From NCBI GenBank assembly GCA_034189385.1, contig JAXHVD010000024.1, forward strand, positions 1 to 63,742: a stretch of 63,742 bases of DNA, in the 5' to 3' direction. A program made the position numbers and the translations under genes. Shown here piece after piece: positions 1 to 63,742 of the stretch (position 1 is the stretch's first letter; each line of letters starts with the position of its first letter). The notes beneath the pieces were generated by a model. The model was given only the letters and a program-made list of their open reading frames with translations. It searched no databases and had not been told where the DNA came from. This DNA is from Thermodesulfobacteriota bacterium (GTDB lineage Bacteria; Desulfobacterota; Desulfobacteria; Desulfobacterales; C00003060).

Positions 1-1746
1 AATCGAATTGATTTTGAAATGATAGAAGGTGGAAAATCCCGCGTAGTCGTGGGAACAACCAGAAAAGTCGCCTGTGACACAGAAAAGGCGTCAGACAAAA
101 AGCTTTTCTTGAAACTCCACGATGTGACGTTACCTGAATTCCAGAAGCGCCCCCTCATCACCACACGATTTAAGAGCGCTGTTGACCGGATCCTGCCTAT
201 ACAACACCCTAACATGGAAGACACGGCCGTGATTGTCATAGAGCTCCGTGAGCCTGTTCCGTACAGGGTCGAGCAAAAAGAAGACACCTGCACTGTTGAG
301 TTTGAGGCCTCACAGGTTCCTCCAAGGCCCACCCTGGCGGCCAAAGAACCTGAGTGGGAAAGGGCCATAAAGGAAGCAGAGGTAGCAATCGCGGAAAAAA
401 TAGAAAAACCGTTTGAAAAACCCGTGGTAACCGAAAGCGGCAAGACATACTCGGGAGAAAAGATATCTCTCAATTTTCAGGATGCAGACATTCGAAATAT
501 CTTTCGAATTCTCCATGAGGTGAGCGGAAAGAACTTCGTTATAGGAGGGGACGTTCAGGGAAGAATCACGCTAAAGCTTGTCAATGTGCCCTGGGACCAG
601 GTCCTGGACCTCATCTTGAAGATGAACAAATTGGGCACTGTGGTGGAAGGCAGCGTCATCCGCATTGCCACTCTTGAGACATTGAGACAGGAGAAGAAGG
701 CATTGCAGGAGACCTTGAGGGCTGAGCAGCAGGCAAAAGAACAGGAACCTTTGATGACGGACTATATCCCCATCAATTACTCCGATGCTTCGGAGATAAA
801 AGAGCACATAGACGAGATCAAGACATCTCGGGGAAAAGTGACCTATGACGAGCGGACCAATACCATTATCATCAAAGACATCCAGCCTGTTGTCGATCGG
901 GCCAAGGAGCTGGCAGAACGGCTGGACCTCGTTACTCCTCAGGTTGTCATAGAGGCCAGGATTGTTGAGGCTAGCACTGACTTTTCACGCGACATCGGCA
1001 TCCAGTGGGGGGGGAGCTACGGCATTCAGGAGGGAGATGACAGGTACGGGCTAGGTCCTCAGCGAGGCTATGATACCCTTGGCGGCACCTACGGATTAAC
1101 TGGCGGCATTGGAGACGAAAATTGGGTCGTGAACCTGCCTCCCAAAGGCCCCACCAGTGGCGTGGGATTTAATTTCGCCAGGCTAGGGGGCCTTACTCCC
1201 TTTACCCTCAAAGCTAATCTCCAGGCCATGGAACAACAAGGCAAGGGCAAGATCATCTCTTCTCCCAGGATTCTCACCCTGGACAATAAGGAAGCCTACA
1301 TAGAACAGGGCGTAGACATTCCCTACCAGGTCCTTGAAGAGGGGAGCTACAGTCTCAAGTGGGCAAAGGCGGTGCTCAAATTGACGGTGACGCCGCACAT
1401 CACCATGGATCGTCGCGTGGCCATGAGTATCAAGGCCCAAAAGGATTCCCCAAATCAGCAGATTACAGTCCAGGGTGCCCCGGCCATTGACAAGAAAGAG
1501 GCCGGCACCGAACTGCTCGTAAACGATGGCGATACCATTGTCATCGGCGGGATCATCACAAGGGAGGAGACCTTGGGCAAAGCGGGCGTTCCTATGCTTT
1601 CAAACATGCCCGTACTAGGATGGCTCTTTAGGTCAGAATCTAAGACCGACAATGAAAGAGAACTTCTGATTTTCGTGACGGCCACCATCGTTGAATTGGA
1701 AAGGCCGCCACATACCCAGCAAGCCATGCTAAGTCAGCTGAACTGA
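1..1746 (+). CDS. pilQ: Type IV pilus secretin PilQ (5' end probably outside the window)
   Basis: Secretin motifs: YSGEKISLNFQDADIRNIFRIL, VPWDQVLDLIL, QVVIEARIVEA, ISSPRILTLDNKEAYIEQG, VPMLSNMPVLGWLFRS, ELLIFVTATIV. AMIN-like N-terminal part. Confidence 0.95.
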   Translation, partial: NRIDFEMIEGGKSRVVVGTTRKVACDTEKASDKKLFLKLHDVTLPEFQKRPLITTRFKSAVDRILPIQHPNMEDTAVIVIELREPVPYRVEQKEDTCTVEFEASQVPPRPTLAAKEPEWERAIKEAEVAIAEKIEKPFEKPVVTESGKTYSGEKISLNFQDADIRNIFRILHEVSGKNFVIGGDVQGRITLKLVNVPWDQVLDLILKMNKLGTVVEGSVIRIATLETLRQEKKALQETLRAEQQAKEQEPLMTDYIPINYSDASEIKEHIDEIKTSRGKVTYDERTNTIIIKDIQPVVDRAKELAERLDLVTPQVVIEARIVEASTDFSRDIGIQWGGSYGIQEGDDRYGLGPQRGYDTLGGTYGLTGGIGDENWVVNLPPKGPTSGVGFNFARLGGLTPFTLKANLQAMEQQGKGKIISSPRILTLDNKEAYIEQGVDIPYQVLEEGSYSLKWAKAVLKLTVTPHITMDRRVAMSIKAQKDSPNQQITVQGAPAIDKKEAGTELLVNDGDTIVIGGIITREETLGKAGVPMLSNMPVLGWLFRSESKTDNERELLIFVTATIVELERPPHTQQAMLSQLN

Positions 1747-1827
1747 CGTTGACCGTTGACCGTTCACGGTTCACCGAACGGACAACGGATAACATTGAAC
1801 GGATAACAGACAACGGATAACGGTTAC
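1747..1827. repeat. Heptamer-repeat palindrome (GTTGACC/GTTCACG ... ACGGATA/ACGGACA)
   Basis: Tandem 7-mers followed by their approximate reverse complements. Similar arrays at about 18051, 20917 and 39940. Confidence 0.7.
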
Positions 1828-1844
1828 ATCGAGAGGGATTTGCA

Positions 1845-4800
1845 ATGAAAAGGAAATACCTTCGGAACGGCGTCATGATAATGGCTATGTTCGCCCTCCT
1901 TATCTCCTGCGGCTCGTCAGGAGGAGGCAGTGGCGACGACGTCAAGACTGCGGCCATTGCGCTCAGCGTGAGCCCCACCGTCATCCCGGCGGACGGCATC
2001 AGTTCCGCAACGGTTACTGCCAGCCTGACGGACAATTCCGGGACTGCCGTGCCCGAGGAGACATCTGTAACCTTTTCTACAACACTTGGTTCCTTTCCCA
2101 ACGGCAGTCATACCTACAATGTGAAAACACCTGATGACTCAGGCACGGTGACAGTTTCCTTGATTGCTGCAACCATCATAGGCAATGCAGATGTAGTAGC
2201 GGAGTCAAGCGATGTTACGCAAAAGGCAGCTCTAGAGTTCATCGATGCCTCATTAATACCGAGAAAGATCTCTTTGTCCACATCGCAGATTAGCGTCAAA
2301 TCTGACAACTCGGACAGTGCCACCATTACTGCTACGGTGTTGGACGCCTACAATGCCGTTGTGGAAGGGATTACAGTGGCATTCAGCGCGACTGGCGGCC
2401 AGCTCGGTGCGGCGTCGGCTGACACCGATGCCAACGGACAGGCAGTCGTGACATTTTCCTCCGGCAGTGCAGGGCCAAGCAATCAGGTCGTGACGATTAC
2501 CGCCACCGTTACTGATCTCGAACCGGCACAAATACCCATACAGGTTTTGGGGTCCACCCTTACCCTTGCTACGGACAAGACACAGGTTTCAAGTGACGGC
2601 TTGGTATCAGCCATCCTGACTGCCACTGCCAAGGACGCCGGAGGAACGGAGGTGTACAACGCCCCTATTACCTTCAGTGTGCCGGAAACCGGCGGCGGCT
2701 CAGTCAAACTGTCCAGCTTTGAGGTGCGCACGGGTGTGACAGGGGAGGCAAAGGTCACTGTGACCGGTACGCGGGCTGGATCTGTCACGGTATTCGCAGA
2801 AGGCCTCGGCGAGACGGCCTCACAAGAATACAGGGTGACTCCGCCCGGTACAGATTTTTTTCACATCTCAGAGCCTACAGACGACCCTGCCAACCTGAGC
2901 ATTGGAGAAGACCTTGCCATTACCGTTACGGCTCCTGCTCCAACCACCTCTGTGGTCTTTGTGGCCACCTTCGGCGCCTGGGACGGGGGCTCTTCCTCTG
3001 TGGTCACCCAGACCGTGGGCAATGGTTCTGTGTCAGCCGTATTTAGCTCTCCCCTGGCAGGTGTGGCCAGCATACAGGTCTACGATGAAGACAACCCCTC
3101 AGACGCCGATTCCATGGAGATCGTGGTTTCGGCAGCCATACCCGATGCGGCCCACATTTCCCTTCAGTCCAACAGCTATGTAGTGCCTCTCAGTTCAGGG
3201 GGAAATAGCTATTCGGCCACCTTGACAGCATCTGTAAGAACCAGTTTCGCTTCAGGGAGGCAGCCTGTTGGCGGCGCTTCTGTGGCCTTTTCCCTTGACA
3301 ACCAGACAGGGGGCGGGGAGACCATATTCCCGGCTATTGTATTTACCGATGATTCAGGGGTCGCCACCACAACCTTCACGTCAGGTTCCTTGAGTTCCGG
3401 GGCCGAAGGGGTAGAGATTTCTGCCACCGTTCTGGGCCAAGGGGCTACCGGGTCTTTGACGACCATTGCATTCAATGACACAAACGCAGATACCATTACC
3501 CGGTCTGATGCCGGCTCCTTTGTGACAGATGGGTTTCAGGCTGGCGAACAGATCAGGGTCGAGGGCTCTGCCAACAATGACGGCGACTATACCATCGCCA
3601 GTGTCAGCGGCAAAACCCTGACCCTGGATTCCAATGACAGTTTGACTGCTGAAGCAGCGGGCAGCACCGTGACCATCACGGCAGTCACCAGCTCCATCAA
3701 TATCGTGGTGGGCGGCACTTCGGGCTCCATCGTGATCGGTCGGGGCAGCAAGATTGAGATCTTGAGTCCCACAACATACTCCCTTCCCATGTCCGTGCTG
3801 GTGGCTGATTCAAACGGCAATCCCCAATCAGGGGCTGTTGTCTCCCTCAGCGCGTGGCCTACCTTCTACTCTACCGGGGGCTGGCTGCCGCGTGTGGAAG
3901 AGAGCACGGATCAGGACACCAACATTACAACCCAAAAGGTGCTTGATATCTGCGATGGGTACATTACGGGTACGTATCCTAATGAGGATGCTAATGAGAA
4001 TCTTTTCCTAGACCCAGGTGAAGATACGGGGGCCGATCCTGGTCATGGCGACGGCCAACTCACGCCACCCAACTCTGCCGCCGGAAACATCCCCATGACC
4101 GTTACCACAGAGGCGAATGGTGTAGCGAACTTTGAGCTGGTCTACATGAAATCGAGCGCCATGTGGATTGTCGACAGGATCAGGGCGAGCACTGTGGTGC
4201 TGGGAACAGAGACCACCTCGTCCATGAGCTTCCGATTGCCTTATGAAAAGAGCGAGGCAGAGGGCTGTGAGTTGCCCAATTCGCCTTACAACCCGACAGC
4301 AGGTTCGTTGGCTGTAGACAAGATTACTCTTACAGCCTTACCCAACAACATGACGGCCGATGGCTCAAGTACAAGCACTATCTTTGCTGAGGTTACTGAT
4401 GTGAAGGGGAACCCTGTAGACGGCGAAGTCATCACCTTTGAACTGACAGCCGGCACAGGCACCCTCTCCGCGCAGAAGGCCACGACCTCAGGTGGTGTGG
4501 CTACAGTGACCTACACGGCCTCTGACACCCCAGGGACAGTGACAATAACGGCATCAGCCGATAACGGCGTCACCGCCAGTGTGGACATTACCCTTATTGA
4601 AGCGATAGTGGGTTCTGTTTCTGTCACTGCAGGCAGTGACAGTGTTGTGGCAAACGGCACGTCTCAGGTGCTCATTATGGCCACCGTCGTTGATCAAAAC
4701 GGCAAGAACGTGGCAGACGGCACGGCCGTGTCCTTTACCACCACGGCCGGCGGCCTCTCAAATATCAGCAGTACCATCAATGGGGTAGCCACGGCCACGC

Positions 4801-7800
4801 TTACCAGTTCTATCAGTGTGGGCACAGCGACCATTGAGGCGACCGCAGGTGGTGTCATTGGCAGAACAACTGTGGACTTTATCCCTGGTCCGGTGCGGAA
4901 CATCCAGCTCACTGCCACACCCATGAATTTGACAGCAGATGGGTCCAGCACAAGCGACATCCGTGCCCTTGTTACAGATAAGAACGGCAATGTAGTCAAT
5001 GGCGAGACCGTGTCCTTTGCTATCATCTCAGGCAGCGGTGAGCTTGATGCTGCCATTAAAACCACCGATGGCGGGGGCGGAGTGGCTGAAGTGACCTACA
5101 CGGCCTCAAGGACCATTGGCACCGAAACAGTGAGAGCCCGGACCACAAACGGCGTGTCTGCAACAGTGAATATCACTCTGATTGGGCCTGTTATCAAAGA
5201 AGTTGACTGCCAAGTCGGTTGTGAGAGCGGTGTCACAGGTGATACGCCTACGCCTGCCCCTGGGCCTACACCTTGTCCTCCTGAGGATCCGGTGCTCGTT
5301 CACGCCTTTGTGTTGGACATAAACGGCAACCCCGTGCTCGATGGAACCCCAGTCACGTTCACGACCACGCTGGGCACATTCCAAGGTGCTCCTGCTCCAG
5401 GGACAATTATTGTCGAATATACGGACAATGGCAATGGCGAGGTTACGGCCATGCTAGTGCCCTCCACCCGTGTAGGCACGGCCAACATTGCCGTTTGGGC
5501 AGGAGGGGTATGCTGTAAAAAGACTGTGGAGTTCATTGCAGGGCCAGCAGCAACCATTTCCCTTACTGCGACACCAAGTACTCTAGTGGCAGATGGGACG
5601 AGCAAGAGCGTGATCCGTGCTTATGTGACCGATGAGTACGGAAATCCCATAGACGGTGAGACCGTATCCTTTTCCCCGGCCTCATTAGGACTCCTTTCTG
5701 ATGCTACAGCTGAAACCAACAACGGGGGAGGAGCGGCGATAGTGACCTATACGGCCGGGACCACGGCTGGAACTGATACCATAACGGCGTGGACATCCAA
5801 TGGCCACAGTGACAGTGTAGACATCGCGTTGGTTCCAGAGGAGACAACAGGCTTCATTTCTCTCACAGCAGACCCAACGAGTATCGTTGCAGACGGGGTA
5901 TCTACATCAGTATTGACAGCTACCCTGACGGCTGCAGGCGGCGATCCCATGGTGGGTGTTCCGGTGGCATTCTATTCTGGTCCCGCAGCTTTTAGTCCCG
6001 ATCTACCACCTAACAACACCTATAAGGGAACGACCGAAGAGAGCAAGGACCCTTTTCACAGCAATGGGGGATCGACGACTTTCACCTTTTTCCACGATGG
6101 TTCATCCGCCTTTGCTGTGGACTTGTGTGAGTACGGCACGACCGACTGTCTCGACTTGTTTAACGCCCCGGGTGTGGTTAACGGAAGCACCGTGGAGACA
6201 AACTTGGATGCTGGAGACTACTACCTTGATGTTGGCAAGGCCTCAGGAGAGTGGTCTATCAAAATAGAAGGAGACATAGAGAGGGTCCGAATTCAGCCAT
6301 CAGGGGACACACTATTAGCCATGGTCGACACGGACACAAATGGTGACGCGGAGACTACATACACCAGTACGACGCAAACAGGCCTAGTCCCAATCACAGC
6401 TGTATCAGGAGAACTGAAGGCCGAGGTCGAAATAGAACAAATACCTGGATCACCTGAAAACTTAGACCTGTGGTCTAACAGCAGGATTGCTGCCAATGGT
6501 GTGAGCTACTCAACGATTACCGCTGAGGTAACAGACGCCTATTACAACCCGGTCCCCGGCGCCGCGGTCAATTTTTCCGCCACCGCAGGCACAATTTCCC
6601 CAACAACAGAACTCACAGACACAAGAGGTCGCGCTGGAGCCCTCCTCACATCCATATATAGCAATGTATTGGTTACGTCCACGGTGACCGCTACGGTTGA
6701 CGGCTTGACCGAAAGCATAACTGATGAGTTTGTGCCAGTAACTCTCCGCTTACGGGCTACAGAGACAACGGGGAAGAAGGCCAATGGCACTGACAGCTAC
6801 ACGATTACTGCTCAAATCCAAGAGGCATCATCAAACCAACCCATGAGTGACACCATTGTCACGTTCTCCTATTCTGGGAATGACGGCATTGTCACCGTTG
6901 AGCCAGTAGCAACTGAAACAGATGACAACGGTATCGCGACCTGCAAAGTCATGGATATTAGCAGCATAGACGACCCCGTGATCATAAGCGCCACTTCTGG
7001 AGCCGTGGCATCAGTTGGCATGATCGGTCTGGTTTTTACAGGAACAGGAGGAGGGGGGACCCCTGTGGGCTCCGTCAAGGTGGCCGCTACAGAGACAACT
7101 GGCAAGAAGGCCAATGGGGTTGACAGCTACACCGTCACCGCACAGGTTCTTGACGCAGTGGGGCAACCCATCGAGGGTGCTGGGGTCACGTTTTCAGCCA
7201 GCGGCAATTCGGGTTTAGTTGCCATGAATCCGCCTGTAGCAACAACAGCACAGGATGGCACAGCCACCTGCGAGGTTACAGATATCAGTGACATCTCCGA
7301 CACAGTAGACATCAGTGCTTCTTCAGGTGGTGTGAATTCAGCTAATTCGATCACCCTCCACTTTGCGGTGCCGGCAGGTCCAGGCGTGCCTGCCAGCCTA
7401 GGATTGGCCACGTCGCAGATCAGTGTGAAGTCTGACAATTCCGATAGCGCCACCATTACTGCTACAGTACTAGATGGAGACAATGCCGTCGTGGAAGGCA
7501 TTACAGTAGAATTCTCTGCAGACGGTGGACAGCTTAGCACGTCTAAAGCTCAGACGGATGCCAATGGAGAGGCACGGGTAGAGTTTTCATCGGGCACCGT
7601 GGATCAGAGCAACCGCGTTGTTACCGTTACCGCCCGGGTTTCTGGGCTCCCAGATTCGCAGATACCGATCCAGGTCGTGGGCTCCACCCTGACCCTTACC
7701 ACTGACAACAATGTAGTCACAAGCGATGGTATTACGACGGCCACCTTGACGATCCTGGCCAAGGATGCCGCTGGGACCCCGGTTTACAACACACCCATTA

Positions 7801-10800
7801 CCCTTACTTCCACAGGAAGCGGAACCGTTACCATCTCACCTTCTTCAGGCAATACGGACATTTTGGGGAAACTGGAGGTGACGGTGACGGGAACAAGCGC
7901 CGGAGATGTGACGGTGACGGCAGAGGGCCTGGGCACTACAGCGACTCAGGACTATGAAGTCATTCTGGCCGGTGCGGTCTTTTTCCGCATCATTCAGCCA
8001 CAAAGCGATCCTGTTACGTGGAATACGCTGGATTCCGGCCCTGTGGCCATCACTGGTCCATCCACCCAGATAGCCTTTGCCGATGCAGATCCAGACACCA
8101 TCACCCGTTCTGACGGTGGCGACTTCACTGTAGACGGATTCAGCGACGGCGATCGAATCATGGTAGGAGGATCTAGTTCCAATGACACGGACACAGGCAT
8201 TGGCACGCCTTCCTATTATACCATCGACACGGTGACACCAAACACCCTGACGCTGGTGGCAACGGATCAGCTCACAACGGAAGCCGCAGGGGCGTCTGTG
8301 GTCATCGCCAACAGCATATTGGTGCGGGTGGAGGCTCCCCCTCCCACGGCCTCTGTGAAGTTTGCCACCACGTTTGGCACTTGGGATGGCGGAGCATCTC
8401 CGGTAGTCACCAAGAATGTCGTCGGCGGTAGCGTGTGGGCCGTGTTCAGTTCAAGTCAGGCCGGCGTGGCCACCATTCACGTGACTGCCGACGATGATCC
8501 TACGTCCTTTGACTCATTGGAAGCGGTGATCTCCGCGCCAAGCGCAGATGCCGCCCATATTACCCTGCAGTCCAACACCTATGTGGTACCTTTGAGTCTC
8601 GGCAACGCATCCAACACAGCTACGCTGACAGCATCGGTGCGTACGAGCTCTGCCACAGGCAGACAGCCTGTGGGCGGTGCCGCTGTGGCATTCTCTATTC
8701 AGAATCAAACAGGTGGCGGAGAAACCGTGTTTCCTGTCATCGTGTACACAGATGCCTCCGGTATTGCCACCACCACCTTTACGTCTGGCTCTTTGAGTTC
8801 AGGGTCAGAAGGGGTGACTATAACCGCCACGGTCCTGGGCCAGGGAAGCACCGGTCCGTTGACGACTATTTCCTTTAATGACACGGATCCAGACACCATC
8901 ACACGGTCTGATGGCGGCTCGTTCATGACGGACGGTTATCAGGCCGGTGAGCAGATCAGGGTTCAGGGGTCTGGACAAAACGACGGGTGGTACATCATCG
9001 ATAGTGTAGCTGCCGATACCATCACGCTGGAGGCAGGCGACACCTTGACGGATGAACCAGAAGGCAGCGCCGTTACCATCACAGCCGTCACCGCTTCGAC
9101 CAATATTGTGGTCGGCGGCACGGCCGGATCCCTGGTCATTGGTCGGGGTAGTGAGATCACCGTGCTAAGCCCCACCACCTATTCCCTGCCCATGTCCGTA
9201 CTGGTGGCCGATTCAAACGGCAATCCTGTTCCAGGGACCACGGTTTCTCTGAACGCCTGGCCCATCCAGTACTCCACCGGTGAGTGGGTAGAGGTCATTA
9301 TCCTTACTGACCAGTATTGTGAGGCCAAGATTACGGGTACCTACCCGAACGAAGATGTGAACGAAAACCTCTTTCTGGATCCAGGCGAAGATACAGGAAA
9401 CGATCCTGGTCACGGCGATGGAGAACTCACCCCGCCCAACTCTGCGGCCGGAACGGTGCCCATGACCGTTACCACGGATGCCAATGGTGTGGCCAATTTC
9501 GATCTGGTTTACATGAAATCGAGCGCCATGTGGATAGTGGATCGCATCCAGGCGTCCACGTTGGTCCTGGGAACAGAGACTACGTCGTCTATGACCTTCC
9601 GCCTGCCTGCTGAAAAGACCGAGGCATGGCTCTGTGAGTTGCCGGATTCTCCTTACAATCAAGAACTGCCGGTAAATCATATCAATCTCACGGCCACGCC
9701 GAGCAACCTGACGGCAGACGGCTCCAGCACAAGCATCATCCGAGCCGAGGTCTTCAATGAAAAAGGGCTTGCAGTCGAAGGCGAGGTTGTCAGCTTTGAT
9801 CTGGCTGCGGGCACGGGCACGCTTTCTGTCCCCACAGCCACCACCGATGACCAAGGTGTGGCTGAGATTATCTACACCGTTTCCACTACGTCAGGGATTG
9901 CAACCATCACTGCCACCACGGACAACGGGACAACAGCCACAGTAAACATCGAACTGATCGAAGCCTTGGTCGGTTCCATCACCTGTGAGGTGGGTTGTGA
10001 CGAGATTGGGGTGGGTGGTGGCACCGCCATACAGGTCTCTGCCACCGTACTTGATAAGAACGGCAAGAACGTGCTTGACGGCACGCCGGTGACCTTCACG
10101 ACCACGGCAGGAGAGTTTCAAGATCCCGACGATCCGTTGACACCTACTATCAAGACTGTCAACACCTTCAAGGGTGTGGCCGCCGCAAACCTTTTCAGCC
10201 CAGACAACGTGGGAACGGCTACCATTAAGATCATAGCCGGAGGTGTGTGCTGTGAGACAAGTGTGGCCTTTGTTCCAGGCCCTGCGGCCGTTCTTTCCCT
10301 GAGAGCCACCCCCAACAACCTCACAGCCGATGGTTGGAGCCAGAGCACCATCCGCGCCCTGCTGACCGATGCAAATGGAAACGCTATCACCGGCGAGACC
10401 ATCAGCTTCAGCGTGAGCACGACAGGCACGAGTTCAGGGGAACTTTCTTCCTATACGGCAACGACGTCAGAGGGTATTGCCACGGTGACCTACACGGCTT
10501 CTACGGAGTCGGGTGAAATAGATACCATAAGGGCTGAGGCGACGGACAGCTCGGTCTTTGGCACAGCAGATATCACGCTGATAGATGTTGTCGTGGGAAT
10601 GGTATCGGTGAGCGCAGGCTCTGGCACTGCCGTGGCCGATGGGTCATCGCAGACCTTGATTACTGCCGCGGTGCAGGATACCAAAAACAACAACGTGGCA
10701 GACGGCACAATGGTGACCTTTACGACGTCAGCTGGAGACATTGACAATGTCACGCCAGGCAACCAGACTACTTTTAACGCCCCTACCACCAATGGTGTGG

Positions 10801-13800
10801 CCAAAGCCTGGCTGGTAAGCCCCACGAACGTGGGCACTGCTGCCGTGATAGCCACTGTGGGAGGTGTGCTCGACAGCGCCACCGTGACCTTTATTTCAGG
10901 TTCACCAGACACTATTCAGTGTACAGCCACCCCTAACAACCTGACAGCCGATGGCTGGAGTGAGAGCACCATTCGCGCCCTGGTGACCGATGCCAATGGA
11001 AACGTTGTCAGCGGTGAGACCATCAGCTTCAGTGTGACCACGACAGGCACGATTCCAGGGGAACTCTCTCCTTACACGGCAGTCGCGACAGACGGTATCG
11101 CCACGGTGACCTACACGGCTTCTAGAGAGGCCGGTGTAACAGACACCATACGGGCCGAGGCAACGGACAGCACGATCTTTGGCACAGTGGACATCACGCT
11201 CGTAGATGTCGTCGTGGGAACCGTGTCCGTAAGTGCCGGGTCTGATACAGCCATAGCAGATGGTTCCACACGGACATTAATCTCAGCCACGGTCCAGGAT
11301 AACCTAGGAAACAACGTAGCAGATGGCACTACCGTAACCTTTACGACCATGGCAGGAACGTTTGAGGATCCCGACGATCCGTTGACGCCGACCACCAAGA
11401 CAGCGGACACGACAAACGGCGTGGCCACTGCCTGGCTCATCAGTGCAACCAATGTAGGAAGAACCATCATTACGGCCACAGTGGGTGGTGTGACTGACAG
11501 CACGGAAGTCAACTTCATTGCTGGTGCGGTAGGGAACATCTCCCTTGCGGCTGTCCCCAACAACCTCACGGCCGACGGCGCCAGCGAGAGTACGATCCGC
11601 GCAACAGTGACTGATGCCGATGGAAACGCTGTGGCAGACGGGGAAGTGATCAGTTTTTCATTGAGTACCATTACGGGCAGTCTTTCTGCGCCTACGGCTA
11701 CAACGGAGGGTGGCATAGCCACGGTGACCTATACGGCCGCTACGACGTCGGGTACTGAGACGATAACTGCGGTGTCAACCAATGGGACCACCGCTACGGT
11801 GGACATAACGCTGATCGAGGCTACGATTGGTTCTGTGTCTGTGAGTGCGGGCACAGAGTATATTATAGCAAACGAGACATCCCAGAGCCTGATTATGGCC
11901 ACGGTACTGGATACGCTTGGAAACCCTGTTGTAGACGGCACAACCGTGACGTTTACGACCACGGCAGGAACGTTTGACGATCCAGACGATCCGTTGATTC
12001 CCACCATCAAGACAGCGGATACGACAAATGGCGTGGCTAGTGTTTATCTCATCAGTGCGGCCAATGTGGGTGTGGGAACGGTTACAGCCACAGTGGGCGG
12101 CGTGGCCGACACCACAGAAGTATACTTCATTGCCGGTGCGGTAGACGCCATCTCCCTCGTGGCTGTACCCAACAACCTCACGGCCGACGGTGCCAGCCAG
12201 AGCACAATCCGTGCAACAGTGACTGATGCCGATGGGAACGCTGTGGCAGACGGGGAATTGATCAGTTTTTCATTGATACCTGGTAGTACGGGCAGTCTTT
12301 CTGCGCCCACGGCTACAACGGAGGGTGGCGTAGCCACGGTGACCTATACGGTCCCTTTAACGGCGGGCACGGAGACGGTTACTGCGGTCTCAACCAATGG
12401 GACCACCGAGACGGTGGACATCACGCTGATCGGGGCTACGATCGGTTCTGTGTCTGTGAGTGCGGGTACGGACGAGATCGTGGCAGACGGCACCTCCTGG
12501 AGCCTGATTACGGCCACGGTATTGGATACGCTTGGAAACCCTGTCGCAGACGGTACAACCGTGACGTTTACGACTACGGCAGGGACCCTGTCTAACATTA
12601 CCACCACGTCCCTCGGGGTGGCTTATGCGGAACTTACGAGTGCAACCAATGTAGGTGTGGCAAAGGTGACAGCCACAGCGGGCGGCGTGGCCGACAGCGC
12701 AGGCGTCTCCTTTATCGCCGGCGCCGTAGGCAACATCAACCTTTTCGCTTCACCAAACAACCTCACAGCCGACGGCTCCAGCGAGAGCACGATTCGCGCT
12801 ACAGTGACGGATGCCTCCGGCAATGCTGTAGCGGATGGGGAAGTGATCAGTTTCTCTGTTACCACCGGAACAGGCACTCTAAATGTTCCAACCGCCAGTA
12901 CGGAGGGTGGCGTAGCCACGGTGACCTATACGGCCTCTTTAACGGCGGGCACTGAGACGGTTACTGCGGTATCGACTAATGGCGTCACCGAGACGGTGAA
13001 CATCACACTCATTGGCGCTACGGTCGGTTCTCTGTCTGTAAGCACGGGCACGGAAGAGATTGTAGCGGATGGCACCTCCCAGAGCCTGATTACGGCCTCC
13101 GTGTTGGATACGCTGGGAAATAAGGTTGCAGACGGCACGCTGGTGACATTTACTACTTCGGCCGGCGAGTTCTTGGGAGCTGATCCGCTGACGCCCACTA
13201 CCATTGACGTTGCCACGACTTACGGGTTGGCTACAGCGTCGCTTATCAGCGCCACCAATGTGGGCACAGCATTCGTTTCGGCCACTAGTGGTGGGCAGGG
13301 CGACAATACGACTGTGACATTCATTCCCGGTCCAGTCTATAATATCAGCCTTACGGCGTTGCCCAACAACCTACCGGCAGACGGTACAAGCACCAGTGAC
13401 ATCCGTGCCTACGTCATCGATAGGTACGACAACGCTGTAGAGGGTGAGGTGATCACTTTCTCGGCCACATGTGTGTCCGGGAGTTGCGGCACCCTTTCCG
13501 CGCCCACGGCCACCACTGAGGGTGGTGTGGCCACGTTAACCTATACGGCTTCAAGTGCCGGTGGCAATGAAACGGTGACCGCTGAGGCAACGAATGGCGT
13601 GAGCGACTCTGTAAATATTAGTCTGACCGGCTTACAGATTGCCAGCATTGAGCTGAGCGCCAGTCCTTCCAGTCTACCGGCAGACGGGGTCTCCTGGGCC
13701 ACGATTAATGCCACTGTTTCAGCAGTAGGGGGTGGACAGGCTCCTGATCTGACACCGGTGAATTTCGAGATCATCGACGGAGGGGGCAGCTTTAGCGGCA

Positions 13801-16800
13801 GCTCCACATACACGGCAAGCACCGTGGCAGGCGTGGCCAGTGCTTTCTTGACCAGCGCCACGACGGTGGGAACAGCGACCATTCGTGCCGAAGCGCAGGG
13901 CAGAACAGCTGAAATCGAGATTGACTATACCCCGGGAAGTTTGACCTTGACGATTATCCCCAACTCGCTCCTAGGCACGGGCGAGGAAAGCGCTGAGGTG
14001 ACGGCCACCCTGGAAGATGAGTTTGGATCTCCGGCATCGGGAGAGACGGTCCATTTCACGCTTGACGATTTGAGCTTAGGCACCATCACGCCTTCTGCCA
14101 TCAGCAATGTAAATGGCGAGGCGGAGGCGTTATTTCTGGAGTCAGGAAGAGGGGGCACTGTAACGGTGACTGGAACCTGGTCCACGTCTGGCGTAGAGGT
14201 CACGGGCTCGGCAACCATCGACATCCAGGCCCCGCCTGCCTTTATCGAAAACGCTGAAGGCTCTCCTGTCCCGGCATCCATCAATATTAAGGGCACAGGC
14301 GGACAGTCCACATCCTTGATCACCTTTGATGTGAAGGACTCTAGCGGCAACCTGGTGGCCGACGGCTACAGGATCGATTTTTCCTTGGACAGCGGACCCA
14401 ACGGTGGAGAAAACATCGTTCCCCTTTCTGCAAGGACAGCAGGTGGACAGGTGAGCACAATCCTCTATAGCGGGTTTAAGTCTGGCCCCGTAGCTATCAA
14501 GGCAACCTATCATCACGACAGGAGTATCAGCACCACGACCAGCCAGATTGCCATTAACGGCGGGCCTCCTGTGGGAGAAGAGTTCGGGATATTCGCCGAG
14601 TATGTGAATATATCCGGATACTGGATGGCCAACCTACAGGACAACATCAGCATCAATGCCGGAGACATCTACGGTAATGCCATACCGGATGAGACGGCCA
14701 TCTCATTTAAAACATACAACACCGGTGGGTTCTTTACACCGAATACGGCCACGACCATAGAGGGATTGGCCACGAATGTGCTCCACTCTGCGGGAAGCTA
14801 TCTGCAACCGCTTCAGGGTTTTCTTTCCGTCACAGGAGAGGCCATTAATGGAGGCAGAACTACTCATGTTACGTCTCTGGTGGTAAATCCCCTGAGTAGC
14901 AATATTTTGTATGCTGGCACAGACGGCGGCGGTGTGTACAAGTCCATAGACAGCGGCGCCACGTGGGTGAACATCAGCCGCTCGTCTGAGAACGAAAAAC
15001 AGGGCCAGAACTGGATCGATCCGCACGTCAAGGGAAATAGCGCCATATGCGTTGATCCGGACGATCCCAACCGCATCTATGTAGGCACTGGATATCTGGG
15101 CAGGGGCCACGTGTACCGCAGCCTGGACGGCGGCATGAACTGGAACAGCAACAATGTGGAAGAATGGAACGGAATACTCGATACAGACGAGGCAATTCTG
15201 ACAGTGCTATGCGATGGTGGCGGAAGCGACTATGTGTGGGCAGGGACCGAGGGCCTGGGAGCGATTTTGGCCACTGACGGGGAGACGTTCCAATGGGGAG
15301 GTGTCGTGACGCCACCGACAGACCCAGGAGCAGCTAATACCGGTACGGGAACCATGTCGCAGCCTACCCTGAGTGCCTCTTCCCAGACAGAGACATGGAC
15401 CGCCACCTACGAAAAAACAGGGGCCACTCCCTCAATGCCGGCCTTTACGGATGTGTCTGGGGCTGGTGCCGACGGGACCATGAGCAGTATCTCGGCCACG
15501 GAAACGGCCGAAACGGGCACCTGGACCATGACCTACACCGGCGGATACGACGCTGTGACCGGTGTTACCGGTACAGGTACGGCCCAAGGAACACTGACAG
15601 TGGTTGCGACTTCAGCCAGCACATTATCGGAAACCTGGACAGTCCGCTGTATCGTGGGAACGGACGGGAGTGAGGAGTTCTCTGTAACAGGCTCTGTAAG
15701 CGGAATTCATGATACAGCGAACTTGACCGAAAATTATGATTGTAGCGAGGTGACATTTTATATCATCCAAACGGGAGATTTTATTGGCGGGGAAGTTTTT
15801 AACTTCGACACCGACCAAGATGCCTGGGATGTCGAATTTGATGATGGGATCAACCCACCGGTCTCGCACGATGCAGCGAGAACGGGTGTAGCCTACACCT
15901 CTGACAACGGTGAGGTCTCTTTTACCATCAATTCCGGTGCCAACCGGTTCTATCAGAGAACTGACGAATGGACCTTTGACACCACCATTACGGGTGACTG
16001 GGAAGTTTTCGGCACAGTGTCCGGAACACAGTTTAATAGGGCGCGAAACAATGTGGCATACACCTCCGACAACTATGAAGTGAGCTTTCTCATTTCCGAA
16101 GGGGCCACGCCCTTTGATCCTGGCGATGACTTCACCTTTGACGTCACAGAGAGCGGGTTAGGTTACGGAAAGGTCGTCAGGGATATGGTGAAGGTACCAG
16201 GTACCCATGGGGCCACAGCCGAGCTGTATGCCGGCACGAACACAGGGGTCTTCACGAGTACTGATGGCGGTGTGCTGTGGAATCCCACCACCCCCTTTAC
16301 CGGGGATTTCATCACCACCCTGGCGGTCCATCCCACAATAGCCGGTGTCGTATATGCAGGCACTGAGGATAATGGTGTATGGGTAAGCGTTGACAGCGGC
16401 ACGACCTGGGTCCAGTACACCACTGGAATGGGCGAGGGTTTGAGTGCCACACCCCCTATGGCTGACCCGAACAATGTGGGAAGCGGCGTCATCAGTGCCG
16501 TGACCGTAAGTGGCACAACACCATCAGAGTATTGGTCTGCGACGTGTAATCAAGCGGCCTCAGCCACGGCTCCGGCCCCTGGTGCCAATACAGGCGACGG
16601 CACCATGACTGCGGTGACCGTTGATCCTACGAACACGGTGACAGAAAACTGGACAGTGGCGTGTAATCAAGCGGCCTCAGCCACGGCTCCGGCCCCTGGT
16701 GCCAATACAGGCGACGGCACCATGAGTGCCGTGACCGTTGATCCCGGCCATGCGCTGACAGAGGACTGGACGGTCACTTGCACGGATACTGCCCCTGACG

Positions 16801-18041
16801 GAGGGACTTTCAGCGTGGAAGGCACTATTTCAGGTGAGCAATACGCTACGGCCTCTGTAGGCACCGAATACAGGTCAGACGGCGACGAGGTCCGGTTTAC
16901 CATATCAGATGGAAGTATTGACTTTCAGGTCGGGGATTCCTTTACCTTCTCGACCACTGGTCCCACCACCTTCAGTGTGTCAGGGACAGTTTCAGGGCCA
17001 CAACCGAACGTAACAATAGGGTGGGCCTACACATCTACAACTGGCGGGGTCTCTTTTACCATATCAGATGGAAGTACTGATTTTGAGGTCGGGGATATCT
17101 TCACCTTCTCGACCACTGGTCCCACCACCTTCAGCGTCACCGGCAGCGTTTCAGGGCCGCAGGCAGATGCAACGGTAGGCGTGCCGTACACATCCGGTCT
17201 GGGGCAGGTTTCCTTTACCATATCAGACGGGAACATTGATTTCATCATGGGCGATTCCTTCACCTTCAGTACCACCAGGGATCCGGGCCAGACCATCACG
17301 GATCTTCAGGTGGTGACCGACGACGATCCAGCGGACAACGATCAATTGTATGCCATCACCTATTTCTGGGGTCCCCTGGAGCCCCATGCCGTGGGCAATG
17401 TCTATGTCCATCCCTTAGACGACGCTACAGGCGACATGGAAGCTGCAGGTAGCTGGACCGAGGCAAACACCAGCCTCCTTCCGGCCTATGATCCGCCCGA
17501 TGACATGGCGCTCTTTGCCCAGCATGTCATGGCCTTGGATGACTCTGTGAGCCCCAGTTCCCTTTACATAGGTGGGGAGGGGATCAATCTCTACAAGGCG
17601 ACTAGCGGGTTGTTCTCAGGTGCGCCTGCTTGGCAGGAGAGCAAGAGCGGGCTCACAAATCTGATTATGGCCAGGATGCCGATTCTTTTCACCGGCCCCT
17701 GTACCATGTCCATTTCTACAGACACAGAGGGCAGCACCGTTACCTTTACCGTTTACATCGAGGACGAAAACGGCAACCCGCCAGTAGAAGGCTCGGTCTT
17801 TTTTGCAGAATATGCGCCAGAGAGCGGCGACGACGTGGTACTGGCAAATGTCACCTATCCTGATTGTTATGTCCACCAGGGCACTTTCAGGGACCCTGGC
17901 GACCCCAGTACGAATGATCCATACGTATTCATTGTAACCGTGTTCCCAGGAGACAAGGTGACTTTCACGTTCACCCCATGGTGTACGGACGGAGCCCCTG
18001 GCTGTTCTGGTGCCATTCAAGAGCGAACATTCCAATACTAG
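1845..18041 (+). CDS. Giant (5398 aa) invasin/intimin-like Ig (Big_1) repeat lipoprotein with C-terminal Asp-box beta-propeller; putative adhesin
   Basis: Lipobox FALLIS-C followed by GSSGGGSG. Dozens of 'L.ADG.S.STI.A.VTD..GN.V.DG..V.F.T..G' repeats. Asp-boxes YKSIDSGATW, YRSLDGGMNW, TSTDGGVLW, VSVDSGTTW. Uninterrupted 16.2-kb ORF. Confidence 0.9.
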   Translation: MKRKYLRNGVMIMAMFALLISCGSSGGGSGDDVKTAAIALSVSPTVIPADGISSATVTASLTDNSGTAVPEETSVTFSTTLGSFPNGSHTYNVKTPDDSGTVTVSLIAATIIGNADVVAESSDVTQKAALEFIDASLIPRKISLSTSQISVKSDNSDSATITATVLDAYNAVVEGITVAFSATGGQLGAASADTDANGQAVVTFSSGSAGPSNQVVTITATVTDLEPAQIPIQVLGSTLTLATDKTQVSSDGLVSAILTATAKDAGGTEVYNAPITFSVPETGGGSVKLSSFEVRTGVTGEAKVTVTGTRAGSVTVFAEGLGETASQEYRVTPPGTDFFHISEPTDDPANLSIGEDLAITVTAPAPTTSVVFVATFGAWDGGSSSVVTQTVGNGSVSAVFSSPLAGVASIQVYDEDNPSDADSMEIVVSAAIPDAAHISLQSNSYVVPLSSGGNSYSATLTASVRTSFASGRQPVGGASVAFSLDNQTGGGETIFPAIVFTDDSGVATTTFTSGSLSSGAEGVEISATVLGQGATGSLTTIAFNDTNADTITRSDAGSFVTDGFQAGEQIRVEGSANNDGDYTIASVSGKTLTLDSNDSLTAEAAGSTVTITAVTSSINIVVGGTSGSIVIGRGSKIEILSPTTYSLPMSVLVADSNGNPQSGAVVSLSAWPTFYSTGGWLPRVEESTDQDTNITTQKVLDICDGYITGTYPNEDANENLFLDPGEDTGADPGHGDGQLTPPNSAAGNIPMTVTTEANGVANFELVYMKSSAMWIVDRIRASTVVLGTETTSSMSFRLPYEKSEAEGCELPNSPYNPTAGSLAVDKITLTALPNNMTADGSSTSTIFAEVTDVKGNPVDGEVITFELTAGTGTLSAQKATTSGGVATVTYTASDTPGTVTITASADNGVTASVDITLIEAIVGSVSVTAGSDSVVANGTSQVLIMATVVDQNGKNVADGTAVSFTTTAGGLSNISSTINGVATATLTSSISVGTATIEATAGGVIGRTTVDFIPGPVRNIQLTATPMNLTADGSSTSDIRALVTDKNGNVVNGETVSFAIISGSGELDAAIKTTDGGGGVAEVTYTASRTIGTETVRARTTNGVSATVNITLIGPVIKEVDCQVGCESGVTGDTPTPAPGPTPCPPEDPVLVHAFVLDINGNPVLDGTPVTFTTTLGTFQGAPAPGTIIVEYTDNGNGEVTAMLVPSTRVGTANIAVWAGGVCCKKTVEFIAGPAATISLTATPSTLVADGTSKSVIRAYVTDEYGNPIDGETVSFSPASLGLLSDATAETNNGGGAAIVTYTAGTTAGTDTITAWTSNGHSDSVDIALVPEETTGFISLTADPTSIVADGVSTSVLTATLTAAGGDPMVGVPVAFYSGPAAFSPDLPPNNTYKGTTEESKDPFHSNGGSTTFTFFHDGSSAFAVDLCEYGTTDCLDLFNAPGVVNGSTVETNLDAGDYYLDVGKASGEWSIKIEGDIERVRIQPSGDTLLAMVDTDTNGDAETTYTSTTQTGLVPITAVSGELKAEVEIEQIPGSPENLDLWSNSRIAANGVSYSTITAEVTDAYYNPVPGAAVNFSATAGTISPTTELTDTRGRAGALLTSIYSNVLVTSTVTATVDGLTESITDEFVPVTLRLRATETTGKKANGTDSYTITAQIQEASSNQPMSDTIVTFSYSGNDGIVTVEPVATETDDNGIATCKVMDISSIDDPVIISATSGAVASVGMIGLVFTGTGGGGTPVGSVKVAATETTGKKANGVDSYTVTAQVLDAVGQPIEGAGVTFSASGNSGLVAMNPPVATTAQDGTATCEVTDISDISDTVDISASSGGVNSANSITLHFAVPAGPGVPASLGLATSQISVKSDNSDSATITATVLDGDNAVVEGITVEFSADGGQLSTSKAQTDANGEARVEFSSGTVDQSNRVVTVTARVSGLPDSQIPIQVVGSTLTLTTDNNVVTSDGITTATLTILAKDAAGTPVYNTPITLTSTGSGTVTISPSSGNTDILGKLEVTVTGTSAGDVTVTAEGLGTTATQDYEVILAGAVFFRIIQPQSDPVTWNTLDSGPVAITGPSTQIAFADADPDTITRSDGGDFTVDGFSDGDRIMVGGSSSNDTDTGIGTPSYYTIDTVTPNTLTLVATDQLTTEAAGASVVIANSILVRVEAPPPTASVKFATTFGTWDGGASPVVTKNVVGGSVWAVFSSSQAGVATIHVTADDDPTSFDSLEAVISAPSADAAHITLQSNTYVVPLSLGNASNTATLTASVRTSSATGRQPVGGAAVAFSIQNQTGGGETVFPVIVYTDASGIATTTFTSGSLSSGSEGVTITATVLGQGSTGPLTTISFNDTDPDTITRSDGGSFMTDGYQAGEQIRVQGSGQNDGWYIIDSVAADTITLEAGDTLTDEPEGSAVTITAVTASTNIVVGGTAGSLVIGRGSEITVLSPTTYSLPMSVLVADSNGNPVPGTTVSLNAWPIQYSTGEWVEVIILTDQYCEAKITGTYPNEDVNENLFLDPGEDTGNDPGHGDGELTPPNSAAGTVPMTVTTDANGVANFDLVYMKSSAMWIVDRIQASTLVLGTETTSSMTFRLPAEKTEAWLCELPDSPYNQELPVNHINLTATPSNLTADGSSTSIIRAEVFNEKGLAVEGEVVSFDLAAGTGTLSVPTATTDDQGVAEIIYTVSTTSGIATITATTDNGTTATVNIELIEALVGSITCEVGCDEIGVGGGTAIQVSATVLDKNGKNVLDGTPVTFTTTAGEFQDPDDPLTPTIKTVNTFKGVAAANLFSPDNVGTATIKIIAGGVCCETSVAFVPGPAAVLSLRATPNNLTADGWSQSTIRALLTDANGNAITGETISFSVSTTGTSSGELSSYTATTSEGIATVTYTASTESGEIDTIRAEATDSSVFGTADITLIDVVVGMVSVSAGSGTAVADGSSQTLITAAVQDTKNNNVADGTMVTFTTSAGDIDNVTPGNQTTFNAPTTNGVAKAWLVSPTNVGTAAVIATVGGVLDSATVTFISGSPDTIQCTATPNNLTADGWSESTIRALVTDANGNVVSGETISFSVTTTGTIPGELSPYTAVATDGIATVTYTASREAGVTDTIRAEATDSTIFGTVDITLVDVVVGTVSVSAGSDTAIADGSTRTLISATVQDNLGNNVADGTTVTFTTMAGTFEDPDDPLTPTTKTADTTNGVATAWLISATNVGRTIITATVGGVTDSTEVNFIAGAVGNISLAAVPNNLTADGASESTIRATVTDADGNAVADGEVISFSLSTITGSLSAPTATTEGGIATVTYTAATTSGTETITAVSTNGTTATVDITLIEATIGSVSVSAGTEYIIANETSQSLIMATVLDTLGNPVVDGTTVTFTTTAGTFDDPDDPLIPTIKTADTTNGVASVYLISAANVGVGTVTATVGGVADTTEVYFIAGAVDAISLVAVPNNLTADGASQSTIRATVTDADGNAVADGELISFSLIPGSTGSLSAPTATTEGGVATVTYTVPLTAGTETVTAVSTNGTTETVDITLIGATIGSVSVSAGTDEIVADGTSWSLITATVLDTLGNPVADGTTVTFTTTAGTLSNITTTSLGVAYAELTSATNVGVAKVTATAGGVADSAGVSFIAGAVGNINLFASPNNLTADGSSESTIRATVTDASGNAVADGEVISFSVTTGTGTLNVPTASTEGGVATVTYTASLTAGTETVTAVSTNGVTETVNITLIGATVGSLSVSTGTEEIVADGTSQSLITASVLDTLGNKVADGTLVTFTTSAGEFLGADPLTPTTIDVATTYGLATASLISATNVGTAFVSATSGGQGDNTTVTFIPGPVYNISLTALPNNLPADGTSTSDIRAYVIDRYDNAVEGEVITFSATCVSGSCGTLSAPTATTEGGVATLTYTASSAGGNETVTAEATNGVSDSVNISLTGLQIASIELSASPSSLPADGVSWATINATVSAVGGGQAPDLTPVNFEIIDGGGSFSGSSTYTASTVAGVASAFLTSATTVGTATIRAEAQGRTAEIEIDYTPGSLTLTIIPNSLLGTGEESAEVTATLEDEFGSPASGETVHFTLDDLSLGTITPSAISNVNGEAEALFLESGRGGTVTVTGTWSTSGVEVTGSATIDIQAPPAFIENAEGSPVPASINIKGTGGQSTSLITFDVKDSSGNLVADGYRIDFSLDSGPNGGENIVPLSARTAGGQVSTILYSGFKSGPVAIKATYHHDRSISTTTSQIAINGGPPVGEEFGIFAEYVNISGYWMANLQDNISINAGDIYGNAIPDETAISFKTYNTGGFFTPNTATTIEGLATNVLHSAGSYLQPLQGFLSVTGEAINGGRTTHVTSLVVNPLSSNILYAGTDGGGVYKSIDSGATWVNISRSSENEKQGQNWIDPHVKGNSAICVDPDDPNRIYVGTGYLGRGHVYRSLDGGMNWNSNNVEEWNGILDTDEAILTVLCDGGGSDYVWAGTEGLGAILATDGETFQWGGVVTPPTDPGAANTGTGTMSQPTLSASSQTETWTATYEKTGATPSMPAFTDVSGAGADGTMSSISATETAETGTWTMTYTGGYDAVTGVTGTGTAQGTLTVVATSASTLSETWTVRCIVGTDGSEEFSVTGSVSGIHDTANLTENYDCSEVTFYIIQTGDFIGGEVFNFDTDQDAWDVEFDDGINPPVSHDAARTGVAYTSDNGEVSFTINSGANRFYQRTDEWTFDTTITGDWEVFGTVSGTQFNRARNNVAYTSDNYEVSFLISEGATPFDPGDDFTFDVTESGLGYGKVVRDMVKVPGTHGATAELYAGTNTGVFTSTDGGVLWNPTTPFTGDFITTLAVHPTIAGVVYAGTEDNGVWVSVDSGTTWVQYTTGMGEGLSATPPMADPNNVGSGVISAVTVSGTTPSEYWSATCNQAASATAPAPGANTGDGTMTAVTVDPTNTVTENWTVACNQAASATAPAPGANTGDGTMSAVTVDPGHALTEDWTVTCTDTAPDGGTFSVEGTISGEQYATASVGTEYRSDGDEVRFTISDGSIDFQVGDSFTFSTTGPTTFSVSGTVSGPQPNVTIGWAYTSTTGGVSFTISDGSTDFEVGDIFTFSTTGPTTFSVTGSVSGPQADATVGVPYTSGLGQVSFTISDGNIDFIMGDSFTFSTTRDPGQTITDLQVVTDDDPADNDQLYAITYFWGPLEPHAVGNVYVHPLDDATGDMEAAGSWTEANTSLLPAYDPPDDMALFAQHVMALDDSVSPSSLYIGGEGINLYKATSGLFSGAPAWQESKSGLTNLIMARMPILFTGPCTMSISTDTEGSTVTFTVYIEDENGNPPVEGSVFFAEYAPESGDDVVLANVTYPDCYVHQGTFRDPGDPSTNDPYVFIVTVFPGDKVTFTFTPWCTDGAPGCSGAIQERTFQY

Positions 18042-18175
18042 GAATGAGGGCCGTTCTCCGTGTTTCGGTGTCCGTTCACCGATGGAGAATGGTTGACCGG
18101 AAAGGGTAAGAGTATAAAGCAGATATTATAAAAGATGCAGTTGTCTCCCCCACGCACAGGTGGGTACCTCCAAAA

Positions 18176-18218
18176 GGCAGGGAGGGGGCTCTTGTCCCCC
18201 TCCTCCCTGTCCGCTTTC
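18176..18218 (+). terminator. Putative intrinsic terminator after the giant gene
   Basis: GC hairpin cagggagggggc...gtccccctcctccctg followed by a short T run. Confidence 0.5.
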
Positions 18219-18272
18219 CACTACGCAATGGGGATGTTGACAGACATCAGTATGATCCAGTGTTAGGAAATC

Positions 18273-19301
18273 ATGATGGCTAGAAAAATAGTCTTTTTGC
18301 TTTGTGTGGCCATGGGGCTTGGCTGCCCGTGTCTGACAACGGCCCTGGCAGACGAAGACTCAGAACGGGCCGTCAAGTTTGAGTCAGGGCTCTATTACAC
18401 GGTGGAAAAGGGTGACACCCTGTGGAACATTGCCGAGCAGGTCTACGACTTCCCCTGGGTCTGGACAGACCTTTGGCAGATGAATCCCCATATCACGAAT
18501 CCGAACTGGATCTACCCAGGGGAGCGGATCCGTCTTTTTTGGAGAGAGGAGCTGGAAAGGATACCTGGGCCTAAAGAGGGGATAGAACCAGAGGAAGGAG
18601 CCGGACGGGAAGTCCCGCGCTACTTTCAGTACCCTGCGATTGCCAGTGTAGGATTTATAAGAGAGCAGGCCGTTACCCCGTGGGGGACCATTTTCAAGGT
18701 AAGAGAAGACAAGGTCATGATCAGTGAGGGGGATGTAGTCTACATCAGGGCCGAGGAACAGGCGACCTTAAAGGCAGGGGACTACTACACCGTCTTTCGG
18801 ACCCTCAAGCCCTTAAGAGAAAAGGGCGGAAAGAAGCTGATCGGCATTCAGCATTTCATCGTGGGCGTGGTGAAGATCACGGAAGTGGAGCCAGCCTTTT
18901 CCGTGGGCAGAGTTATTCTGTCCTTCCGAGACATGAAGGTGAAGGATCTTATCATGCCGTATGAAGGCCGGTCGCCGAAGATAGAGCTGGTCGAGAGCCA
19001 GGAAGGGCTCGAGGGGAGGATCATTGTCTCCGAACGTCGCAGTCTCATCATTGGCGATCGGACCATTGTCTTTATTAACCGGGGACGCAAAGACGGCGTG
19101 AAGGTGGGCCAGACCTATAGCGTTTACTACCAAGAAAGGGAAGATCTCGACGCCGATGGTAAAGAGAGCATTCTGTTACGGCCAGTCGATTTTGGAGAGA
19201 TCCTCATCCTGCATACCGAAGAGACCACCGCCACCGCCCTTGTGACCATGGCTGAAAAGGCCATCCTACCAGGGGCGAAAACCCACACCCCCCCACGCTA
19301 G
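18273..19301 (+). CDS. LysM peptidoglycan-binding protein, TsaP-like (secretin-associated)
   Basis: Signal peptide; LysM YTVEKGDTLWNIA...W..LWQMNPHITNPNWIYPGERI; C-terminal IVFINRGRKDGVKVGQ; pilQ context. Confidence 0.8.
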   Translation: MMARKIVFLLCVAMGLGCPCLTTALADEDSERAVKFESGLYYTVEKGDTLWNIAEQVYDFPWVWTDLWQMNPHITNPNWIYPGERIRLFWREELERIPGPKEGIEPEEGAGREVPRYFQYPAIASVGFIREQAVTPWGTIFKVREDKVMISEGDVVYIRAEEQATLKAGDYYTVFRTLKPLREKGGKKLIGIQHFIVGVVKITEVEPAFSVGRVILSFRDMKVKDLIMPYEGRSPKIELVESQEGLEGRIIVSERRSLIIGDRTIVFINRGRKDGVKVGQTYSVYYQEREDLDADGKESILLRPVDFGEILILHTEETTATALVTMAEKAILPGAKTHTPPR

Positions 19302-19315
19302 TGATTAGTAATAGT

Positions 19316-19892
19316 CTCACCGCAAAGACGCTGAGAACGCAGAGACGGAGGAGTTTTCCCCTGCCGGAACCGGCAGCGGGGAAGCGCCGCAAACCCTTTG
19401 GCAATGGGACTCACATTGCAAATCAATGAGTTAAGCAAAAGGACCATCGGGGCAGCCATAGAAGTTCATAAGGCCCTTGGCCCCGGGCTGCTCGAATCAG
19501 CATATGAGAATTGCTTATGTCACGAACTCGGTCTTCGGGGTTTGGCATTTGAAAGGCAGAAGGCATTACCTGTTACATATAAAGGGAAACAACTTGATTG
19601 CGGTTACCGGTTGGATATTGTTATTGAAAACGCCATTATTCTTGAGCTGAAATCATGCGAGAAGATCGAACCCATTCATAAGGCCCAGCTCCTAACATAC
19701 CTCAAATTGTCAGGTCTCCATCTTGGATTGCTTCTGAATTTCAATGTGCCGGTGATGCGTGATGGTATCATCCGAATTGCTTATGGGCTAGGAGAGTAGT
19801 CCGGCCAGAGGCGAATAGCTTTTCTCGCCTTCCGTCGTTTTGGCGGAAGGCAAGAACTTCTAGACTCTGCGCCCTCTGCGTCTCTGCGGTGA
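19316..19892. repeat. Inverted-repeat-bounded GxxExxY cassette
   Basis: ctcaccgcaaagacgctgagaacgcagag (left) and ctctgcgccctctgcgtctctgcggtga (right) are imperfect inverted repeats flanking the gene. Confidence 0.7.
19404..19799 (+). CDS. GxxExxY family protein (PD-(D/E)XK-like)
   Basis: IGAAIEVHKALGPGLLESAYENCL, YRLDIVIE, ELKS, HKAQLLTYLKLSG, GLLLNFN. Start codon uncertain (19398-19416). Confidence 0.93.
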   Translation: MGLTLQINELSKRTIGAAIEVHKALGPGLLESAYENCLCHELGLRGLAFERQKALPVTYKGKQLDCGYRLDIVIENAIILELKSCEKIEPIHKAQLLTYLKLSGLHLGLLLNFNVPVMRDGIIRIAYGLGE

Positions 19893-19900
19893 TATACTCG

Positions 19901-20662
19901 CTACTGCCGGAGTTTGCCGATTTCCGCGAGAGCCCTGTCGGCGAGGGGGGTGTCGGGGGCCAGTGCCACGACGTTCTCGAAGGCGGAGATAGCCTCATTC
20001 GTTTTGGAAAGCCTGGCATAGGCGCGGGCCAGGTCGAAATAGGTAAGGGGGGAGCGCGGGGCGTAGTGAATGGCCTTTTCTAATGAGGTAACGGCTTTTC
20101 TATAGTCGCCCATGTCCATATAGGTAAGTCCCACGCCTCTGTGTGCATTGGGAAACCGTGGCTCCTTCTGGAGGGCCTGTCTATAGAAATCGATGGCACG
20201 GTTATAGTCCCTCTTTTGCCGGTATGCCTCACCAAGGTTGTTTAGGGCAATGTGCGGTGTGGTATAGAGAAGATTGGAAAGGGCCTGATGGAAACAGGAG
20301 ATGGCCGTGTCCCACTCCTTCAACTCGCCGTAAACACGGCCCATGGCATTGAAGGCCTCTGAATAGTCCGGTTTCAGTGCCACGGCCTTCTTAAAGTGCG
20401 AGATGGCCAGGTCCAGCTCGTCTTTTCCAAAATAGGCCAGGCCCAGATCGTAGTGTAGCAAGGGGTCCTTGTCGTAGATCTTTTCTGCCTTTAAGAACTG
20501 CGAAAGGGCTGCCGTCAGGTTCCCCTCTGCCAGGTACCCTTCACCAAGATGCCTGGAGGCCTTTGCCTGGTCCTTGAGTCTTGTCGTGTCTGTAGCGCAG
20601 CAAAAGAGGAACAAAGGGACACAACAACAAAGCACGAGCCGAACCAATCGCTTCAACACCAT
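19901..20662 (-). CDS. TPR lipoprotein, PilF/PilW/Tgl-like secretin pilotin
   Basis: Start moved to ATG 20662 (GGAG RBS). Hydrophobic signal ending LFCC; multiple TPRs; ALSNLLYTTPHIALNNLG typical of pilotins. Confidence 0.8.
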   Translation of the reverse strand: MVLKRLVRLVLCCCVPLFLFCCATDTTRLKDQAKASRHLGEGYLAEGNLTAALSQFLKAEKIYDKDPLLHYDLGLAYFGKDELDLAISHFKKAVALKPDYSEAFNAMGRVYGELKEWDTAISCFHQALSNLLYTTPHIALNNLGEAYRQKRDYNRAIDFYRQALQKEPRFPNAHRGVGLTYMDMGDYRKAVTSLEKAIHYAPRSPLTYFDLARAYARLSKTNEAISAFENVVALAPDTPLADRALAEIGKLRQ

Positions 20663-20759
20663 AAGACTCCGTGGAACTTCCATAGGGATAGTTACAGCCT
20701 CATTCAGAGAGATCCGTAAGTCTGCAAATATTCGAAAGCCCAGGCAGATAGCACGTGGT

Positions 20760-20875
20760 GATGGGAATCGGGACAATCGCTTCTCTTCGGCATCCAATGC
20801 CTCTCCGTAGCCTATTTCAGATTTCCTGTGTGAAAATGGCTGAATGCCTACGTTCAGCGATCCTCCCGATTCCCA
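20760..20875. repeat. Diverged copy of MITE family A core
   Basis: aatcgcttctcttcggcatccaatgcct...gtagcctat...atggctg.atgcct.cgttcagcgatc shared with the copies at 36636, 38240 and 49489. Confidence 0.8.
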
Positions 20876-20970
20876 ATGTCTACACGAAACACTGTCACAT
20901 TCTGAGCATTACTACCCGTTTGTTCTTCGTCGGTGAACGGAAAACGTTAAACGGTCAACCATCCAATGCC

Positions 20971-22704
20971 CTACGTGCTCGGCTCAATCTTCAACACCTT
21001 GATCCTGTTTTTCCCTAAAAAGCTGCAAAGGCTTGGATCAACAGAGGCCTGCGTCAGTAATACCATCTCGTCAACGTCTGATACGAGCACTCCCGGGATG
21101 GTCAAGGAGCTGGTTTTTGACACCATTCGGTTTGCTGCAAGGAGGACCGGGTTCTCAGTGTAGGCAATCCCTGTCATGGCCAGGATGCTTTTGGTGATGG
21201 TCATAAAATCTTCGCCAGGTCTAATGGAAAGCACTTGAACGCCCATGGCCTCTACGGCCGACTTTGTCTCACCATAAAAGGTCCCAAGATCGACCACCAG
21301 ATCCAAGCCCCTTCCGCCATAGATGAGACTTGCCGTTGTGTTCACCTGAAACCCTGCGTAGTCAAAAGATATTGGCACACTCGGCTCATAAGCATATCCC
21401 AGTGCTTGGGCAAATCCGCACAAAAATGGCTCCTGTCCTGATCCGTCTATAGCCTCCATGGAACAGGGTTTCGAGGGGACTTCCAGAGACGCCCGGGTTC
21501 TTTCTTCCCCCCCTGCCGCAGACAGGATGTCTACAACCTGGATATTTCTTTGCGCCAGATAGGCCACGACGGACGGTGACGTATACTCTTCAACACTTTC
21601 TATCAAGGTGATGCACTTGTATGTGTCTTCGCCCGTCTTGCTGGCATCTTTTGGAAGAATCCAATCCCCTCGTACGATGACTTGGATCCCCTTATCCGGC
21701 GCAGGAAGGCGGATGGCTTTCTGCACCTCTTTGTCCCATACGGCATGAACGACCCTGTCCGCCACTGCCGCCATCGTGGCTCGTGGGTCTGCGGGAACAA
21801 CCACCAGGCCTTTCCAATAGGCATGGATGGCCCTTTCCATATTCGCTGGAAGGTCTTGGCTAGTCTCCAGGATGATGTGTCGTCCGTCCTGCGTTTCTAT
21901 GACCGGGAAGGTTTCAAGGTCCAGTCTGAGGTCCTTTTCACCCTTTACAGGGAAATAGCAGTGCCCCGAGGCCAAGAACTTGCCTCCCAGGTGCCTCACG
22001 GTTTCTGATATCACGTGGTGCAACCGCCCAATCTCCTCTTGAGACGGTGGCCTTTCCGCCGAAGGGGAAAGGGTCGTGGCCCCGGCAGGGCTCTTTGTGG
22101 AGGGAGGAGGGGCGGCAATGGGAGGTTCAGACGCACCTTCTGCCACAAGTTCTGGTATCCGTAGGGTCTGACCCGGGTAAATCAGGGCCATATCTTTGAT
22201 GGCGGGATTCAGTCGTCGGAAAGTGCGAAGATAGTCTTTACGGATCTCACGCCAGCCCATCTTCAGATGGGTCATCAGGATCCGTGAGACAGAATCGCCC
22301 GAACGGACCTTCCGATCCTTGTAAAGGACATCCGGTATCATGGGAATAGTGACGTAGCGTTGGCCCTCCTGAGGCGGCTCTTTTGGGGGCTCCATCTGTT
22401 TCAAGGGGATCAGGAGTTCCTGGCCGGGGTAGATCTTGTCTACGTTTTCTACATGGGGGTTGAGGCCCTTTAAGATGTTCACAAATCTTGGAAAATCACG
22501 TTCTGCAATGAGCCCCTTTTGGCGGAGTATTTGCCAGATATGGTCATCCTTCTGAACCGTGTAAAGGTCACACAAGACGTCCTGACCCTCATAGGTATGA
22601 AGGGTGTATATTTTGTACGCCGTTGACCCTCGAGCAGGGGGCGACCAGGATAGGGCCAGAATGACTATTGGGACGACTTGCCACGCGATTTTGCTCAGCC
22701 TCAT
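20971..22704 (-). CDS. Secreted protein with two LysM domains
   Basis: Signal peptide; YTVQKDDHIWQIL...LNPHVENVDKIYPGQEL and KVRSGDSVSRIL...LNPAIKDMALIYPGQTLRIP; Pro-rich linker. Confidence 0.85.
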   Translation of the reverse strand: MRLSKIAWQVVPIVILALSWSPPARGSTAYKIYTLHTYEGQDVLCDLYTVQKDDHIWQILRQKGLIAERDFPRFVNILKGLNPHVENVDKIYPGQELLIPLKQMEPPKEPPQEGQRYVTIPMIPDVLYKDRKVRSGDSVSRILMTHLKMGWREIRKDYLRTFRRLNPAIKDMALIYPGQTLRIPELVAEGASEPPIAAPPPSTKSPAGATTLSPSAERPPSQEEIGRLHHVISETVRHLGGKFLASGHCYFPVKGEKDLRLDLETFPVIETQDGRHIILETSQDLPANMERAIHAYWKGLVVVPADPRATMAAVADRVVHAVWDKEVQKAIRLPAPDKGIQVIVRGDWILPKDASKTGEDTYKCITLIESVEEYTSPSVVAYLAQRNIQVVDILSAAGGEERTRASLEVPSKPCSMEAIDGSGQEPFLCGFAQALGYAYEPSVPISFDYAGFQVNTTASLIYGGRGLDLVVDLGTFYGETKSAVEAMGVQVLSIRPGEDFMTITKSILAMTGIAYTENPVLLAANRMVSKTSSLTIPGVLVSDVDEMVLLTQASVDPSLCSFLGKNRIKVLKIEPST

Positions 22705-22850
22705 ATCAAGAACCCTTCCAATGGGTTTGGTTTTTGACTAGATCCCTACTGGGACGCTCCTTTGCTGGGGTTGTTCTAACCATATTGGGTTTCTTTGTCA
22801 AAACAAATGTCGGTGCCGACCTCGTGCGGTGATGCCGCAATGGCTTCATA

Positions 22851-22944
22851 GTCATGCCGGACTTTCTTGATCCGGCATCCAGTCCTTCTCCTGGATTCCC
22901 CGGTCCCCGGATCAAAGTCCGGGGCAGGCAAGGCGGGGAATGAC
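22851..22944. repeat. REP/RPE-like stacked palindrome
   Basis: gtcatgccggact..tgatccggcatccag...ctggattcccc...ggggaatgac, multiple GC hairpins. Confidence 0.7.
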
Positions 22945-23036
22945 CACCTTGGGCTTTTTCTCGTCAGGGTCGCACCATTGTGAAGAAATCGCAGAGACGC
23001 AGTGAGCCCCTTCCTGCCGCCCCAAGTTTTCCTTTC

Positions 23037-24404
23037 TCACTTTAGATAGAGCTTCTTCTCCCTTTCCACCACATCAATAATGTCGTAGATGATGGTCGGC
23101 ATTTTCCGCAGCACCCGCTCCCAGGACACGGTTTGAGGGGTTTCAAAGACCTGGTCTCTCGCCTTTTGGGCTGTTTGGGAAATGGCCTGCAACAGACCAG
23201 AGGAGAGGAAGGGTTCAAAGGCCTCGTGGCTTCCCACAAAAGAGGTGAATCTATCCACCAGACGATAGGGGGAAATGAGCAGATCACCGGCATGAAGGAT
23301 AGCGTTCTTTACCACGCCGTGGACAACGGCCTCTTCCTCATTGGTATCATAATCTAGACCGGAAAAGGCAGCGTTATCAGCATACATCTTGATGAGGTTG
23401 TCTGCCACATTCAAATAGGTCACCGTCAGATCGCGTATGAAATGATCTGAAATCTCAACGCCTTCTTCAACGACTAGGGCCGTCAGCAGGGTTGTGACGA
23501 TGTCCACCGCCATCTTGTGGAGCCCCTTTTCTTGGTCTGCCTGCGATACCTTTTGGTGCTTGTGATCAAAGGGCTCGTAAGAGATCTCCACTTGGGCGGC
23601 AGTCGTGGCCTTCCGATAGACCTCAATGAGTGTGAAGATCTCCACGCCCCAATTCATGGCAAAGTGCATACGTTTGAGCAGGCTGGTATCAAAGATCACC
23701 TCGCCTGAGAGCTGATAGTTGAAATTTAGGAGAAAATCGATCAACCGTAGGATCTTTTCATCCTTTGTGTCTGTGAATTTCCGTTTTAAGGCGATGAGCA
23801 GGGGGTCCAGCAGGAGCCTTTTGACCCGGCCGTACATCTTTCCGTTGTGTAGTCGTGCGTAAAAGGCTTTGGAGAATTGGTAGTTTAGGGCCAGAACAGG
23901 ATAGAAAAGCCGGTCCAGTTGCTCCCGCCGAAAGGTGCGGATATCTGCATCGATAAGTCCCACGCTCTGGGCACCAAGGGCGATGGCGATTCCAAAAGAG
24001 AGAAAGATGTTTCTGCCCTTCCCACGCATGTCAAGGGCAAACCCTGCCTCGGAGAGCTTCTCATAAATGGCCGAGAAACCAGGACCGTCATTGTGTTGAA
24101 TGAGGCAGTTTTTCAGCTCATACCGATCAAGGAGACGTGTCAGTTCCCGGACATCTTCTGCCTTGGCCTGATCCAAACCGAAAATGATGCGAGACAGGTA
24201 GGAGGCAGAGCGGAGCTGCTTAAGGATGTTTTCAAAGACAGGACGATTCTCCCTGTTCGTATACTCCGATGCCAACAGGGGGACAATGAGCACGGCCTTT
24301 TTCCATTTTGACTGATGGCGGAGTTCTGCTTTTAAGGTAGGGTTGGATTTTGAAAGGAGATAAAAGGTCGTAATCTTAGTATGTTTCTGGGCAAAATTGG
24401 ACAT
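23037..24404 (-). CDS. Glucosyl-3-phosphoglycerate synthase-like GT-A glycosyltransferase
   Basis: GKGRNIF, DAD motif (GLIDADI), KAFYAR...YGRVKRL, NWGVEI, FDHKHQ. Confidence 0.8.
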   Translation of the reverse strand: MSNFAQKHTKITTFYLLSKSNPTLKAELRHQSKWKKAVLIVPLLASEYTNRENRPVFENILKQLRSASYLSRIIFGLDQAKAEDVRELTRLLDRYELKNCLIQHNDGPGFSAIYEKLSEAGFALDMRGKGRNIFLSFGIAIALGAQSVGLIDADIRTFRREQLDRLFYPVLALNYQFSKAFYARLHNGKMYGRVKRLLLDPLLIALKRKFTDTKDEKILRLIDFLLNFNYQLSGEVIFDTSLLKRMHFAMNWGVEIFTLIEVYRKATTAAQVEISYEPFDHKHQKVSQADQEKGLHKMAVDIVTTLLTALVVEEGVEISDHFIRDLTVTYLNVADNLIKMYADNAAFSGLDYDTNEEEAVVHGVVKNAILHAGDLLISPYRLVDRFTSFVGSHEAFEPFLSSGLLQAISQTAQKARDQVFETPQTVSWERVLRKMPTIIYDIIDVVEREKKLYLK

Positions 24405-24648
24405 AAATGATCTCCTGTCTGAGGCCCGTGTGTTCGGGTAACGCCTAGCATGAAAGCAGATGTTTGGTCAAGGGGGCGCAGGGAGGCGAGTATGACGTGG
24501 CTGGAGTAAGGCCCTAGCATTTCTAAAAGAATATCAGGATGTACGGACCAAAAAGGCTCCAACTGCCCACAGATATGACGGCCTTGACGGTAGAGGATCC
24601 AATTCCCCGGCCAAAGGGTCTCCTATGTGGGGCATTTCAGGGGCAAAA

Positions 24649-24677
24649 TCTCCCTGTCCCGATGAGGGGACAGGGAG
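24649..24677 (-). terminator. Hairpin/terminator downstream of pilY1
   Basis: ctccctgtccc-gatgag-gggacagggag, followed by ATTTT on the minus strand. Confidence 0.65.
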
Positions 24678-24758
24678 GTTACATCGCTGAAGCTGATGCC
24701 GTGGCCGCCCAGTGAAAAGTGCAGATAGACGAGTGCACGGCCGGACCGTGAGAACGGC

Positions 24759-27700
24759 CTAGTATACGTGGGGGTCGCTTTTTTCACTCAAGGAGTTAAA
24801 CCCCTCCCGCCACGAAAGCTTTCCGCTCTTTGTTACCCCTGGATTCACCTGCTCTATATCAATAATGGCTCCAGTGCTGGTCTGAACATAGGCCACGGAG
24901 CCTGCTTCACTGCCGGTGTGGAGATTTGGCGTTGTGGTATACCCTTTCCCAGCATAGACCTTTGGCAGGACGAAGCCGCTTCCGCCGTCCCTACCGGTCC
25001 AGTTGTTCTCCGCCGTCAACAAGGCCCCTTCCACATAGGCGGTGCCCGTTTTGTAGTAAAGGCCGTAGAGGTAACTAAACCCTTCGGAAGTACACAGATC
25101 GTTACTGGGAAGGTAGGTGGTAAAGGAAACGAGATGTCCCAAGACCGCCGCCTGCCCTAAGTTCCGCTCTCCGGTCTCGCTGTAATTGAGATACCAGCCG
25201 TCTTTGGCCCTCACCTCTTCTTCAAGGTCGGAAAAGTCGATTTTCCCGTCGCCGTTTTGGTCCATGACGGCCGGGCTTCCCCCAAGGATGGTCTCGTAAT
25301 CGTAAATCCGGATACCGGTCACGTTTCTCAGGGTGGATTCTTTTGCGCCCACCGTCCCATAGGTCATCTCATTGTTGAGATCCACCGGCTCTTTAATACC
25401 GTAATAGGCATTTTGATGGCTGAAATAGGGCTCTTCTCGATCCAGCCTGCCCCAGAGGCGGCCCGTGCCGAAATATAGCCAGATTCTGCCTTCATCATCC
25501 TTGGCCACCGACAAGGCGGTGTTGATGTGCTGGTGGTCCGCCCCTGTGGTGTTGGGATTGAAGAAAAGGGCTTTCGTCCAGAGGTTAGGATCTATCAGAG
25601 GGTTCCCGGTGTTATCTGTGGTCTTTATCCTAAAGACCCGGCCCTCCGCTCAGGCCCCGCAGCCGTCTGTCCCCACATAAATCGCTTCACCGCTCCAGGA
25701 CACTGCATCGCCAGGTCCTGGCTCAGGCGGGTCTGTGGTCAAGTCGAAATCGACTGCAACGGGATCGGATGCAAAGCTGTGGCCATCGAGGAGGAATTCC
25801 CTTTCCAGGCTCCCCGTCTTGGCATTCAAGACGTACAGACTGGACGTGCGGTTGCTGCCGCCCCAATTGGTCATGTGGATACCGTCATCTTTTCGGGTGG
25901 CCTCGTAATCGACCGGACCGGAGCCGATGACCACAAACCATGCGTTGCCCACGCGGATGGGGGTGGGGTTCGCCGTGGTAAAACCGAGGTTATCGTCGGT
26001 GAAGGTCCACAACAAGTCGGGAGGATGTTCCGGGTTGGTGATGTCTAGGGCAAAATAGGTGGACGTAAATTCAAGGTCGCACAGGCCGTCATGGTCTACA
26101 TCTACACCAATAGGGGCGCCGCCCAGGCGCATCCCACCAATCAGGACGGTGCCCCAGCCCTCTGGATGATCACTATCTGCCGAAAAGATCTTCGCATCAA
26201 AAATCCGGGGTTTCAAGTCCACAAAATAGACGTGGGTGTTTGCGCCCGTCAGTTCCTTGAGCCATTTCAAATGGGGAAGGATCGCATTCGGGACGTAGGC
26301 CCAGAGTTCGGTCCCCAATTCAAATGGTGTCTCCCCATCCATCTGTTTTACAAAGGCATGGTTTGCCTTGTCATAGAAGCCTCCATTGAAGGCATGGAGC
26401 ATCCCGTCATTAGCCCCTGCATAGACCACGATCCTGCGTTTTAGATACTGTTTCCTGAAGAGCTGATAAGAACGGTCCCTGTAAAGCATGTCATAGGCCT
26501 CCACAGGCTGGGAAACCACCGTGGGGGTGGAGTGGATAATGTCTCCCATCCGAAGAACCGTATCACCAGTGCCGTTGTCATCCATATCGAGGGTGCGATT
26601 TCTGTAGGGGATGTTCGAGCCCGTTTCCGCCAGGCCTTCCTGGCCCCGCACGAACTGAATGATGTTTTGAGCCTCTGTGATCATCTCCTCTTCCGTGAGG
26701 GCCACATGAGGCGTTCCAGGGTCGCCGTCGGAGTCATAGGTGAGGTAGGGGTTCAGGAAGAAATAGTTATCGTTCGCCAGGTCGTTTACAAAACCAGGGG
26801 TAAAGGGCATGATATCGCCGCCATACACGTTGGCCATGGATACCGGAGAGGTGGTATCGATCTTGTTGGTGAAGATGTACCGCTTCTGATCCAATGCCCC
26901 ATAGGTCCTCTGGCTGAGGACATCCATGTTCGGGTCAGAAAGCCAAGAGGTGGAGTCCCAGATGTATTTGAGGCCCATGATACCTACATCTTGTTCAGAA
27001 ACAGTCTTCTCTCCGGTGTCCGGATCATAGGTATACAGTTTTGCCAATGCCGTATCTCCGTCAAACTCAATGATGCGGTCCACACCGCGATCAAGCATGG
27101 CATTGCCATTGGTGTCTTCGCGCATACGGCCCTCCTCGTCAACAAAGAGGGCATGGACCTCACCAAACCAATTTACGGCGTCTCCGGACAGGTCGTAAAC
27201 CACAGGAAAGAATATGGCCTGATAGATGGCTCCTTCTCCTGCGCGGGATGCTGAGATGACAGATGCGGCAGAACCGGCCGCAGCACCGGCCCTGATATTA
27301 CTGAATACCCTCCTCAGCGTGTCTTCCAAATCCCCGGGATCAGCCGGGTTGTAAAGGGAGGTTCCTCCATTTTGGGCTGCACTGGCTAAGAGAATATCAG
27401 GGCTACACTCATCACCGCTTCCCGTGGAACGCAGGCTGCCGGCGGCCACGATGTGGGTGGTGATTTTTAGCTTGTCCTCGCCATCCATCTGTTCATTACC
27501 TACAGGATAGATGTCGCCGTTGTGGGCAAAATAGGTAAGATCGTCCAGAGAAGTGCTGCCGTCCAAGGAGCCGCAAAGGTTGCTGTCTCCGGCATCACCG
27601 TCATTCTTGCCAGCCTGCCCGATAAAGGCGGCCACCGTGGAATTGAGGTCTGCCGTTGAAGCGCCTTCAGTGATGATAAGGACATTGTTGCCTTGACACC

Positions 27701-29807
27701 AATATTGAATGGGGTCTGGATGGTCCGCATCCATGATGAAGTCATCAGCATCCAGCTTAAGAGCACTATTTTGCGTGTAATACCCTATGGCGGTGTACAT
27801 GGCCTCAGCCAGAGGGGTCCAGCAGGTGGCTTTGATGTCGTTTATGGCCGAGGCCAGATCGTCTGTGTGGACCTCGCCCTCGTCTATATAGGCAACGATC
27901 CTTCCGCCGTCTCGATTCTCCGAATCTGCGCAGTTGTAAAGGATCTGGGGGTCCGATTGATCACACTCGCTCTTGGAACCGTAGTCATTAAAGATCATGG
28001 CGCCGATGCGCAGGTCCTCGGAGAACTCATGAATCAGACCTGTGGGGGGATTCTCATGCTGGATGTACCCCTTGAGCACGGCTAAGGGCTCCCCCTGCTG
28101 GGCGGCCATGCCAGAGTCTATGAGTACGGCAGGGATGTTCCAGAACTCTCCGGTTTCACCTGCCTGGTCGCTTGGGTCAATGACCTCTGGGATCTCAAGC
28201 AACCCGCAATATTCCTGAAGGGCCGCCTCGATGCACGCATCCACACTGGCGTATCCGGCAGCATCCCAGCCTGCACCGATCCCGCCGGAGCACTCCCACT
28301 TCTTGCAACATTCAGGATCAGGCGCCACATGAGGCAGGCATTTGTTGGGGTTCCACCATTGCGTGCAGACACAGGTCGCATCCTCCCCCGGGTTCCAACA
28401 GCGGCCCACATAGCCGAAGGGGTTCGGGTTCGGCGCCGTATCCATGTCATCATCATAGATTCCAAAGCACACGTAACCCCGATCGTCCGTGGTGATATCC
28501 CACGGGTCTGTACCCCAATCTGTGTATATCTTCTCGCAGGAGTTGGCTACGCTACTGACCGGCCCTGCGCCTGGGGGCCATATGCCGTGCTTTGCCTGAT
28601 ACCAGCAGTTGTGAATGCCGTGGTTGAAGGCGGCGTGGGAGTCTGCCTCTTTGGTTTGGCCCCCTCCTGATTCATACCCCATACAGCCATCGATGTATTG
28701 CTTTAACGCGCCCTGGTTGGGAGAGGCCTTCTGAAGCTCTTCGATGGCCAGCTCACAGTCGCTGTGGTCAAAGCCTTGCTCGGTGACGGGAAATACCTCA
28801 ATGTAGGTCACATTGTAGCTCACCCAGTCCGTTATGCCGATGTCATCGGCCACACCGGTGCCGTTCGCGGTGCCGCCCGTGGCCGTAATGTACATGTTGC
28901 CCCCATCACTGACGATGCTGTTGGCCGGATAGACCGCTCCATCGGTCCATCGGCTAAGGGTGTAGGGGACCCAGTCGGTGACACCCGTGTCATCGGCCAC
29001 GCCGGTCCCGTTTGAGGTGCCGCCCGCGGCCGTGATAAAGTGTTCTAGACTATCTGAAACCACACTGCCGGCAGGATAGTAGGTGTTGTTTTTCCACACC
29101 GGGAAGGTTTGTTCCTCAGGCGGTCGTATGCCCAGGGTCAGGTAGTAGAGCGTGCCGGCGCCGGTATATACGTCCACTTGTTTGACAAGGATCTTTCCCA
29201 GGCAGCCCCTTGATTCCATCACGATCCGGCCGTTTGGGGCACCATAGGTGCCGGCTTCTTCATACTTGCCTCCGGTGAGGATCTTTTTCTGGATGTCCAG
29301 CTTTGAGGCCGTGGCCCAGTTAAGGAAATTGCCCTTTGTGAAAAAGGCGGTTACCGTATCTCCATCCACCTTGATATAGATATCAGTCTGACTATACGCC
29401 GTGCCCGCAGGGTTGGTCCATTCAGCCGGCGTGGCAGTGGTGGCCCAGTCCTGTGTTCTTTCCTCAAATTGTCCATTTGCCTGATTGTAGTAATACCAGT
29501 AGTCCCGATCAAAATACCCGGCATAGAAGTTGGCCGTGTCATAGGTGTCATCGTAGCAATAGCTCTGGTCGTCCACATAGGCGAGATCGTACATGCTGCC
29601 CGAATTATCGAGCATCAAAAGGAGATTTGCCTTGACGCTGCCCCCCAAAAAGGGTGGAAGGGCCAGGTAATCTCCCATGCTATAGCTACAATCGGCCCTG
29701 GCAAAGAGGGGGCAAAGGAGGGCCCACCATGAAACAATGAGCAAGCAGACGACAGCTTTTTTGTGTTTGCCCTTTCCCATGGACATGGCGTGTGTTAGGG
29801 TCTTCAT
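24759..29807 (-). CDS. pilY1: PilY1/PilC pilus tip adhesin; one 1682-codon frame with an internal TGA at 25650-25652 (Sec candidate or nonsense mutation)
   Basis: vWA-like LLLMLDNSGSM; propeller motifs MGDIIHSTP, YAGANDGMLHAFNGG, ELWAYVP, WGTVLIGGMRLGG, WLYFGTGR, GWYLN. The 1385-aa and 251-aa ORFs are in the same frame and joined by stop-free AEGRVFRIKTT...HINTALSVA. Confidence 0.9.
25620..25638 (-). promoter_or_regulatory. Candidate bacterial SECIS hairpin GGTCTTTA-GGA-TAAAGACC
   Basis: Perfect 8-bp stem starting 11 nt after the in-frame TGA, with a loop beginning with G. Confidence 0.55.
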
Positions 29808-29971
29808 CGTAGGTCTCCTTTATCGCTCGTTCTTTTTTGTATACTGCCAGAATACATCTATTGAGGTTCCTTCTCTTTAAGCCGTGGAGAGCCAACGGCA
29901 TCCGCTAGGAACGTTCTGTCTGAGGCATTGTTGATTGGGCACCAGCTAGAGCCCTCAGGCAATCCATGGGC

Positions 29972-30619
29972 CTACATGACATGTCTCCAGCGCAGCCTTA
30001 TCCTGCCCACGGCATCTCCCTGTCCAAAATGATCGGCAAAGATGTCATAGACCATTTGCGCGCCACCTCCTGCCGATGATTTGCCTTTGCCCTCATAGCC
30101 TGCCGCCATCTGGATGGCGCCGCCTGTTGACAAGTGGGAGTTCGCGCCGATATGTAACCAAGTGTTATTGACTAACCTTTCATCTGTTTCGTCGGTGAAG
30201 CCATCACCGTCGTTGTCGCCACCATCCATGCCCTCGTCGGCCAGAGCGGAGTTCACGTTGCCTTTTGGGAATAGGAAACATGCATCAGGGTTGCCCAAGT
30301 TGTCCGGGTCGGGAACAGTATTGAGATATAGCGTCGGTGACGGTCCGCCTACAGCTCCTACGTTAAAAATTCCCTCTGTATTTGCATCGAAACCAGTCTC
30401 TTCAATGTTCTGTTCAACAAGTTCGATGCCGACCTCCGTTCCTCCCTCAGCAGCAAAGAAGGCTATCTTCTGCCACTTGTTATTGCCGGTGATATGGGTC
30501 TCTATGTTACTCGTTGTAGTGGCGGCAATCCCCACGATAGTAAGGAGCACCAACACCAGTAAGCTAATAAGGGCCACGGCCCCTTTTTCGTTTTGTACTG
30601 CTTGAGCTAGTGTCGCCAT
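29972..30619 (-). CDS. pilX: Minor pilin PilX
   Basis: NEKGAVALISLLVLVLLTIVGIAA...AFFAAEGG (PilX N-terminus lacking Glu5); operon order. Confidence 0.85.
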   Translation of the reverse strand: MATLAQAVQNEKGAVALISLLVLVLLTIVGIAATTTSNIETHITGNNKWQKIAFFAAEGGTEVGIELVEQNIEETGFDANTEGIFNVGAVGGPSPTLYLNTVPDPDNLGNPDACFLFPKGNVNSALADEGMDGGDNDGDGFTDETDERLVNNTWLHIGANSHLSTGGAIQMAAGYEGKGKSSAGGGAQMVYDIFADHFGQGDAVGRIRLRWRHVM

Positions 30620-30628
30620 CTTGCCCCC

Positions 30629-31111
30629 TTAGATGATTCTGGCCTTGTTGTACTCAACAGACACGCTCCGCCGAACTCCCTCGCCTGCCCATGTGACAAT
30701 CACCGAAATGGTCTTGGTGTTGGTGATCGGGTAATCCTCGGCAACATTCCAATAGAGATTGTACGTCTGAGCAACTCCACCCTGCCGAATGGGATTTTTT
30801 GGATGACGTTCATCTGGCTCTTTTTGTTTCGCCGGATCTGGCTCATCAGGATTGTTCTCGAGGCCGGCTGTCCCAGTATCTACACCGTCACCGTCGGTCA
30901 AGCGCACATCGTCATAATCCCAGAACATCATCTCTTCGATCTGTCTTTGAGCCAATGCCGTTGCTTCGGTCAACTCTCTGGCATACTTGTTGGCCGCAAC
31001 AGACCTCATCTGCATCGTCCCAACGGCAAAGACGCCGATACTGAAGACGACAATGGCCAACATCACCTCCATCAGCGTGAAACCCTTCTGACTCTTTTTC
31101 ATCTCCATCAT
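30629..31111 (-). CDS. pilV: Minor pilin PilV
   Basis: KG-FTLMEVMLAIVVFSIGV; TKTISVIVTW. Confidence 0.85.
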   Translation of the reverse strand: MMEMKKSQKGFTLMEVMLAIVVFSIGVFAVGTMQMRSVAANKYARELTEATALAQRQIEEMMFWDYDDVRLTDGDGVDTGTAGLENNPDEPDPAKQKEPDERHPKNPIRQGGVAQTYNLYWNVAEDYPITNTKTISVIVTWAGEGVRRSVSVEYNKARII

Positions 31112-32145
31112 ATCCCCATGTTCCTACATTTTATCTCTGTCTCTGAAAGCCGCATACGACGAAGATGCACACGATAATTAGGAGAAGCGGGCATTCCCTT
31201 TTCAGGGTGAGTGGATGGGGTAATGACCTGATTGCCAACGACATACGTATGGTTGTTTACGAACTTGCGATCCATCCTGGCCGATCTGACGAGCATCCAA
31301 ATGCGAACTTGGCGGATATCGTCTACAGGCACGTCCGCGATGGCATTTCCATCAAAGTCAACCAGTGCTTGACCGGCTATAATACCGTTGGTACCTTCGC
31401 CAGGCCCGTCCTGGGCATCAATATCGCTATCGCCATCGGTATCCAGGTTTGTGTCCAGATCATTGTCGCCATCTGAATCAATGGCCCAGATAACCACTTC
31501 ATTCCCCCCCGCATTATAGGTGTCCAGATCACCGTCTCCGTTTGCATCAAAGGCATAGGCAAACCCAATGGCTTGTACGTTTTCAGCGACAAACTCTTCT
31601 TCCGGAAAGGCCGGATCTGCTGGCGCAATGGTCGCATCTTGCCTTCTGAGATCATTGTCATTATCGCCGTCTATATCGAAGAGGGAATAGGTGATGTCTT
31701 CATTGATGTCATCTAGGACGCCGTCACCGAATCGGAATTCGTTCCCTTCGTCTGCTTCGTCGGTGAAGCCATCACCGTCGTTATCAATGCCATCGGTGTC
31801 CTCGTCCACAATGCCGTCTTCGTCATTGTCGATACCGTCATTTTCACCACCGGCTGTATCCGTAGCAAACCTGATAGAGTTGGGGGCCGCAGTCTGAATC
31901 CCCGCCCCTGCCAGGCCGGTCTCATCGTAACCGGCCATCCGGATTTCTCTTTCCATGAAATACATGGCGGCCCTAAGGTTTTGCTGCATGACAGCCACCT
32001 GTTCTTGGTTTACATATGATACCTGCTGGGCCTTGTACGCCATGAAGATCGCACTTGCGACAATGCTGGATATAGCCATGGCCACCAGAATCTCAATCAA
32101 TGTGAAGCCATTGGTCTTCAGGCCTATGAGTCCCTTCTGTTTCAT
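31108..32145 (-). CDS. pilW: Minor pilin PilW with acidic DxDxDG repeats
   Basis: NG-FTLIEILVAMAI; MQQNLRAAMYFMEREIRMAGY; IRQVRIWML; RNMG. Confidence 0.85.
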   Translation of the reverse strand: MKQKGLIGLKTNGFTLIEILVAMAISSIVASAIFMAYKAQQVSYVNQEQVAVMQQNLRAAMYFMEREIRMAGYDETGLAGAGIQTAAPNSIRFATDTAGGENDGIDNDEDGIVDEDTDGIDNDGDGFTDEADEGNEFRFGDGVLDDINEDITYSLFDIDGDNDNDLRRQDATIAPADPAFPEEEFVAENVQAIGFAYAFDANGDGDLDTYNAGGNEVVIWAIDSDGDNDLDTNLDTDGDSDIDAQDGPGEGTNGIIAGQALVDFDGNAIADVPVDDIRQVRIWMLVRSARMDRKFVNNHTYVVGNQVITPSTHPEKGMPASPNYRVHLRRMRLSETEIKCRNMGI

Positions 32146-32154
32146 CGCCTTGTG

Positions 32155-32757
32155 TTACCCTCCTGAGGCATCCCCCCAGCTACCGTCAGCGGGGAACCAC
32201 TTTCTGGAAAAGACAACCCCATTGGTCCTTGTGCCCACTGCATAGGTGTGCCGCTGGGCCACGGCCTTGGTTCTGTGGTTCTCCAGATACACATAGCCGG
32301 CATTGCACATACCCCTGGAATCGAATACCACGACATTGGCGGTGTAACTTATGTCATTTGCTGGGAAGGCACCCCCGGCGGCACTGGCATTGGTGGTGGC
32401 ATGCCCGTGGCCATAGTCGATCTCGCTGCTATACGCGACTAATCGCGCCTCTTTTACCTGGGTGTCGTTACCGCCCATCTGGGCCGGCCCATCCCAGCCA
32501 TCTCCGCCATCATCTGAACAGATAAAATACCTTCCAGGGGTAACACTGTTGTCAAAGACCATGGCCCAATTGGCGTTAGCCTTTATGGCGCCCAGCTTTG
32601 TGTGTTGCATGTTGGAATACAGATCCCTCGCGGCCCTCATCAGCCTTTGATGGTGTTGCCACTCCATGAAACTGGGGCTGGCAACATTGACCAAAATCGC
32701 AAGCAAGGCGATGGCCACCATCAATTCCACGATTGTCAATCCCGAATCTCTGCGCAT
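32155..32757 (-). CDS. FimT/FimU (GspH-like) minor pilin
   Basis: SG-LTIVELMVAIALLAIL; RLMRAARDLYSNMQHTKLGAIK; VFDSRG. Confidence 0.85.
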   Translation of the reverse strand: MRRDSGLTIVELMVAIALLAILVNVASPSFMEWQHHQRLMRAARDLYSNMQHTKLGAIKANANWAMVFDNSVTPGRYFICSDDGGDGWDGPAQMGGNDTQVKEARLVAYSSEIDYGHGHATTNASAAGGAFPANDISYTANVVVFDSRGMCNAGYVYLENHRTKAVAQRHTYAVGTRTNGVVFSRKWFPADGSWGDASGG

Positions 32758-32793
32758 AGTCCATATATCCTTGTCTTATCGCTAGCTTTTAGC

Positions 32794-32809
32794 AGCAAGT
32801 TTTGTGCCA
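32794..32809 (-). promoter_or_regulatory. Sigma54 (-24/-12) promoter of the minor pilin operon
   Basis: TGGCACAAAACTTGCT matches TGGCAC-N5-TTGC, about 37 nt upstream of the fimT ATG. Confidence 0.8.
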
Positions 32810-33549
32810 TGCTGTCCGTGCGTGACCCGAGGGCACAGTGGGGTGAGAAAAGGCTGGGTGAGAAAAGGCTGGAGCCTCCTGGGTCTTGTCTATATCTTAT
32901 TGTAATAATTAGAAAACATAATCGGTTGGACGGATGATGACCAGAAAGGCAGGCCTTGCACGTAAGACCCCACGACCAGGGTGTGCCAATGATTCACAAG
33001 GCCTTGTATAAAATAATTTTATAGTACCATGAAAAAAATTGACACTTGATCGTCAACCGCCGTCTTCTGGTCCGGCCAGGGTGGAACCCTTTGGGCCTGG
33101 AGGGACCAGATCAGGAGCTTATGAATGGTGGAAATTCCATGGAGGAAGCCTTGTGACGCTGGCGCACCTGGTCGGGGTATGCTAGGTATGCCGCCGACAG
33201 CCCGTTGTTTACCAGCGCTGTTCTTTGCTGGAGGTCTGTGGAAGCGTCTGGGCTGGGTTGGGGAGGGTAATCTGAATATACACGGAAGGGATCTGGAAAG
33301 AGAGAAGACCACTTTGGGAAAGGCCCTTCATACCAAAGGGTTGGATTTCAGTGCCGCCTCTATGGCCGTAACCGACCTGCATAGCCTTCTTAAAAGACAT
33401 CCTCAGGGTCATCCGTCGTGAGAGCGTTCAAGCCCTAGAAGGGCTCCTTAAGGATTCAGGGTATGCTACTCAAACCCAATCATTCTTTTTTTTACAAAGA
33501 GGCCGCTCATGCCTTGGCTTGTATTGTCGTCCATGGCAATGGGAAACCA

Positions 33550-34113
33550 TCAGAGTTGAACCAGCTTCACGGTTATCTCTTTGAAGTCTTGCGGCATCTC
33601 AAAGGTGATCCTCTTTGTCCGATATCCTGGAGCCGACACTTCCAGAAGGTATTCTCCAGGTTTAAGCTCCATGCCTTGGATGAACTTGGGCTCTATGTTA
33701 AGGATCTTAATGTCGGCGTTCTGGGGTTCCGTGTTGACAAAAAGTCTGGTCCTCACAAACCACCACTTAGGTGTTTTTCCCGCATTGTAGGCCTTGACAA
33801 ACGACTCAAGGTCCTTGAGGCTAGCCTTAACTTCCCTTCTTGTATCACGTAACGCGTCCAATCTATCAAACTCTGACTGGGCTTTCCTTCTCTGAGTCTG
33901 CAAGTCTTCAGTGCAACCTTTTGATGCCTGGCCAACCCGTGCTTCTTGAGAAATCAGGGTCTTTTTTACGTCCCGTAGTCTCTGCAGGAGGTCTTTCTTC
34001 TTCTCAAGGATGTCGATCTTCAATTCCTCAGAGAACAGGTCAAAGGCCTCTGATAAACATGGCACGGCCAGGGTGAGCATGATCCAAACACATGGGGCCA
34101 ATAGTCTTCTCAT
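33550..34113 (-). CDS. Secreted coiled-coil protein with a C-terminal PEGA-like domain
   Basis: Signal peptide; RBS AGGAG; RLFVNTEPQNADIKI...LKPGEYLLEVSAPGY. Confidence 0.7.
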   Translation of the reverse strand: MRRLLAPCVWIMLTLAVPCLSEAFDLFSEELKIDILEKKKDLLQRLRDVKKTLISQEARVGQASKGCTEDLQTQRRKAQSEFDRLDALRDTRREVKASLKDLESFVKAYNAGKTPKWWFVRTRLFVNTEPQNADIKILNIEPKFIQGMELKPGEYLLEVSAPGYRTKRITFEMPQDFKEITVKLVQL

Positions 34114-34278
34114 GACTCCTTCTCCTGTTTCCCATCTATTTAAATAAAGATATCACCTTTCGGCTGACAATAACAGACGCTTTGATTAGCGACACATGGA
34201 TTCAACAAAGCCTGTGGCCAGCGATCTGTGTCCCTTGTGCGATAGGCGGCGCTTTTGCCCTGTTCAAGGGTTAGGGGT

Positions 34279-36489
34279 TCAGAGAGGTATGCGTGCCATC
34301 CATGGCCATTCATAAAGGGCACGGTCTTTCGTGAGCAGCATCAACACCCCTGGCAGGACCTTAGATCCCACCACATGCAGGGTGACCTCTCTGGTAGTAT
34401 CTCCACTGGAGGTGTTGCTAAAATAGACAGTAGCGCTATAGGTGCCCGTCTCAAGGCTATTGGCACGGTTGTCAATGGAGACGGTCACCATGATGCTTTC
34501 ACCAGGATTCAAGGTGCCGCTGGACGGCGAAGACAGGGTCAGCCAATCTTTTTCCTCGGTGACTTCCCAGCCGAGGGGGGTGTCCGTCGTGTTCTGGAGG
34601 ACATATCTCTTGCTCGATGGCGAAAAGGCGCCGCTTTTGGAACCTGAAGAGCTTAATCCTGTAGCAGGAGTTACAACAAAATCGTCATAGAAAAGGGCCC
34701 CATCGGCCATGACAATTCCTGCTCCTGAATCGCGATCCCAACCCGAGTCTTCAATATCCAGGGCTGAGCCAGTGAGGGCCGCACGGACCTTAGCAGGGGT
34801 AAGAGCAGGCTTTTTAGAAAGCAGCAGTGCTGCAACAGCTGCTGCATGGGGGGCCGATGCCGAGGTGCCGTAAAAGGGGTTGAACCAAGACGTGGCCGTG
34901 GCCACGCCATCGGCTGCGGTCAGGTCTGGCTTTAACCGGACCTCGCCGCCGGTGGAAGAGACGTCTCCAGGGGTGATGGCTGTCCCGTCCGGGTCATAGA
35001 AGACCCGGCGCGGCCCGTCACTGGAAAAGGTCTCTACAGATTCGGTTCCGTCAAAGGCGGTGGTTCTGCCTTGAGCATCCACGGCTGCCACTGCAAAGGC
35101 CTGGGCGGCAGCTTGGTGGCCTTTGATTTGACCTGCCGTGCCATGTTCCAGCCGGCCCCGGTAGGTGTTAAGGTGGATGAATCGATCATTGTCTCCCTCG
35201 GGCATGGTGATGACAAGGAGAGTGTCTGTATCATTGCGATCCCCGCTGCCGATGAACTCATAGGGGTCTTGAGTACCATTTTGAACATTGTTTGAAACAG
35301 CCCGTATCTCGTCACCACCTGGACTCAGCAAATAGAGGTCATAGTCCTTTGTCGAGGCCCCCAAAGGATCTGCCCAAAAGAGACCAATGCCAAAGGGCGG
35401 ATCGGTAGTCAGCCTGTTGGTCGCATCGCCTCCCCCAAAATCGTGGACTGTCATACCAGCAAGAACACCGGGAAGAGAACCGTCTTCTATACCTTTAGAG
35501 TCTCCCTCCCACACACCGGATTGGCCATCGTTCAGGTTCCCAGAGTTTCCGGCAGAGGAGAAATACAAGGCACCGTTATCAGTGACGCTATTGACGGCCC
35601 GAGAAATGACATCGTCTTGAAAGGGCGATTCATTAAAATAGCCCACATCGTCCACAATGACATGGCAACCTGCCGCTCCCAAGGCCTCGATGTTGGCTGC
35701 AAAGCCTGCGGGCCCCTTCCAGGCCGTGGCAAAATAGAGCTCCGCCCCTGGGGCCAGATCATGGACAATTTCCAGCATGGCCGTCCCCTCACCAGTAAGC
35801 CCAGGGGAATCTTCCAGCACAGTCACGTCTGGCAAATCCCACGTCGCCTGAACAGTGGCCAGATAATCCACAGAGTCGGAGAGGACCCCGATTTTCACCC
35901 CTGAGCCGTTCACACCAAAGCTGTCCCTGGCTAGGGCCGCACTGTGGGCCACATTCCCCTCTGAGGTATTGACCTTGTTTGTGAAGGCCCTGGTTGCCGG
36001 TTCGATGAACCGGATATCCTCATGGCCTGCCAGGGGCTCTATCTTTTCCAGAGGCATGCGGGCCCGTATGGCCTCGTACTGCTCAAAACTGTTGATGACC
36101 GTGCCCCCTAATCGGTCTATTTCCTCCAGGAGGCCCGGCGTCACCCTGGCCTTAATGTCCACAAGGACGGTGCGGTCCAAGGCAATGTCAAGGGTGGATC
36201 TCAGCGAGGGGACCCTTTCCACAAGGGGGGCCCGCTTTAACACCTTGTGTCCATAGATGAGCCTGGAGTCCAGTTTCTTCTGGGCAGGGGTTCGCCATGC
36301 CTTTTCTTCCCGCAAGGCCTGAATCTGCCCCAATGCCTTTTCAGTCATTCTAAAGGGTCCTTTAGTGGCCTTCTGCGCAAAGGCCACACCTGTTGACAGG
36401 GGACTTGCTGCTGCCGAGAGGGCGACAAACCAACTTATGAGAAAAAATAGAAAAGGGGACTTCATGTATCTGCTCCGGACCCAGCCCAT
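34279..36489 (-). CDS. Secreted subtilase-like (S8/S53-like) serine peptidase with a C-terminal BACON-like domain
   Basis: GVKIGVLSDS, GEGTAMLEIVHDLAPGA (Glu where subtilisins have His), SSAGNSG, FSSDGP, KPDLTAADG, GTSASAPH; WLTLSSPSSGTLNPG. Confidence 0.85.
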   Translation of the reverse strand: MGWVRSRYMKSPFLFFLISWFVALSAAASPLSTGVAFAQKATKGPFRMTEKALGQIQALREEKAWRTPAQKKLDSRLIYGHKVLKRAPLVERVPSLRSTLDIALDRTVLVDIKARVTPGLLEEIDRLGGTVINSFEQYEAIRARMPLEKIEPLAGHEDIRFIEPATRAFTNKVNTSEGNVAHSAALARDSFGVNGSGVKIGVLSDSVDYLATVQATWDLPDVTVLEDSPGLTGEGTAMLEIVHDLAPGAELYFATAWKGPAGFAANIEALGAAGCHVIVDDVGYFNESPFQDDVISRAVNSVTDNGALYFSSAGNSGNLNDGQSGVWEGDSKGIEDGSLPGVLAGMTVHDFGGGDATNRLTTDPPFGIGLFWADPLGASTKDYDLYLLSPGGDEIRAVSNNVQNGTQDPYEFIGSGDRNDTDTLLVITMPEGDNDRFIHLNTYRGRLEHGTAGQIKGHQAAAQAFAVAAVDAQGRTTAFDGTESVETFSSDGPRRVFYDPDGTAITPGDVSSTGGEVRLKPDLTAADGVATATSWFNPFYGTSASAPHAAAVAALLLSKKPALTPAKVRAALTGSALDIEDSGWDRDSGAGIVMADGALFYDDFVVTPATGLSSSGSKSGAFSPSSKRYVLQNTTDTPLGWEVTEEKDWLTLSSPSSGTLNPGESIMVTVSIDNRANSLETGTYSATVYFSNTSSGDTTREVTLHVVGSKVLPGVLMLLTKDRALYEWPWMARIPL

Positions 36490-36635
36490 TTTATGAACAT
36501 GTCGCTCTTTGGAGTTGGGGCCTCATCCTATGCGACTTTCTTTTGAAAAGTAAAGGACGATGTGACTGTCCACCGTCATTGCCACCCACCATGCACAGCT
36601 ATTAGAGGCATTGGAGGCCGAAGAGAAGCGGATTG

Positions 36636-36837
36636 GCAACGTTCAAAAGTTGAGGCAAAGGCCTTCAGCAGGCAGTTAGAGGGATAGGGATGATCGCTGA
36701 ACGCAGGCATACAGCCATTGCCATCTACACAAATGGCATAGGCTACCTAAAGGCATTGGAGGCCGAAGAGAAGCGATTATCCCTATCCCGAAGTCGGTTG
36801 TCCAGAAATCCACTAAGTCAACACTTTTGAACATAAC
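36636..36837. mobile_element. Non-autonomous MITE-like element, family A
   Basis: Termini GCAACGTTCAAAAGT...ACTTTTGAACATAAC; closely matches the 38240-38580 copy (excluding its nested insert) in inverted orientation. Confidence 0.75.
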
Positions 36838-37241
36838 TAACAAATTTCCCTATCCCGAGGCTCCCGTTGCATAGAAAAGGTGCAAACCAGAACCCTGCCG
36901 CTTCCTCGAAGCCATTGCACATTTTTTCGTTATTTCATACGGTTGATAAGGTTGGGAAACCGGAGACCGTTATTTCTGGGGCATGACACTAGCCGGATTG
37001 GGTCTAGGTCAACAGATGGACGGGTGAGCAGATCCCCCACATAGTGGTAAGCCAGAGATTCTGCGTTTTTTCTCGCTCTTTGACATTGGCCTTGAAATTC
37101 TCACCATATGGTAATAAAGGCAACGGAGCCCTGCCGCCCTTCCAGATACGTCTTGTGTCATGGAAAGGTGAAGAGGCAATGTGTGCGTCTTCTCATTTTA
37201 GACGAGCCTCATGGCAGCAGCACATAGATTAAGGGGGGGCC

Positions 37242-37946
37242 ATGGCAAAGAAGAAACGTATTTCCAGAAAACAACTTCTAAAAGAACCAGACGAATTTCT
37301 CACGCTTTCAGCCAGGGCACTGCAGTTTGCCTCGGAGAACCGGAGACAGCTTTCCTATGTCGTGGTGGGATTGGTAGTCGTAGTCCTGGCCGGTGCCTTG
37401 ATCGGGTATTTTTTGAACCTTTCGCAACGCAGGGCCTACAGGGTGTTCGACGAAGGGCTTTCCCATTATATGGCTCAAGTCTCTGGGCAGGGATCGTCCC
37501 AAGTTCAGGAGATGGCCAAGGAGAAATTCGCCGAGGCGATCCAGAACCATTCATCCACCAGGGCTGGCGAGCTCAGCCTACCCTTGTATGGGAACCTGCA
37601 CTACGAGGCCGGCTCCTACGACAAGGCGATTGAACTCTACCGACAGGCACTGGATGCCTTTCCAGGGGAAGAGGACATGGAAAAGCTTATTTGGAACGGC
37701 TTGGGATATGCATACGAAGGCAAAGGGGACTATGTGGCTGCCGCCGAGTGGTTCAAGAAGATAGCTGACTCCGAAAGTGTATTCCTAAAGGCAGACGCCT
37801 ATTTCAACTTGGGAAGGATGTACGAGGCCATGGGCAAGGGGCAAAATGCCCGCGAGGCTTACCAACGTTTGGTAGAGGCCTTTCCGAATGCAGTTCACTT
37901 TCGGATCGCTAAGGAAAAGGCCCAGCGTCTCCAAGGGCAAAGCTGA
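37242..37946 (+). CDS. YfgM-like membrane-anchored TPR protein
   Basis: RKQLLKEPDEFLT N-terminus, a single TM helix, TPR repeats. Confidence 0.8.
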   Translation: MAKKKRISRKQLLKEPDEFLTLSARALQFASENRRQLSYVVVGLVVVVLAGALIGYFLNLSQRRAYRVFDEGLSHYMAQVSGQGSSQVQEMAKEKFAEAIQNHSSTRAGELSLPLYGNLHYEAGSYDKAIELYRQALDAFPGEEDMEKLIWNGLGYAYEGKGDYVAAAEWFKKIADSESVFLKADAYFNLGRMYEAMGKGQNAREAYQRLVEAFPNAVHFRIAKEKAQRLQGQS

Positions 37947-38032
37947 CTGCCCGTGGTTCTCATGGCAAGGCAAAGGCACAGGCGCAGATTTTTCTTGACA
38001 GGATGATGGAAATTGACTACAGGCTCAACACC

Positions 38033-38125
38033 ATGAAACGGCATAGTTTTTTTGCAGATTTCAGGAAGGCCTTTTTTGGCGAGGCCGGCTTCTTTTTTAG
38101 GAGGCCTGCCCATGGGTCTTCGTAG
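38033..38125 (+). CDS. Phe-rich leader peptide MKRHSFFADFRKAFFGEAGFFFRRPAHGSS
   Basis: 30 codons, 8 of them Phe in clusters; TTGACA at 37995; followed by alternative hairpins; upstream of paaK. Confidence 0.7.
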   Translation: MKRHSFFADFRKAFFGEAGFFFRRPAHGSS

Positions 38126-38238
38126 GTCTGCGGCCGGCTGACAGATACGAACCATGGGTAGGCGTTAAGGCGCCCCATGGTTTTTTGTGAATAAGAGAGG
38201 CCATGGAGCGAAGCCCCATGGCCTTTTCTAATTTTTTT
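38103..38238 (+). promoter_or_regulatory. Attenuator with mutually exclusive CCATGG-centred hairpins and U-tailed terminators
   Basis: gcctgcccatgggtcttcgta pairs with tacgaaccatgggtaggc; aaccatggg..ccccatggtttttt; aggccatgg..ccatggccttttc. Confidence 0.65.
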
Positions 38239-38239
38239 G

Positions 38240-38580
38240 GTAACGTTCAAAAGTGATGAAATCGTAAAAAGTCGAAAAACACCTGTTTCTGTCATTCCGG
38301 CGAAAGCCGGAATCCAGTAATGTCAAACAGTTAAAATGTTCCTGGACCCCGGTTTTCACCGGGGTGACGACTTTTTACGAGGCTATCAAAAGTGTTGACT
38401 TAGTGGATTTGTGGACAACCAGCTTCCAGATAGGGATAATCGCTTCTCTTCGGCATCCAATGCCTTTAGGTAGCCTATGTCATTGGTGTAGATGGCAATG
38501 GCTGTATGCCTGCGTTCAGCGATCATCCCTATCCCTCTGACTGCCTGATGAAGGCCTTTGCCTCAACTTTTGAACGTTAC
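38240..38580. mobile_element. MITE family A copy carrying a nested family B element (38255-38387)
   Basis: Perfect termini GTAACGTTCAAAAGT/ACTTTTGAACGTTAC. Inner element GATGAAATCGTAAAAAGTCG...CGACTTTTTACGAGGCTATC is flanked by an AAAAGT duplication. Confidence 0.8.
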
Positions 38581-38635
38581 CAATTTTTTGGCATTTAGCG
38601 GGACAATGTGAAGTTCTTACAAAGGAGGAAAGGGT

Positions 38636-39937
38636 ATGATCTATGACGAGGAGTTTGAGACCTTGCCGCGGGAGGCCCTTGAAGCGATTCAGCTGAAGAG
38701 ACTTCAGGCCCTTGCAGAACGGGTCTATGCCACAGTTCCTTTTTACAAGAAGGCCTTTGACGACAAAGGGGTCAAACCGGACCATATCAAGTCACTTGAA
38801 GACTTGCGAAGGCTTCCGTTTACCATGAAACAGGATTTGCGCGACAACTATCCCTTTGGCATGTTTGCCACCCCCATGGAAAACGTGGTCCGCATCCACG
38901 CCTCCTCAGGGACGACGGGAAAGCCGACCGTGGTGGGATACACCCGCCGGGATATTCGTACTTGGGCAGAGCTCATGGCACGCACTCTGGCGGCGGCAGG
39001 CACACACAAAGGCGACATTGTGCATAACGCTTACGGTTATGGCCTCTTTACCGGCGGTCTGGGGTTTCACTATGGCGCTGAGCGACTGGGGGCGTCTGTG
39101 ATCCCCGTCTCTGGAGGCAACACAAAGCGGCAGATTCTGCTCATGAAGGACTTTGGACCTACGGTCCTTACCTGCACGCCCTCCTATGCCCTTCACCTGG
39201 CAGACGTGGCGGCCGATGAAGGCGTTGATTTCAGGTCCCTGAAGTTCCGGGTCGGTGTCTGCGGTGCAGAGCCCTGGACCGAGAACATGCGGAAAGAGAT
39301 AGAAAACCAGCTCGGCATGGACGCTGTAGACATCTACGGCCTGAGCGAGATCATGGGGCCTGGCGTATCAGTGGAATGTGTAGAAGCCAAAAACGGCCTC
39401 CATGTCTTTGAAGATCATTTTATTCCAGAGATCATAGACCCTCACACAGGGGAACCCCTTCCATATGGAGAGACAGGGGAGCTGGTCTTTACCACCCTCA
39501 CTAAAGAGGCCTTTCCTCTCATTCGATACCGCACGCGGGACCTTTCCGTACTGCATCGGGAGCCCTGCAAGTGCGGCAGGAATCTGGCCCGCATGGGACG
39601 GATCACAGGGCGCTCTGATGACATGCTCATTATTCGGGGGGTCAATGTCTTTCCATCCCAGATCGAAAGCGTTCTCATGGCCAGAGATGACGTGGCGCCC
39701 CACTACGTGTTGATGGTCGATCGCAAAGACCGGATGGACACGCTGGAGGTGAGGATCGAAGTAGACGAAGGGGTCTTTTCCGATGCCGTCAAGGATCTTC
39801 AGAAGGTAGAAGATGAGATTGAAAAGGATATCAAGGATTTGCTCGGGGTGTCCTGCAAGGTGAGCCTTGCAGAACCAAAGACCATCCAGCGGAGTCAGGG
39901 CAAGGCCCAACGGGTCATAGACAACCGAAAATCGTAG
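38636..39937 (+). CDS. paaK: Phenylacetate-CoA ligase
   Basis: [71 protein letters not shown]. Confidence 0.93.
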
Positions 39938-39939
39938 AA

Positions 39940-40027
39940 GTTACCTGTTCACCGTCGCCCGTTATCCGTTCACGGTTCACCGAAGGGGTAAGAGACAACG
40001 GTCAACGAATAACGGTGAACGTTTAAC
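39940..40027. repeat. Heptamer-repeat palindrome
   Basis: gttcacc/gttatcc/gttcacg ... acggtca/acgaata/acggtga. Confidence 0.7.
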
Positions 40028-40049
40028 TGAGATTTTAGCAAAGGAGGGT

Positions 40050-40484
40050 GTGATGCGGGTAGAACAAATATCCATATTTTTGGAGAACAAGGCAGGAAGA
40101 CTCGCCGAGGTCACCAGGGTGCTGTCAGAGACCGGGGTGAATATCCGGGCCCTTTCCCTGGCCGATACATCTGATTTCGGCATCTTGCGGCTCATCGTGG
40201 ATGACAATGAAAAGGCCAAGAAGGCCTTGAAGGAACACGGTTTCACGGTGGGAAAGACAGACGTGGTGGCAGTGGAAGTGGAGGACAGACCAGGGGGGTT
40301 GAGCCAAATCTTGGATGTCCTGAGCAAGAAGAGCATCAATGTGGAATACATGTACGCCTTTGTTCAGCACAGCGGCAAAGACGCTGTCATTATCTTCCGC
40401 TTTGATGATATTGACGCGGCAGTGAAGCTCCTTCAGGAGAATAACGTGAGAGTCCTTGAAGGCAAAACCGTTTACACGCTGTAG
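40050..40484 (+). CDS. Double ACT-domain protein
   Basis: [56 protein letters not shown]. Confidence 0.92.
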
Positions 40485-40533
40485 GGGCCCCTGGAGGCCA
40501 CCAACACAATCCCTTAAAAGGAGGAGACAGACA

Positions 40534-41724
40534 ATGAGGACAAAGTGCAGCATTGGCAGGGGGGCGGCTTTTCTGGTAGCCGCAGTGCTTTTCGCGGTTT
40601 TCCTCGTGACGCCGGTGATGGAGGTTGAGGCCGCTGACCCTTACAAGGTGGGGGCCGTCTTCTCGGTCACGGGCCGGGCCTCTTTTCTGGGTGACCCTGA
40701 AAAAAAGACTGCCGTCATGCTTCAAGAAGAGATCAACAAAAAGGGCGGGATCAACGGCCATCCTTTGGAACTGATCGTCTATGACGACGAGGGAGATGCT
40801 ACCAAGTGTGCCCTGGCCGTAAGAAAGCTCATTACTCAGGACAAGGTCTGTGCCTTTATTGGACCTTCCTTGAGCGGGCTTTCCCTTGCAGTGCTCCCAG
40901 AGGCAGAAAAGCACAAGATACCCATGGTCTCCTGTGCGGCAAGCTACAAGATTGTGACCAAGGACCCTGAGACAGGCGAACAGTGGAAGTGGGTATTCAA
41001 GACCCCGCAGTCCGACAGCATGGCGGTGGAGGCGATTTACACCCACATGAAGAAGAACGGCATCTCCAAGATCGCCGTCCTGTCTGTGACCTCAGGTTTT
41101 GGTGCCAGCGGCAGGAGCGAGTTGCTGCGCCTTGCCCCGGACTTTGGGATGACCATTTTGGCTGATGAAAAATATGGTCCCAAGGACACGGACATGACGG
41201 CCCAGCTGACTAAGATCAAGGGGCTGGCTCCTCAGGCCATCGTGAACTGGTCTATCGGCCCCACCCAGGTCGTTGTCGTGAGAAATTGGAAAGAGTTGGG
41301 TATGACCAAGACCCCTTTCTACCAGAGCCACGGTTTTGGAAGCCGCAAGAACATTGAGCTCGCTGCCGGTGCAGCAGAAGGCGTGTTTTGTCCATTGGGG
41401 GCGTGTAACATTGCCGAAATCCTTCCGGCAGATGCCCCCCAGAAAAAGGTGACCATGGAATACCTCAAGGCCTATAAGGCCAAGTACAATGAGGGCCTGT
41501 CCTCCTTTGGAGGCCATGCCTGGGACGCCCTGTCCATCGTGGCCAAGGCCCTGGAGGCCGTGGGACCGGACAAGGCCAAGATCAGGGATTATGTGGAGAC
41601 CCTCACGGGTTTTGTGGGACAACACGGTGTATTCAACTTTTCGGCGAAAGATCACAATGGGCTGACCAAAGAGGCCTTTAACATGGTAGTAGTAAAAGAG
41701 GGAGATTGGGCATTGGCCCATTAA
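40534..41724 (+). CDS. Liv-type ABC transporter substrate-binding protein
   Basis: RBS GGAGGAG; signal peptide; EEINKKGGINGHPLELIVYDD, DMTAQLTKIK, GHAWDA. Confidence 0.9.
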   Translation: MRTKCSIGRGAAFLVAAVLFAVFLVTPVMEVEAADPYKVGAVFSVTGRASFLGDPEKKTAVMLQEEINKKGGINGHPLELIVYDDEGDATKCALAVRKLITQDKVCAFIGPSLSGLSLAVLPEAEKHKIPMVSCAASYKIVTKDPETGEQWKWVFKTPQSDSMAVEAIYTHMKKNGISKIAVLSVTSGFGASGRSELLRLAPDFGMTILADEKYGPKDTDMTAQLTKIKGLAPQAIVNWSIGPTQVVVVRNWKELGMTKTPFYQSHGFGSRKNIELAAGAAEGVFCPLGACNIAEILPADAPQKKVTMEYLKAYKAKYNEGLSSFGGHAWDALSIVAKALEAVGPDKAKIRDYVETLTGFVGQHGVFNFSAKDHNGLTKEAFNMVVVKEGDWALAH

Positions 41725-41802
41725 GCCAGGCTTAACCGGTTCGGTCCCTTTGGCTGCCCGACATGGCCAAGGGGGCCGACCGGCACGACCGGCTCAGGAC
41801 CT

Positions 41803-42705
41803 ATGGAAGAGATCTCCTTCGCAAGTCAGCTTCTTCAGTACACCATTACCGGTGTCACCATTGGAAGCGTCTATGCCATGGTGGCCATCGGGTTCAACAT
41901 CATCTACAATGTGACTGAGGCCATCAACTTCGCCCAAGGCGAGTTTGTCGTGCTGGGCGGTCTGGTGATGGTCTTTTTTCGCGTGGCCTTAAACCTGCCG
42001 GTGGTGGTGTCCCTTCCGCTTACGATCCTAGTGGTGACAGCCGCGGGCATTCTCCTGGATCGATTGGCCATCAGGCCCATTCGCGAGCCGTCGGTTCTGG
42101 CCATGGTCATTGCCACCATCGGGGCAGCCTTCTTCATCAAGGGCGCGGCCATGTTCATCTGGGGGAAGAACCCCTTTGACTTGCCCCCCTTTTCCGGCCG
42201 CAATCCCATTTCTTTCCTCGGCGCCGTGGTGCAGCCTCAGGGCTTGTGGGTCGTGGCCTTTCTGGCCGTGGTGGTGGTTTTACTCACCCTGTTTTTTGAT
42301 CGGACCATGATGGGAAAGGCCTTGCGGGCCTGCGCGGTAAATGCCAACGCATCGAGCCTCGTGGGGATCAATGTGAGGCACATGATCCTGGTCTCCTTTG
42401 CCATGAGCGCCGCCATCGGTGCCCTCGGTGGCATTGTGATCACACCCATTTCCTTGATGGAATACGATCGAGGGGCCATGCTGGCCGTGAAGGGGTTCTC
42501 GGCCTGTGTGTTGGGAGGGATGGGGAGTTTCTCTGGCGCGGTGCTAGGCGGCCTCATGATCGGCCTCATTGAGTCCCTTGGGGCAGGTCTTGTCTCTTCT
42601 GGATACAAAGACGTCTTTGCCCTCATGCTTTTGCTCCTGGTGCTCTTTGCCAGACCCAGTGGCCTGCTCGGGAGTGTGGAAGTGAATAAGATAAAGAAGT
42701 TTTAG
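41803..42705 (+). CDS. Liv-type ABC permease (LivH-like)
   Basis: GSVYAMVAIGFNIIY...INFAQGE, GKALRACA, VLGGMGS..GA. Confidence 0.9.
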   Translation: MEEISFASQLLQYTITGVTIGSVYAMVAIGFNIIYNVTEAINFAQGEFVVLGGLVMVFFRVALNLPVVVSLPLTILVVTAAGILLDRLAIRPIREPSVLAMVIATIGAAFFIKGAAMFIWGKNPFDLPPFSGRNPISFLGAVVQPQGLWVVAFLAVVVVLLTLFFDRTMMGKALRACAVNANASSLVGINVRHMILVSFAMSAAIGALGGIVITPISLMEYDRGAMLAVKGFSACVLGGMGSFSGAVLGGLMIGLIESLGAGLVSSGYKDVFALMLLLLVLFARPSGLLGSVEVNKIKKF

Positions 42706-42744
42706 GCCTTATTGGCCGGTGTCTCAAGAATCCGGTTGCGTGAC

Positions 42745-43722
42745 ATGACAAAAGACTTTCCACTGAAAAAAGACAGAAGCCTGGTCCACCTTGGCGCCTT
42801 TGGGTTGGCCCTGCTTCTCTTTCCCTTCCTAGCCCAACGGATAAGCTTTATTGAACATTACCTGGATGTCATGGTCTTTGTGGGGATTTACAGTATTGTG
42901 GCCATGGGGCTCTGTCTCCTCATGGGCTATGCCGGACAGATCTCCCTGGGACACGCCTCTTTTTTCGGGTTGGGGGCCTACATCTCAGGTGTGATCACGG
43001 CCAAGTATGGTATCAACCCATGGCTTTGTATCCTCCTCGGCATGGGAGTCTCAGCCGTCGTTGCCACGATCATAGGGGGTCCCTCTTTGAGACTAAGGGG
43101 ACACTACCTTGCCATGGCGACCCTGGCCTTTTGTATTATTGTGACCGTTGTCTTCAATGAGAGCATCCCATGGACAGGCGGCCCTGACGGGCTGGCCTTT
43201 ATTCCGGGCATTTCCATCATGGGATGGGCCCTGGATTCAGTACTGAAGTACTACTACCTTGTCTGGACCATTGTTTTTCTGGTGTTATTTCTCTGCCTGA
43301 ACATTATCCGATCCAGGGTGGGCAGGGCCCTGCGGTCCATCCACGGCAGCGAGCTGGCGGCCAACGCCCTTGGCGTAAACGTGGACAAATACAAGATCTA
43401 TGTCTTTGTCTTCTCGGCTGTGGTGGCCTCCATTGGGGGGAGTCTGTATGCCCACTATTTAAATTTCATTAACCCTGCCAGCTTTGATCTCTTTGTATCC
43501 ATCAAGCTGCTCATCATGATTATCTTGGGCGGCATGCACAGCCTTTGGGGCGCTGTGGTGGGGGCTGCGCTCATTACCTTTTTGAGCTATGAATGGCTCC
43601 ACTTCTTTGAAGATGCCGAGGTCATGATCTACGGGGCCATTATCCTGATCATCGTGATCTTTCTGCCAGGTGGCCTCGTGAGCGTGCCGGCAAAGGTGAG
43701 AGGCTTTTGGAAGAGGTCATAG
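42745..43722 (+). CDS. Liv-type ABC permease (LivM-like)
   Basis: GYAGQISLGHASFFGLGAY, LRLRGHYLAMATLAF, SRVGRALRSI. Start uncertain. Confidence 0.9.
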   Translation: MTKDFPLKKDRSLVHLGAFGLALLLFPFLAQRISFIEHYLDVMVFVGIYSIVAMGLCLLMGYAGQISLGHASFFGLGAYISGVITAKYGINPWLCILLGMGVSAVVATIIGGPSLRLRGHYLAMATLAFCIIVTVVFNESIPWTGGPDGLAFIPGISIMGWALDSVLKYYYLVWTIVFLVLFLCLNIIRSRVGRALRSIHGSELAANALGVNVDKYKIYVFVFSAVVASIGGSLYAHYLNFINPASFDLFVSIKLLIMIILGGMHSLWGAVVGAALITFLSYEWLHFFEDAEVMIYGAIILIIVIFLPGGLVSVPAKVRGFWKRS

Positions 43723-43839
43723 CTGAAATATCCTGTTCCACAGGCGGCTTTCTTGGAGCAACGAGTCCGATTTCATGTCATCCGGGTATGAATACCTTCG
43801 GCCCTCGGCCCCCTGACCCCTCGAGTCCTTGAACCCTTA

Positions 43840-44886
43840 TCACAAACTGGGCCAGTAAGGCCTCTGAACCCTCACCACTTCATTAATGACGGGGGGGGCA
43901 GGCCCTTGTTCCAGGGCCTTGAGGTCGTCTTCAGTGAGAATGCTGTCCTGTGCCAGTTCCTTTAACACGGCCTTCACCGATTCCCGAAGTCCTGCCAGAT
44001 GATATCCTCCCTCCAGCGTCATTGCCAGTCTCTTGGAACAGCATGATTCGGCAATCTCCATTATGATGCGCGTCATGGCCGCATAGCCCTTTGGAGTGAC
44101 CCTCATCCCTCCCAGGGGATCGTCCACATAGGTGTCAAAGCCGGCAGAGAGCAGAATGAGCTCAGGTTCAAAGGCCTTGGCAACAGGGACAAGGATGTGC
44201 TGAAAGATCTGATAGAACTCCACATCCCCGTGGCCGACCCAGAGGGGGACATTGACGGTGAACCCCTCTCCGGCCTCGGTACCCACCTCCTTCAGGTTGC
44301 CGCTTCCGGGATAGTGAGGATACTGGTGGGTAGAAAAATAGAGTACGTTCGGGTCATCGTAGAAGGCGTGCTGTGTGGCATTGCCGTGATGAACGTCCCA
44401 GTCCACGATGAGGACCTTTTCCACAGAGTGGGTGTGCATGGCATAGCGGGCCCCAAGGGCTACGTTGTTGAAGAGACAAAACCCCATGGCCCTGTCCCTT
44501 TCTGCATGATGTCCGGGGGGCCTGACCAGGGCAAAACCGTTTTGCACGGTGCCGTCAAATATTTTGTCAATAAGAGAAAAAAGGCCGCCAGCGGCCAGCT
44601 TGGCCGCCTCATAGGAATGGGGCGTGGTTTGCGTGTCAGGATCAAGAGAGGCGTGGGGCTTGCCCTCCGTGGCAGCCACTTTTCGGGTATGAGATTCGCT
44701 GTGGATCCAGGCAAGTTCCTCGTCCGTGGCAGGCCGAGGCGAGATGGTCAGATATCTTCCCGCCATGTCTTCTGCATCCAGCATGTCATAAATGACCTGG
44801 AGGCGTTGGGGGCTTTCAACATGGGGATAATCAGCCAGGTGCTCTTTGTAGATGTCATGGCGAACCACGGCGGTAGCAAAAGACAC
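43840..44886 (-). CDS. Histone deacetylase family protein (AcuC/AphA-like)
   Basis: HVESPQRL, RPPGHHA, GFCLFNN, DWDVHHGNATQ, SAGFD, LEGGY. Confidence 0.93.
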   Translation of the reverse strand: MSFATAVVRHDIYKEHLADYPHVESPQRLQVIYDMLDAEDMAGRYLTISPRPATDEELAWIHSESHTRKVAATEGKPHASLDPDTQTTPHSYEAAKLAAGGLFSLIDKIFDGTVQNGFALVRPPGHHAERDRAMGFCLFNNVALGARYAMHTHSVEKVLIVDWDVHHGNATQHAFYDDPNVLYFSTHQYPHYPGSGNLKEVGTEAGEGFTVNVPLWVGHGDVEFYQIFQHILVPVAKAFEPELILLSAGFDTYVDDPLGGMRVTPKGYAAMTRIIMEIAESCCSKRLAMTLEGGYHLAGLRESVKAVLKELAQDSILTEDDLKALEQGPAPPVINEVVRVQRPYWPSL

Positions 44887-44909
44887 AGGCCCTCTCTTTG
44901 TTATGGGTG

Positions 44910-45065
44910 TTAGCGCCCACCGGCACCTTTAGGCCTGATCTGTCAAGACGCACAGATCTGACCGCCAGTCTTCTGGTGGGACTTGGCGATGCGTTCCAGA
45001 AGCCTCTTGAACCAGCCTCTTTTTGGGTGCCCTTGGGGTGTTGATGCCTTTTTGTGCCTTGCCAC
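44910..45065 (-). CDS. Unannotated small protein, candidate CxxU selenoprotein (51 aa; 40 aa if TGA is a stop)
   Basis: RBS TAAGGAGG and GTG start. Translates MARHKKASTPQGHPKRGWFKRLLERIAKSHQKTGGQICAS-TGA-QIRPKGAGGR-TAA; hairpin GGTGCC-GGTG-GGCGCT after the TGA. Confidence 0.65.
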
Positions 45066-45375
45066 GAAAGGACCTCCTTAAACTACGTTCGCCTTAACAC
45101 TTACGCCTCTACAGCCGGCTTGTCAACAGACACTTTGCCGGCTTTTGCCTTGACAACACCTTGCGGGGAGATTACAGGAGCGAAGGTTTCCCGTTCTTGC
45201 TTCTTGTCTTGCTGCCACCCGTGCACCGTGTCTTCGTCTCACTCACTGGAGACACTGGTGCCCAGAGAGATGGACTACGCTGCCCCTTTGCCTTTGGAAG
45301 GGGGCACCACGCCAGGGCGGTGGGCCGTTAGACACGGAAAGAACCATGGGCTCTTCCTGGTAAGAGGATCTCTAC

Positions 45376-45882
45376 ATGAGCACCAAAGAACACAAATCCC
45401 GCGCCCCAAAGTCTGTGAAGCTTGCCATCGTCACCGTTTCTTCGACCCGCACCCTTGAAGATGACAAGAGCGGGCTTTGGATGAAAAAGCAAGCGGAGAA
45501 AAAGGGACATGACCTGTTGTTTCATGAGGTGGTGCCCGACGATCAAGACGTGATTGCCGGGACTGTCCGTAGGATCATGGAAACGCACCAACCTCATGCC
45601 ATCCTGGTGACCGGCGGCACCGGCATAGGGCCTTCCGACGTGACGATTGAGGCGGTTCGGCCCATGTTCACCAAAGAGTTGACGGCCTTTGGTCCCTTGT
45701 TTGGCTTCCTGAGCTACGAAGAGATCGACGCTGCGGCATTGCTTTCCCGGGCCACGGCAGGCCTGATCGATCAGACCCTTGTCTTTTGCCTGCCAGGGAG
45801 CCTCAAGGCCTGTAAGCTTGCCTGCAAAGAACTCATTTTTCCTGAGCTTGGCCACCTCCTAAAGCACGTGCAAGAAGTCTAG
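45376..45882 (+). CDS. moaB: Molybdenum cofactor biosynthesis protein MoaB/MogA family
   Basis: IVTVSS.R..EDDKSG, VVPDD, VTGGTGIGPSDVTIEA, SRATAG, FCLPGS. Confidence 0.88.
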   Translation: MSTKEHKSRAPKSVKLAIVTVSSTRTLEDDKSGLWMKKQAEKKGHDLLFHEVVPDDQDVIAGTVRRIMETHQPHAILVTGGTGIGPSDVTIEAVRPMFTKELTAFGPLFGFLSYEEIDAAALLSRATAGLIDQTLVFCLPGSLKACKLACKELIFPELGHLLKHVQEV

Positions 45883-46100
45883 TTTCCATCCATAAATGGC
45901 CCTTTTCTCCGCCTCAGGCCGAGCAATCAGCCGAAGGCTGACAAGTCTGCGGGATCGCTTGTGCGATCTGCCCCCGCTGGATCTCCGCGCAATCCTTTGA
46001 TTTTTTTGACCTTGCGAATCCGCCCACGGCGGACTGAATTGGAAACTGACGCCACTGCCCGCTTCCTTCGAGGGGCGTCGTGGACGGGCACAAATCTAGC
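45879..46100. repeat. Non-coding structured repeat (MITE-like) after moaB
   Basis: Imperfect termini ctagtttccatccat...gtggacgggcacaaatctag with internal small hairpins. Only one copy in the window. Confidence 0.4.
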
Positions 46101-46380
46101 AAATTGCCCTCATGTAAGGGAGGAAATGGGCCGAAATAGGGATCAGGAGCGCACGGGGCTGTACAGGCTTATGAAAAAGCCTGGCATTTCCAGGCTAGGT
46201 TGGTCCCCTTCCAATATGCCCTCATAAAGGTTCACTTTTTGTGAACATCTGTTCAGTTTGGTGATACTCCCGTTTACCACCGGTGGAAAAAACGTGTTTC
46301 CATGTGCCCTGTAGGGCTGAAGCTCCCCCAAGATGCACATAACTAGCTGAAAAAGCGTTATTTTAGTCCTGGGGGAAAGA

Positions 46381-46396
46381 GGGCATACTTCTTGCT
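46381..46396 (+). promoter_or_regulatory. Putative sigma54 promoter
   Basis: GGGCATACTTCTTGCT has GG-N10-GC spacing, about 90 nt upstream of the 46483 gene. Confidence 0.55.
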
Positions 46397-46482
46397 ATTC
46401 ACTGGTGAGTGTAAGCAGATGGGCCAAGGCGTTCCGTGCGGCCGAGGGCTATGTCGGTACCAATAACACCTAAAGGAGGTAT

Positions 46483-46929
46483 GTGAAGATGAAGGCAAGA
46501 AAGTGTTTCACGATTCTTACGACGACGGCATTGTGCGTTCTTACGGTGATGGCGCTGCACAGCATGGGGGCCCAGTCAGTTGCACCCTTGAACAGAGCAA
46601 CTGCCGAGTATGCCTGCACTGTCACCCGGGCCAACGCAGCTTTAGGCCATAGCTACGTCAAACTCACCAACCTGGACGGCAATCCCTGTTTTGCACTGAA
46701 GTGGTTTAGATTACCAAAAGAGCAAGCATCAGAAATGATGACCACGGCAATGAAGGCCATGAATAGTGGCCAGGCCCTTTGTGTGAGTGTTGATATCCAT
46801 GATGGCATTTTCCCTCAAATACAAACCATGGATCTGAACACAAAGGCGAGCAGAAGCCCCGTTCCGGAGAAGAAGGGTTTTTTTCAGATCTGCCAGACCG
46901 TGTGCGCCAAATGTAGTGCACTGCTGTAA
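46483..46929 (+). CDS. Small secreted hypothetical protein
   Basis: RBS AAGGAGG; signal peptide; Cys-containing C-terminus. Confidence 0.65.
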   Translation: MKMKARKCFTILTTTALCVLTVMALHSMGAQSVAPLNRATAEYACTVTRANAALGHSYVKLTNLDGNPCFALKWFRLPKEQASEMMTTAMKAMNSGQALCVSVDIHDGIFPQIQTMDLNTKASRSPVPEKKGFFQICQTVCAKCSALL

Positions 46930-47142
46930 GGGGCACTGCAAACTTAAGCCCACAAAGCCGCCCCTTTCAGGATCGGCTATCCGGGACAACTCTTTGAAAC
47001 CCGAAACTGTTCGTGTCTTAAAAGGATAATACAAGCCTGGTTGCCAAAGATTAGGCAGGGTCAGGTGACTCTGTCTTGCCTCTTCAACGGGAATCATGTA
47101 TTGTTCCCGAATCCCATATCCCACTCCCTCAGAGGTGCGAAG

Positions 47143-47514
47143 ATGAAGGAATTTTTGTACGTTTATAGCGTCTTGTGCATAGCCTTAGGGGCTTGTCTGG
47201 TGCTCTACACCACGGAATGCAGAAGACTCCTTGGCAACATGTTAACGGGGATTGATCGAAAATTCCTCGCTCCACTACCGGCGATATTTGGCATCCTGCT
47301 GATAGTAGCCGCATCTCAAGCTCGCAATTCGGCCTTTATCAGGCTGCTCGGTATCATTGGCGTCGCCAAAGCAGGGTTTGTCTTTGTCAACCCAAAAGGG
47401 CTCTATGAGCAGGTTAACAACTGGCTCTTGAATTCAGCATCGGATCAGACCTTCAGGCTATTCGGAATCATTTCATTGGTACTGGGGACAGCACTCTTGT
47501 CTTGGATTCTATAG
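47143..47514 (+). CDS. Small integral membrane protein (about 4 TM)
   Basis: RBS GAGG before MKEFLYV; hydrophobic helices; 'SDQTFRLFG'. Confidence 0.7.
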   Translation: MKEFLYVYSVLCIALGACLVLYTTECRRLLGNMLTGIDRKFLAPLPAIFGILLIVAASQARNSAFIRLLGIIGVAKAGFVFVNPKGLYEQVNNWLLNSASDQTFRLFGIISLVLGTALLSWIL

Positions 47515-47551
47515 AAGTTGCCGGTCTCAGAGTAATCTATGAGAAAACCGT

Positions 47552-47824
47552 TTGGCCCTCGATCATGGACCTTGGCAAGAGCTGACAACTCGCAACCCGA
47601 TCCGGCACGGGTATGCCTCCTGCCGCGCCATCTTCACCTACGTGGGGCCGCAAAAACAGCTGCTCTCCAAAAACCTCTCCTTTACCCCCATGGTGCGCAC
47701 CCTGGCCGCTGCTTTTCCGGACACCCCTTTTGTCCGTTGTGTCGGGAACCCCGTGGAACACGTTGGGGTCACGGCTGATTCTTCGTTTGATTTGGCAGCC
47801 CCTAGAAGGCCCTCCAGATTTTGA
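47552..47824 (+). pseudogene. Possible sulfotransferase gene remnant
   Basis: QLLSKNLSFTPMVRTLAAAFPDTPFVRCVGNP resembles the K..F..L...FPDA.F....RDP segment of sulfotransferases; no full ORF. Confidence 0.35.
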
Positions 47825-47862
47825 GTCTTTCCTTCTTTGTCTGGCGTCCCGAGACGGTCTTC

Positions 47863-49446
47863 CTATGGCGCTGCCGTCTCGTGACTGTGGGTCATGGCAC
47901 CGTATTTCTTTCGGAGCTTCGGTTTTTCTATTTTCCCGGTAGGATTTCTTGGCACATGGCCGAATAGGATCTGTCTGGGCCTTCTGTATCTGGGCAGGTC
48001 CTGGCAAAACTCCAGGACCTCTTCCCGGGTGAGGGTTTGGCCTTCCTTGACCTGGATCACGGCCGCTGCAATCTCTCCCAGACGTGTGCTGGGCAGCCCA
48101 ATGACAGCCACGTCCTGAATCTTGCCATGTGATTGCAGAAAATCCTCGATTTCCACTGGATAAATGTTTTCTCCGCCACTGATAATGACATCCTTCTTTC
48201 GATCTACCAGCCAGATGAAACCGTCTTGGTCCTGCCGGGCAATGTCGCCTGTGGCAAGCCACCCATCAAAGAGCGTCTCGGCTGTGGCTGCAGGATTCCC
48301 ATAGTACTCCTTCATGACGCCAGGGCCCTTTACCATCAATTCCCCTGCCGAACCAGGAGGGACCAGGCGGTGGTCGTGGTCCACGATCTTGTATTCCCAG
48401 TCAAACCCCGGAAGACCGATAGCCCCTACCTTGTGGGGGTTTTCCACACCAAGGTGGACACAGCCCGGTCCCGTACTCTCTGTGAGACCGTAGTTGGTGT
48501 CGTAGGCGTGATGGGGAAAGACCCGTTTCCACTCCTTAACCAGGCTGGGCGGTACGGGCTGGGCCCCGATGTGCATGAGGCGCCAGTCTTGAAGACGGTA
48601 GTCGTCCAGCCTCAACTCTCGGCTTTCAATGGCGAAGAGAATGTCCAGGGCCCAAGGGACAAGGAGCCACACGATGGTCACCTTCTCTTCAGAGACGGCC
48701 TCCAGGATCCACTCGGGAGAGACCCCTTTAAGGATCACAGCCTTGGCACCCACCAGAAAGTTTCCGAACCAGTGCATCTTGGCCCCTGTGTGGTAGAGGG
48801 GAGGGATACACAGGAAATTGTCGGCATGGGTCTGATGGTGGTGACGGTTTTCTAGAAAACAGGCAAACTCCAGGTTGCGGTGCGTCAACAGGGCTGGCTT
48901 GGGGGTGCCGGTGGTGCCTGACGTAAAGTAGAGCCCGGCGGCATCGTAGAGGGTCACATTGGTTCTAAGGTCCTCTTTTGGCGTTGACGACACCACCTCG
49001 GAGTAGGCTTCGGTAAAGGAGGGACGGCTTTCTTCAGGGCCGACAAAGAGGTAGTGGCCGATGGTGCTGTCCAAGGCCTCTTTGATCGTAGAGATCCTCT
49101 CAACAAACTCCTCCCCGAAGATGCAAGCCTTGGCCTTTGCAATCCCGGCACAGACCTTGATGTCCTTAGCGACAAAACGGTAGTTCAGGGGAACGACCCA
49201 TGCCCCTGAGCGGAGGATGCCGAAATAGATGGGGAGCCACTCCATGGAGTTGGTCATGAGCTGGATCACCTTGTCCCCCTTGCCCACTCCACGGGCAATC
49301 AAGGCGTTGGCTACGGCATTTGCCTCTTCATGGAATTGCCTCCACGTGATTTGCCTCCGTTTTCCCTTTGCCGGGTCCCTCTCAATAAGGGCCACCTCGT
49401 CGCCATACATGCGGGCGTTGCGGGACAATATCTCTGTTACGAGCAT
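47863..49446 (-). CDS. Class I adenylate-forming acyl-CoA synthetase
   Basis: YFTSGTTGTPK, YGLTES, GWLATGD, DRKKDVIISGGENIYPVEIE, PRNPTGKIEK. Confidence 0.92.
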   Translation of the reverse strand: MLVTEILSRNARMYGDEVALIERDPAKGKRRQITWRQFHEEANAVANALIARGVGKGDKVIQLMTNSMEWLPIYFGILRSGAWVVPLNYRFVAKDIKVCAGIAKAKACIFGEEFVERISTIKEALDSTIGHYLFVGPEESRPSFTEAYSEVVSSTPKEDLRTNVTLYDAAGLYFTSGTTGTPKPALLTHRNLEFACFLENRHHHQTHADNFLCIPPLYHTGAKMHWFGNFLVGAKAVILKGVSPEWILEAVSEEKVTIVWLLVPWALDILFAIESRELRLDDYRLQDWRLMHIGAQPVPPSLVKEWKRVFPHHAYDTNYGLTESTGPGCVHLGVENPHKVGAIGLPGFDWEYKIVDHDHRLVPPGSAGELMVKGPGVMKEYYGNPAATAETLFDGWLATGDIARQDQDGFIWLVDRKKDVIISGGENIYPVEIEDFLQSHGKIQDVAVIGLPSTRLGEIAAAVIQVKEGQTLTREEVLEFCQDLPRYRRPRQILFGHVPRNPTGKIEKPKLRKKYGAMTHSHETAAP

Positions 49447-49488
49447 GGGTTTATCCTTTTTGGGAAAGAAGTATCCAAAGGGTTCCTC

Positions 49489-49606
49489 ACGTTCAAGAGT
49501 TGAGGCATAGGCTACCTAAAGGCATTGGATGCCGAAGAGAAGCGATTATCCCTATCTCAAAGTTGGTGGTCCAGAAATCCACCAAGCCAACACTGTTGAA
49601 CGTTAC
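49489..49606. mobile_element. Internally deleted MITE family A copy
   Basis: acgttcaagagttgaggca joined directly to taggctacctaaaggcattgg...cactgttgaacgttac. Confidence 0.75.
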
Positions 49607-49628
49607 GAAACGGTTAAAGGAGACGGCC

Positions 49629-51560
49629 CTAGTCTTCCAGGGTGGTCAGGTCTCCAGGCTTCACGCCCAATTCTTCGGCCTTCAGGACCCGTCGCAATAT
49701 TTTCCCGCTACGGGTCTTGGGGAGCGTCTCCTGGAAAGAAATGCCTCTAATGATCACAAGGGGTCCCATCTTCTGTCTCACATGGCTCTTTAATTCATTG
49801 ACGAGTACATCTTCGTCTTCCTCTACACCCTTTTTCAGGGTCACAAAGATCTTTGCCACTTCCCCGCGGACCTTGTCGGGGACACCAATGGCAGCGGCCT
49901 CTGCCACCCACCTGTGGCTCACCAGGGTGCTTTCCACTTCTGCCGTACTGATGCGATGGCCTGCAATGTTTAAGACGTCATCGGAGCGGCCCTGAAGCCA
50001 GAAGTAACCGTCTTCATCCTTTACGGCCATGTCACCGGTAAAATAGACGCCAGGGATCTTGGACCAGTAGATCTCCTCGAATTTGTCAGGCTCCTGGTAC
50101 AGGGTCCTGGCCATGGCCGGCCAAGGCTCCTTGATGACCAAGAAGCCTCCCTTGTCCGGCGTCACCGGCTTTCCCTTGGCATCCACCACATCGGCCTGAA
50201 TGCCGGGAAAGGGCTTATAGGCAGAGCCGGGCTTTAAGACACTGCACGGCACGGGCGTGATCATGAGCATGCCCGTTTCTGTCTGCCACCACGTATCCAT
50301 GACAGGACACTGTTCGTTTCCCACATTTTTATAATACCAGAGCCAGGCCTCTGGGTTGATCGGCTCTCCTACGGACCCCAACAGGCGCAGGGTGGACATG
50401 TCATGCTTTTTCGGGTGATGGGCCCCAAAACGCATGAGCATACGGATAGCAGTGGGCGCTGTGTAGAGGATATTCACCCCGTATTTTGCCACGATTTTCC
50501 ACATGCGGTCTGGAGAGGGATACAAGGGGTGCCCCTCGTAGATGACGGTCGTGGTGCCGGCAATCAGAGGCCCGTAGACGATATAGCTATGCCCCGTGAT
50601 CCAGCCTGGGTCAGCGGTGCACCAGAAGATGTCCGTCCCCTTGATGTCAAAGACCCATTTTAGGGTGCGATCCAGCCCTACCTGATAGCCACCATGGACA
50701 TGGACCACCCCCTTTGGTTTGCCCGTCGTCCCTGAAGTGTAAAGAATAAATAGGGGGTCCTCCGCGTCCATGGGCCTGGTTTCAAAGTAGGGGCTTTCTC
50801 CTTCTACGAGGTCCTCGTAGCGCATGTATCGGCCATCTGTCATGTCAACGGGGATATGGGCCCAGTCGATGACGATCACGTGTTCTATGGTGGGACAGTC
50901 CACCAGGGCCTCATCCATCATCTCTTTCAGCTTGATGACCTTGCCGTTTCGGTGAAAGCCGTCGACGGTGATGATGGCCTTTGCCTTGGCGTCGTTGATC
51001 CGCTCCCGCAAGGCGATGGCACTAAAACCAGCATAGACTACACTGTGGATCGCCCCGATCTTTGCGCAGGCCAGCATGGCCACTGCCGTGTGTGGAATAT
51101 TGGGAAGATAGATGGTGACCCGGTCCCCCTTGGTGACACCGAGGGCTGTAAGGGCATTGGCAAACATATTGGTGTATCGGTACAGGTCATAGTAGGTCAT
51201 GCGGGCACGGACGCCCTCCTCGCTTTCAAAGATGATGGCGACCTTGTTCTTGCGATCTGTCTTGATGTGGCGGTCTAAGGCGTTGTAGGCAATGTTCGTC
51301 TTTGCGTTGACAAACCACTTGAAAAAGGGGGCGTTGCTCCGATCCAGGACTTTATCCCATTTCCTGAACCAGTCCAATTCGTGGGCCGCCTCTTCCCAGA
51401 AGCCTTCCAGGTCATGGAGCCCTCTCTTCACCGCCTCTTGGTACAGGACTGGATCAACGTTGGCGTTGGTCACCAATTCCGGCAGCGGCCGAAAGAGGCG
51501 CTTTTCTTCTAAGAGTGTTTCCGTGGTTTCCCTTTCTGATTGGTCCTTCTTCTCTGTCAT
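49629..51560 (-). CDS. acs: Acetate-CoA ligase (AMP-forming)
   Basis: LYTSGTTGKPKGV, WCTADPGWITGHSYIVYGPL, DTWWQTETG, GRSDDVLNIAGHR, LPKTRSGKILRR. Confidence 0.93.
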   Translation of the reverse strand: MTEKKDQSERETTETLLEEKRLFRPLPELVTNANVDPVLYQEAVKRGLHDLEGFWEEAAHELDWFRKWDKVLDRSNAPFFKWFVNAKTNIAYNALDRHIKTDRKNKVAIIFESEEGVRARMTYYDLYRYTNMFANALTALGVTKGDRVTIYLPNIPHTAVAMLACAKIGAIHSVVYAGFSAIALRERINDAKAKAIITVDGFHRNGKVIKLKEMMDEALVDCPTIEHVIVIDWAHIPVDMTDGRYMRYEDLVEGESPYFETRPMDAEDPLFILYTSGTTGKPKGVVHVHGGYQVGLDRTLKWVFDIKGTDIFWCTADPGWITGHSYIVYGPLIAGTTTVIYEGHPLYPSPDRMWKIVAKYGVNILYTAPTAIRMLMRFGAHHPKKHDMSTLRLLGSVGEPINPEAWLWYYKNVGNEQCPVMDTWWQTETGMLMITPVPCSVLKPGSAYKPFPGIQADVVDAKGKPVTPDKGGFLVIKEPWPAMARTLYQEPDKFEEIYWSKIPGVYFTGDMAVKDEDGYFWLQGRSDDVLNIAGHRISTAEVESTLVSHRWVAEAAAIGVPDKVRGEVAKIFVTLKKGVEEDEDVLVNELKSHVRQKMGPLVIIRGISFQETLPKTRSGKILRRVLKAEELGVKPGDLTTLED

Positions 51561-51581
51561 ATCCTTTTCCCTTCTAAACAT

Positions 51582-51793
51582 GATGGAATCGTAAAAAGTA
51601 CATTTTGCTCTCTCCGTGAGCCTTTGCGCCTACGGGCTTGAAAAAAGATGGGCGCACCTGTAATGTTTGGCTAAAATGCCAAAACTCGGGCTAAGGCCCT
51701 CAAACAGTTGGCATTTCTTAACGCCCAACATCCCAGGTGCTCTTCTCCCAAAATGCTCAATGTCGTTCGCAAAAGACTTCTTACGAGTTTATC
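51582..51793. mobile_element. MITE family B element with different internal sequence
   Basis: Termini GATGGAATCGTAAAAAGT...ACTTCTTACGAGTTTATC resemble those of 38255-38387. Confidence 0.65.
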
Positions 51794-51880
51794 AAAATAT
51801 AAGATTCTGTCTTTCCTCTGGCCCGTGGGTAAGTAGAATGGCCGTGTGTTGGTCTTGCCTGCAGGTTGAGCGCTTCTTTC

Positions 51881-52773
51881 CTATCCAAAGAGGCTGCGCC
51901 GGTCCAGGCTGCGATATTGAATGGCTTCTGACACATGATTGACGCCGATGTCCGGGGCTTGGTCAAGGTCGGCAATGGTCCTTGCGATTTTTAGTATCCG
52001 ATTGAAGGCACGGGCCGAGAGCCCGAGCTTGTCAATAGCAGCCTCAAGGAGCCTGTGGCCATCAGGGCCTACGGGACAGTATTTTTTGATCTGGCGGTTG
52101 TTCATCTGGGCGTTGCAGTGAATCTTGGTCCGCTTCAACCTGTGGGACTGGGCGGTCCGCGCCCCATGCACGCGCTCTCTTATGGCGGCAGAGGTCTCGG
52201 CCTTGTCCATGCTCGCCAGGTCTTTGTAGCGCACGGCCGGCACTTCCACATGAATATCCATGCGGTCCAGAAGAGGGCCTGAGACCTTGGAGCGATAACG
52301 ATGAATCCTGGTATGAGTGCAGGTGCATTCATGTTTGGGATCGGAAAAATAGCCACAAGGGCACGGATTCATGGCAGCCACCAGCATGAACCTGGCCGGG
52401 TACGTGATACTGGTCACGGCCCTGGCAATAGTGACGCAGCCGTCTTCCATGGGCTGACGGAGGACCTCTAAGACGTGCTTCTTGAACTCCGGCAATTCAT
52501 CCAAAAAGAGCACCCCGTTGTGGGCAAGACTCACCTCGCCCGGCCTTGGGACATGGCCCCCACCGATGAGGCCCGCGTCTGAGATGGTGTGGTGGGGGGC
52601 ACGAAAGGGTCTTCTGGTCACCAGTGCCTTCTCTTTGGTGAGCATCCCAACCACGCTGTAAACTTTGGTGGTTTCAATCGCCTCCTCAAAGGTAATGGGA
52701 GGCAAGATGGTTGCAAGACGCTTGGCGAGCATGGTCTTGCCAGCCCCAGGAGGGCCGATCATGATAACATTAT
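51881..52773 (-). pseudogene. comM: comM/yifB 3' half (interrupted by the integrated element)
   Basis: [77 protein letters not shown]. Confidence 0.95.
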
Positions 52774-52784
52774 ATAATGTTTAA
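52760..52784. other. att junction at the integrase end
   Basis: Core catgataacattat plus element arm ttatataatgtttaa, which overlaps the integrase stop codon. Confidence 0.88.
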
Positions 52785-54562
52785 TCAACCATATATTTTG
52801 TAATTTCAACCATTTTTGGTTTTCCGCTATCATCCACACTAACAGCAAAACTCTTCCCTGTCTCTGCGTCCAAATCAAGTTTCAAGTGTGGCTCACTAAC
52901 TGGGCTTATCACCTGATGGCTCCTGTTCTTGTAAAACACTGAGTACAAACGATAATGCCTATTGTCAATCCTCTTATTCAACTCCCGTTTGAACCTTTCA
53001 AGTTCATTGAAAGAAAGCATCCCTTTCAATTCTTTCATAGCCGTCTTGATAAACCCTTTTGTTATTCTTGGGGTGCCAACAGGATATATGACAACCTTAT
53101 CAAAAATATCCCGCAACCTATCCCTTAGACGGACCCTTACGTCAACACTGTTTTCTTCAGTTATCTTTTCGATTAATTCCTTTGCCGACTTGAGGCGCGT
53201 TTCAATGTCCTCCTGTTTGACAGACAAACTTTGCATCTTCACATCAAGTTCCCGCTTCCTCAATTCCAAAGCCTCTTTTTCATCAAAAATGTGTCTCAAT
53301 TTTTCTTCTAATTGCTGCCGAACCCTTCTGTCTTTCGTGAAGGAAATGGTGTCCGTGATATTAGCAATTCCAGAATTGACATGACTGAGTTCTCCGTCTG
53401 TGGCTTCTATTTGTTCCTGAAGTTGTTCTATCTCAGACTTTCTCTTGTTCCGATCAGGTAGAATATCCTCTGGGTTCAGCCTTTTTGCATTCTCCAAAAT
53501 CAACTTTTCCACTTCAGGATATCGCACCGAGACATTGACACAGCCCAGACCTCTTCTGGCCTTGTCGCAGACGAGATATTGCCCACCCTTGGGTCCGTTT
53601 CCCTTGTTTACAAAGGCCATAGGCCCCCCACAATAGCCACACTTGGCGATATAAGGAAAAAGATTGCTCACCTTCCCGGTTCTTCCTCCGTGAAAATGCT
53701 TCCCATTCACTTCTAACTTCTTCTGGACCCGATAGAAAAGATCATCCGAAACGACCTGGGGGAAATACCCGCCTATCGGTTGTCCAACGGGTTGCCTTTT
53801 TCCTTTGATCATTGTGTGTGGCTGAAACTCGCCGAGAACAGCGCGAGTCCTAAGTATTTTTTCAATGTAAGACTTGCGCCATCCATTCTTCGGCGTCCAA
53901 GAACCCCCTTTCTCATTGAGCCTTCGGGCTATAATCTCCGATGACAGCCCGTTGACCTTCATTTCAAATATCTGCCTAAGAACCTTCGCCCTCTCAGGAA
54001 CAACTTCAAATTCAGTCTTATCATTCGATAGCTTCAACCATGCCGGAGCCCGGCCCGTCAGTTTCTTCTTACCTATATTGGCCCTCTTTTCCTCCCAAGT
54101 GGCCTTGAGGCGTTTGGATTTCAACGCACTTTCCTCATGGGCGCGAGTCATGACCATTAGGGACATCACAAGTTGACCAGGATTTGCATTGATTGCATCT
54201 TTATCGTACTCCATGCCGTCAGCAAGAGTGACAACCCGGACCCCGGCCCGGATAATGGATGAAAACTGATTGAGTGCGTCCATCACTTGTTCTCGGGATA
54301 GGCGGTCCAGGGACTCAACGATCAGAGTGCTACCTTTCGGGATTCTTCCCTTTTCGATCATTTTCAGAAACCGACCCAAGGCACCCTTGGTACGATGGGC
54401 ACCAGTGAACGCAGAAAGCCCATGATCCTGCAATTCCTTGTCCAGAATCAAATTGTGTGCTTTTGCATAATCCTCGGATGCTTGGATTTGCCTGTGAAGA
54501 CTATCTCCCTTCAACTGCTCCGGGTTTGAAAAGCGGACATAACTGAAGCATTTTGGTTGCAT
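52781..54562 (-). CDS. Large serine recombinase (integrase), 593 aa
   Basis: RBS GGAG; SYVRFS..EQ..GDSLHRQ, LIVESLDRLSRE, recombinase domain, zinc ribbon CGYCGG...YLVC...C, coiled coil. Confidence 0.95.
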   Translation of the reverse strand: MQPKCFSYVRFSNPEQLKGDSLHRQIQASEDYAKAHNLILDKELQDHGLSAFTGAHRTKGALGRFLKMIEKGRIPKGSTLIVESLDRLSREQVMDALNQFSSIIRAGVRVVTLADGMEYDKDAINANPGQLVMSLMVMTRAHEESALKSKRLKATWEEKRANIGKKKLTGRAPAWLKLSNDKTEFEVVPERAKVLRQIFEMKVNGLSSEIIARRLNEKGGSWTPKNGWRKSYIEKILRTRAVLGEFQPHTMIKGKRQPVGQPIGGYFPQVVSDDLFYRVQKKLEVNGKHFHGGRTGKVSNLFPYIAKCGYCGGPMAFVNKGNGPKGGQYLVCDKARRGLGCVNVSVRYPEVEKLILENAKRLNPEDILPDRNKRKSEIEQLQEQIEATDGELSHVNSGIANITDTISFTKDRRVRQQLEEKLRHIFDEKEALELRKRELDVKMQSLSVKQEDIETRLKSAKELIEKITEENSVDVRVRLRDRLRDIFDKVVIYPVGTPRITKGFIKTAMKELKGMLSFNELERFKRELNKRIDNRHYRLYSVFYKNRSHQVISPVSEPHLKLDLDAETGKSFAVSVDDSGKPKMVEITKYMVD

Positions 54563-54563
54563 C

Positions 54564-54803
54564 TCAGATGCTCCTTTCCACGATACCCATTTTGAGAAGA
54601 TACTCGCGGGCTCTGCCATAAAAATCCATAACTGCCGGTGTGGTGATTCTGGATTTGTTCTCACGAAGGTATTTCACAAGCTCATGCAGATAGGTCAAAG
54701 GTTTCTGAGGGAAGTCTCGAAGCGACATGGCGAAACCTACTTGTGGGGAGATCCGCTGTGCCTCTTTCAATAAGGGCAACCCTTTGCTTGAATTGCTTGG
54801 CAT
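54564..54803 (-). CDS. Small hypothetical protein coupled to the integrase (RDF/regulator candidate)
   Basis: 79 aa with an RBS-like AGGATAGGA; stop codon lies 1 nt before the integrase ATG. Confidence 0.55.
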   Translation of the reverse strand: MPSNSSKGLPLLKEAQRISPQVGFAMSLRDFPQKPLTYLHELVKYLRENKSRITTPAVMDFYGRAREYLLKMGIVERSI

Positions 54804-55059
54804 CGTCCTATCCTTTGAAAGATATGTTTGTTATCATCCTTTTTCAAAGACATTCTCGTAAATGATAAGTAGAAAGGCGCTTGCGCCTTCATAAAATTTT
54901 CAAAATAGACATCAAGACCGAACGAAGTGAAGGTCCTTGTCTGTTTTGGGAATTTTATATTGAGTTGGAATTGGTTTTGATATCCCACCATATACTAGGT
55001 CTCCTTTTTCTAGTCCTAACATATGTCTGGGGTAAAAAATTGATTGAAGTAACATATTC

Positions 55060-55182
55060 TTTAATAAAACCAATATGATATCAAATATATTTAAAGGCAT
55101 CTCAATATATTTGAAGTTGAATTTTTCCAATGATTACCAGTTTCAAATATATTTCTCAAATATACTCAATATATTTGAGAAT
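55060..55182. repeat. AT-rich iteron-like array (putative origin)
   Basis: About five variants of the palindrome TCAAATATATTTGA, directly downstream of the 259-aa gene. Confidence 0.6.
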
Positions 55183-55186
55183 CCCG

Positions 55187-55966
55187 TCATTTTATCGTCA
55201 TCTCTCTCAACGCTTTTCGGAACTCCTTGTTTTTCTTCAAAAAAGGGTGTTTGACCTTTCTATTGCCCGGCATTTGCGTGTAGTAACCATCGGCGTACAG
55301 CGTTCCTTCTCGCCCCAGGTCCTTGAGCTTTATGATTATACCCGCGTCACAAAACGCCTTCATAACCTTCTTAGGGTAACCTTCGCTGTATTCCAAATTT
55401 TTGTCTAACTCATGCCAAAAATTTGGGTCCGTCACAAACACCGCGAAGTCGTGTTTTTCGCCCGTACCTGTGTATTTCTGCCCACCCATCTTCATATCAA
55501 CCCACTCAACCGTTTGTCTGTAGTCCTCACCCTTCAGAAAACGATTATAATTGTAAAGATAATTGAGAAGATCCACGATAATCGGGCGGGCTTCTAATTT
55601 TTTCCAAATGCGCTTGTCATTACGCATCCATTCTCTTGGATAAATAAACTCCTTGCGGTAGTTCAGTGCTTCCCGAAACTCTGGGTCGGCCAAAAACTCT
55701 TCTGTGATTTTCTTGATATCTTTGACGACGGGGGAGATCTCTTTGAGCTTTACATCTCTTGCAAGCTCTGGATCGTCAGGATTAAGATCGAGGTCGTACT
55801 CATCAATTGCTTTTTGCTTGGCCCTTTTGATTTCCTCTATGTAGAAGGACCAAATCCTTTGCTGACGCTCTTTTCGTTCTTCCTGCGGTGTTAGTTCGCG
55901 GGTTTGTTTTTTTCGTTGTTTGAGTGCTTCTTTTTGTTTGTCTCTATCGGTGAATATGTTTCTCAT
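55187..55966 (-). CDS. Hypothetical protein, possible replication initiator
   Basis: RBS GGAGG; charged N-terminus; C-terminal wHTH-like segment (YSEGYPKKVMKAFCDAGIIIKL); adjacent to the repeat array. Function is inferred. Confidence 0.6.
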   Translation of the reverse strand: MRNIFTDRDKQKEALKQRKKQTRELTPQEERKERQQRIWSFYIEEIKRAKQKAIDEYDLDLNPDDPELARDVKLKEISPVVKDIKKITEEFLADPEFREALNYRKEFIYPREWMRNDKRIWKKLEARPIIVDLLNYLYNYNRFLKGEDYRQTVEWVDMKMGGQKYTGTGEKHDFAVFVTDPNFWHELDKNLEYSEGYPKKVMKAFCDAGIIIKLKDLGREGTLYADGYYTQMPGNRKVKHPFLKKNKEFRKALREMTIK

Positions 55967-56072
55967 TGTGCACCTCCCCAATGGTGCGCCCCATTTTGAA
56001 TTTGGGGAAGGGAAGACCGTGGGGACGGTTTTTCGGGGATATCACCCTATCCCTTCCGAAAGGGTTTCTAGG

Positions 56073-57287
56073 TTAAGGTCTTGCAGCCAACGTGACGAAT
56101 GGGCTCAACGTGTCCCCATTCCTCGGCGTCACCGCTTCGGATAGCGTAGGCTGGCCATCCAATCGTGTAATCAATCTCCACACCGATTCGTCAGTTTGAA
56201 AATGCAGATGAGTTGACTTCTCCAATGCCATTCCCTTCCTGATTCCGATAGCATAATGGCGGAAGCTGTAAAAACCCACATCTGCCGCCGAACTGAGGGC
56301 TGGCACTTTTTCTGAAAAAATCACCGGTCTCCCGAAAATGGAAAATTTACCATTTGACTCGTTCATGACAGGATAGTGACTTCCACTCGTTCCAATCACC
56401 ACTGAGACGGTCATAATTGAGGGAATCGTGGTAGAGTTTACTACCCAAACAGCGTTTTGCCGGTCCAACTGACGGGCAAAAAGTTTAAGGAGATTTTCCA
56501 GGACTACTGAATTTGCCGCCTGCCCGACTTCTTTCGCCACCTCAATTTTGCAAGATGCATTGAAGATGCCAAGAGGCTGGCCCGCGCCCGTGCCGTTGAA
56601 AAACGTGTAGTCAAGACCAAATGAAAGGGCCGAACTCATGGCTACGCCAAGCTGGTCCTTGAATCCCATTCCGTCCTCAAGGATTTCGTTGCTGGATTTG
56701 GCAAATATCCCAGCTTTTCGGGCACTTAAGGTCAGTCGCTCCAATTTTATATTTTGGTTGGTCCCGGTGCTGCCTTCTCCCATCCACTGTAACCACATGT
56801 TGTTTACTTTTGAACTGTGATCATAGTCAAGAACCTTCGGCACTTTTCGGGTCGGAGTCTTCATGGGCCACACGGTAGCTCGTGGTCTCACGATTTCAGA
56901 CTCTAATGCCTTGTCCATGAGCCATTCAGCGAATGTCTCAGGCACCGAGAACCCGCCCAATTCCGCGTCACCTTCAACATGCGTGCTTTTGGTGACCATT
57001 GCTTCCAGACGTTTGTCGGAAAGCCCTGAGTAAATCGTGTTGAAGTAATCGTTGATGTCCTTCCAACCCCCGTCGTCAAAGGCTATCCCGGTTTCCTGCT
57101 CAGGGTAGAACATTCCGCGATATGACTTATCCACCGCAGGCCCCCCGATGGAGACCGCCTTGTTGCCAACGTCCAGGGGATGCTCGATCCTGTCTGAAAG
57201 AATCGGGTTAATTTTGTCGTCATTACCATCTCGTATGCACTTTTGAACCGTTTTTCTAATCAGTTCCATAGCTTCGTTTTTCTTCAT
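56073..57287 (-). CDS. HK97-fold phage major capsid protein
   Basis: GGFSVPETF, WMGEGS, SSNEILED, FFNGTGAGQPLGI, NAVWVVN, IFGRPVIFSEKVP, RLDGQP. Confidence 0.93.
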   Translation of the reverse strand: MKKNEAMELIRKTVQKCIRDGNDDKINPILSDRIEHPLDVGNKAVSIGGPAVDKSYRGMFYPEQETGIAFDDGGWKDINDYFNTIYSGLSDKRLEAMVTKSTHVEGDAELGGFSVPETFAEWLMDKALESEIVRPRATVWPMKTPTRKVPKVLDYDHSSKVNNMWLQWMGEGSTGTNQNIKLERLTLSARKAGIFAKSSNEILEDGMGFKDQLGVAMSSALSFGLDYTFFNGTGAGQPLGIFNASCKIEVAKEVGQAANSVVLENLLKLFARQLDRQNAVWVVNSTTIPSIMTVSVVIGTSGSHYPVMNESNGKFSIFGRPVIFSEKVPALSSAADVGFYSFRHYAIGIRKGMALEKSTHLHFQTDESVWRLITRLDGQPTLSEAVTPRNGDTLSPFVTLAARP

Positions 57288-57424
57288 TTCGTCACCTCAC
57301 AAGTAAAGTATTGTCAATTTGAATTGTGAGGCTGGTTTCCACTTACAAGCTAACCAGCACCTCCTTTCTGTTAAGTTCATAGGTTGTCCTCCAGTCAGTC
57401 TTGACCTGGACCCATTTTAAATTT

Positions 57425-58075
57425 TTAAATTACTTTCCCTTTTGCTAGGTCGAGCTGAATCCGAACCATTTCCGCTATGTCCTCGGGCGTGACTTCTTCG
57501 TCAAACTGTTCTTCCAGTTCTTTCACTCTCGCTTCAAGCCGGGCAATTTTTTGCTCGTCTGTCTCACCGACACCCAAGGCTTTTTGGACCATAGGCGTCT
57601 TGATAAGTCCGGTATCATAAGCGGCCTGAATCACCCGGGCGCTTGCGTTTGCCGGGACAGACACGCATGAGATTTCAAGCAATTCGGCTTTGGTATAAGT
57701 TCGCTTCGGCTCACCCTGCCCCTTGCCGTCACGCCATGCCACGGGCTTGAAGCCGACGGAGAAGGAATTCATGAACCCGTCTTTGTATAACTCCCAAATT
57801 TCTTCGGCCTCGTCGGTTTTGTCGTGGAACTGAGCCTTGAATATCAACCCATCATCATTGGCTTTGCACCACATTACTCGGCCCACGGGCGGCTTGCTGT
57901 AGTCGTGACTCAGCATCAAAACGGGGTTTTTCCGGTAGGCCTCTAACTCCCAGGCTCGGGCCTCGATCAACTCATTATCGCGGTCTATAACAGGTCGGGA
58001 GCCGTAAGCGGTAATGGCCCTTTCCTCCGTTGAAATTTCCTTTCGTTCTGCGCTAGTAAACAGTTTATTTTTCAT
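57425..58075 (-). CDS. HK97-family prohead protease
   Basis: DRDNELI, NPVLMLSHD...PVGR, SFSVGFKP, ELLEISCVSVPAN. Confidence 0.93.
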   Translation of the reverse strand: MKNKLFTSAERKEISTEERAITAYGSRPVIDRDNELIEARAWELEAYRKNPVLMLSHDYSKPPVGRVMWCKANDDGLIFKAQFHDKTDEAEEIWELYKDGFMNSFSVGFKPVAWRDGKGQGEPKRTYTKAELLEISCVSVPANASARVIQAAYDTGLIKTPMVQKALGVGETDEQKIARLEARVKELEEQFDEEVTPEDIAEMVRIQLDLAKGKVI

Positions 58076-58207
58076 TTTCGATTACCTCCAAAAAAATTTG
58101 GGAAGCGACAAAGACAGCAAAATAGGGAAAAAATCTCTGCCGCCTCCCGGGCCGCAATGACAAAAACCCCTGATACCTCGAAGGCATCTCCAAGGTGGGA
58201 GCACTAT

Positions 58208-58549
58208 TTAATCTCGAATTTCAATCTCTCCACTTTCTATTTTCGCCCACAAATCCTTAATTTCCGGCAGATCCATGACATTTTTCATTGTATCGTCCCA
58301 CATCTTCGTCATAACTTCCTTCCGGATATTTTTGGCCAACTGCTCAGCCAGCATGCTGGTCACCCCATCCCAGATCTTCCGGTTGACTACCACAACATCA
58401 CAATTAACTTTTTCATACTTCCTTATTAGCTCGGAAATTGCCAGCCGGATAGCCTCGGAACGGCTTATTTTCAGTTTCTTAGCCACCCCATCAAGACTGT
58501 TGATCATTTTGTCACTAGCCATGAACGTCCGCATTTTTTGAGTTGTCAT
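58208..58549 (-). CDS. Ribbon-helix-helix (CopG-like) regulator
   Basis: TFMASDKMINSLDGVAKKLKISRSEAIRLAISELI. Confidence 0.8.
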   Translation of the reverse strand: MTTQKMRTFMASDKMINSLDGVAKKLKISRSEAIRLAISELIRKYEKVNCDVVVVNRKIWDGVTSMLAEQLAKNIRKEVMTKMWDDTMKNVMDLPEIKDLWAKIESGEIEIRD

Positions 58550-58579
58550 GTAGTTGCCCACCTTTTTTGAGTTTTCCCT

Positions 58580-58608
58580 ATTATATAATCAAATAGATCA
58601 AAAATCAA
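58580..58608 (-). promoter_or_regulatory. Sigma70 promoter for the RHH-protease-capsid genes
   Basis: TTGATT-17 nt-TATAAT; TTGAT repeated three times across the promoter. Confidence 0.7.
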
Positions 58609-58623
58609 GTCTTTTTTATTAGG

Positions 58624-60357
58624 TCAGAGAAAATGGGGTCCAGGATCTGGGAGAAGGGCAAACGGATCGTCCCTGCCTTCCACGTCCTCCCAGCCTTCAT
58701 TTCCCCAGTAGCCCTTGTCTTTCTGGTTATCTTCTTCGTCGTAGATGGGGCGCACCCTTGGGCCAGCTGTCTGCCCAATAGTGACCAGTCCAATGGCCGC
58801 CATTGCTAGAGACACAATCAAATCCACTTTTTTGGAATTTGTCTTCTTAGTGATCTTCCATCCGCGTGCACTTTCCTGGGCTGTGGCGTTCTGAGCGTGC
58901 TTTCGAAACTCTTTGCACTTGTAGACAAGAAGAATCCGGTTGATGATCAAGTCATAGAGATTCTGCCCCATAGCGGTAAGATTCGAAACTGTCTGGTTGT
59001 ATGGTTCCATTCTGATTCCGTCTTTCACAAGACGCTGGGCTGAGGAAACCATTTGATACGGGTCATACAGGCATTTTTTTAGATAGAAATCCCGGTGAAG
59101 TTGGCGGATGTATTCTTCCACGACTTCAAAGTCGATCTTGGTCCGCTTTGGCGCCCATTTTCGATGTCTAACTAGAGCCACACGGTCATTGATGTTGGCA
59201 ACTGCGGTAATGGCCGTTGAGTCCCCAGAGACGGAGGCGTCGACAGCCGCCACAATACTCAATGAACGATTTGGCATGATAACCGGATGATGTTTTGTGT
59301 CTACACATGCGTCCCAGTCGTCCAAGTCAATGAAAGCTGATTCTGAAGACGTCCATTTGTTTTCGTGCAACCTAAGATAAGAATTTGGTCTGAGACGCGT
59401 CCTCTGCGTTTTGAGATATTCCTTTGTGATCCAAGAGGCGAGATTTTTCTCTGACCAAAAGAACCACATCTTGGGGTCTTTCTTCTTTATGCCCCTTTGA
59501 TACACGTCCCACAGGGGGCCGGTTTCTTCAAAGCCTGCATAAGAAGTTATCAGCGTCAGCGGTTCTTTCCGGGCCGGGGATGTAGTCAACTCGTCAATGA
59601 ATTGCTCCTCCACTTCCAAGTCAAGAGCCCACATCTCGTCTATGAGAATCAAAGAGGCGTTAGAACCAGCCACGGTCTTGAGGTTTTTACTCACAACATA
59701 GGCAACCGTGTGGTTCAGTTGATTCTCGATACTCTCTTCCCCTATCTTGCAATGGGAAAATTGTGTGGGGTTAAGCTGAATACTTCGCTTCAAAGCCTGA
59801 AAAGCCCGGAGAGTGGCCTGTTCCCTGGAATTGGCTGCAAAGATAACCTCACCAAAGTCGCCTTCTTGAAACAAAAAGCGGTTGGCTATAGCTGCGCTGA
59901 TAGTGCTCTTGCCATTTTTCTTAGGAGTACTCCACACGCCCAGGTTATAGCGCCTCAAGCCTGTTTTGGGATCTTTGGAGAAAAGTTCTTGAAGGTTCTT
60001 GATCTGCCACTTTTCAAGCTCAATCGGGCCTTTGTTCTCAGGGATGTAGAATTGCTCGCTGATATAAAGGACCGGATCATCTTCATATCTCTCATCATGG
60101 GGATCGAAGTCAGGTGTAGGTGTAGCATTTATTTTCTTCTTCAACCGGTGAGCTTGCCATCTCTTTTCCCTGCCCTTGGCTTGGCCTTCGCGTTGTCTGG
60201 CCTTTGCTTCCTTAGAAAGCACTGGTTTTGGTTTACGTCCGGCCTTTTTTCCGCCTGTATCACCAAAAGAGCCCTTGTTTAACGGACGTTTGTCGGATGC
60301 CCTGTCTCCTGGTATGGGTTTTTCTTTTTCGTTGGTTTTCCGCCGTTTGAACATCAT
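58624..60357 (-). CDS. terL: Terminase large subunit with a basic N-terminal extension (577 aa)
   Basis: RBS GGAGG; Walker A PKKNGKST, AANSREQA, Walker B LILIDE, nuclease AVDAS, YDPYQM, KVDLIVSLAMA. Confidence 0.92.
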   Translation of the reverse strand: MMFKRRKTNEKEKPIPGDRASDKRPLNKGSFGDTGGKKAGRKPKPVLSKEAKARQREGQAKGREKRWQAHRLKKKINATPTPDFDPHDERYEDDPVLYISEQFYIPENKGPIELEKWQIKNLQELFSKDPKTGLRRYNLGVWSTPKKNGKSTISAAIANRFLFQEGDFGEVIFAANSREQATLRAFQALKRSIQLNPTQFSHCKIGEESIENQLNHTVAYVVSKNLKTVAGSNASLILIDEMWALDLEVEEQFIDELTTSPARKEPLTLITSYAGFEETGPLWDVYQRGIKKKDPKMWFFWSEKNLASWITKEYLKTQRTRLRPNSYLRLHENKWTSSESAFIDLDDWDACVDTKHHPVIMPNRSLSIVAAVDASVSGDSTAITAVANINDRVALVRHRKWAPKRTKIDFEVVEEYIRQLHRDFYLKKCLYDPYQMVSSAQRLVKDGIRMEPYNQTVSNLTAMGQNLYDLIINRILLVYKCKEFRKHAQNATAQESARGWKITKKTNSKKVDLIVSLAMAAIGLVTIGQTAGPRVRPIYDEEDNQKDKGYWGNEGWEDVEGRDDPFALLPDPGPHFL

Positions 60358-60479
60358 GTTTAATCCTCCAAATTCTGATGTATGGTTCATCTTCTGATAA
60401 TTCGATGGCAATTTCTTTTTTATTCCTGCGGTCAGAGAACATCTTCGCTTCTCCTTGGGGTGAACCAGCTCCCAGTTTG

Positions 60480-60543
60480 GGAGTGGCCCCCACCCACTCA
60501 AAATCCGGGCCACCCACCTAAACTTTTGACTCCCCCCCCGGGC
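60480..60543 (-). other. Putative cos/packaging region
   Basis: CGGGGGGGGAGTCAAAAGTTT G-run motif upstream of the terminase gene, resembling the cos region of HK97-like phages. Confidence 0.5.
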
Positions 60544-61158
60544 CTATGCCTTCGCCTTTATGTCGATGCCCCGCTTTTTCAACCAATGGTGAAGATTCGC
60601 CGGGGTGGTCTTGTATCGCTTGGCAATGAAGGCTTTCGTGCTTCCATCCTTCAGCAGGGCTTCAATCTCTGGCCTGAACTTGTCCAGCTTGGACTTGCCC
60701 GGTCCCTTGGGCCTGCCGAGCTTGATCCCTGCGGCTTTCTTTGCGGCCAGGGCCTCTCTGGTTCTCAGAGAAATGAAATCCCTCTCAACTTCACTAAAGA
60801 GCGCAAGCAGGGTCGTCATGATCTTGGTTTGAAGGTCATTGCCATTGAGCGAAAGGTTCTCTTTGACAGAGAATATATCAATGCCTTTCTCCTTGGCTGT
60901 CTTGATAATCTCCAAGACCTCAAGAGTGGACCGCCCGGAACGGGTCAACTCTGGGAAGACAAGACGATCCCCTTTGCCCAAATCGTCAATGATCGTTTTC
61001 AGCTTTCTCTCTTTCCAACTCTTCCTTCCGCTGACTTTTTCCTCGACAAAGTCCACATGGCCAAAGTGCTGGGCATGGGCAAACTTCAGAATGTCCGCCC
61101 GGAACTTCTCCACATCCTGATCATCTGTACTGACCCTGAGATACGCGACCGTCGTCAT
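60544..61158 (-). CDS. Small serine resolvase/invertase (204 aa)
   Basis: RBS AGGAG; AYLRVSTDDQ, EEKVSG, ELTRSGRS, EVERDFISLRTREAL, KLGRPKG, C-terminal HTH. Confidence 0.93.
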   Translation of the reverse strand: MTTVAYLRVSTDDQDVEKFRADILKFAHAQHFGHVDFVEEKVSGRKSWKERKLKTIIDDLGKGDRLVFPELTRSGRSTLEVLEIIKTAKEKGIDIFSVKENLSLNGNDLQTKIMTTLLALFSEVERDFISLRTREALAAKKAAGIKLGRPKGPGKSKLDKFRPEIEALLKDGSTKAFIAKRYKTTPANLHHWLKKRGIDIKAKA

Positions 61159-61332
61159 CTGTTGCACTCTCCTTTCTTCTGGACAATTAGACGAAAACCC
61201 CATTTTGGAACTTATTTTATATTGAACAATATAAAAAGTCAAGACCTTTTCATGGTGATAGATATTTACTTTAAATGATCCTTTTTATCAAAGGTATGGC
61301 CGGAAACGTAGGCAGGATATGGCAACAAAGAA

Positions 61333-61428
61333 GGAACCAGGAATTGGCCGGGAGAACCTGTGGAAAGGGTCTTGATTATGGTAGGTTTAGCCCGGTTTTG
61401 GGGCCGGTTTGGGACAAGGAGCGGGGGA
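61333..61428. repeat. Diverged repeat, copy 1 (copy 2 at 62433-62526)
   Basis: gaacc.ggaattg.c.gg(g)agaacct.t.g.aa..gtcttg.tt.t.gt...gttag...gg.tttgggg...acaagg.g..ggggg. Confidence 0.7.
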
Positions 61429-61513
61429 GGGGGAAACAACCGGTTGTATCCGCTCGGACTTGGTGGTATTGATCCGAATTGAAACAGAGACGGGGTGACG
61501 AGGACGTGACTAC

Positions 61514-61542
61514 TTAAACACTATATAACATGATGACATTAT
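61514..61542. other. att junction at the resolvase end
   Basis: Arm ttaaacactatataa plus core catgatgacattat. Confidence 0.88.
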
Positions 61543-62185
61543 GACCTCCGGCTGCTGCCACCTCTAGGGCCCGCTTTACGTGTTCTTGTCCTTTCACCTC
61601 GGAAAAATCTATGTCATCAGAAGGCCTATGCTCAAAAATGGCCTGTAAGTCCATCGACTTCGGTCTAATGGCCTTACGGCCGCCCAAGAACTCCACGAGC
61701 TCCCCAAGGGTCGAGACAGGTATCACGCCTATGCCGGTTACGACTGCCGCCTCAGGGGCGTTTCTTTGCGGAAGGATGGTCCCTCGGAGACCGGAATCTC
61801 GCGCTGCCAGGGCAACTGGTAAGGAGCCGCGGACCGGCTTTATCCGCCCACCCAGCGAGAGCTCGCCCAGGATCAGATACTCTGCAAGCCTATCCTGGGG
61901 CACTACACCGGTGGCCGCCAGGATGCCAACAGCAATGGGAAGGTCAAAGGCCGTGCCTTCTTTCTTGATGTCTGCCGGTGCCAGGTTGACGGTGATCCGA
62001 TCTTCCGGGAATCTGTATCCAGCGTTGTTGATGGCCGATTTGACGCGGTCCTTGCTTTCCTTTACGGCGGCCTCTGGAAGGCCCACGGTTTGAAAGGTGG
62101 GCAATCCCTGCCGGATGTCCACTTCCACATCGACAATGTAGGCGTCAACGCCCAAAACAGCGCTGCTTAAAACCTTGGCAAGCAA
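61514..62185 (-). pseudogene. comM: comM/yifB 5' half
   Basis: TTG start after GGAGG; VGLPEAAVKESKDRV, ITVNLAPADIKKEG..FDLPIA, GELSL, DFSEVKGQEHVKRALEVAAAGGHNVIM, then element-derived LYSV*. Confidence 0.95.
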
Positions 62186-62542
62186 GACCCCTCCGTAGTT
62201 TGAGTGCCCAAGCAGAGGTGTTAGAACGGCTGTAACCTGCTCAAAGCATGGGCATTTGTTGGGCCTGTTTCCATCATGACCTGTGGCGGGCAAGTTCATT
62301 AGCCTCGATCACGATGGCTAAAAACAATTCGTAAGGCCCCAAATTTACAGCATTTAACAGAGACGTGCTGGAATAGCAATGTTTTTTTTGAGATATGCCC
62401 AGAAACGCGGGCAGGGGAGGGGATTAGGCAGCGAACCGGGAATTGACTGGAGAACCTATTGGGAACGTCTTGGTTCTAGTGAGGTTAGTGTGGGTTTGGG
62501 GTTGGGAGGGAACAAGGGGAAGGGGGCAAGCCCTCTAGGGAC

Positions 62543-63622
62543 CTAAAACGGAATGTCATCGTCGGTGCCCAGGTTGGTATAACGAGATATTGCATCGAAC
62601 CTTGAATGAAGATTGGCGAAGATTATTCGCTTCTTTTCCTGTGTCATGGATTGCAGCAATCTCAGGAAGTTCTTTACAGCAGAAACTGGAAAGCGGAGTT
62701 TCATATAATAGTAATTGCCGCTTATGAAACAACGTATGATACTCGCACAGTCTGGTGCGTGCTCCTCCAACATAAAACTGCGATACACATTCTCAAGCTG
62801 GGTCTGAATCCGCTCAAAATCATCATAGTACTTGACGCCGTGCTCCATTTTGGAGATATGGTGCGCCATACAATCTGCAAAATTGCGATATGATTCCACT
62901 TCCTCCTCACCAAAATCAATTTCGAAGAATCTGTCGCTTTGGATTTCCTTTTCGATGTCGAAGAAGCTTTGCACTCTTGAGTCATGGTTCCGATTGCACA
63001 TGCGGGTTAGAGCCGCTCTATACTTAAAGTGTTCTATTTCCATTTCCTGGATTATCTTTTCGAACAGCTTCCCAACGAAATAGACTTCAGTTCTGAAATC
63101 GTATATAGATTTGTCAAACTCTTCCGGTGGCTCACACCACCAGTTCAAACTAATGCTCTTACCAAAATCCTCAGAATTTTGAATCCGTTTGCCAAATCCA
63201 AGATCAATGATTTTAAGAGTACCGTCGTCACCCACCATAAGATTGTGCGGCCGGACATCTCTATGAAGAATTCTGTGTGCTTCAAGATATCGAAATCCGC
63301 TGATTGCCTGGAGAAAGATTTCGTTGGTCTTCTCTGGGTATTGTTTGAGATACTCTTCTATGTCAGAGCCTTCTATGAACTCCATCAGGATATATCCGGT
63401 AAACTGAGCTGGGTAGAGATAGTAATTGAAGACCCTGACTACGTTACGGTGATGAAGTTGATGAAGAAGTTTGATTTCCCGAACAAAGTTGGCAAACAAG
63501 TCTTGTCTTTGATCTTCAGAGAACGGGCAGTATTTCTTGCAGACGAAGTACTCATTAATCATGTCGTCATGAAGAAGAACCGTCTTTCCGCAAGCTCCCT
63601 GACCAAGCTCTTTAATCCATTT
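62543..63622 (-). pseudogene. Ser/Thr protein kinase, 5'-truncated by ISL3; ends in DDDIPF
   Basis: Frame extends upstream of ATG 63562 to KWIKELGQGACGKTVL (Gly loop), right up to the IS end. ILMEFIEG, ILHRDVRPHN, IIDLGFGK. Confidence 0.8.
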
Positions 63623-63742
63623 GGCTCTTCTCCCAATTAGTTGTAGAAAGCCTGGTAGATTTTCAGTGTAAAGTAGCGCAGATCATGGAACCCATAGGCT
63701 TTACGCTTAATGACCTTTATTTTGTTGTTCACCCCTTCAAGT
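63623..63742 (-). mobile_element. ISL3-family insertion sequence, right end (transposase C-terminus 63637-63741)
   Basis: LEGVNNKIKVIKRKAYGFHDLRYFTLKI* is the ISL3 signature; terminal ...GAAGAGCC. Confidence 0.9.

Follow-up and report, generated by a model that had tools for sequence, protein, structure and literature searches.

The pilY1 gene examined here is interrupted by an in-frame TGA, which raises the question of whether this codon ends the gene or is read through and, if it is read through, which residue is inserted and what that residue could do in a pilus adhesin. The gene lies in the window, by which we mean the whole stretch of DNA that was analyzed (63,742 nucleotides; contig JAXHVD010000024.1 of the Thermodesulfobacteriota assembly GCA_034189385.1). 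Two annotated minus-strand ORFs (25650-29807 and 24759-25514) join into one pilY1 frame, whose sole internal stop is a TGA at codon 1386. The sequence-only reading of this DNA had described the pair as a single frame of 1682 codons with no other stop, and translation gave the same result. The TGA stands in the context YVGTDGCGA-TGA-AEGRVFRIK, where selenocysteine (Sec) at position 1386 would form a CxxU motif with Cys1383. We ruled out the downstream 251-amino-acid ORF as a separate gene, because conserved propeller strands are encoded between the TGA and the start of that ORF. The features of the gene are as follows.

24759..29807, minus strand: pilY1, a single 1682-codon frame if TGA 1386 is read through.
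24759..25514, minus strand: 251-aa ORF from gene callers, corresponding to the C-terminal part of pilY1.
25650..25652, minus strand: in-frame TGA, predicted Sec1386; TGA in 15 of 15 hairpin-carrying DNA loci, window included.
25659..25661, minus strand: TGC, Cys1383, first residue of CxxU; TGC in 14 of 14 aligned loci.
25620..25638, minus strand: predicted bacterial SECIS (bSECIS) hairpin, GGUCUUUA-GGA-UAAAGACC, which codes for (R/Q)VFRIKT.
25686..25751, minus strand: expanded loop D1353-E1374, which occupies the position of the EF-hand-like Ca loop of Pseudomonas aeruginosa PilY1 (profile alignment to 3HX6 and alignment rows).
24801..24830, minus strand: C-terminal KSGKLSWREG peptide; W1666 is invariant in 28 of 28 rows of alignment A5.

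The identity of the gene was supported by its product and by its neighbors. The protein of 1682 residues contains 28 Cys; it has a signal-peptide-like N-terminus, judged by eye, and its N-terminal part is Cys-rich. Its C-terminal beta-propeller scored 28.3 bits against PF05567 (Pfam cut-off, 28.1). The predicted structure of residues 850-1671, in which Cys stood in for Sec, had a pLDDT of 76.9 and a pTM of 0.82, and its best structural match was P. aeruginosa PilY1, 3HX6 (Z 21.1, rmsd 3.2, 414 residues aligned). A profile alignment to the same structure gave an E value of 1e-50. A second model, of 283 residues, was set aside (pLDDT 52). Using Pfam, we found four minor-pilin genes preceding pilY1.

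29972..30619, minus strand: pilX-like minor pilin (PF14341).
30629..31111, minus strand: minor pilin, PilV-like by position (PF07963).
31108..32145, minus strand: pilW-like minor pilin (PF07963, PF16074).
32155..32757, minus strand: minor pilin, FimU-like by position (PF07963).

The same order of minor-pilin genes was seen, by translation, at loci L043 and L044. The protein thus resembles the C-terminal domain of P. aeruginosa PilY1 (3HX6; PF05567) in propeller fold, sequence homology and placement behind minor-pilin genes. The pil operon is flanked by a gene for a 455-aa protein (23037-24404, minus strand), which has no Pfam match and is glycosyltransferase-like by eye, and by a subtilase with a BACON domain (34279-36489, minus strand). 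At the start of the window, a PilQ-like secretin gene (19-1746) is directly followed on the plus strand by a gene (1845-18041) for a 5398-aa protein with about 26 bacterial Ig-like repeats (Big_1/invasin D3). Toward the other end, a comM-like gene of the Mg-chelatase family is split into two parts (61514-62299 and 51881-52762, within 51881-62299, minus strand) by an element of roughly 9 kb encoding a large serine recombinase, a capsid protein, a prohead protease, a large terminase and a resolvase. The genome holds one member of the TGA-bearing PilY1 subfamily. A second, distant PilY1 is encoded without an internal TGA on the minus strand of contig C2, and it carries a DVNKDFRVD loop at the calcium-loop position.

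We compared the region 3' of the TGA with the published constraints for bacterial SECIS elements. A hairpin exactly 11 nt past the TGA had been reported by the sequence-only reading, and we found it there: 8 Watson-Crick pairs close a 3-nt GGA loop, 19 nt in total, and the distance from the UGA to the loop is 19 nt. The upper stem alone had a folding energy of -7.2 kcal/mol, and the 40 nt starting at the UGA had one of -11.4. According to the available text of PMC13188914, bSECIS elements have a loop of 3-9 nt with a G in its first two positions, a stem of 4-16 bp, a distance of 16-37 nt from the UGA and an energy of -7.5 or lower. The pilY1 hairpin falls within these ranges (loop 3, GGA; stem 8; distance 19; -11.4 for 40 nt). 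As a background, we searched downstream of the 2020 TGA-ended open frames of the genome; a bSECIS-like hairpin of -5 kcal/mol or lower followed 189 of them, and 43 had at least 8 pairs. We therefore rejected hairpin strength as sole evidence for Sec; it is conservation, not strength, that exceeds chance. In what we take to be hydrogenase-like genes of the same genome, a TGA is followed by a hairpin with the same GGA triloop.

The possibility that the TGA is an assembly slip, raised with the original proposal as a matter for the reads, was addressed with a contig that Logan holds for run X1 (depth 41.8), which spans positions 25301-26076 and shows 0 differences from the window; the agreement speaks against such a slip, though it is not independent if X1, as may be the case, is the source sample.

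We then asked whether the genome could decode UGA as Sec. The sequence-only reading had made its proposal depend on selA, selB, selC and selD, and all are present: selA, selB and selD scored over their cut-offs, and there is one tRNA-Sec (selC), with G1 and G73. The selD gene itself contains a TGA. Three additional tRNA-SeC calls, obtained with ARAGORN at a lowered threshold, carried a pseudogene-level flag and lacked tRNA ends, and were treated as chance. Among G425 and G426, the genomes with the two TGA-bearing pilY1 loci of the genome scan, selA and tRNA-Sec were found in both; selB over the cut-off was found in G426 and not in G425, a small genome of 1.6 Mb. Elsewhere in the genome TGA is a normal stop, since 524 of the 1350 open frames longer than 350 codons end with it.

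Conservation was then examined in homologous DNA. The same in-frame TGA and an identical 19-nt hairpin were present at 14 other loci, in homologues at 57-69% identity. Two of these came from a genome scan that yielded four pilY1 loci: both close ones (65% and 63%) read DGCGA-TGA-LEG and carried the identical hairpin, the comparison at the site covering these two of the four. The other loci came from a metagenome scan with 23 loci, 13 of them at 51-69% identity; TGA and hairpin were found in 12 of the 13, the remaining one, L044, having neither. Among the 10 distant metagenome loci, the comparison at the TGA site covered L049, which has no motif. Most pairs of loci differ considerably (60-78% nucleotide identity), near copies being L030, L040 and L045 (81-94%). 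The hairpin was identical in 14/14 aligned loci. All six of its codons (GTC TTT AGG ATA AAG ACC) are frozen in the 15 loci, window included; among the other invariant degenerate residues downstream of the TGA, single-codon use was seen at 2 of 68 in these 15 loci. RNAalifold detected no hairpin covariation, because nothing varies: all 8 pairs are invariant in the 14 loci. We take the frozen synonymous sites to stand in for the covariation that had been proposed as a check. The Cys codon of the CxxU motif was TGC in every one of the 14 aligned loci and never TGT; possibly, it is part of the RNA signal.

Downstream of the TGA, no stop occurred in the aligned part of any of the 15 loci, over up to 230 codons; in L048 the frame covers only 60 codons and breaks at an N. 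Upstream, the frame is broken in L045 and L047, apparently through assembly faults. The codons from the TGA to the next start after it are conserved as protein and varied at synonymous sites. By these comparisons, the downstream frame appears to be under purifying selection in the 14 other loci. Several TGA-bearing pilY1 genes are followed by what is presumably a radical SAM gene and, where the contig reaches, by genes that we take to be haem-synthesis-like (stretches L030, 4137-6393; L039, 1419-5972; L047, 2092-3159).

Protein databases gave a consistent picture. In three lineages at 89-92% identity, pilY1 is split at the TGA codon, and contigs of matching length carry the remaining piece. 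In a protein profile search, 33 of the best 120 of 178 matches end exactly at DGCG[AGT] (in such protein-only rows the TGA is presumed), the 22 highest-ranking rows being close homologues of full length. Named homologues were labeled Desulfobacteraceae, Deltaproteobacteria or Thermodesulfobacteriota, with one Candidatus Tharpella sp. We examined the residue at the Sec position in 24 full-length close homologues: Cys was present in none of them, Gly was the commonest, and Leu, Ser, Glu, Asn and others also occurred. Trp was never found. The alternative that had been offered alongside the Sec proposal, a TGG-to-TGA nonsense change in a region where related propellers often have Trp, fails because no close homologue has Trp there; its place is taken by Gly, Leu and other small residues. 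DGCxxC was absent from the natural proteins compared, among the matches listed (150 and 120 rows). The upstream Cys was kept in 34/34 proteins classed as truncated at the site, a class assigned without regard to that Cys, and in 5 of the 24 full-length close homologues, being lost in 19. Some distant PilY1 proteins (P0067, P0068, P0088, P0089 and P0135) have two Cys in the loop equivalent to CxxU, and in some distant PilY1 the Cys spacings in the loop differ from DGCxxC.

To place these forms relative to one another, a quick tree of 66 rows was rooted at its midpoint. Truncated forms, 37 in all, occur throughout the subfamily, and groups of full-length forms nest between them; 10 changes of state are implied, at least 5 of them forced by strong branches. 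One old gain of the TGA followed by repeated losses would be the simplest reading. Gly at this codon, together with a missing Cys or hairpin, had been named beforehand as the pattern that would speak against Sec. A minority of homologues do show it; these sit among TGA forms on the tree, however, and look like losses. The CxxU motif is dispensable for PilY1 in general, because the loop is hypervariable and the motif was lost several times, also in G099, a Sec-competent genome whose pilY1 form has no TGA. The subfamily is patchy. None of 36 genomes of the same genus has it; 15 of them have distant PilY1 only (best 29-38% over long stretches), with no stop within the PilY1 matches. Among 400 genomes drawn from the order, and again among 400 drawn from the phylum, there was one member, in the same genome, G099, both times, plus one distant match each.

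We located the motif in the predicted structure. Cys1383 and Sec1386 (model residues 534 and 537) lie in a turn between strands 526-533 and 542-546, where the local pLDDT is 74. In the profile alignment it corresponds to the turn that follows the YAYAGD strand of 3HX6 and lies one strand past the calcium loop; the exposure of the turn and the S-Se distance are inferred. The protein differs from 3HX6 in its length and Cys content (1682 aa, 28 Cys), in having a Sec codon and CxxU where the strand equivalent to YAYAGD turns, and in the replacement of the Ca loop by a long insertion without the motif. In this expanded loop, D1353-E1374, Dx(D/N)xDGxxD is missing; a motif scan of the protein finds it at 1236 and 1516 only. 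The CxxU turn is at the opposite end of the strand that follows the expanded loop. The Dx(D/N)xDGxxD loop is common, not universal, in PilY1/PilC proteins, and its role is described in the available text of PMC13190605 and PMC8833165. The SWRE-type C-terminal end is conserved among homologues. The KSGKLSWREG peptide is likely, by analogy, a beta-strand that joins a PilX/PilK minor pilin; it is encoded downstream of the TGA and would be made only upon readthrough.

These observations show a real, conserved site in a PilY1 subfamily and make Sec decoding of the pilY1 TGA very likely. Sec is predicted at codon 1386 because the stop and an unchanged hairpin are kept in many distant relatives. The original Sec proposal gained strong support from the machinery in the genome, from TGA and hairpin at 14 other loci, and from a hairpin within the bSECIS ranges. 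A true stop, arising either as a shared nonsense change that leaves a pseudogene or as an intended division into two polypeptides, would leave the frozen hairpin unexplained. It would also have to accommodate a TGA retained in open-frame homologues that match at 57-69% identity, protein-level conservation with varied synonymous sites in the codons from the TGA to the next start, and a split inside one propeller blade that leaves the second part without an export signal. We regard it as scarcely credible, even though the codons GGA (Gly) and TTA (Leu) are one base away from TGA and gene callers find the downstream ORF. Insertion of Cys or another ordinary residue, through a selC* tRNA-Cys or a changed genetic code, is slightly less far-fetched and still highly improbable. 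A precedent exists in some deltaproteobacteria, where a selC* tRNA-Cys with a UCA anticodon reads Sec codons as Cys; according to the available text of PMC5389517, the marks of this selC*/CysRS* system are the UCA anticodon, A1:U72 with U73, a second selB, and a cysS* without an anticodon domain. No such system was found in the genome, which is 90% complete, so that a selC* locus could be missing. The tRNA-Sec has G1 and G73 and not A1:U72/U73, a single selB exceeds its cut-off, the additional cysS is fused to a cysteine synthase and is no truncated cysS*, and TGA behaves as a normal stop, all of which argue against this route. The fusion itself is a 791-codon frame (contig C14, about 40600-43000, minus strand) in which a cysteine-synthase-like domain is joined to the second cysteinyl-tRNA synthetase.

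According to our model, which we hold with good confidence on the strength of the comparisons above, a single pilY1 is translated through a conserved UGA that the hairpin recodes as Sec, placing Cys-Gly-Ala-Sec, likely with a reversible S-Se bond, on a predicted propeller loop. SelB, bound to the GGA-loop hairpin, would very probably deliver the Sec-tRNA as in the established bacterial pathway. By analogy with known PilY1 proteins, the full-length adhesin would very likely be exported and, at the pilus tip, its C-terminal strand would join the PilX minor pilin. Compared with Cys, Sec has the higher reactivity, and it is easily re-reduced. Cys1383 and Sec1386 may well pair as a selenylsulfide that is reversibly opened and closed outside the cell through exchange with thiols or sulfide, a step for which the balance is only somewhat favorable; the pairing is suggested because both residues are lost together and because Cys pairs occur in the same loop of distant PilY1. 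In anoxic sediment, such a tip could react to sulfur species or surfaces, or form bonds with them. Under selenium shortage, ribosomes would terminate at codon 1386 and leave a broken propeller with no licensing strand. Failed readthrough would be expected to block the pilus, since Neisseria gonorrhoeae requires the final 12 residues of PilC1 for piliation (available text of PMC12918778). Both 'redox-active' and 'selenium-dependent' are, for this PilY1, inferences.

Two other accounts grant the insertion of Sec and differ on what it does. The CxxU could be a soft-metal (or metal-sulfide surface) site or a structural staple, with no redox switch. As a staple would predict, distant PilY1 proteins carry paired Cys in this loop, some of the CxxU or UxxC proteins in Table 1 of PMC13188914 belong to metal transport or metal-binding families, and the canonical Ca loop adjoining the CxxU is degenerate. 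We nevertheless consider this doubtful: the alignments show no second ligand pair conserved near the site, and a staple should also occur as CxxC, of which none was found among the matches listed. Less likely again is that Sec serves mainly as a regulatory gate, readthrough tying full-length PilY1 and the pilus to selenium supply while the chemistry of the residue is minor. Retention of the upstream Cys in all 34 truncated forms, and its loss in 19 of the 24 without the stop, points instead to a chemistry of two residues. A gate would, on the other hand, agree with the lack of any Cys homologue and with the tolerance of Gly or Leu in homologues, and the second, TGA-free PilY1 of the genome could serve in its stead.

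The preferred reading, a Cys-Sec pair in a pilus adhesin, was compared with known selenoproteins. CxxU selenoproteins listed in Table 1 of PMC13188914 include GrdA, HdrA, SelW-like and AhpD-like proteins and an FCYXU TonB-dependent receptor. PilY1 resembles the SelB/bSECIS-decoded CxxU selenoproteins in its UGA within CxxU, its hairpin within the constraints and the full Sec machinery. It is unlike those catalogued in that the host is a pilus-tip adhesin and no Cys homologue was detected at the Sec position. No pilus protein is among the 119 families of that table, and 'pil' is absent from the available text; the PilY1 Sec family is, as far as that text goes, missing from this catalogue of bacterial selenoproteins. 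The main text of BSepDB, to which our statement is confined, has no pilus-protein wording. Full-text searches combining selenoprotein or selenocysteine with PilY1, PilC, pilus or adhesin returned only unrelated titles, subscription papers being outside their scope. NCBIfam 20.0 has no model, and 4 of 4 queries gave no family. Both bSECIS decoding and PilY1 are known; what is unusual here is the host protein and the lack of Cys homologues.

According to PMC12013277, all known selenoproteins have a Cys homologue, and the lack of one at the Sec position of PilY1, as judged from the homologues compared, departs from this usual rule. The missing Cys homologues may explain why the PilY1 family is absent from selenoprotein catalogues. 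Because the Cys-homology filters of current searches discard families of this kind by design (PMC12013277), more may be hidden. In databases, no fewer than 33 clusters of these adhesins are at present cut in two at the equivalent of codon 1386. If our reading is true, a pilus adhesin would join the bacterial selenoproteins, a group that otherwise consists mainly of enzymes, redox carriers and transporters, as a selenoprotein family without detected Cys homologues. Pilus assembly would be tied to selenium supply, and a reactive Cys-Sec pair would sit where contact with surfaces is first made. More tentatively, and short of an even chance in our judgment, a subfamily of tip adhesins of sediment anaerobes may have gained, on the propeller, a redox centre that is only ever Sec and never Cys, forming a selenium-licensed reactive type IV pilus tip that would depend on UGA readthrough for its assembly and whose Cys-Sec pair would sense or bond sulfur species or mineral surfaces outside the cell.

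Follow-up and report, generated by a model that had tools for sequence, protein, structure and literature searches.

We found that the 8.8-kb element inserted in comM, within the 63,742-nucleotide stretch of Thermodesulfobacteriota DNA that we analysed (the window), is, judged from sequence comparison, not a lone remnant but a member of a recurring family of small portal-less elements, of which no description was found in the literature searched. This family is best read, from its gene content, as defined by its own terminase large subunit (TerL) together with the absence of a portal. The element is probably a helper-dependent satellite that would use a helper's portal to build small heads, which it would fill with its own TerL, and we infer that both portal and tail are probably borrowed from a helper phage.

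The insert measures 8,769 bp from att core to att core, with the cores CATGATAACATTAT at 52760 and CATGATGACATTAT at 61529. The left att site (52760..52786) comprises a 14-bp core (52760-52773) and an element-side arm, and the right att site (61514..61542), assigned from sequence, comprises an element-side arm and a 14-bp core (61529-61542). When the insert was removed in silico, the 3' part (51881..52765, minus strand; PF01078/PF13335) and the 5' part (61535..62190, minus strand, start approximate; PF13541) of the interrupted host gene comM/YifB, which encodes a Mg-chelatase-like ATPase, joined in a single open frame. The empty site, with the contig joint 52759/61529, was present in all four runs, some contigs of which differ from the window and may come from related organisms. 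The sequence-only reading that both att ends are intact and enclose 8769 bp was thus confirmed, and site-specific insertion in comM by the serine integrase, with excision able to restore the gene, could be shown from these sequences. The integrase (593 aa; 52781..54562, minus strand; PF00239, PF07508 and PF13408, phrog_95) has its stop codon within the att arm, its relatives (38-40%) adjoin a comM half in the loci L297 and L299, and in the attP rebuilt from the ends an imperfect inverted repeat surrounds the core. The comM gene is linked to natural transformation, and the insertion splits it.

Pfam and PHROG matches bore out the gene order given earlier, which on the minus strand runs from a small serine resolvase (204 aa; 60544..61158; PF00239, phrog_125), probably a multimer resolvase, through TerL (577 aa; 58624..60357; PF03354 and PF20441, phrog_9), an RHH protein (113 aa; 58208..58549; PF01402), an HK97-type prohead protease (S78; 216 aa; 57425..58075; PF04586, phrog_80), an HK97-fold major capsid protein (404 aa; 56073..57287; PF05065, phrog_10) and a 259-aa orphan that is Rep-like and not portal-like (55187..55966) to two small ORFs and the integrase. 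One small ORF (78 aa; 54567..54803, minus strand), with an RBS and directly 5' of the integrase, is by its position a candidate directionality factor; the other (73 aa; 54770..54991, minus strand), also with an RBS, is doubtful and overlaps a 21-bp inverted repeat (54891-54958). Neither has a Pfam or PHROG match, and these two and the Rep-like gene were the only ORFs without an assignment. All ORFs are intact, as first read, but the RBS of the RHH gene is weak and not good; the likely starts, with good RBSs, lie later than the longest-ORF starts for the integrase (54562), the orphan (55966), TerL (60357) and the resolvase (61158). The largest gap in the element is 355 bp and no ORF is left for a portal, in agreement with the initial claim that no portal-sized gap exists.

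Searches of the element and of its genome (90% complete) with PF04860, PF05133 and eight home-made profiles, the latter covering Mu-type and P22-type portals, found no portal in either. The home-made profiles matched 78 of 88 distant loci, a circular control in that they were built from those loci, and the commonest portal gene of the distant loci was so named by its position, its size and one weak Pfam match. Among 91 loci with a close TerL (37-54% identity), in which the metagenome loci were the best 80 of 379 matches and many are fragmentary, a portal was found in L203 alone; among the complete units of about 7-14 kb, with metagenome loci from the same best 80 of 379, none of 20 had a portal and 14 had a capsid gene, indicating that close relatives do not routinely carry portals. 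A portal that has diverged beyond the reach of the profiles may conceivably exist in some relatives; the element of the window has no ORF to hold one. A 621-aa unannotated protein of L200 and L176, considered as a hidden portal, instead resembles DUF3631/primase-helicase proteins.

The element is present in single copy, its depth equalled that of its flanks in one deep run (X1), and no attP joint of the element was found among the joints listed for the run contigs. TerLs at E<=1e-30 were rare, occurring in 0 of 400 other genomes of the class and 4 of 400 of the phylum. These observations, and the existence of the portal-bearing L203 near the family, would fit a decayed prophage or cf-PICI from which portal and tail were deleted and which is now immobile. 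We consider such decay quite improbable, because it is weakened by the portal count of 1/91, by the twenty complete portal-less units and by purifying selection: dN/dS, computed on relatives, the window genes having no close kin (best 51%), had a median of 0.12 for TerL (28 pairs) and 0.13 for the capsid (7 pairs), suggesting that both genes are under purifying selection in the relatives and not under the relaxed selection that the sequence-only reading had named as a refuting outcome. Also against decay are the intact att sites and ORFs, a gene order conserved across 37-54% identity, and a TerL that is not of the cf-PICI-like type. The portal-bearing L203 is a fragment, and its TerL is 65-80% identical to those of eight portal-less members (e.g., L205, L227 and L206), which is what continued compatibility between satellite motors and phage portals would predict; L203 also fits repeated derivation from phages through gene loss. 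No helper was identified, because a search of viral contigs with the TerL of L203 gave only four more distant phage contigs (40%).

The TerL of the window retains the Walker A/B motifs and nuclease Asp, and keeps 50 of 54 conserved columns as against 74 of 240 variable columns. Its model (pLDDT 79) best matched the HK97 TerL structure 6z6d (E=6e-25), and residues 49-78 form a predicted basic N-terminal helix that is specific to the family. It fell on a long branch (0.6-0.7) in a 57-row group without any portal-bearing row (FastTree 97), and in a smaller tree in a 22-row group (SH-aLRT 91). The element could instead be a satellite of a satellite, taking portal and neck from a co-resident cf-PICI-like element of the same capsid family and its tail from a phage. 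Genomes of the same order do contain portal-bearing cf-PICI-like elements of that capsid family (~40% identity), but none was found in this genome (90% complete), and most capsids of the TerL-defined family fall outside the cf-PICI-like capsid clade. The TerLs of those portal-bearing elements are only 21% identical to that of the window, and a portal interface in common is therefore unlikely; we regard this arrangement as having little probability.

Of 70 highly conserved columns the window capsid retains 60, and its nearest relatives are those of capsid-only PICI-like islands, L030 (51%) among them; a single-protein search of viral contigs with the capsid gave no match. Among the relatives the capsid has been exchanged between two families, phrog_10 and phrog_29. 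Where at least 2.5 kb downstream of a close TerL was available, a capsid gene lay there in 31 of 46 loci, and because no capsid gene could be recognised in 6 of the 20 complete units, head building appears to be optional in the family. Size redirection by a capsid homologue (Ccm) is a property of cos-type SaPIs. The missing and exchanged capsids, the kinship with capsid-only islands and this precedent would all suit an element whose capsid protein redirects the size of, or poisons, the helper capsid and whose TerL redirects or blocks helper packaging, so that it travels in helper-made or mixed heads. We consider it unlikely, though to be taken seriously, that interference of this kind is the primary role: a maturation protease, whose translation contains what we take to be the His and Ser motifs, is retained here and in L119 and L145, L234 and L235 retain a scaffold alongside the capsid, and the TerL catalytic residues are conserved, which would be needless for a pure poison.

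The finding that no complete unit has a portal would also be consistent with a portal-independent particle, in which TerL fills a tailless HK97 shell by way of a different opening or a non-homologous channel protein. Packaging without a portal is considered for other mini genomes in the available text of PMC13669383, which also describes the portal as indispensable to the packaging of dsDNA in the known viruses of the HK97 fold. Such a particle is very improbable here, as the predicted TerL fold is normal for portal-docking motors, no gene among the conserved unannotated ones is common to all units, and no entry route is apparent.

We return to the helper-dependent satellite, for which the following order of events can be proposed. 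Upon helper infection, the element would excise and replicate from its Rep-like gene and iterons, with the resolvase separating multimers. Around the portal ring of the helper, a small head would be put together by the capsid protein and protease of the element, the element's own TerL would dock on that portal and package the element, guided by the RHH protein or the TerL N-terminal helix instead of a classical TerS, and the helper would supply neck, tail and lysis. An element of this kind would stand between classical PICIs, with helper portal and TerL, and cf-PICIs, with their own portal and TerL. We lean slightly towards the broader proposal that the family is a class of satellites with chimeric heads, of satellite capsid and satellite TerL on a helper portal; around a constant TerL core, the DNA-recognition partner would be exchangeable and other modules optional, and the class would represent the missing state between PICI and cf-PICI. 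The partners swapped in this proposal are the RHH protein, a MerR-like HTH protein or the TerL N-terminal helix, and the optional modules are capsid, scaffold, protease and tape measure.

The sequence-only reading had also stated that TerS is absent. None was recognisable: the element has no match to an HNH nuclease or TerS, and the PF03592 match lies on another contig. The statement may nevertheless be too strong, because directly behind TerL most of the members with a capsid carry a small DNA-binding gene that may take the place of TerS. In the 31 loci with a downstream capsid, a small gene nearly always lies between TerL and capsid, and most of these are predicted DNA binders. The RHH protein of the window, the C-terminal half of which is helical, may thus be a regulator or a TerS substitute; homologues occupy the same slot in L056, L157, L119, L145, L222 and L227, and the gene order is the same in the first four of these. 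A predicted complex between TerL residues 30-310 and the RHH protein scored 0.00, a value that speaks neither for nor against their pairing. A C-terminal domain common to the RHH-type and HTH-type small proteins is not supported, as no profile similarity was found between the two types.

The sequence-only reading would also have failed had the element belonged to a described satellite family, but the described features of cf-PICIs, PICIs, VEIMEs, tycheposons, EPIPs and terminase-less HK97 mini genomes set it apart from each. The cf-PICIs, in the accessible text of their descriptions (10.1101/2022.09.08.507074, PMC10085698), are likewise small integrated or episomal elements with an HK97 capsid, protease, TerL, replication gene and recombinase and without a tail. 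The element shares with them its own major capsid and maturation protease (PF05065, PF04586) and a TerL, of another subfamily, but lacks the portal, the head-tail connector or adaptor (no Pfam or PHROG match among ten ORFs), and HNH and TerS, for the last of which a non-homologous substitute is possible. By its gene list it has at most about six components, whereas the SatelliteFinder criterion for cf-PICIs is at least nine of 11 core genes, and it measures 8.8 kb against a quoted cf-PICI median of 14 kb. The cf-PISPs (10.1101/2025.10.10.681744), as far as the available text describes them, have no integrase and a separate tyrosine recombinase, as in most circles here. Classical PICIs/SaPIs and PICI-like tycheposons (PMC10085698, 10.1101/2020.12.28.424599) resemble the element, in the text available, in the use of a helper portal, in a capsid gene in some and in size, but combine a TerS or capsid gene with the helper's TerL; the element has its own intact TerL, from a family under apparent purifying selection, and differs further in its serine integrase and in having no primase and no AlpA. 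It does carry the integrase, regulator and replication module of a classical PICI between its att sites, without tail or lysis genes, although the integrase is a serine one and the replication gene is putative. The portal-less HK97 mini genomes of PMC13669383 (~8.75 kb, with capsid, replication and lysogeny genes), for which a satellite lifestyle was proposed, share its size, its capsid and the lack of portal and tail, but according to the accessible text they come from gut samples and have encapsulin-like capsids and no terminase, whereas the element has a PF05065-only capsid and a TerL. That survey of 4,730 small genomes could include undescribed members of the portal-less TerL family; six of our locus ids were not found in its four supplement files, which may use other ids. 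The Streptomyces satellites MulchRoom and MiniFlayer (PMC10690885) have their own capsid and TerL, like the element, but their genes, in the available text, include those for portal, TerS, scaffold and head-tail adaptor, and replicases are absent. EPIPs (PMC12822802) are small and helper-dependent, with a serine integrase and a tape measure, the latter of which a few relatives here also carry, and the accessible text lists TerS and head-tail proteins and no TerL for them. VEIMEs (PMC9618062), also small and helper-dependent, are described in the available text as having no capsid, unlike the element, and as expecting TerL from the helper, with concatemeric packaging as a further defining feature.

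Selection on capsid and TerL without a portal implies that a foreign portal can serve both interfaces. Because the portal both nucleates the head and serves as the dock of the motor, it is normally inherited along with capsid and TerL. The family would thus define a new point of hijacking and allow a direct test of how strictly portals must match capsids and TerLs. Elements of this kind would be missed by satellite models and taken for tiny phages or prophage debris, and many of the 'complete viral genomes' of 7-10 kb may be such elements.

Two particulars of the sequence-only reading did not extend to the family. The large serine recombinase and the comM site are not family traits, most relatives carrying a tyrosine recombinase, and a short tyrosine recombinase takes the place of the resolvase in 13 of 16 circles. 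The motif called cos-like, a G-run at about 60523..60543 (minus strand), is present, but its function is unsupported: searched for with a pattern that may be too strict, it lay upstream of none of 67 related TerLs and of none of 30 TerLs from loci found by capsid (mostly HNH/cf-PICI-like), and this pattern occurs 20 times in the genome. The 259-aa Rep-like protein (minus strand) has three database homologues as well as those in L145, L157 and L167, which were aligned by eye, and a probable C-terminal winged helix; its model had a pLDDT of 54, no significant PDB match was found, and its winged-helix/RepA_N matches were all sub-threshold. An Atlas feature match to translation repressors (0.87) was under threshold and was disregarded. 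The adjacent putative origin (55081..55178) holds four 11-bp AT-rich iterons, TCAAATATATT, as two inverted pairs, out of six copies in the genome, and inverted repeats with an ATATA core also lie 3' of the homologous Rep-like gene in L157 and L145.

The element is real and intact. In the window, an insert of 8,769 bp is bounded by 14-bp cores at positions 52760 and 61529, in silico removal of the insert made comM/YifB a single open frame again, and the empty-site joint 52759/61529 was present on contigs from all four runs; these observations bear out the intact att ends enclosing 8769 bp that the sequence-only reading had described. The insert has a GC content of 46%, vs 52% for the genome. 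The window sequence is contained in a marine metagenome run. A single 8,895-bp contig of the deepest run spanned the whole element, at a depth equal to that of its flanks. The reconstructed attP, which excision would be expected to regenerate, forms an imperfect inverted repeat, the usual arrangement with serine integrases. Short diverged pieces in a run from a second study (X3) mapped within the element (e.g. 54061-54382), hinting at a related element, and a low-GC Ser/Thr protein kinase gene (62543-63562) lies directly upstream of comM, beyond the att sites.

As first reported, the ORFs are intact; all of them lie on the minus strand, and their order matches the earlier description: small serine resolvase, TerL, ribbon-helix-helix (RHH) protein, S78 protease, HK97 capsid, 259-aa orphan, iterons, two short ORFs and large serine integrase. 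There is also no room for a portal gene, as had been claimed: the widest intergenic gap is 355 bp, and searches with PF04860, PF05133 and eight profiles built from portals of loci in the analysis detected none in the element or elsewhere in its genome, which is 90% complete. The TerL retains its Walker motifs and nuclease aspartates, and the best structural match of its model was HK97 TerL. Another contig of this genome (G000:C37, 1-8638) holds a second, PICI-like mobile-element fragment with a primase-helicase end, TerS (PF03592), an excisionase-like HTH and cargo.

Relatives were collected by a metagenome TerL scan (the best 80 of 379 loci) and from viral contigs, which added 38 and 68 partly overlapping loci. 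The matches listed include a close set of 91 loci with TerLs 37-54% identical to that of the window, two exact duplicates and many fragments among them. When 182 proteins of this set, chiefly singletons and representatives of clusters, were scanned against PHROG and the loci were searched with profiles in six frames, a portal was detected in only one of the 91 (L203). Direct terminal repeats on 17 distinct contigs of TerL relatives defined 16 circles of 7.4-14.4 kb, L118 and L220 being counted as one for their identical unit length and gene order; with L219 and L227 (near-terminal repeats) and L183 and L200 (8.4-kb units read more than once), there were 20 complete units. Among the matches listed, a portal was present in 0/20 of these and a capsid gene in 14, with no capsid gene in the other six, so that close relatives do not routinely carry the portal that, in the sequence-only reading, would have marked the element as a deletion remnant. 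At least 2.5 kb of sequence follows TerL in 46 non-identical close loci among the matches listed, and 31 of these had a capsid gene there, nearly always preceded by a small gene, most often encoding an RHH or MerR-like HTH_17 protein. The more distant TerLs (22-36%) lay mostly within ordinary phages with portal genes.

Several relatives depart from this plan. Small elements with a tape-measure gene and no portal detected were L115/L164, L155 (with a neck-like gene besides), L158, L070 and L236 (scaffold, capsid, long tape measure and a 987-aa protein). Two capsid-less sub-groups (L183, L187, L190, L193, L199 and L233; L204, L213 and L219) have conserved unannotated small genes 3' of TerL, which are candidate scaffold or size-determining proteins. 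L116 is a 13.2-kb circle of two diverged, capsid-less units (~86% identical), both of them with genes for TerL and a Mu-like protease and with a Rep-like gene; L167 has an opposite-strand helicase/methyltransferase block, probably restriction-modification, between TerL and the RHH gene (11612-16791). Four loci with more distant TerLs (28-36%; L111, L112, L113 and L143, a 9.8-kb circle with ParA) gave neither a portal nor a capsid match.

In a FastTree analysis of 150 rows, the window TerL fell inside a 57-row group (support 97) that contained no portal-bearing rows, and the corresponding 22-row group in a 61-row IQ-TREE analysis had an SH-aLRT of 91. The window TerL sits on a long branch, and that it pairs with L116 may be an artefact. 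The portal-bearing L203 belongs to a second group of close loci; its TerL shares 65-80% identity with the TerLs of eight portal-less members, so portal loss or TerL exchange with phages occurred more than once.

Relaxed selection on capsid and TerL, which the sequence-only reading had proposed to look for, was not seen in the family. The nearest kin of the window genes are too distant for dN/dS, which was therefore estimated in disjoint pairs of relatives, with a median of 0.12 and a maximum of 0.23 for TerL (28/33 pairs estimable) and of 0.13 and 0.21 for the capsid (7/7). The window TerL retains 50/54 columns conserved at 90% or more vs 74/240 variable columns, and the window capsid 60/70 vs 31/138. 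We therefore regard the element as highly unlikely to be a decay product: the scarcity of the family in genomes (TerL matches at E<=1e-30 in 0/400 others of the class and 4/400 of the phylum) speaks for decay, but the intact genes, the recurring complete portal-less units and the purifying dN/dS in relatives speak against it.

With 1,016 proteins at E<=1e-20, the capsid family is a large one. The loci found with it, from records whose titles name Desulfobacterota/Syntrophales, Clostridia, Acidobacteria and others, were of three types: capsid-forming PICI (cf-PICI)-like loci with integrase, primase, HNH, TerL, protease-capsid fusion and portal; PICI-like loci with a capsid and no TerL; and a single portal-less Syntrophorhabdus locus, L056, with TerL, RHH, capsid, Rep, a short tyrosine recombinase and a serine integrase. 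Identity of the window TerL is 43% with the L056 TerL and only 21% with the cf-PICI-like type. In the capsid tree, the window protein is closest to the capsid of L030 (51%), a capsid-only island, and falls outside the cf-PICI-like clade of 30 rows; the element thus did not arise from those cf-PICI-like elements by deletion of the portal. The same low TerL identity argues against use of a cf-PICI-like partner by the element, a reading to which we give very little weight. Most of the cf-PICI-like loci in Desulfobacterota/Syntrophales records (L017, L018, L039, L042, L046, L054, L079-L102; HNH, TerL, protease-capsid fusion, portal) showed no separate TerS or connector. In Acetivibrio and related records, PICI-like capsid-only units (primase, capsid, IS110-type gene) stood in tandem (L035-L038, L048, L071-L073).

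As the TerL is catalytically intact, the capsid is under selection and a portal is absent, the portal must come in trans; according to PMC13669383, the TerL of every known HK97-fold dsDNA virus requires a portal. The simplest model, which we consider probable, is that the satellite capsid protein would build a small head nucleated on a helper portal, the satellite TerL would fill it, and helper neck and tail would complete the particle. By capacities quoted in that paper, 8.8 kb would fit a T=4-size shell. It is unlikely that the element instead interferes with the helper and travels in helper or mixed heads, and portal-free particles seem most improbable.

This architecture is apparently undescribed, the nearest known satellites being set apart by their descriptions. 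Unlike the element, cf-PICIs (10.1101/2022.09.08.507074, PMC10085698), cf-PISP (10.1101/2025.10.10.681744), and MulchRoom and MiniFlayer (PMC10690885) encode a portal; PICIs and PICI-like tycheposons (PMC10085698, 10.1101/2020.12.28.424599) use the helper's TerL; VEIMEs (PMC9618062) have no capsid gene; and no TerL is listed for EPIPs (PMC12822802) or SUSP1 satellites. Nearest in spirit are the portal-less HK97 mini genomes, a group described in PMC13669383 as having no terminase. Haloarchaeal SRCEs, with capsid and/or packaging ATPase, are an analogue from another virus lineage. Full-text literature searches, with most subscription papers outside their coverage, returned no description of capsid-plus-TerL satellites without a portal.

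The cos-like motif proposed earlier did not hold up, as it was not conserved among relatives. The absence of TerS stood for the classical protein, which profile searches did not find in the element, but two candidate substitutes qualify it. Judged from sequence, the small DNA-binding protein encoded after TerL could serve, and two HTH members of these post-TerL proteins gave weak PHROG TerS matches. The basic N-terminal helix of the modelled TerL (residues 49-78) could also do so; it is conserved in close relatives, and 7/81 distant TerLs matched just the last third of its profile.

Replication would probably start from an initiator-origin pair. The 259-aa protein has three database homologues, and distant ones are encoded 3' of the capsid gene in L145, L157 and L167; its model was poor, and winged-helix and RepA_N matches were all sub-threshold. 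The four 11-bp iterons that follow its gene are four of the six copies in the genome, inverted repeats with an ATATA core lie 3' of the homologues in L157 and L145, and the same slot in other family members holds a primase-helicase or O-like initiator, which together make such a pair likely.

In two other genomes, L297 and L299, relatives of the integrase (38-40% identical) adjoin one half of comM; near two further relatives (L296, L298), comM was not found within the 20 kb fetched. While the portal-less architecture recurs, the serine integrase that the sequence-only reading had made part of the class is not general: of the 16 circles, 13 have a short tyrosine recombinase of 191-225 aa, one has a full-length integrase, and the remaining two have neither. 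The short tyrosine recombinases and the window serine resolvase may be interchangeable multimer resolvases, the integrase being optional. L056 and L157 combine a serine integrase with a short tyrosine recombinase.
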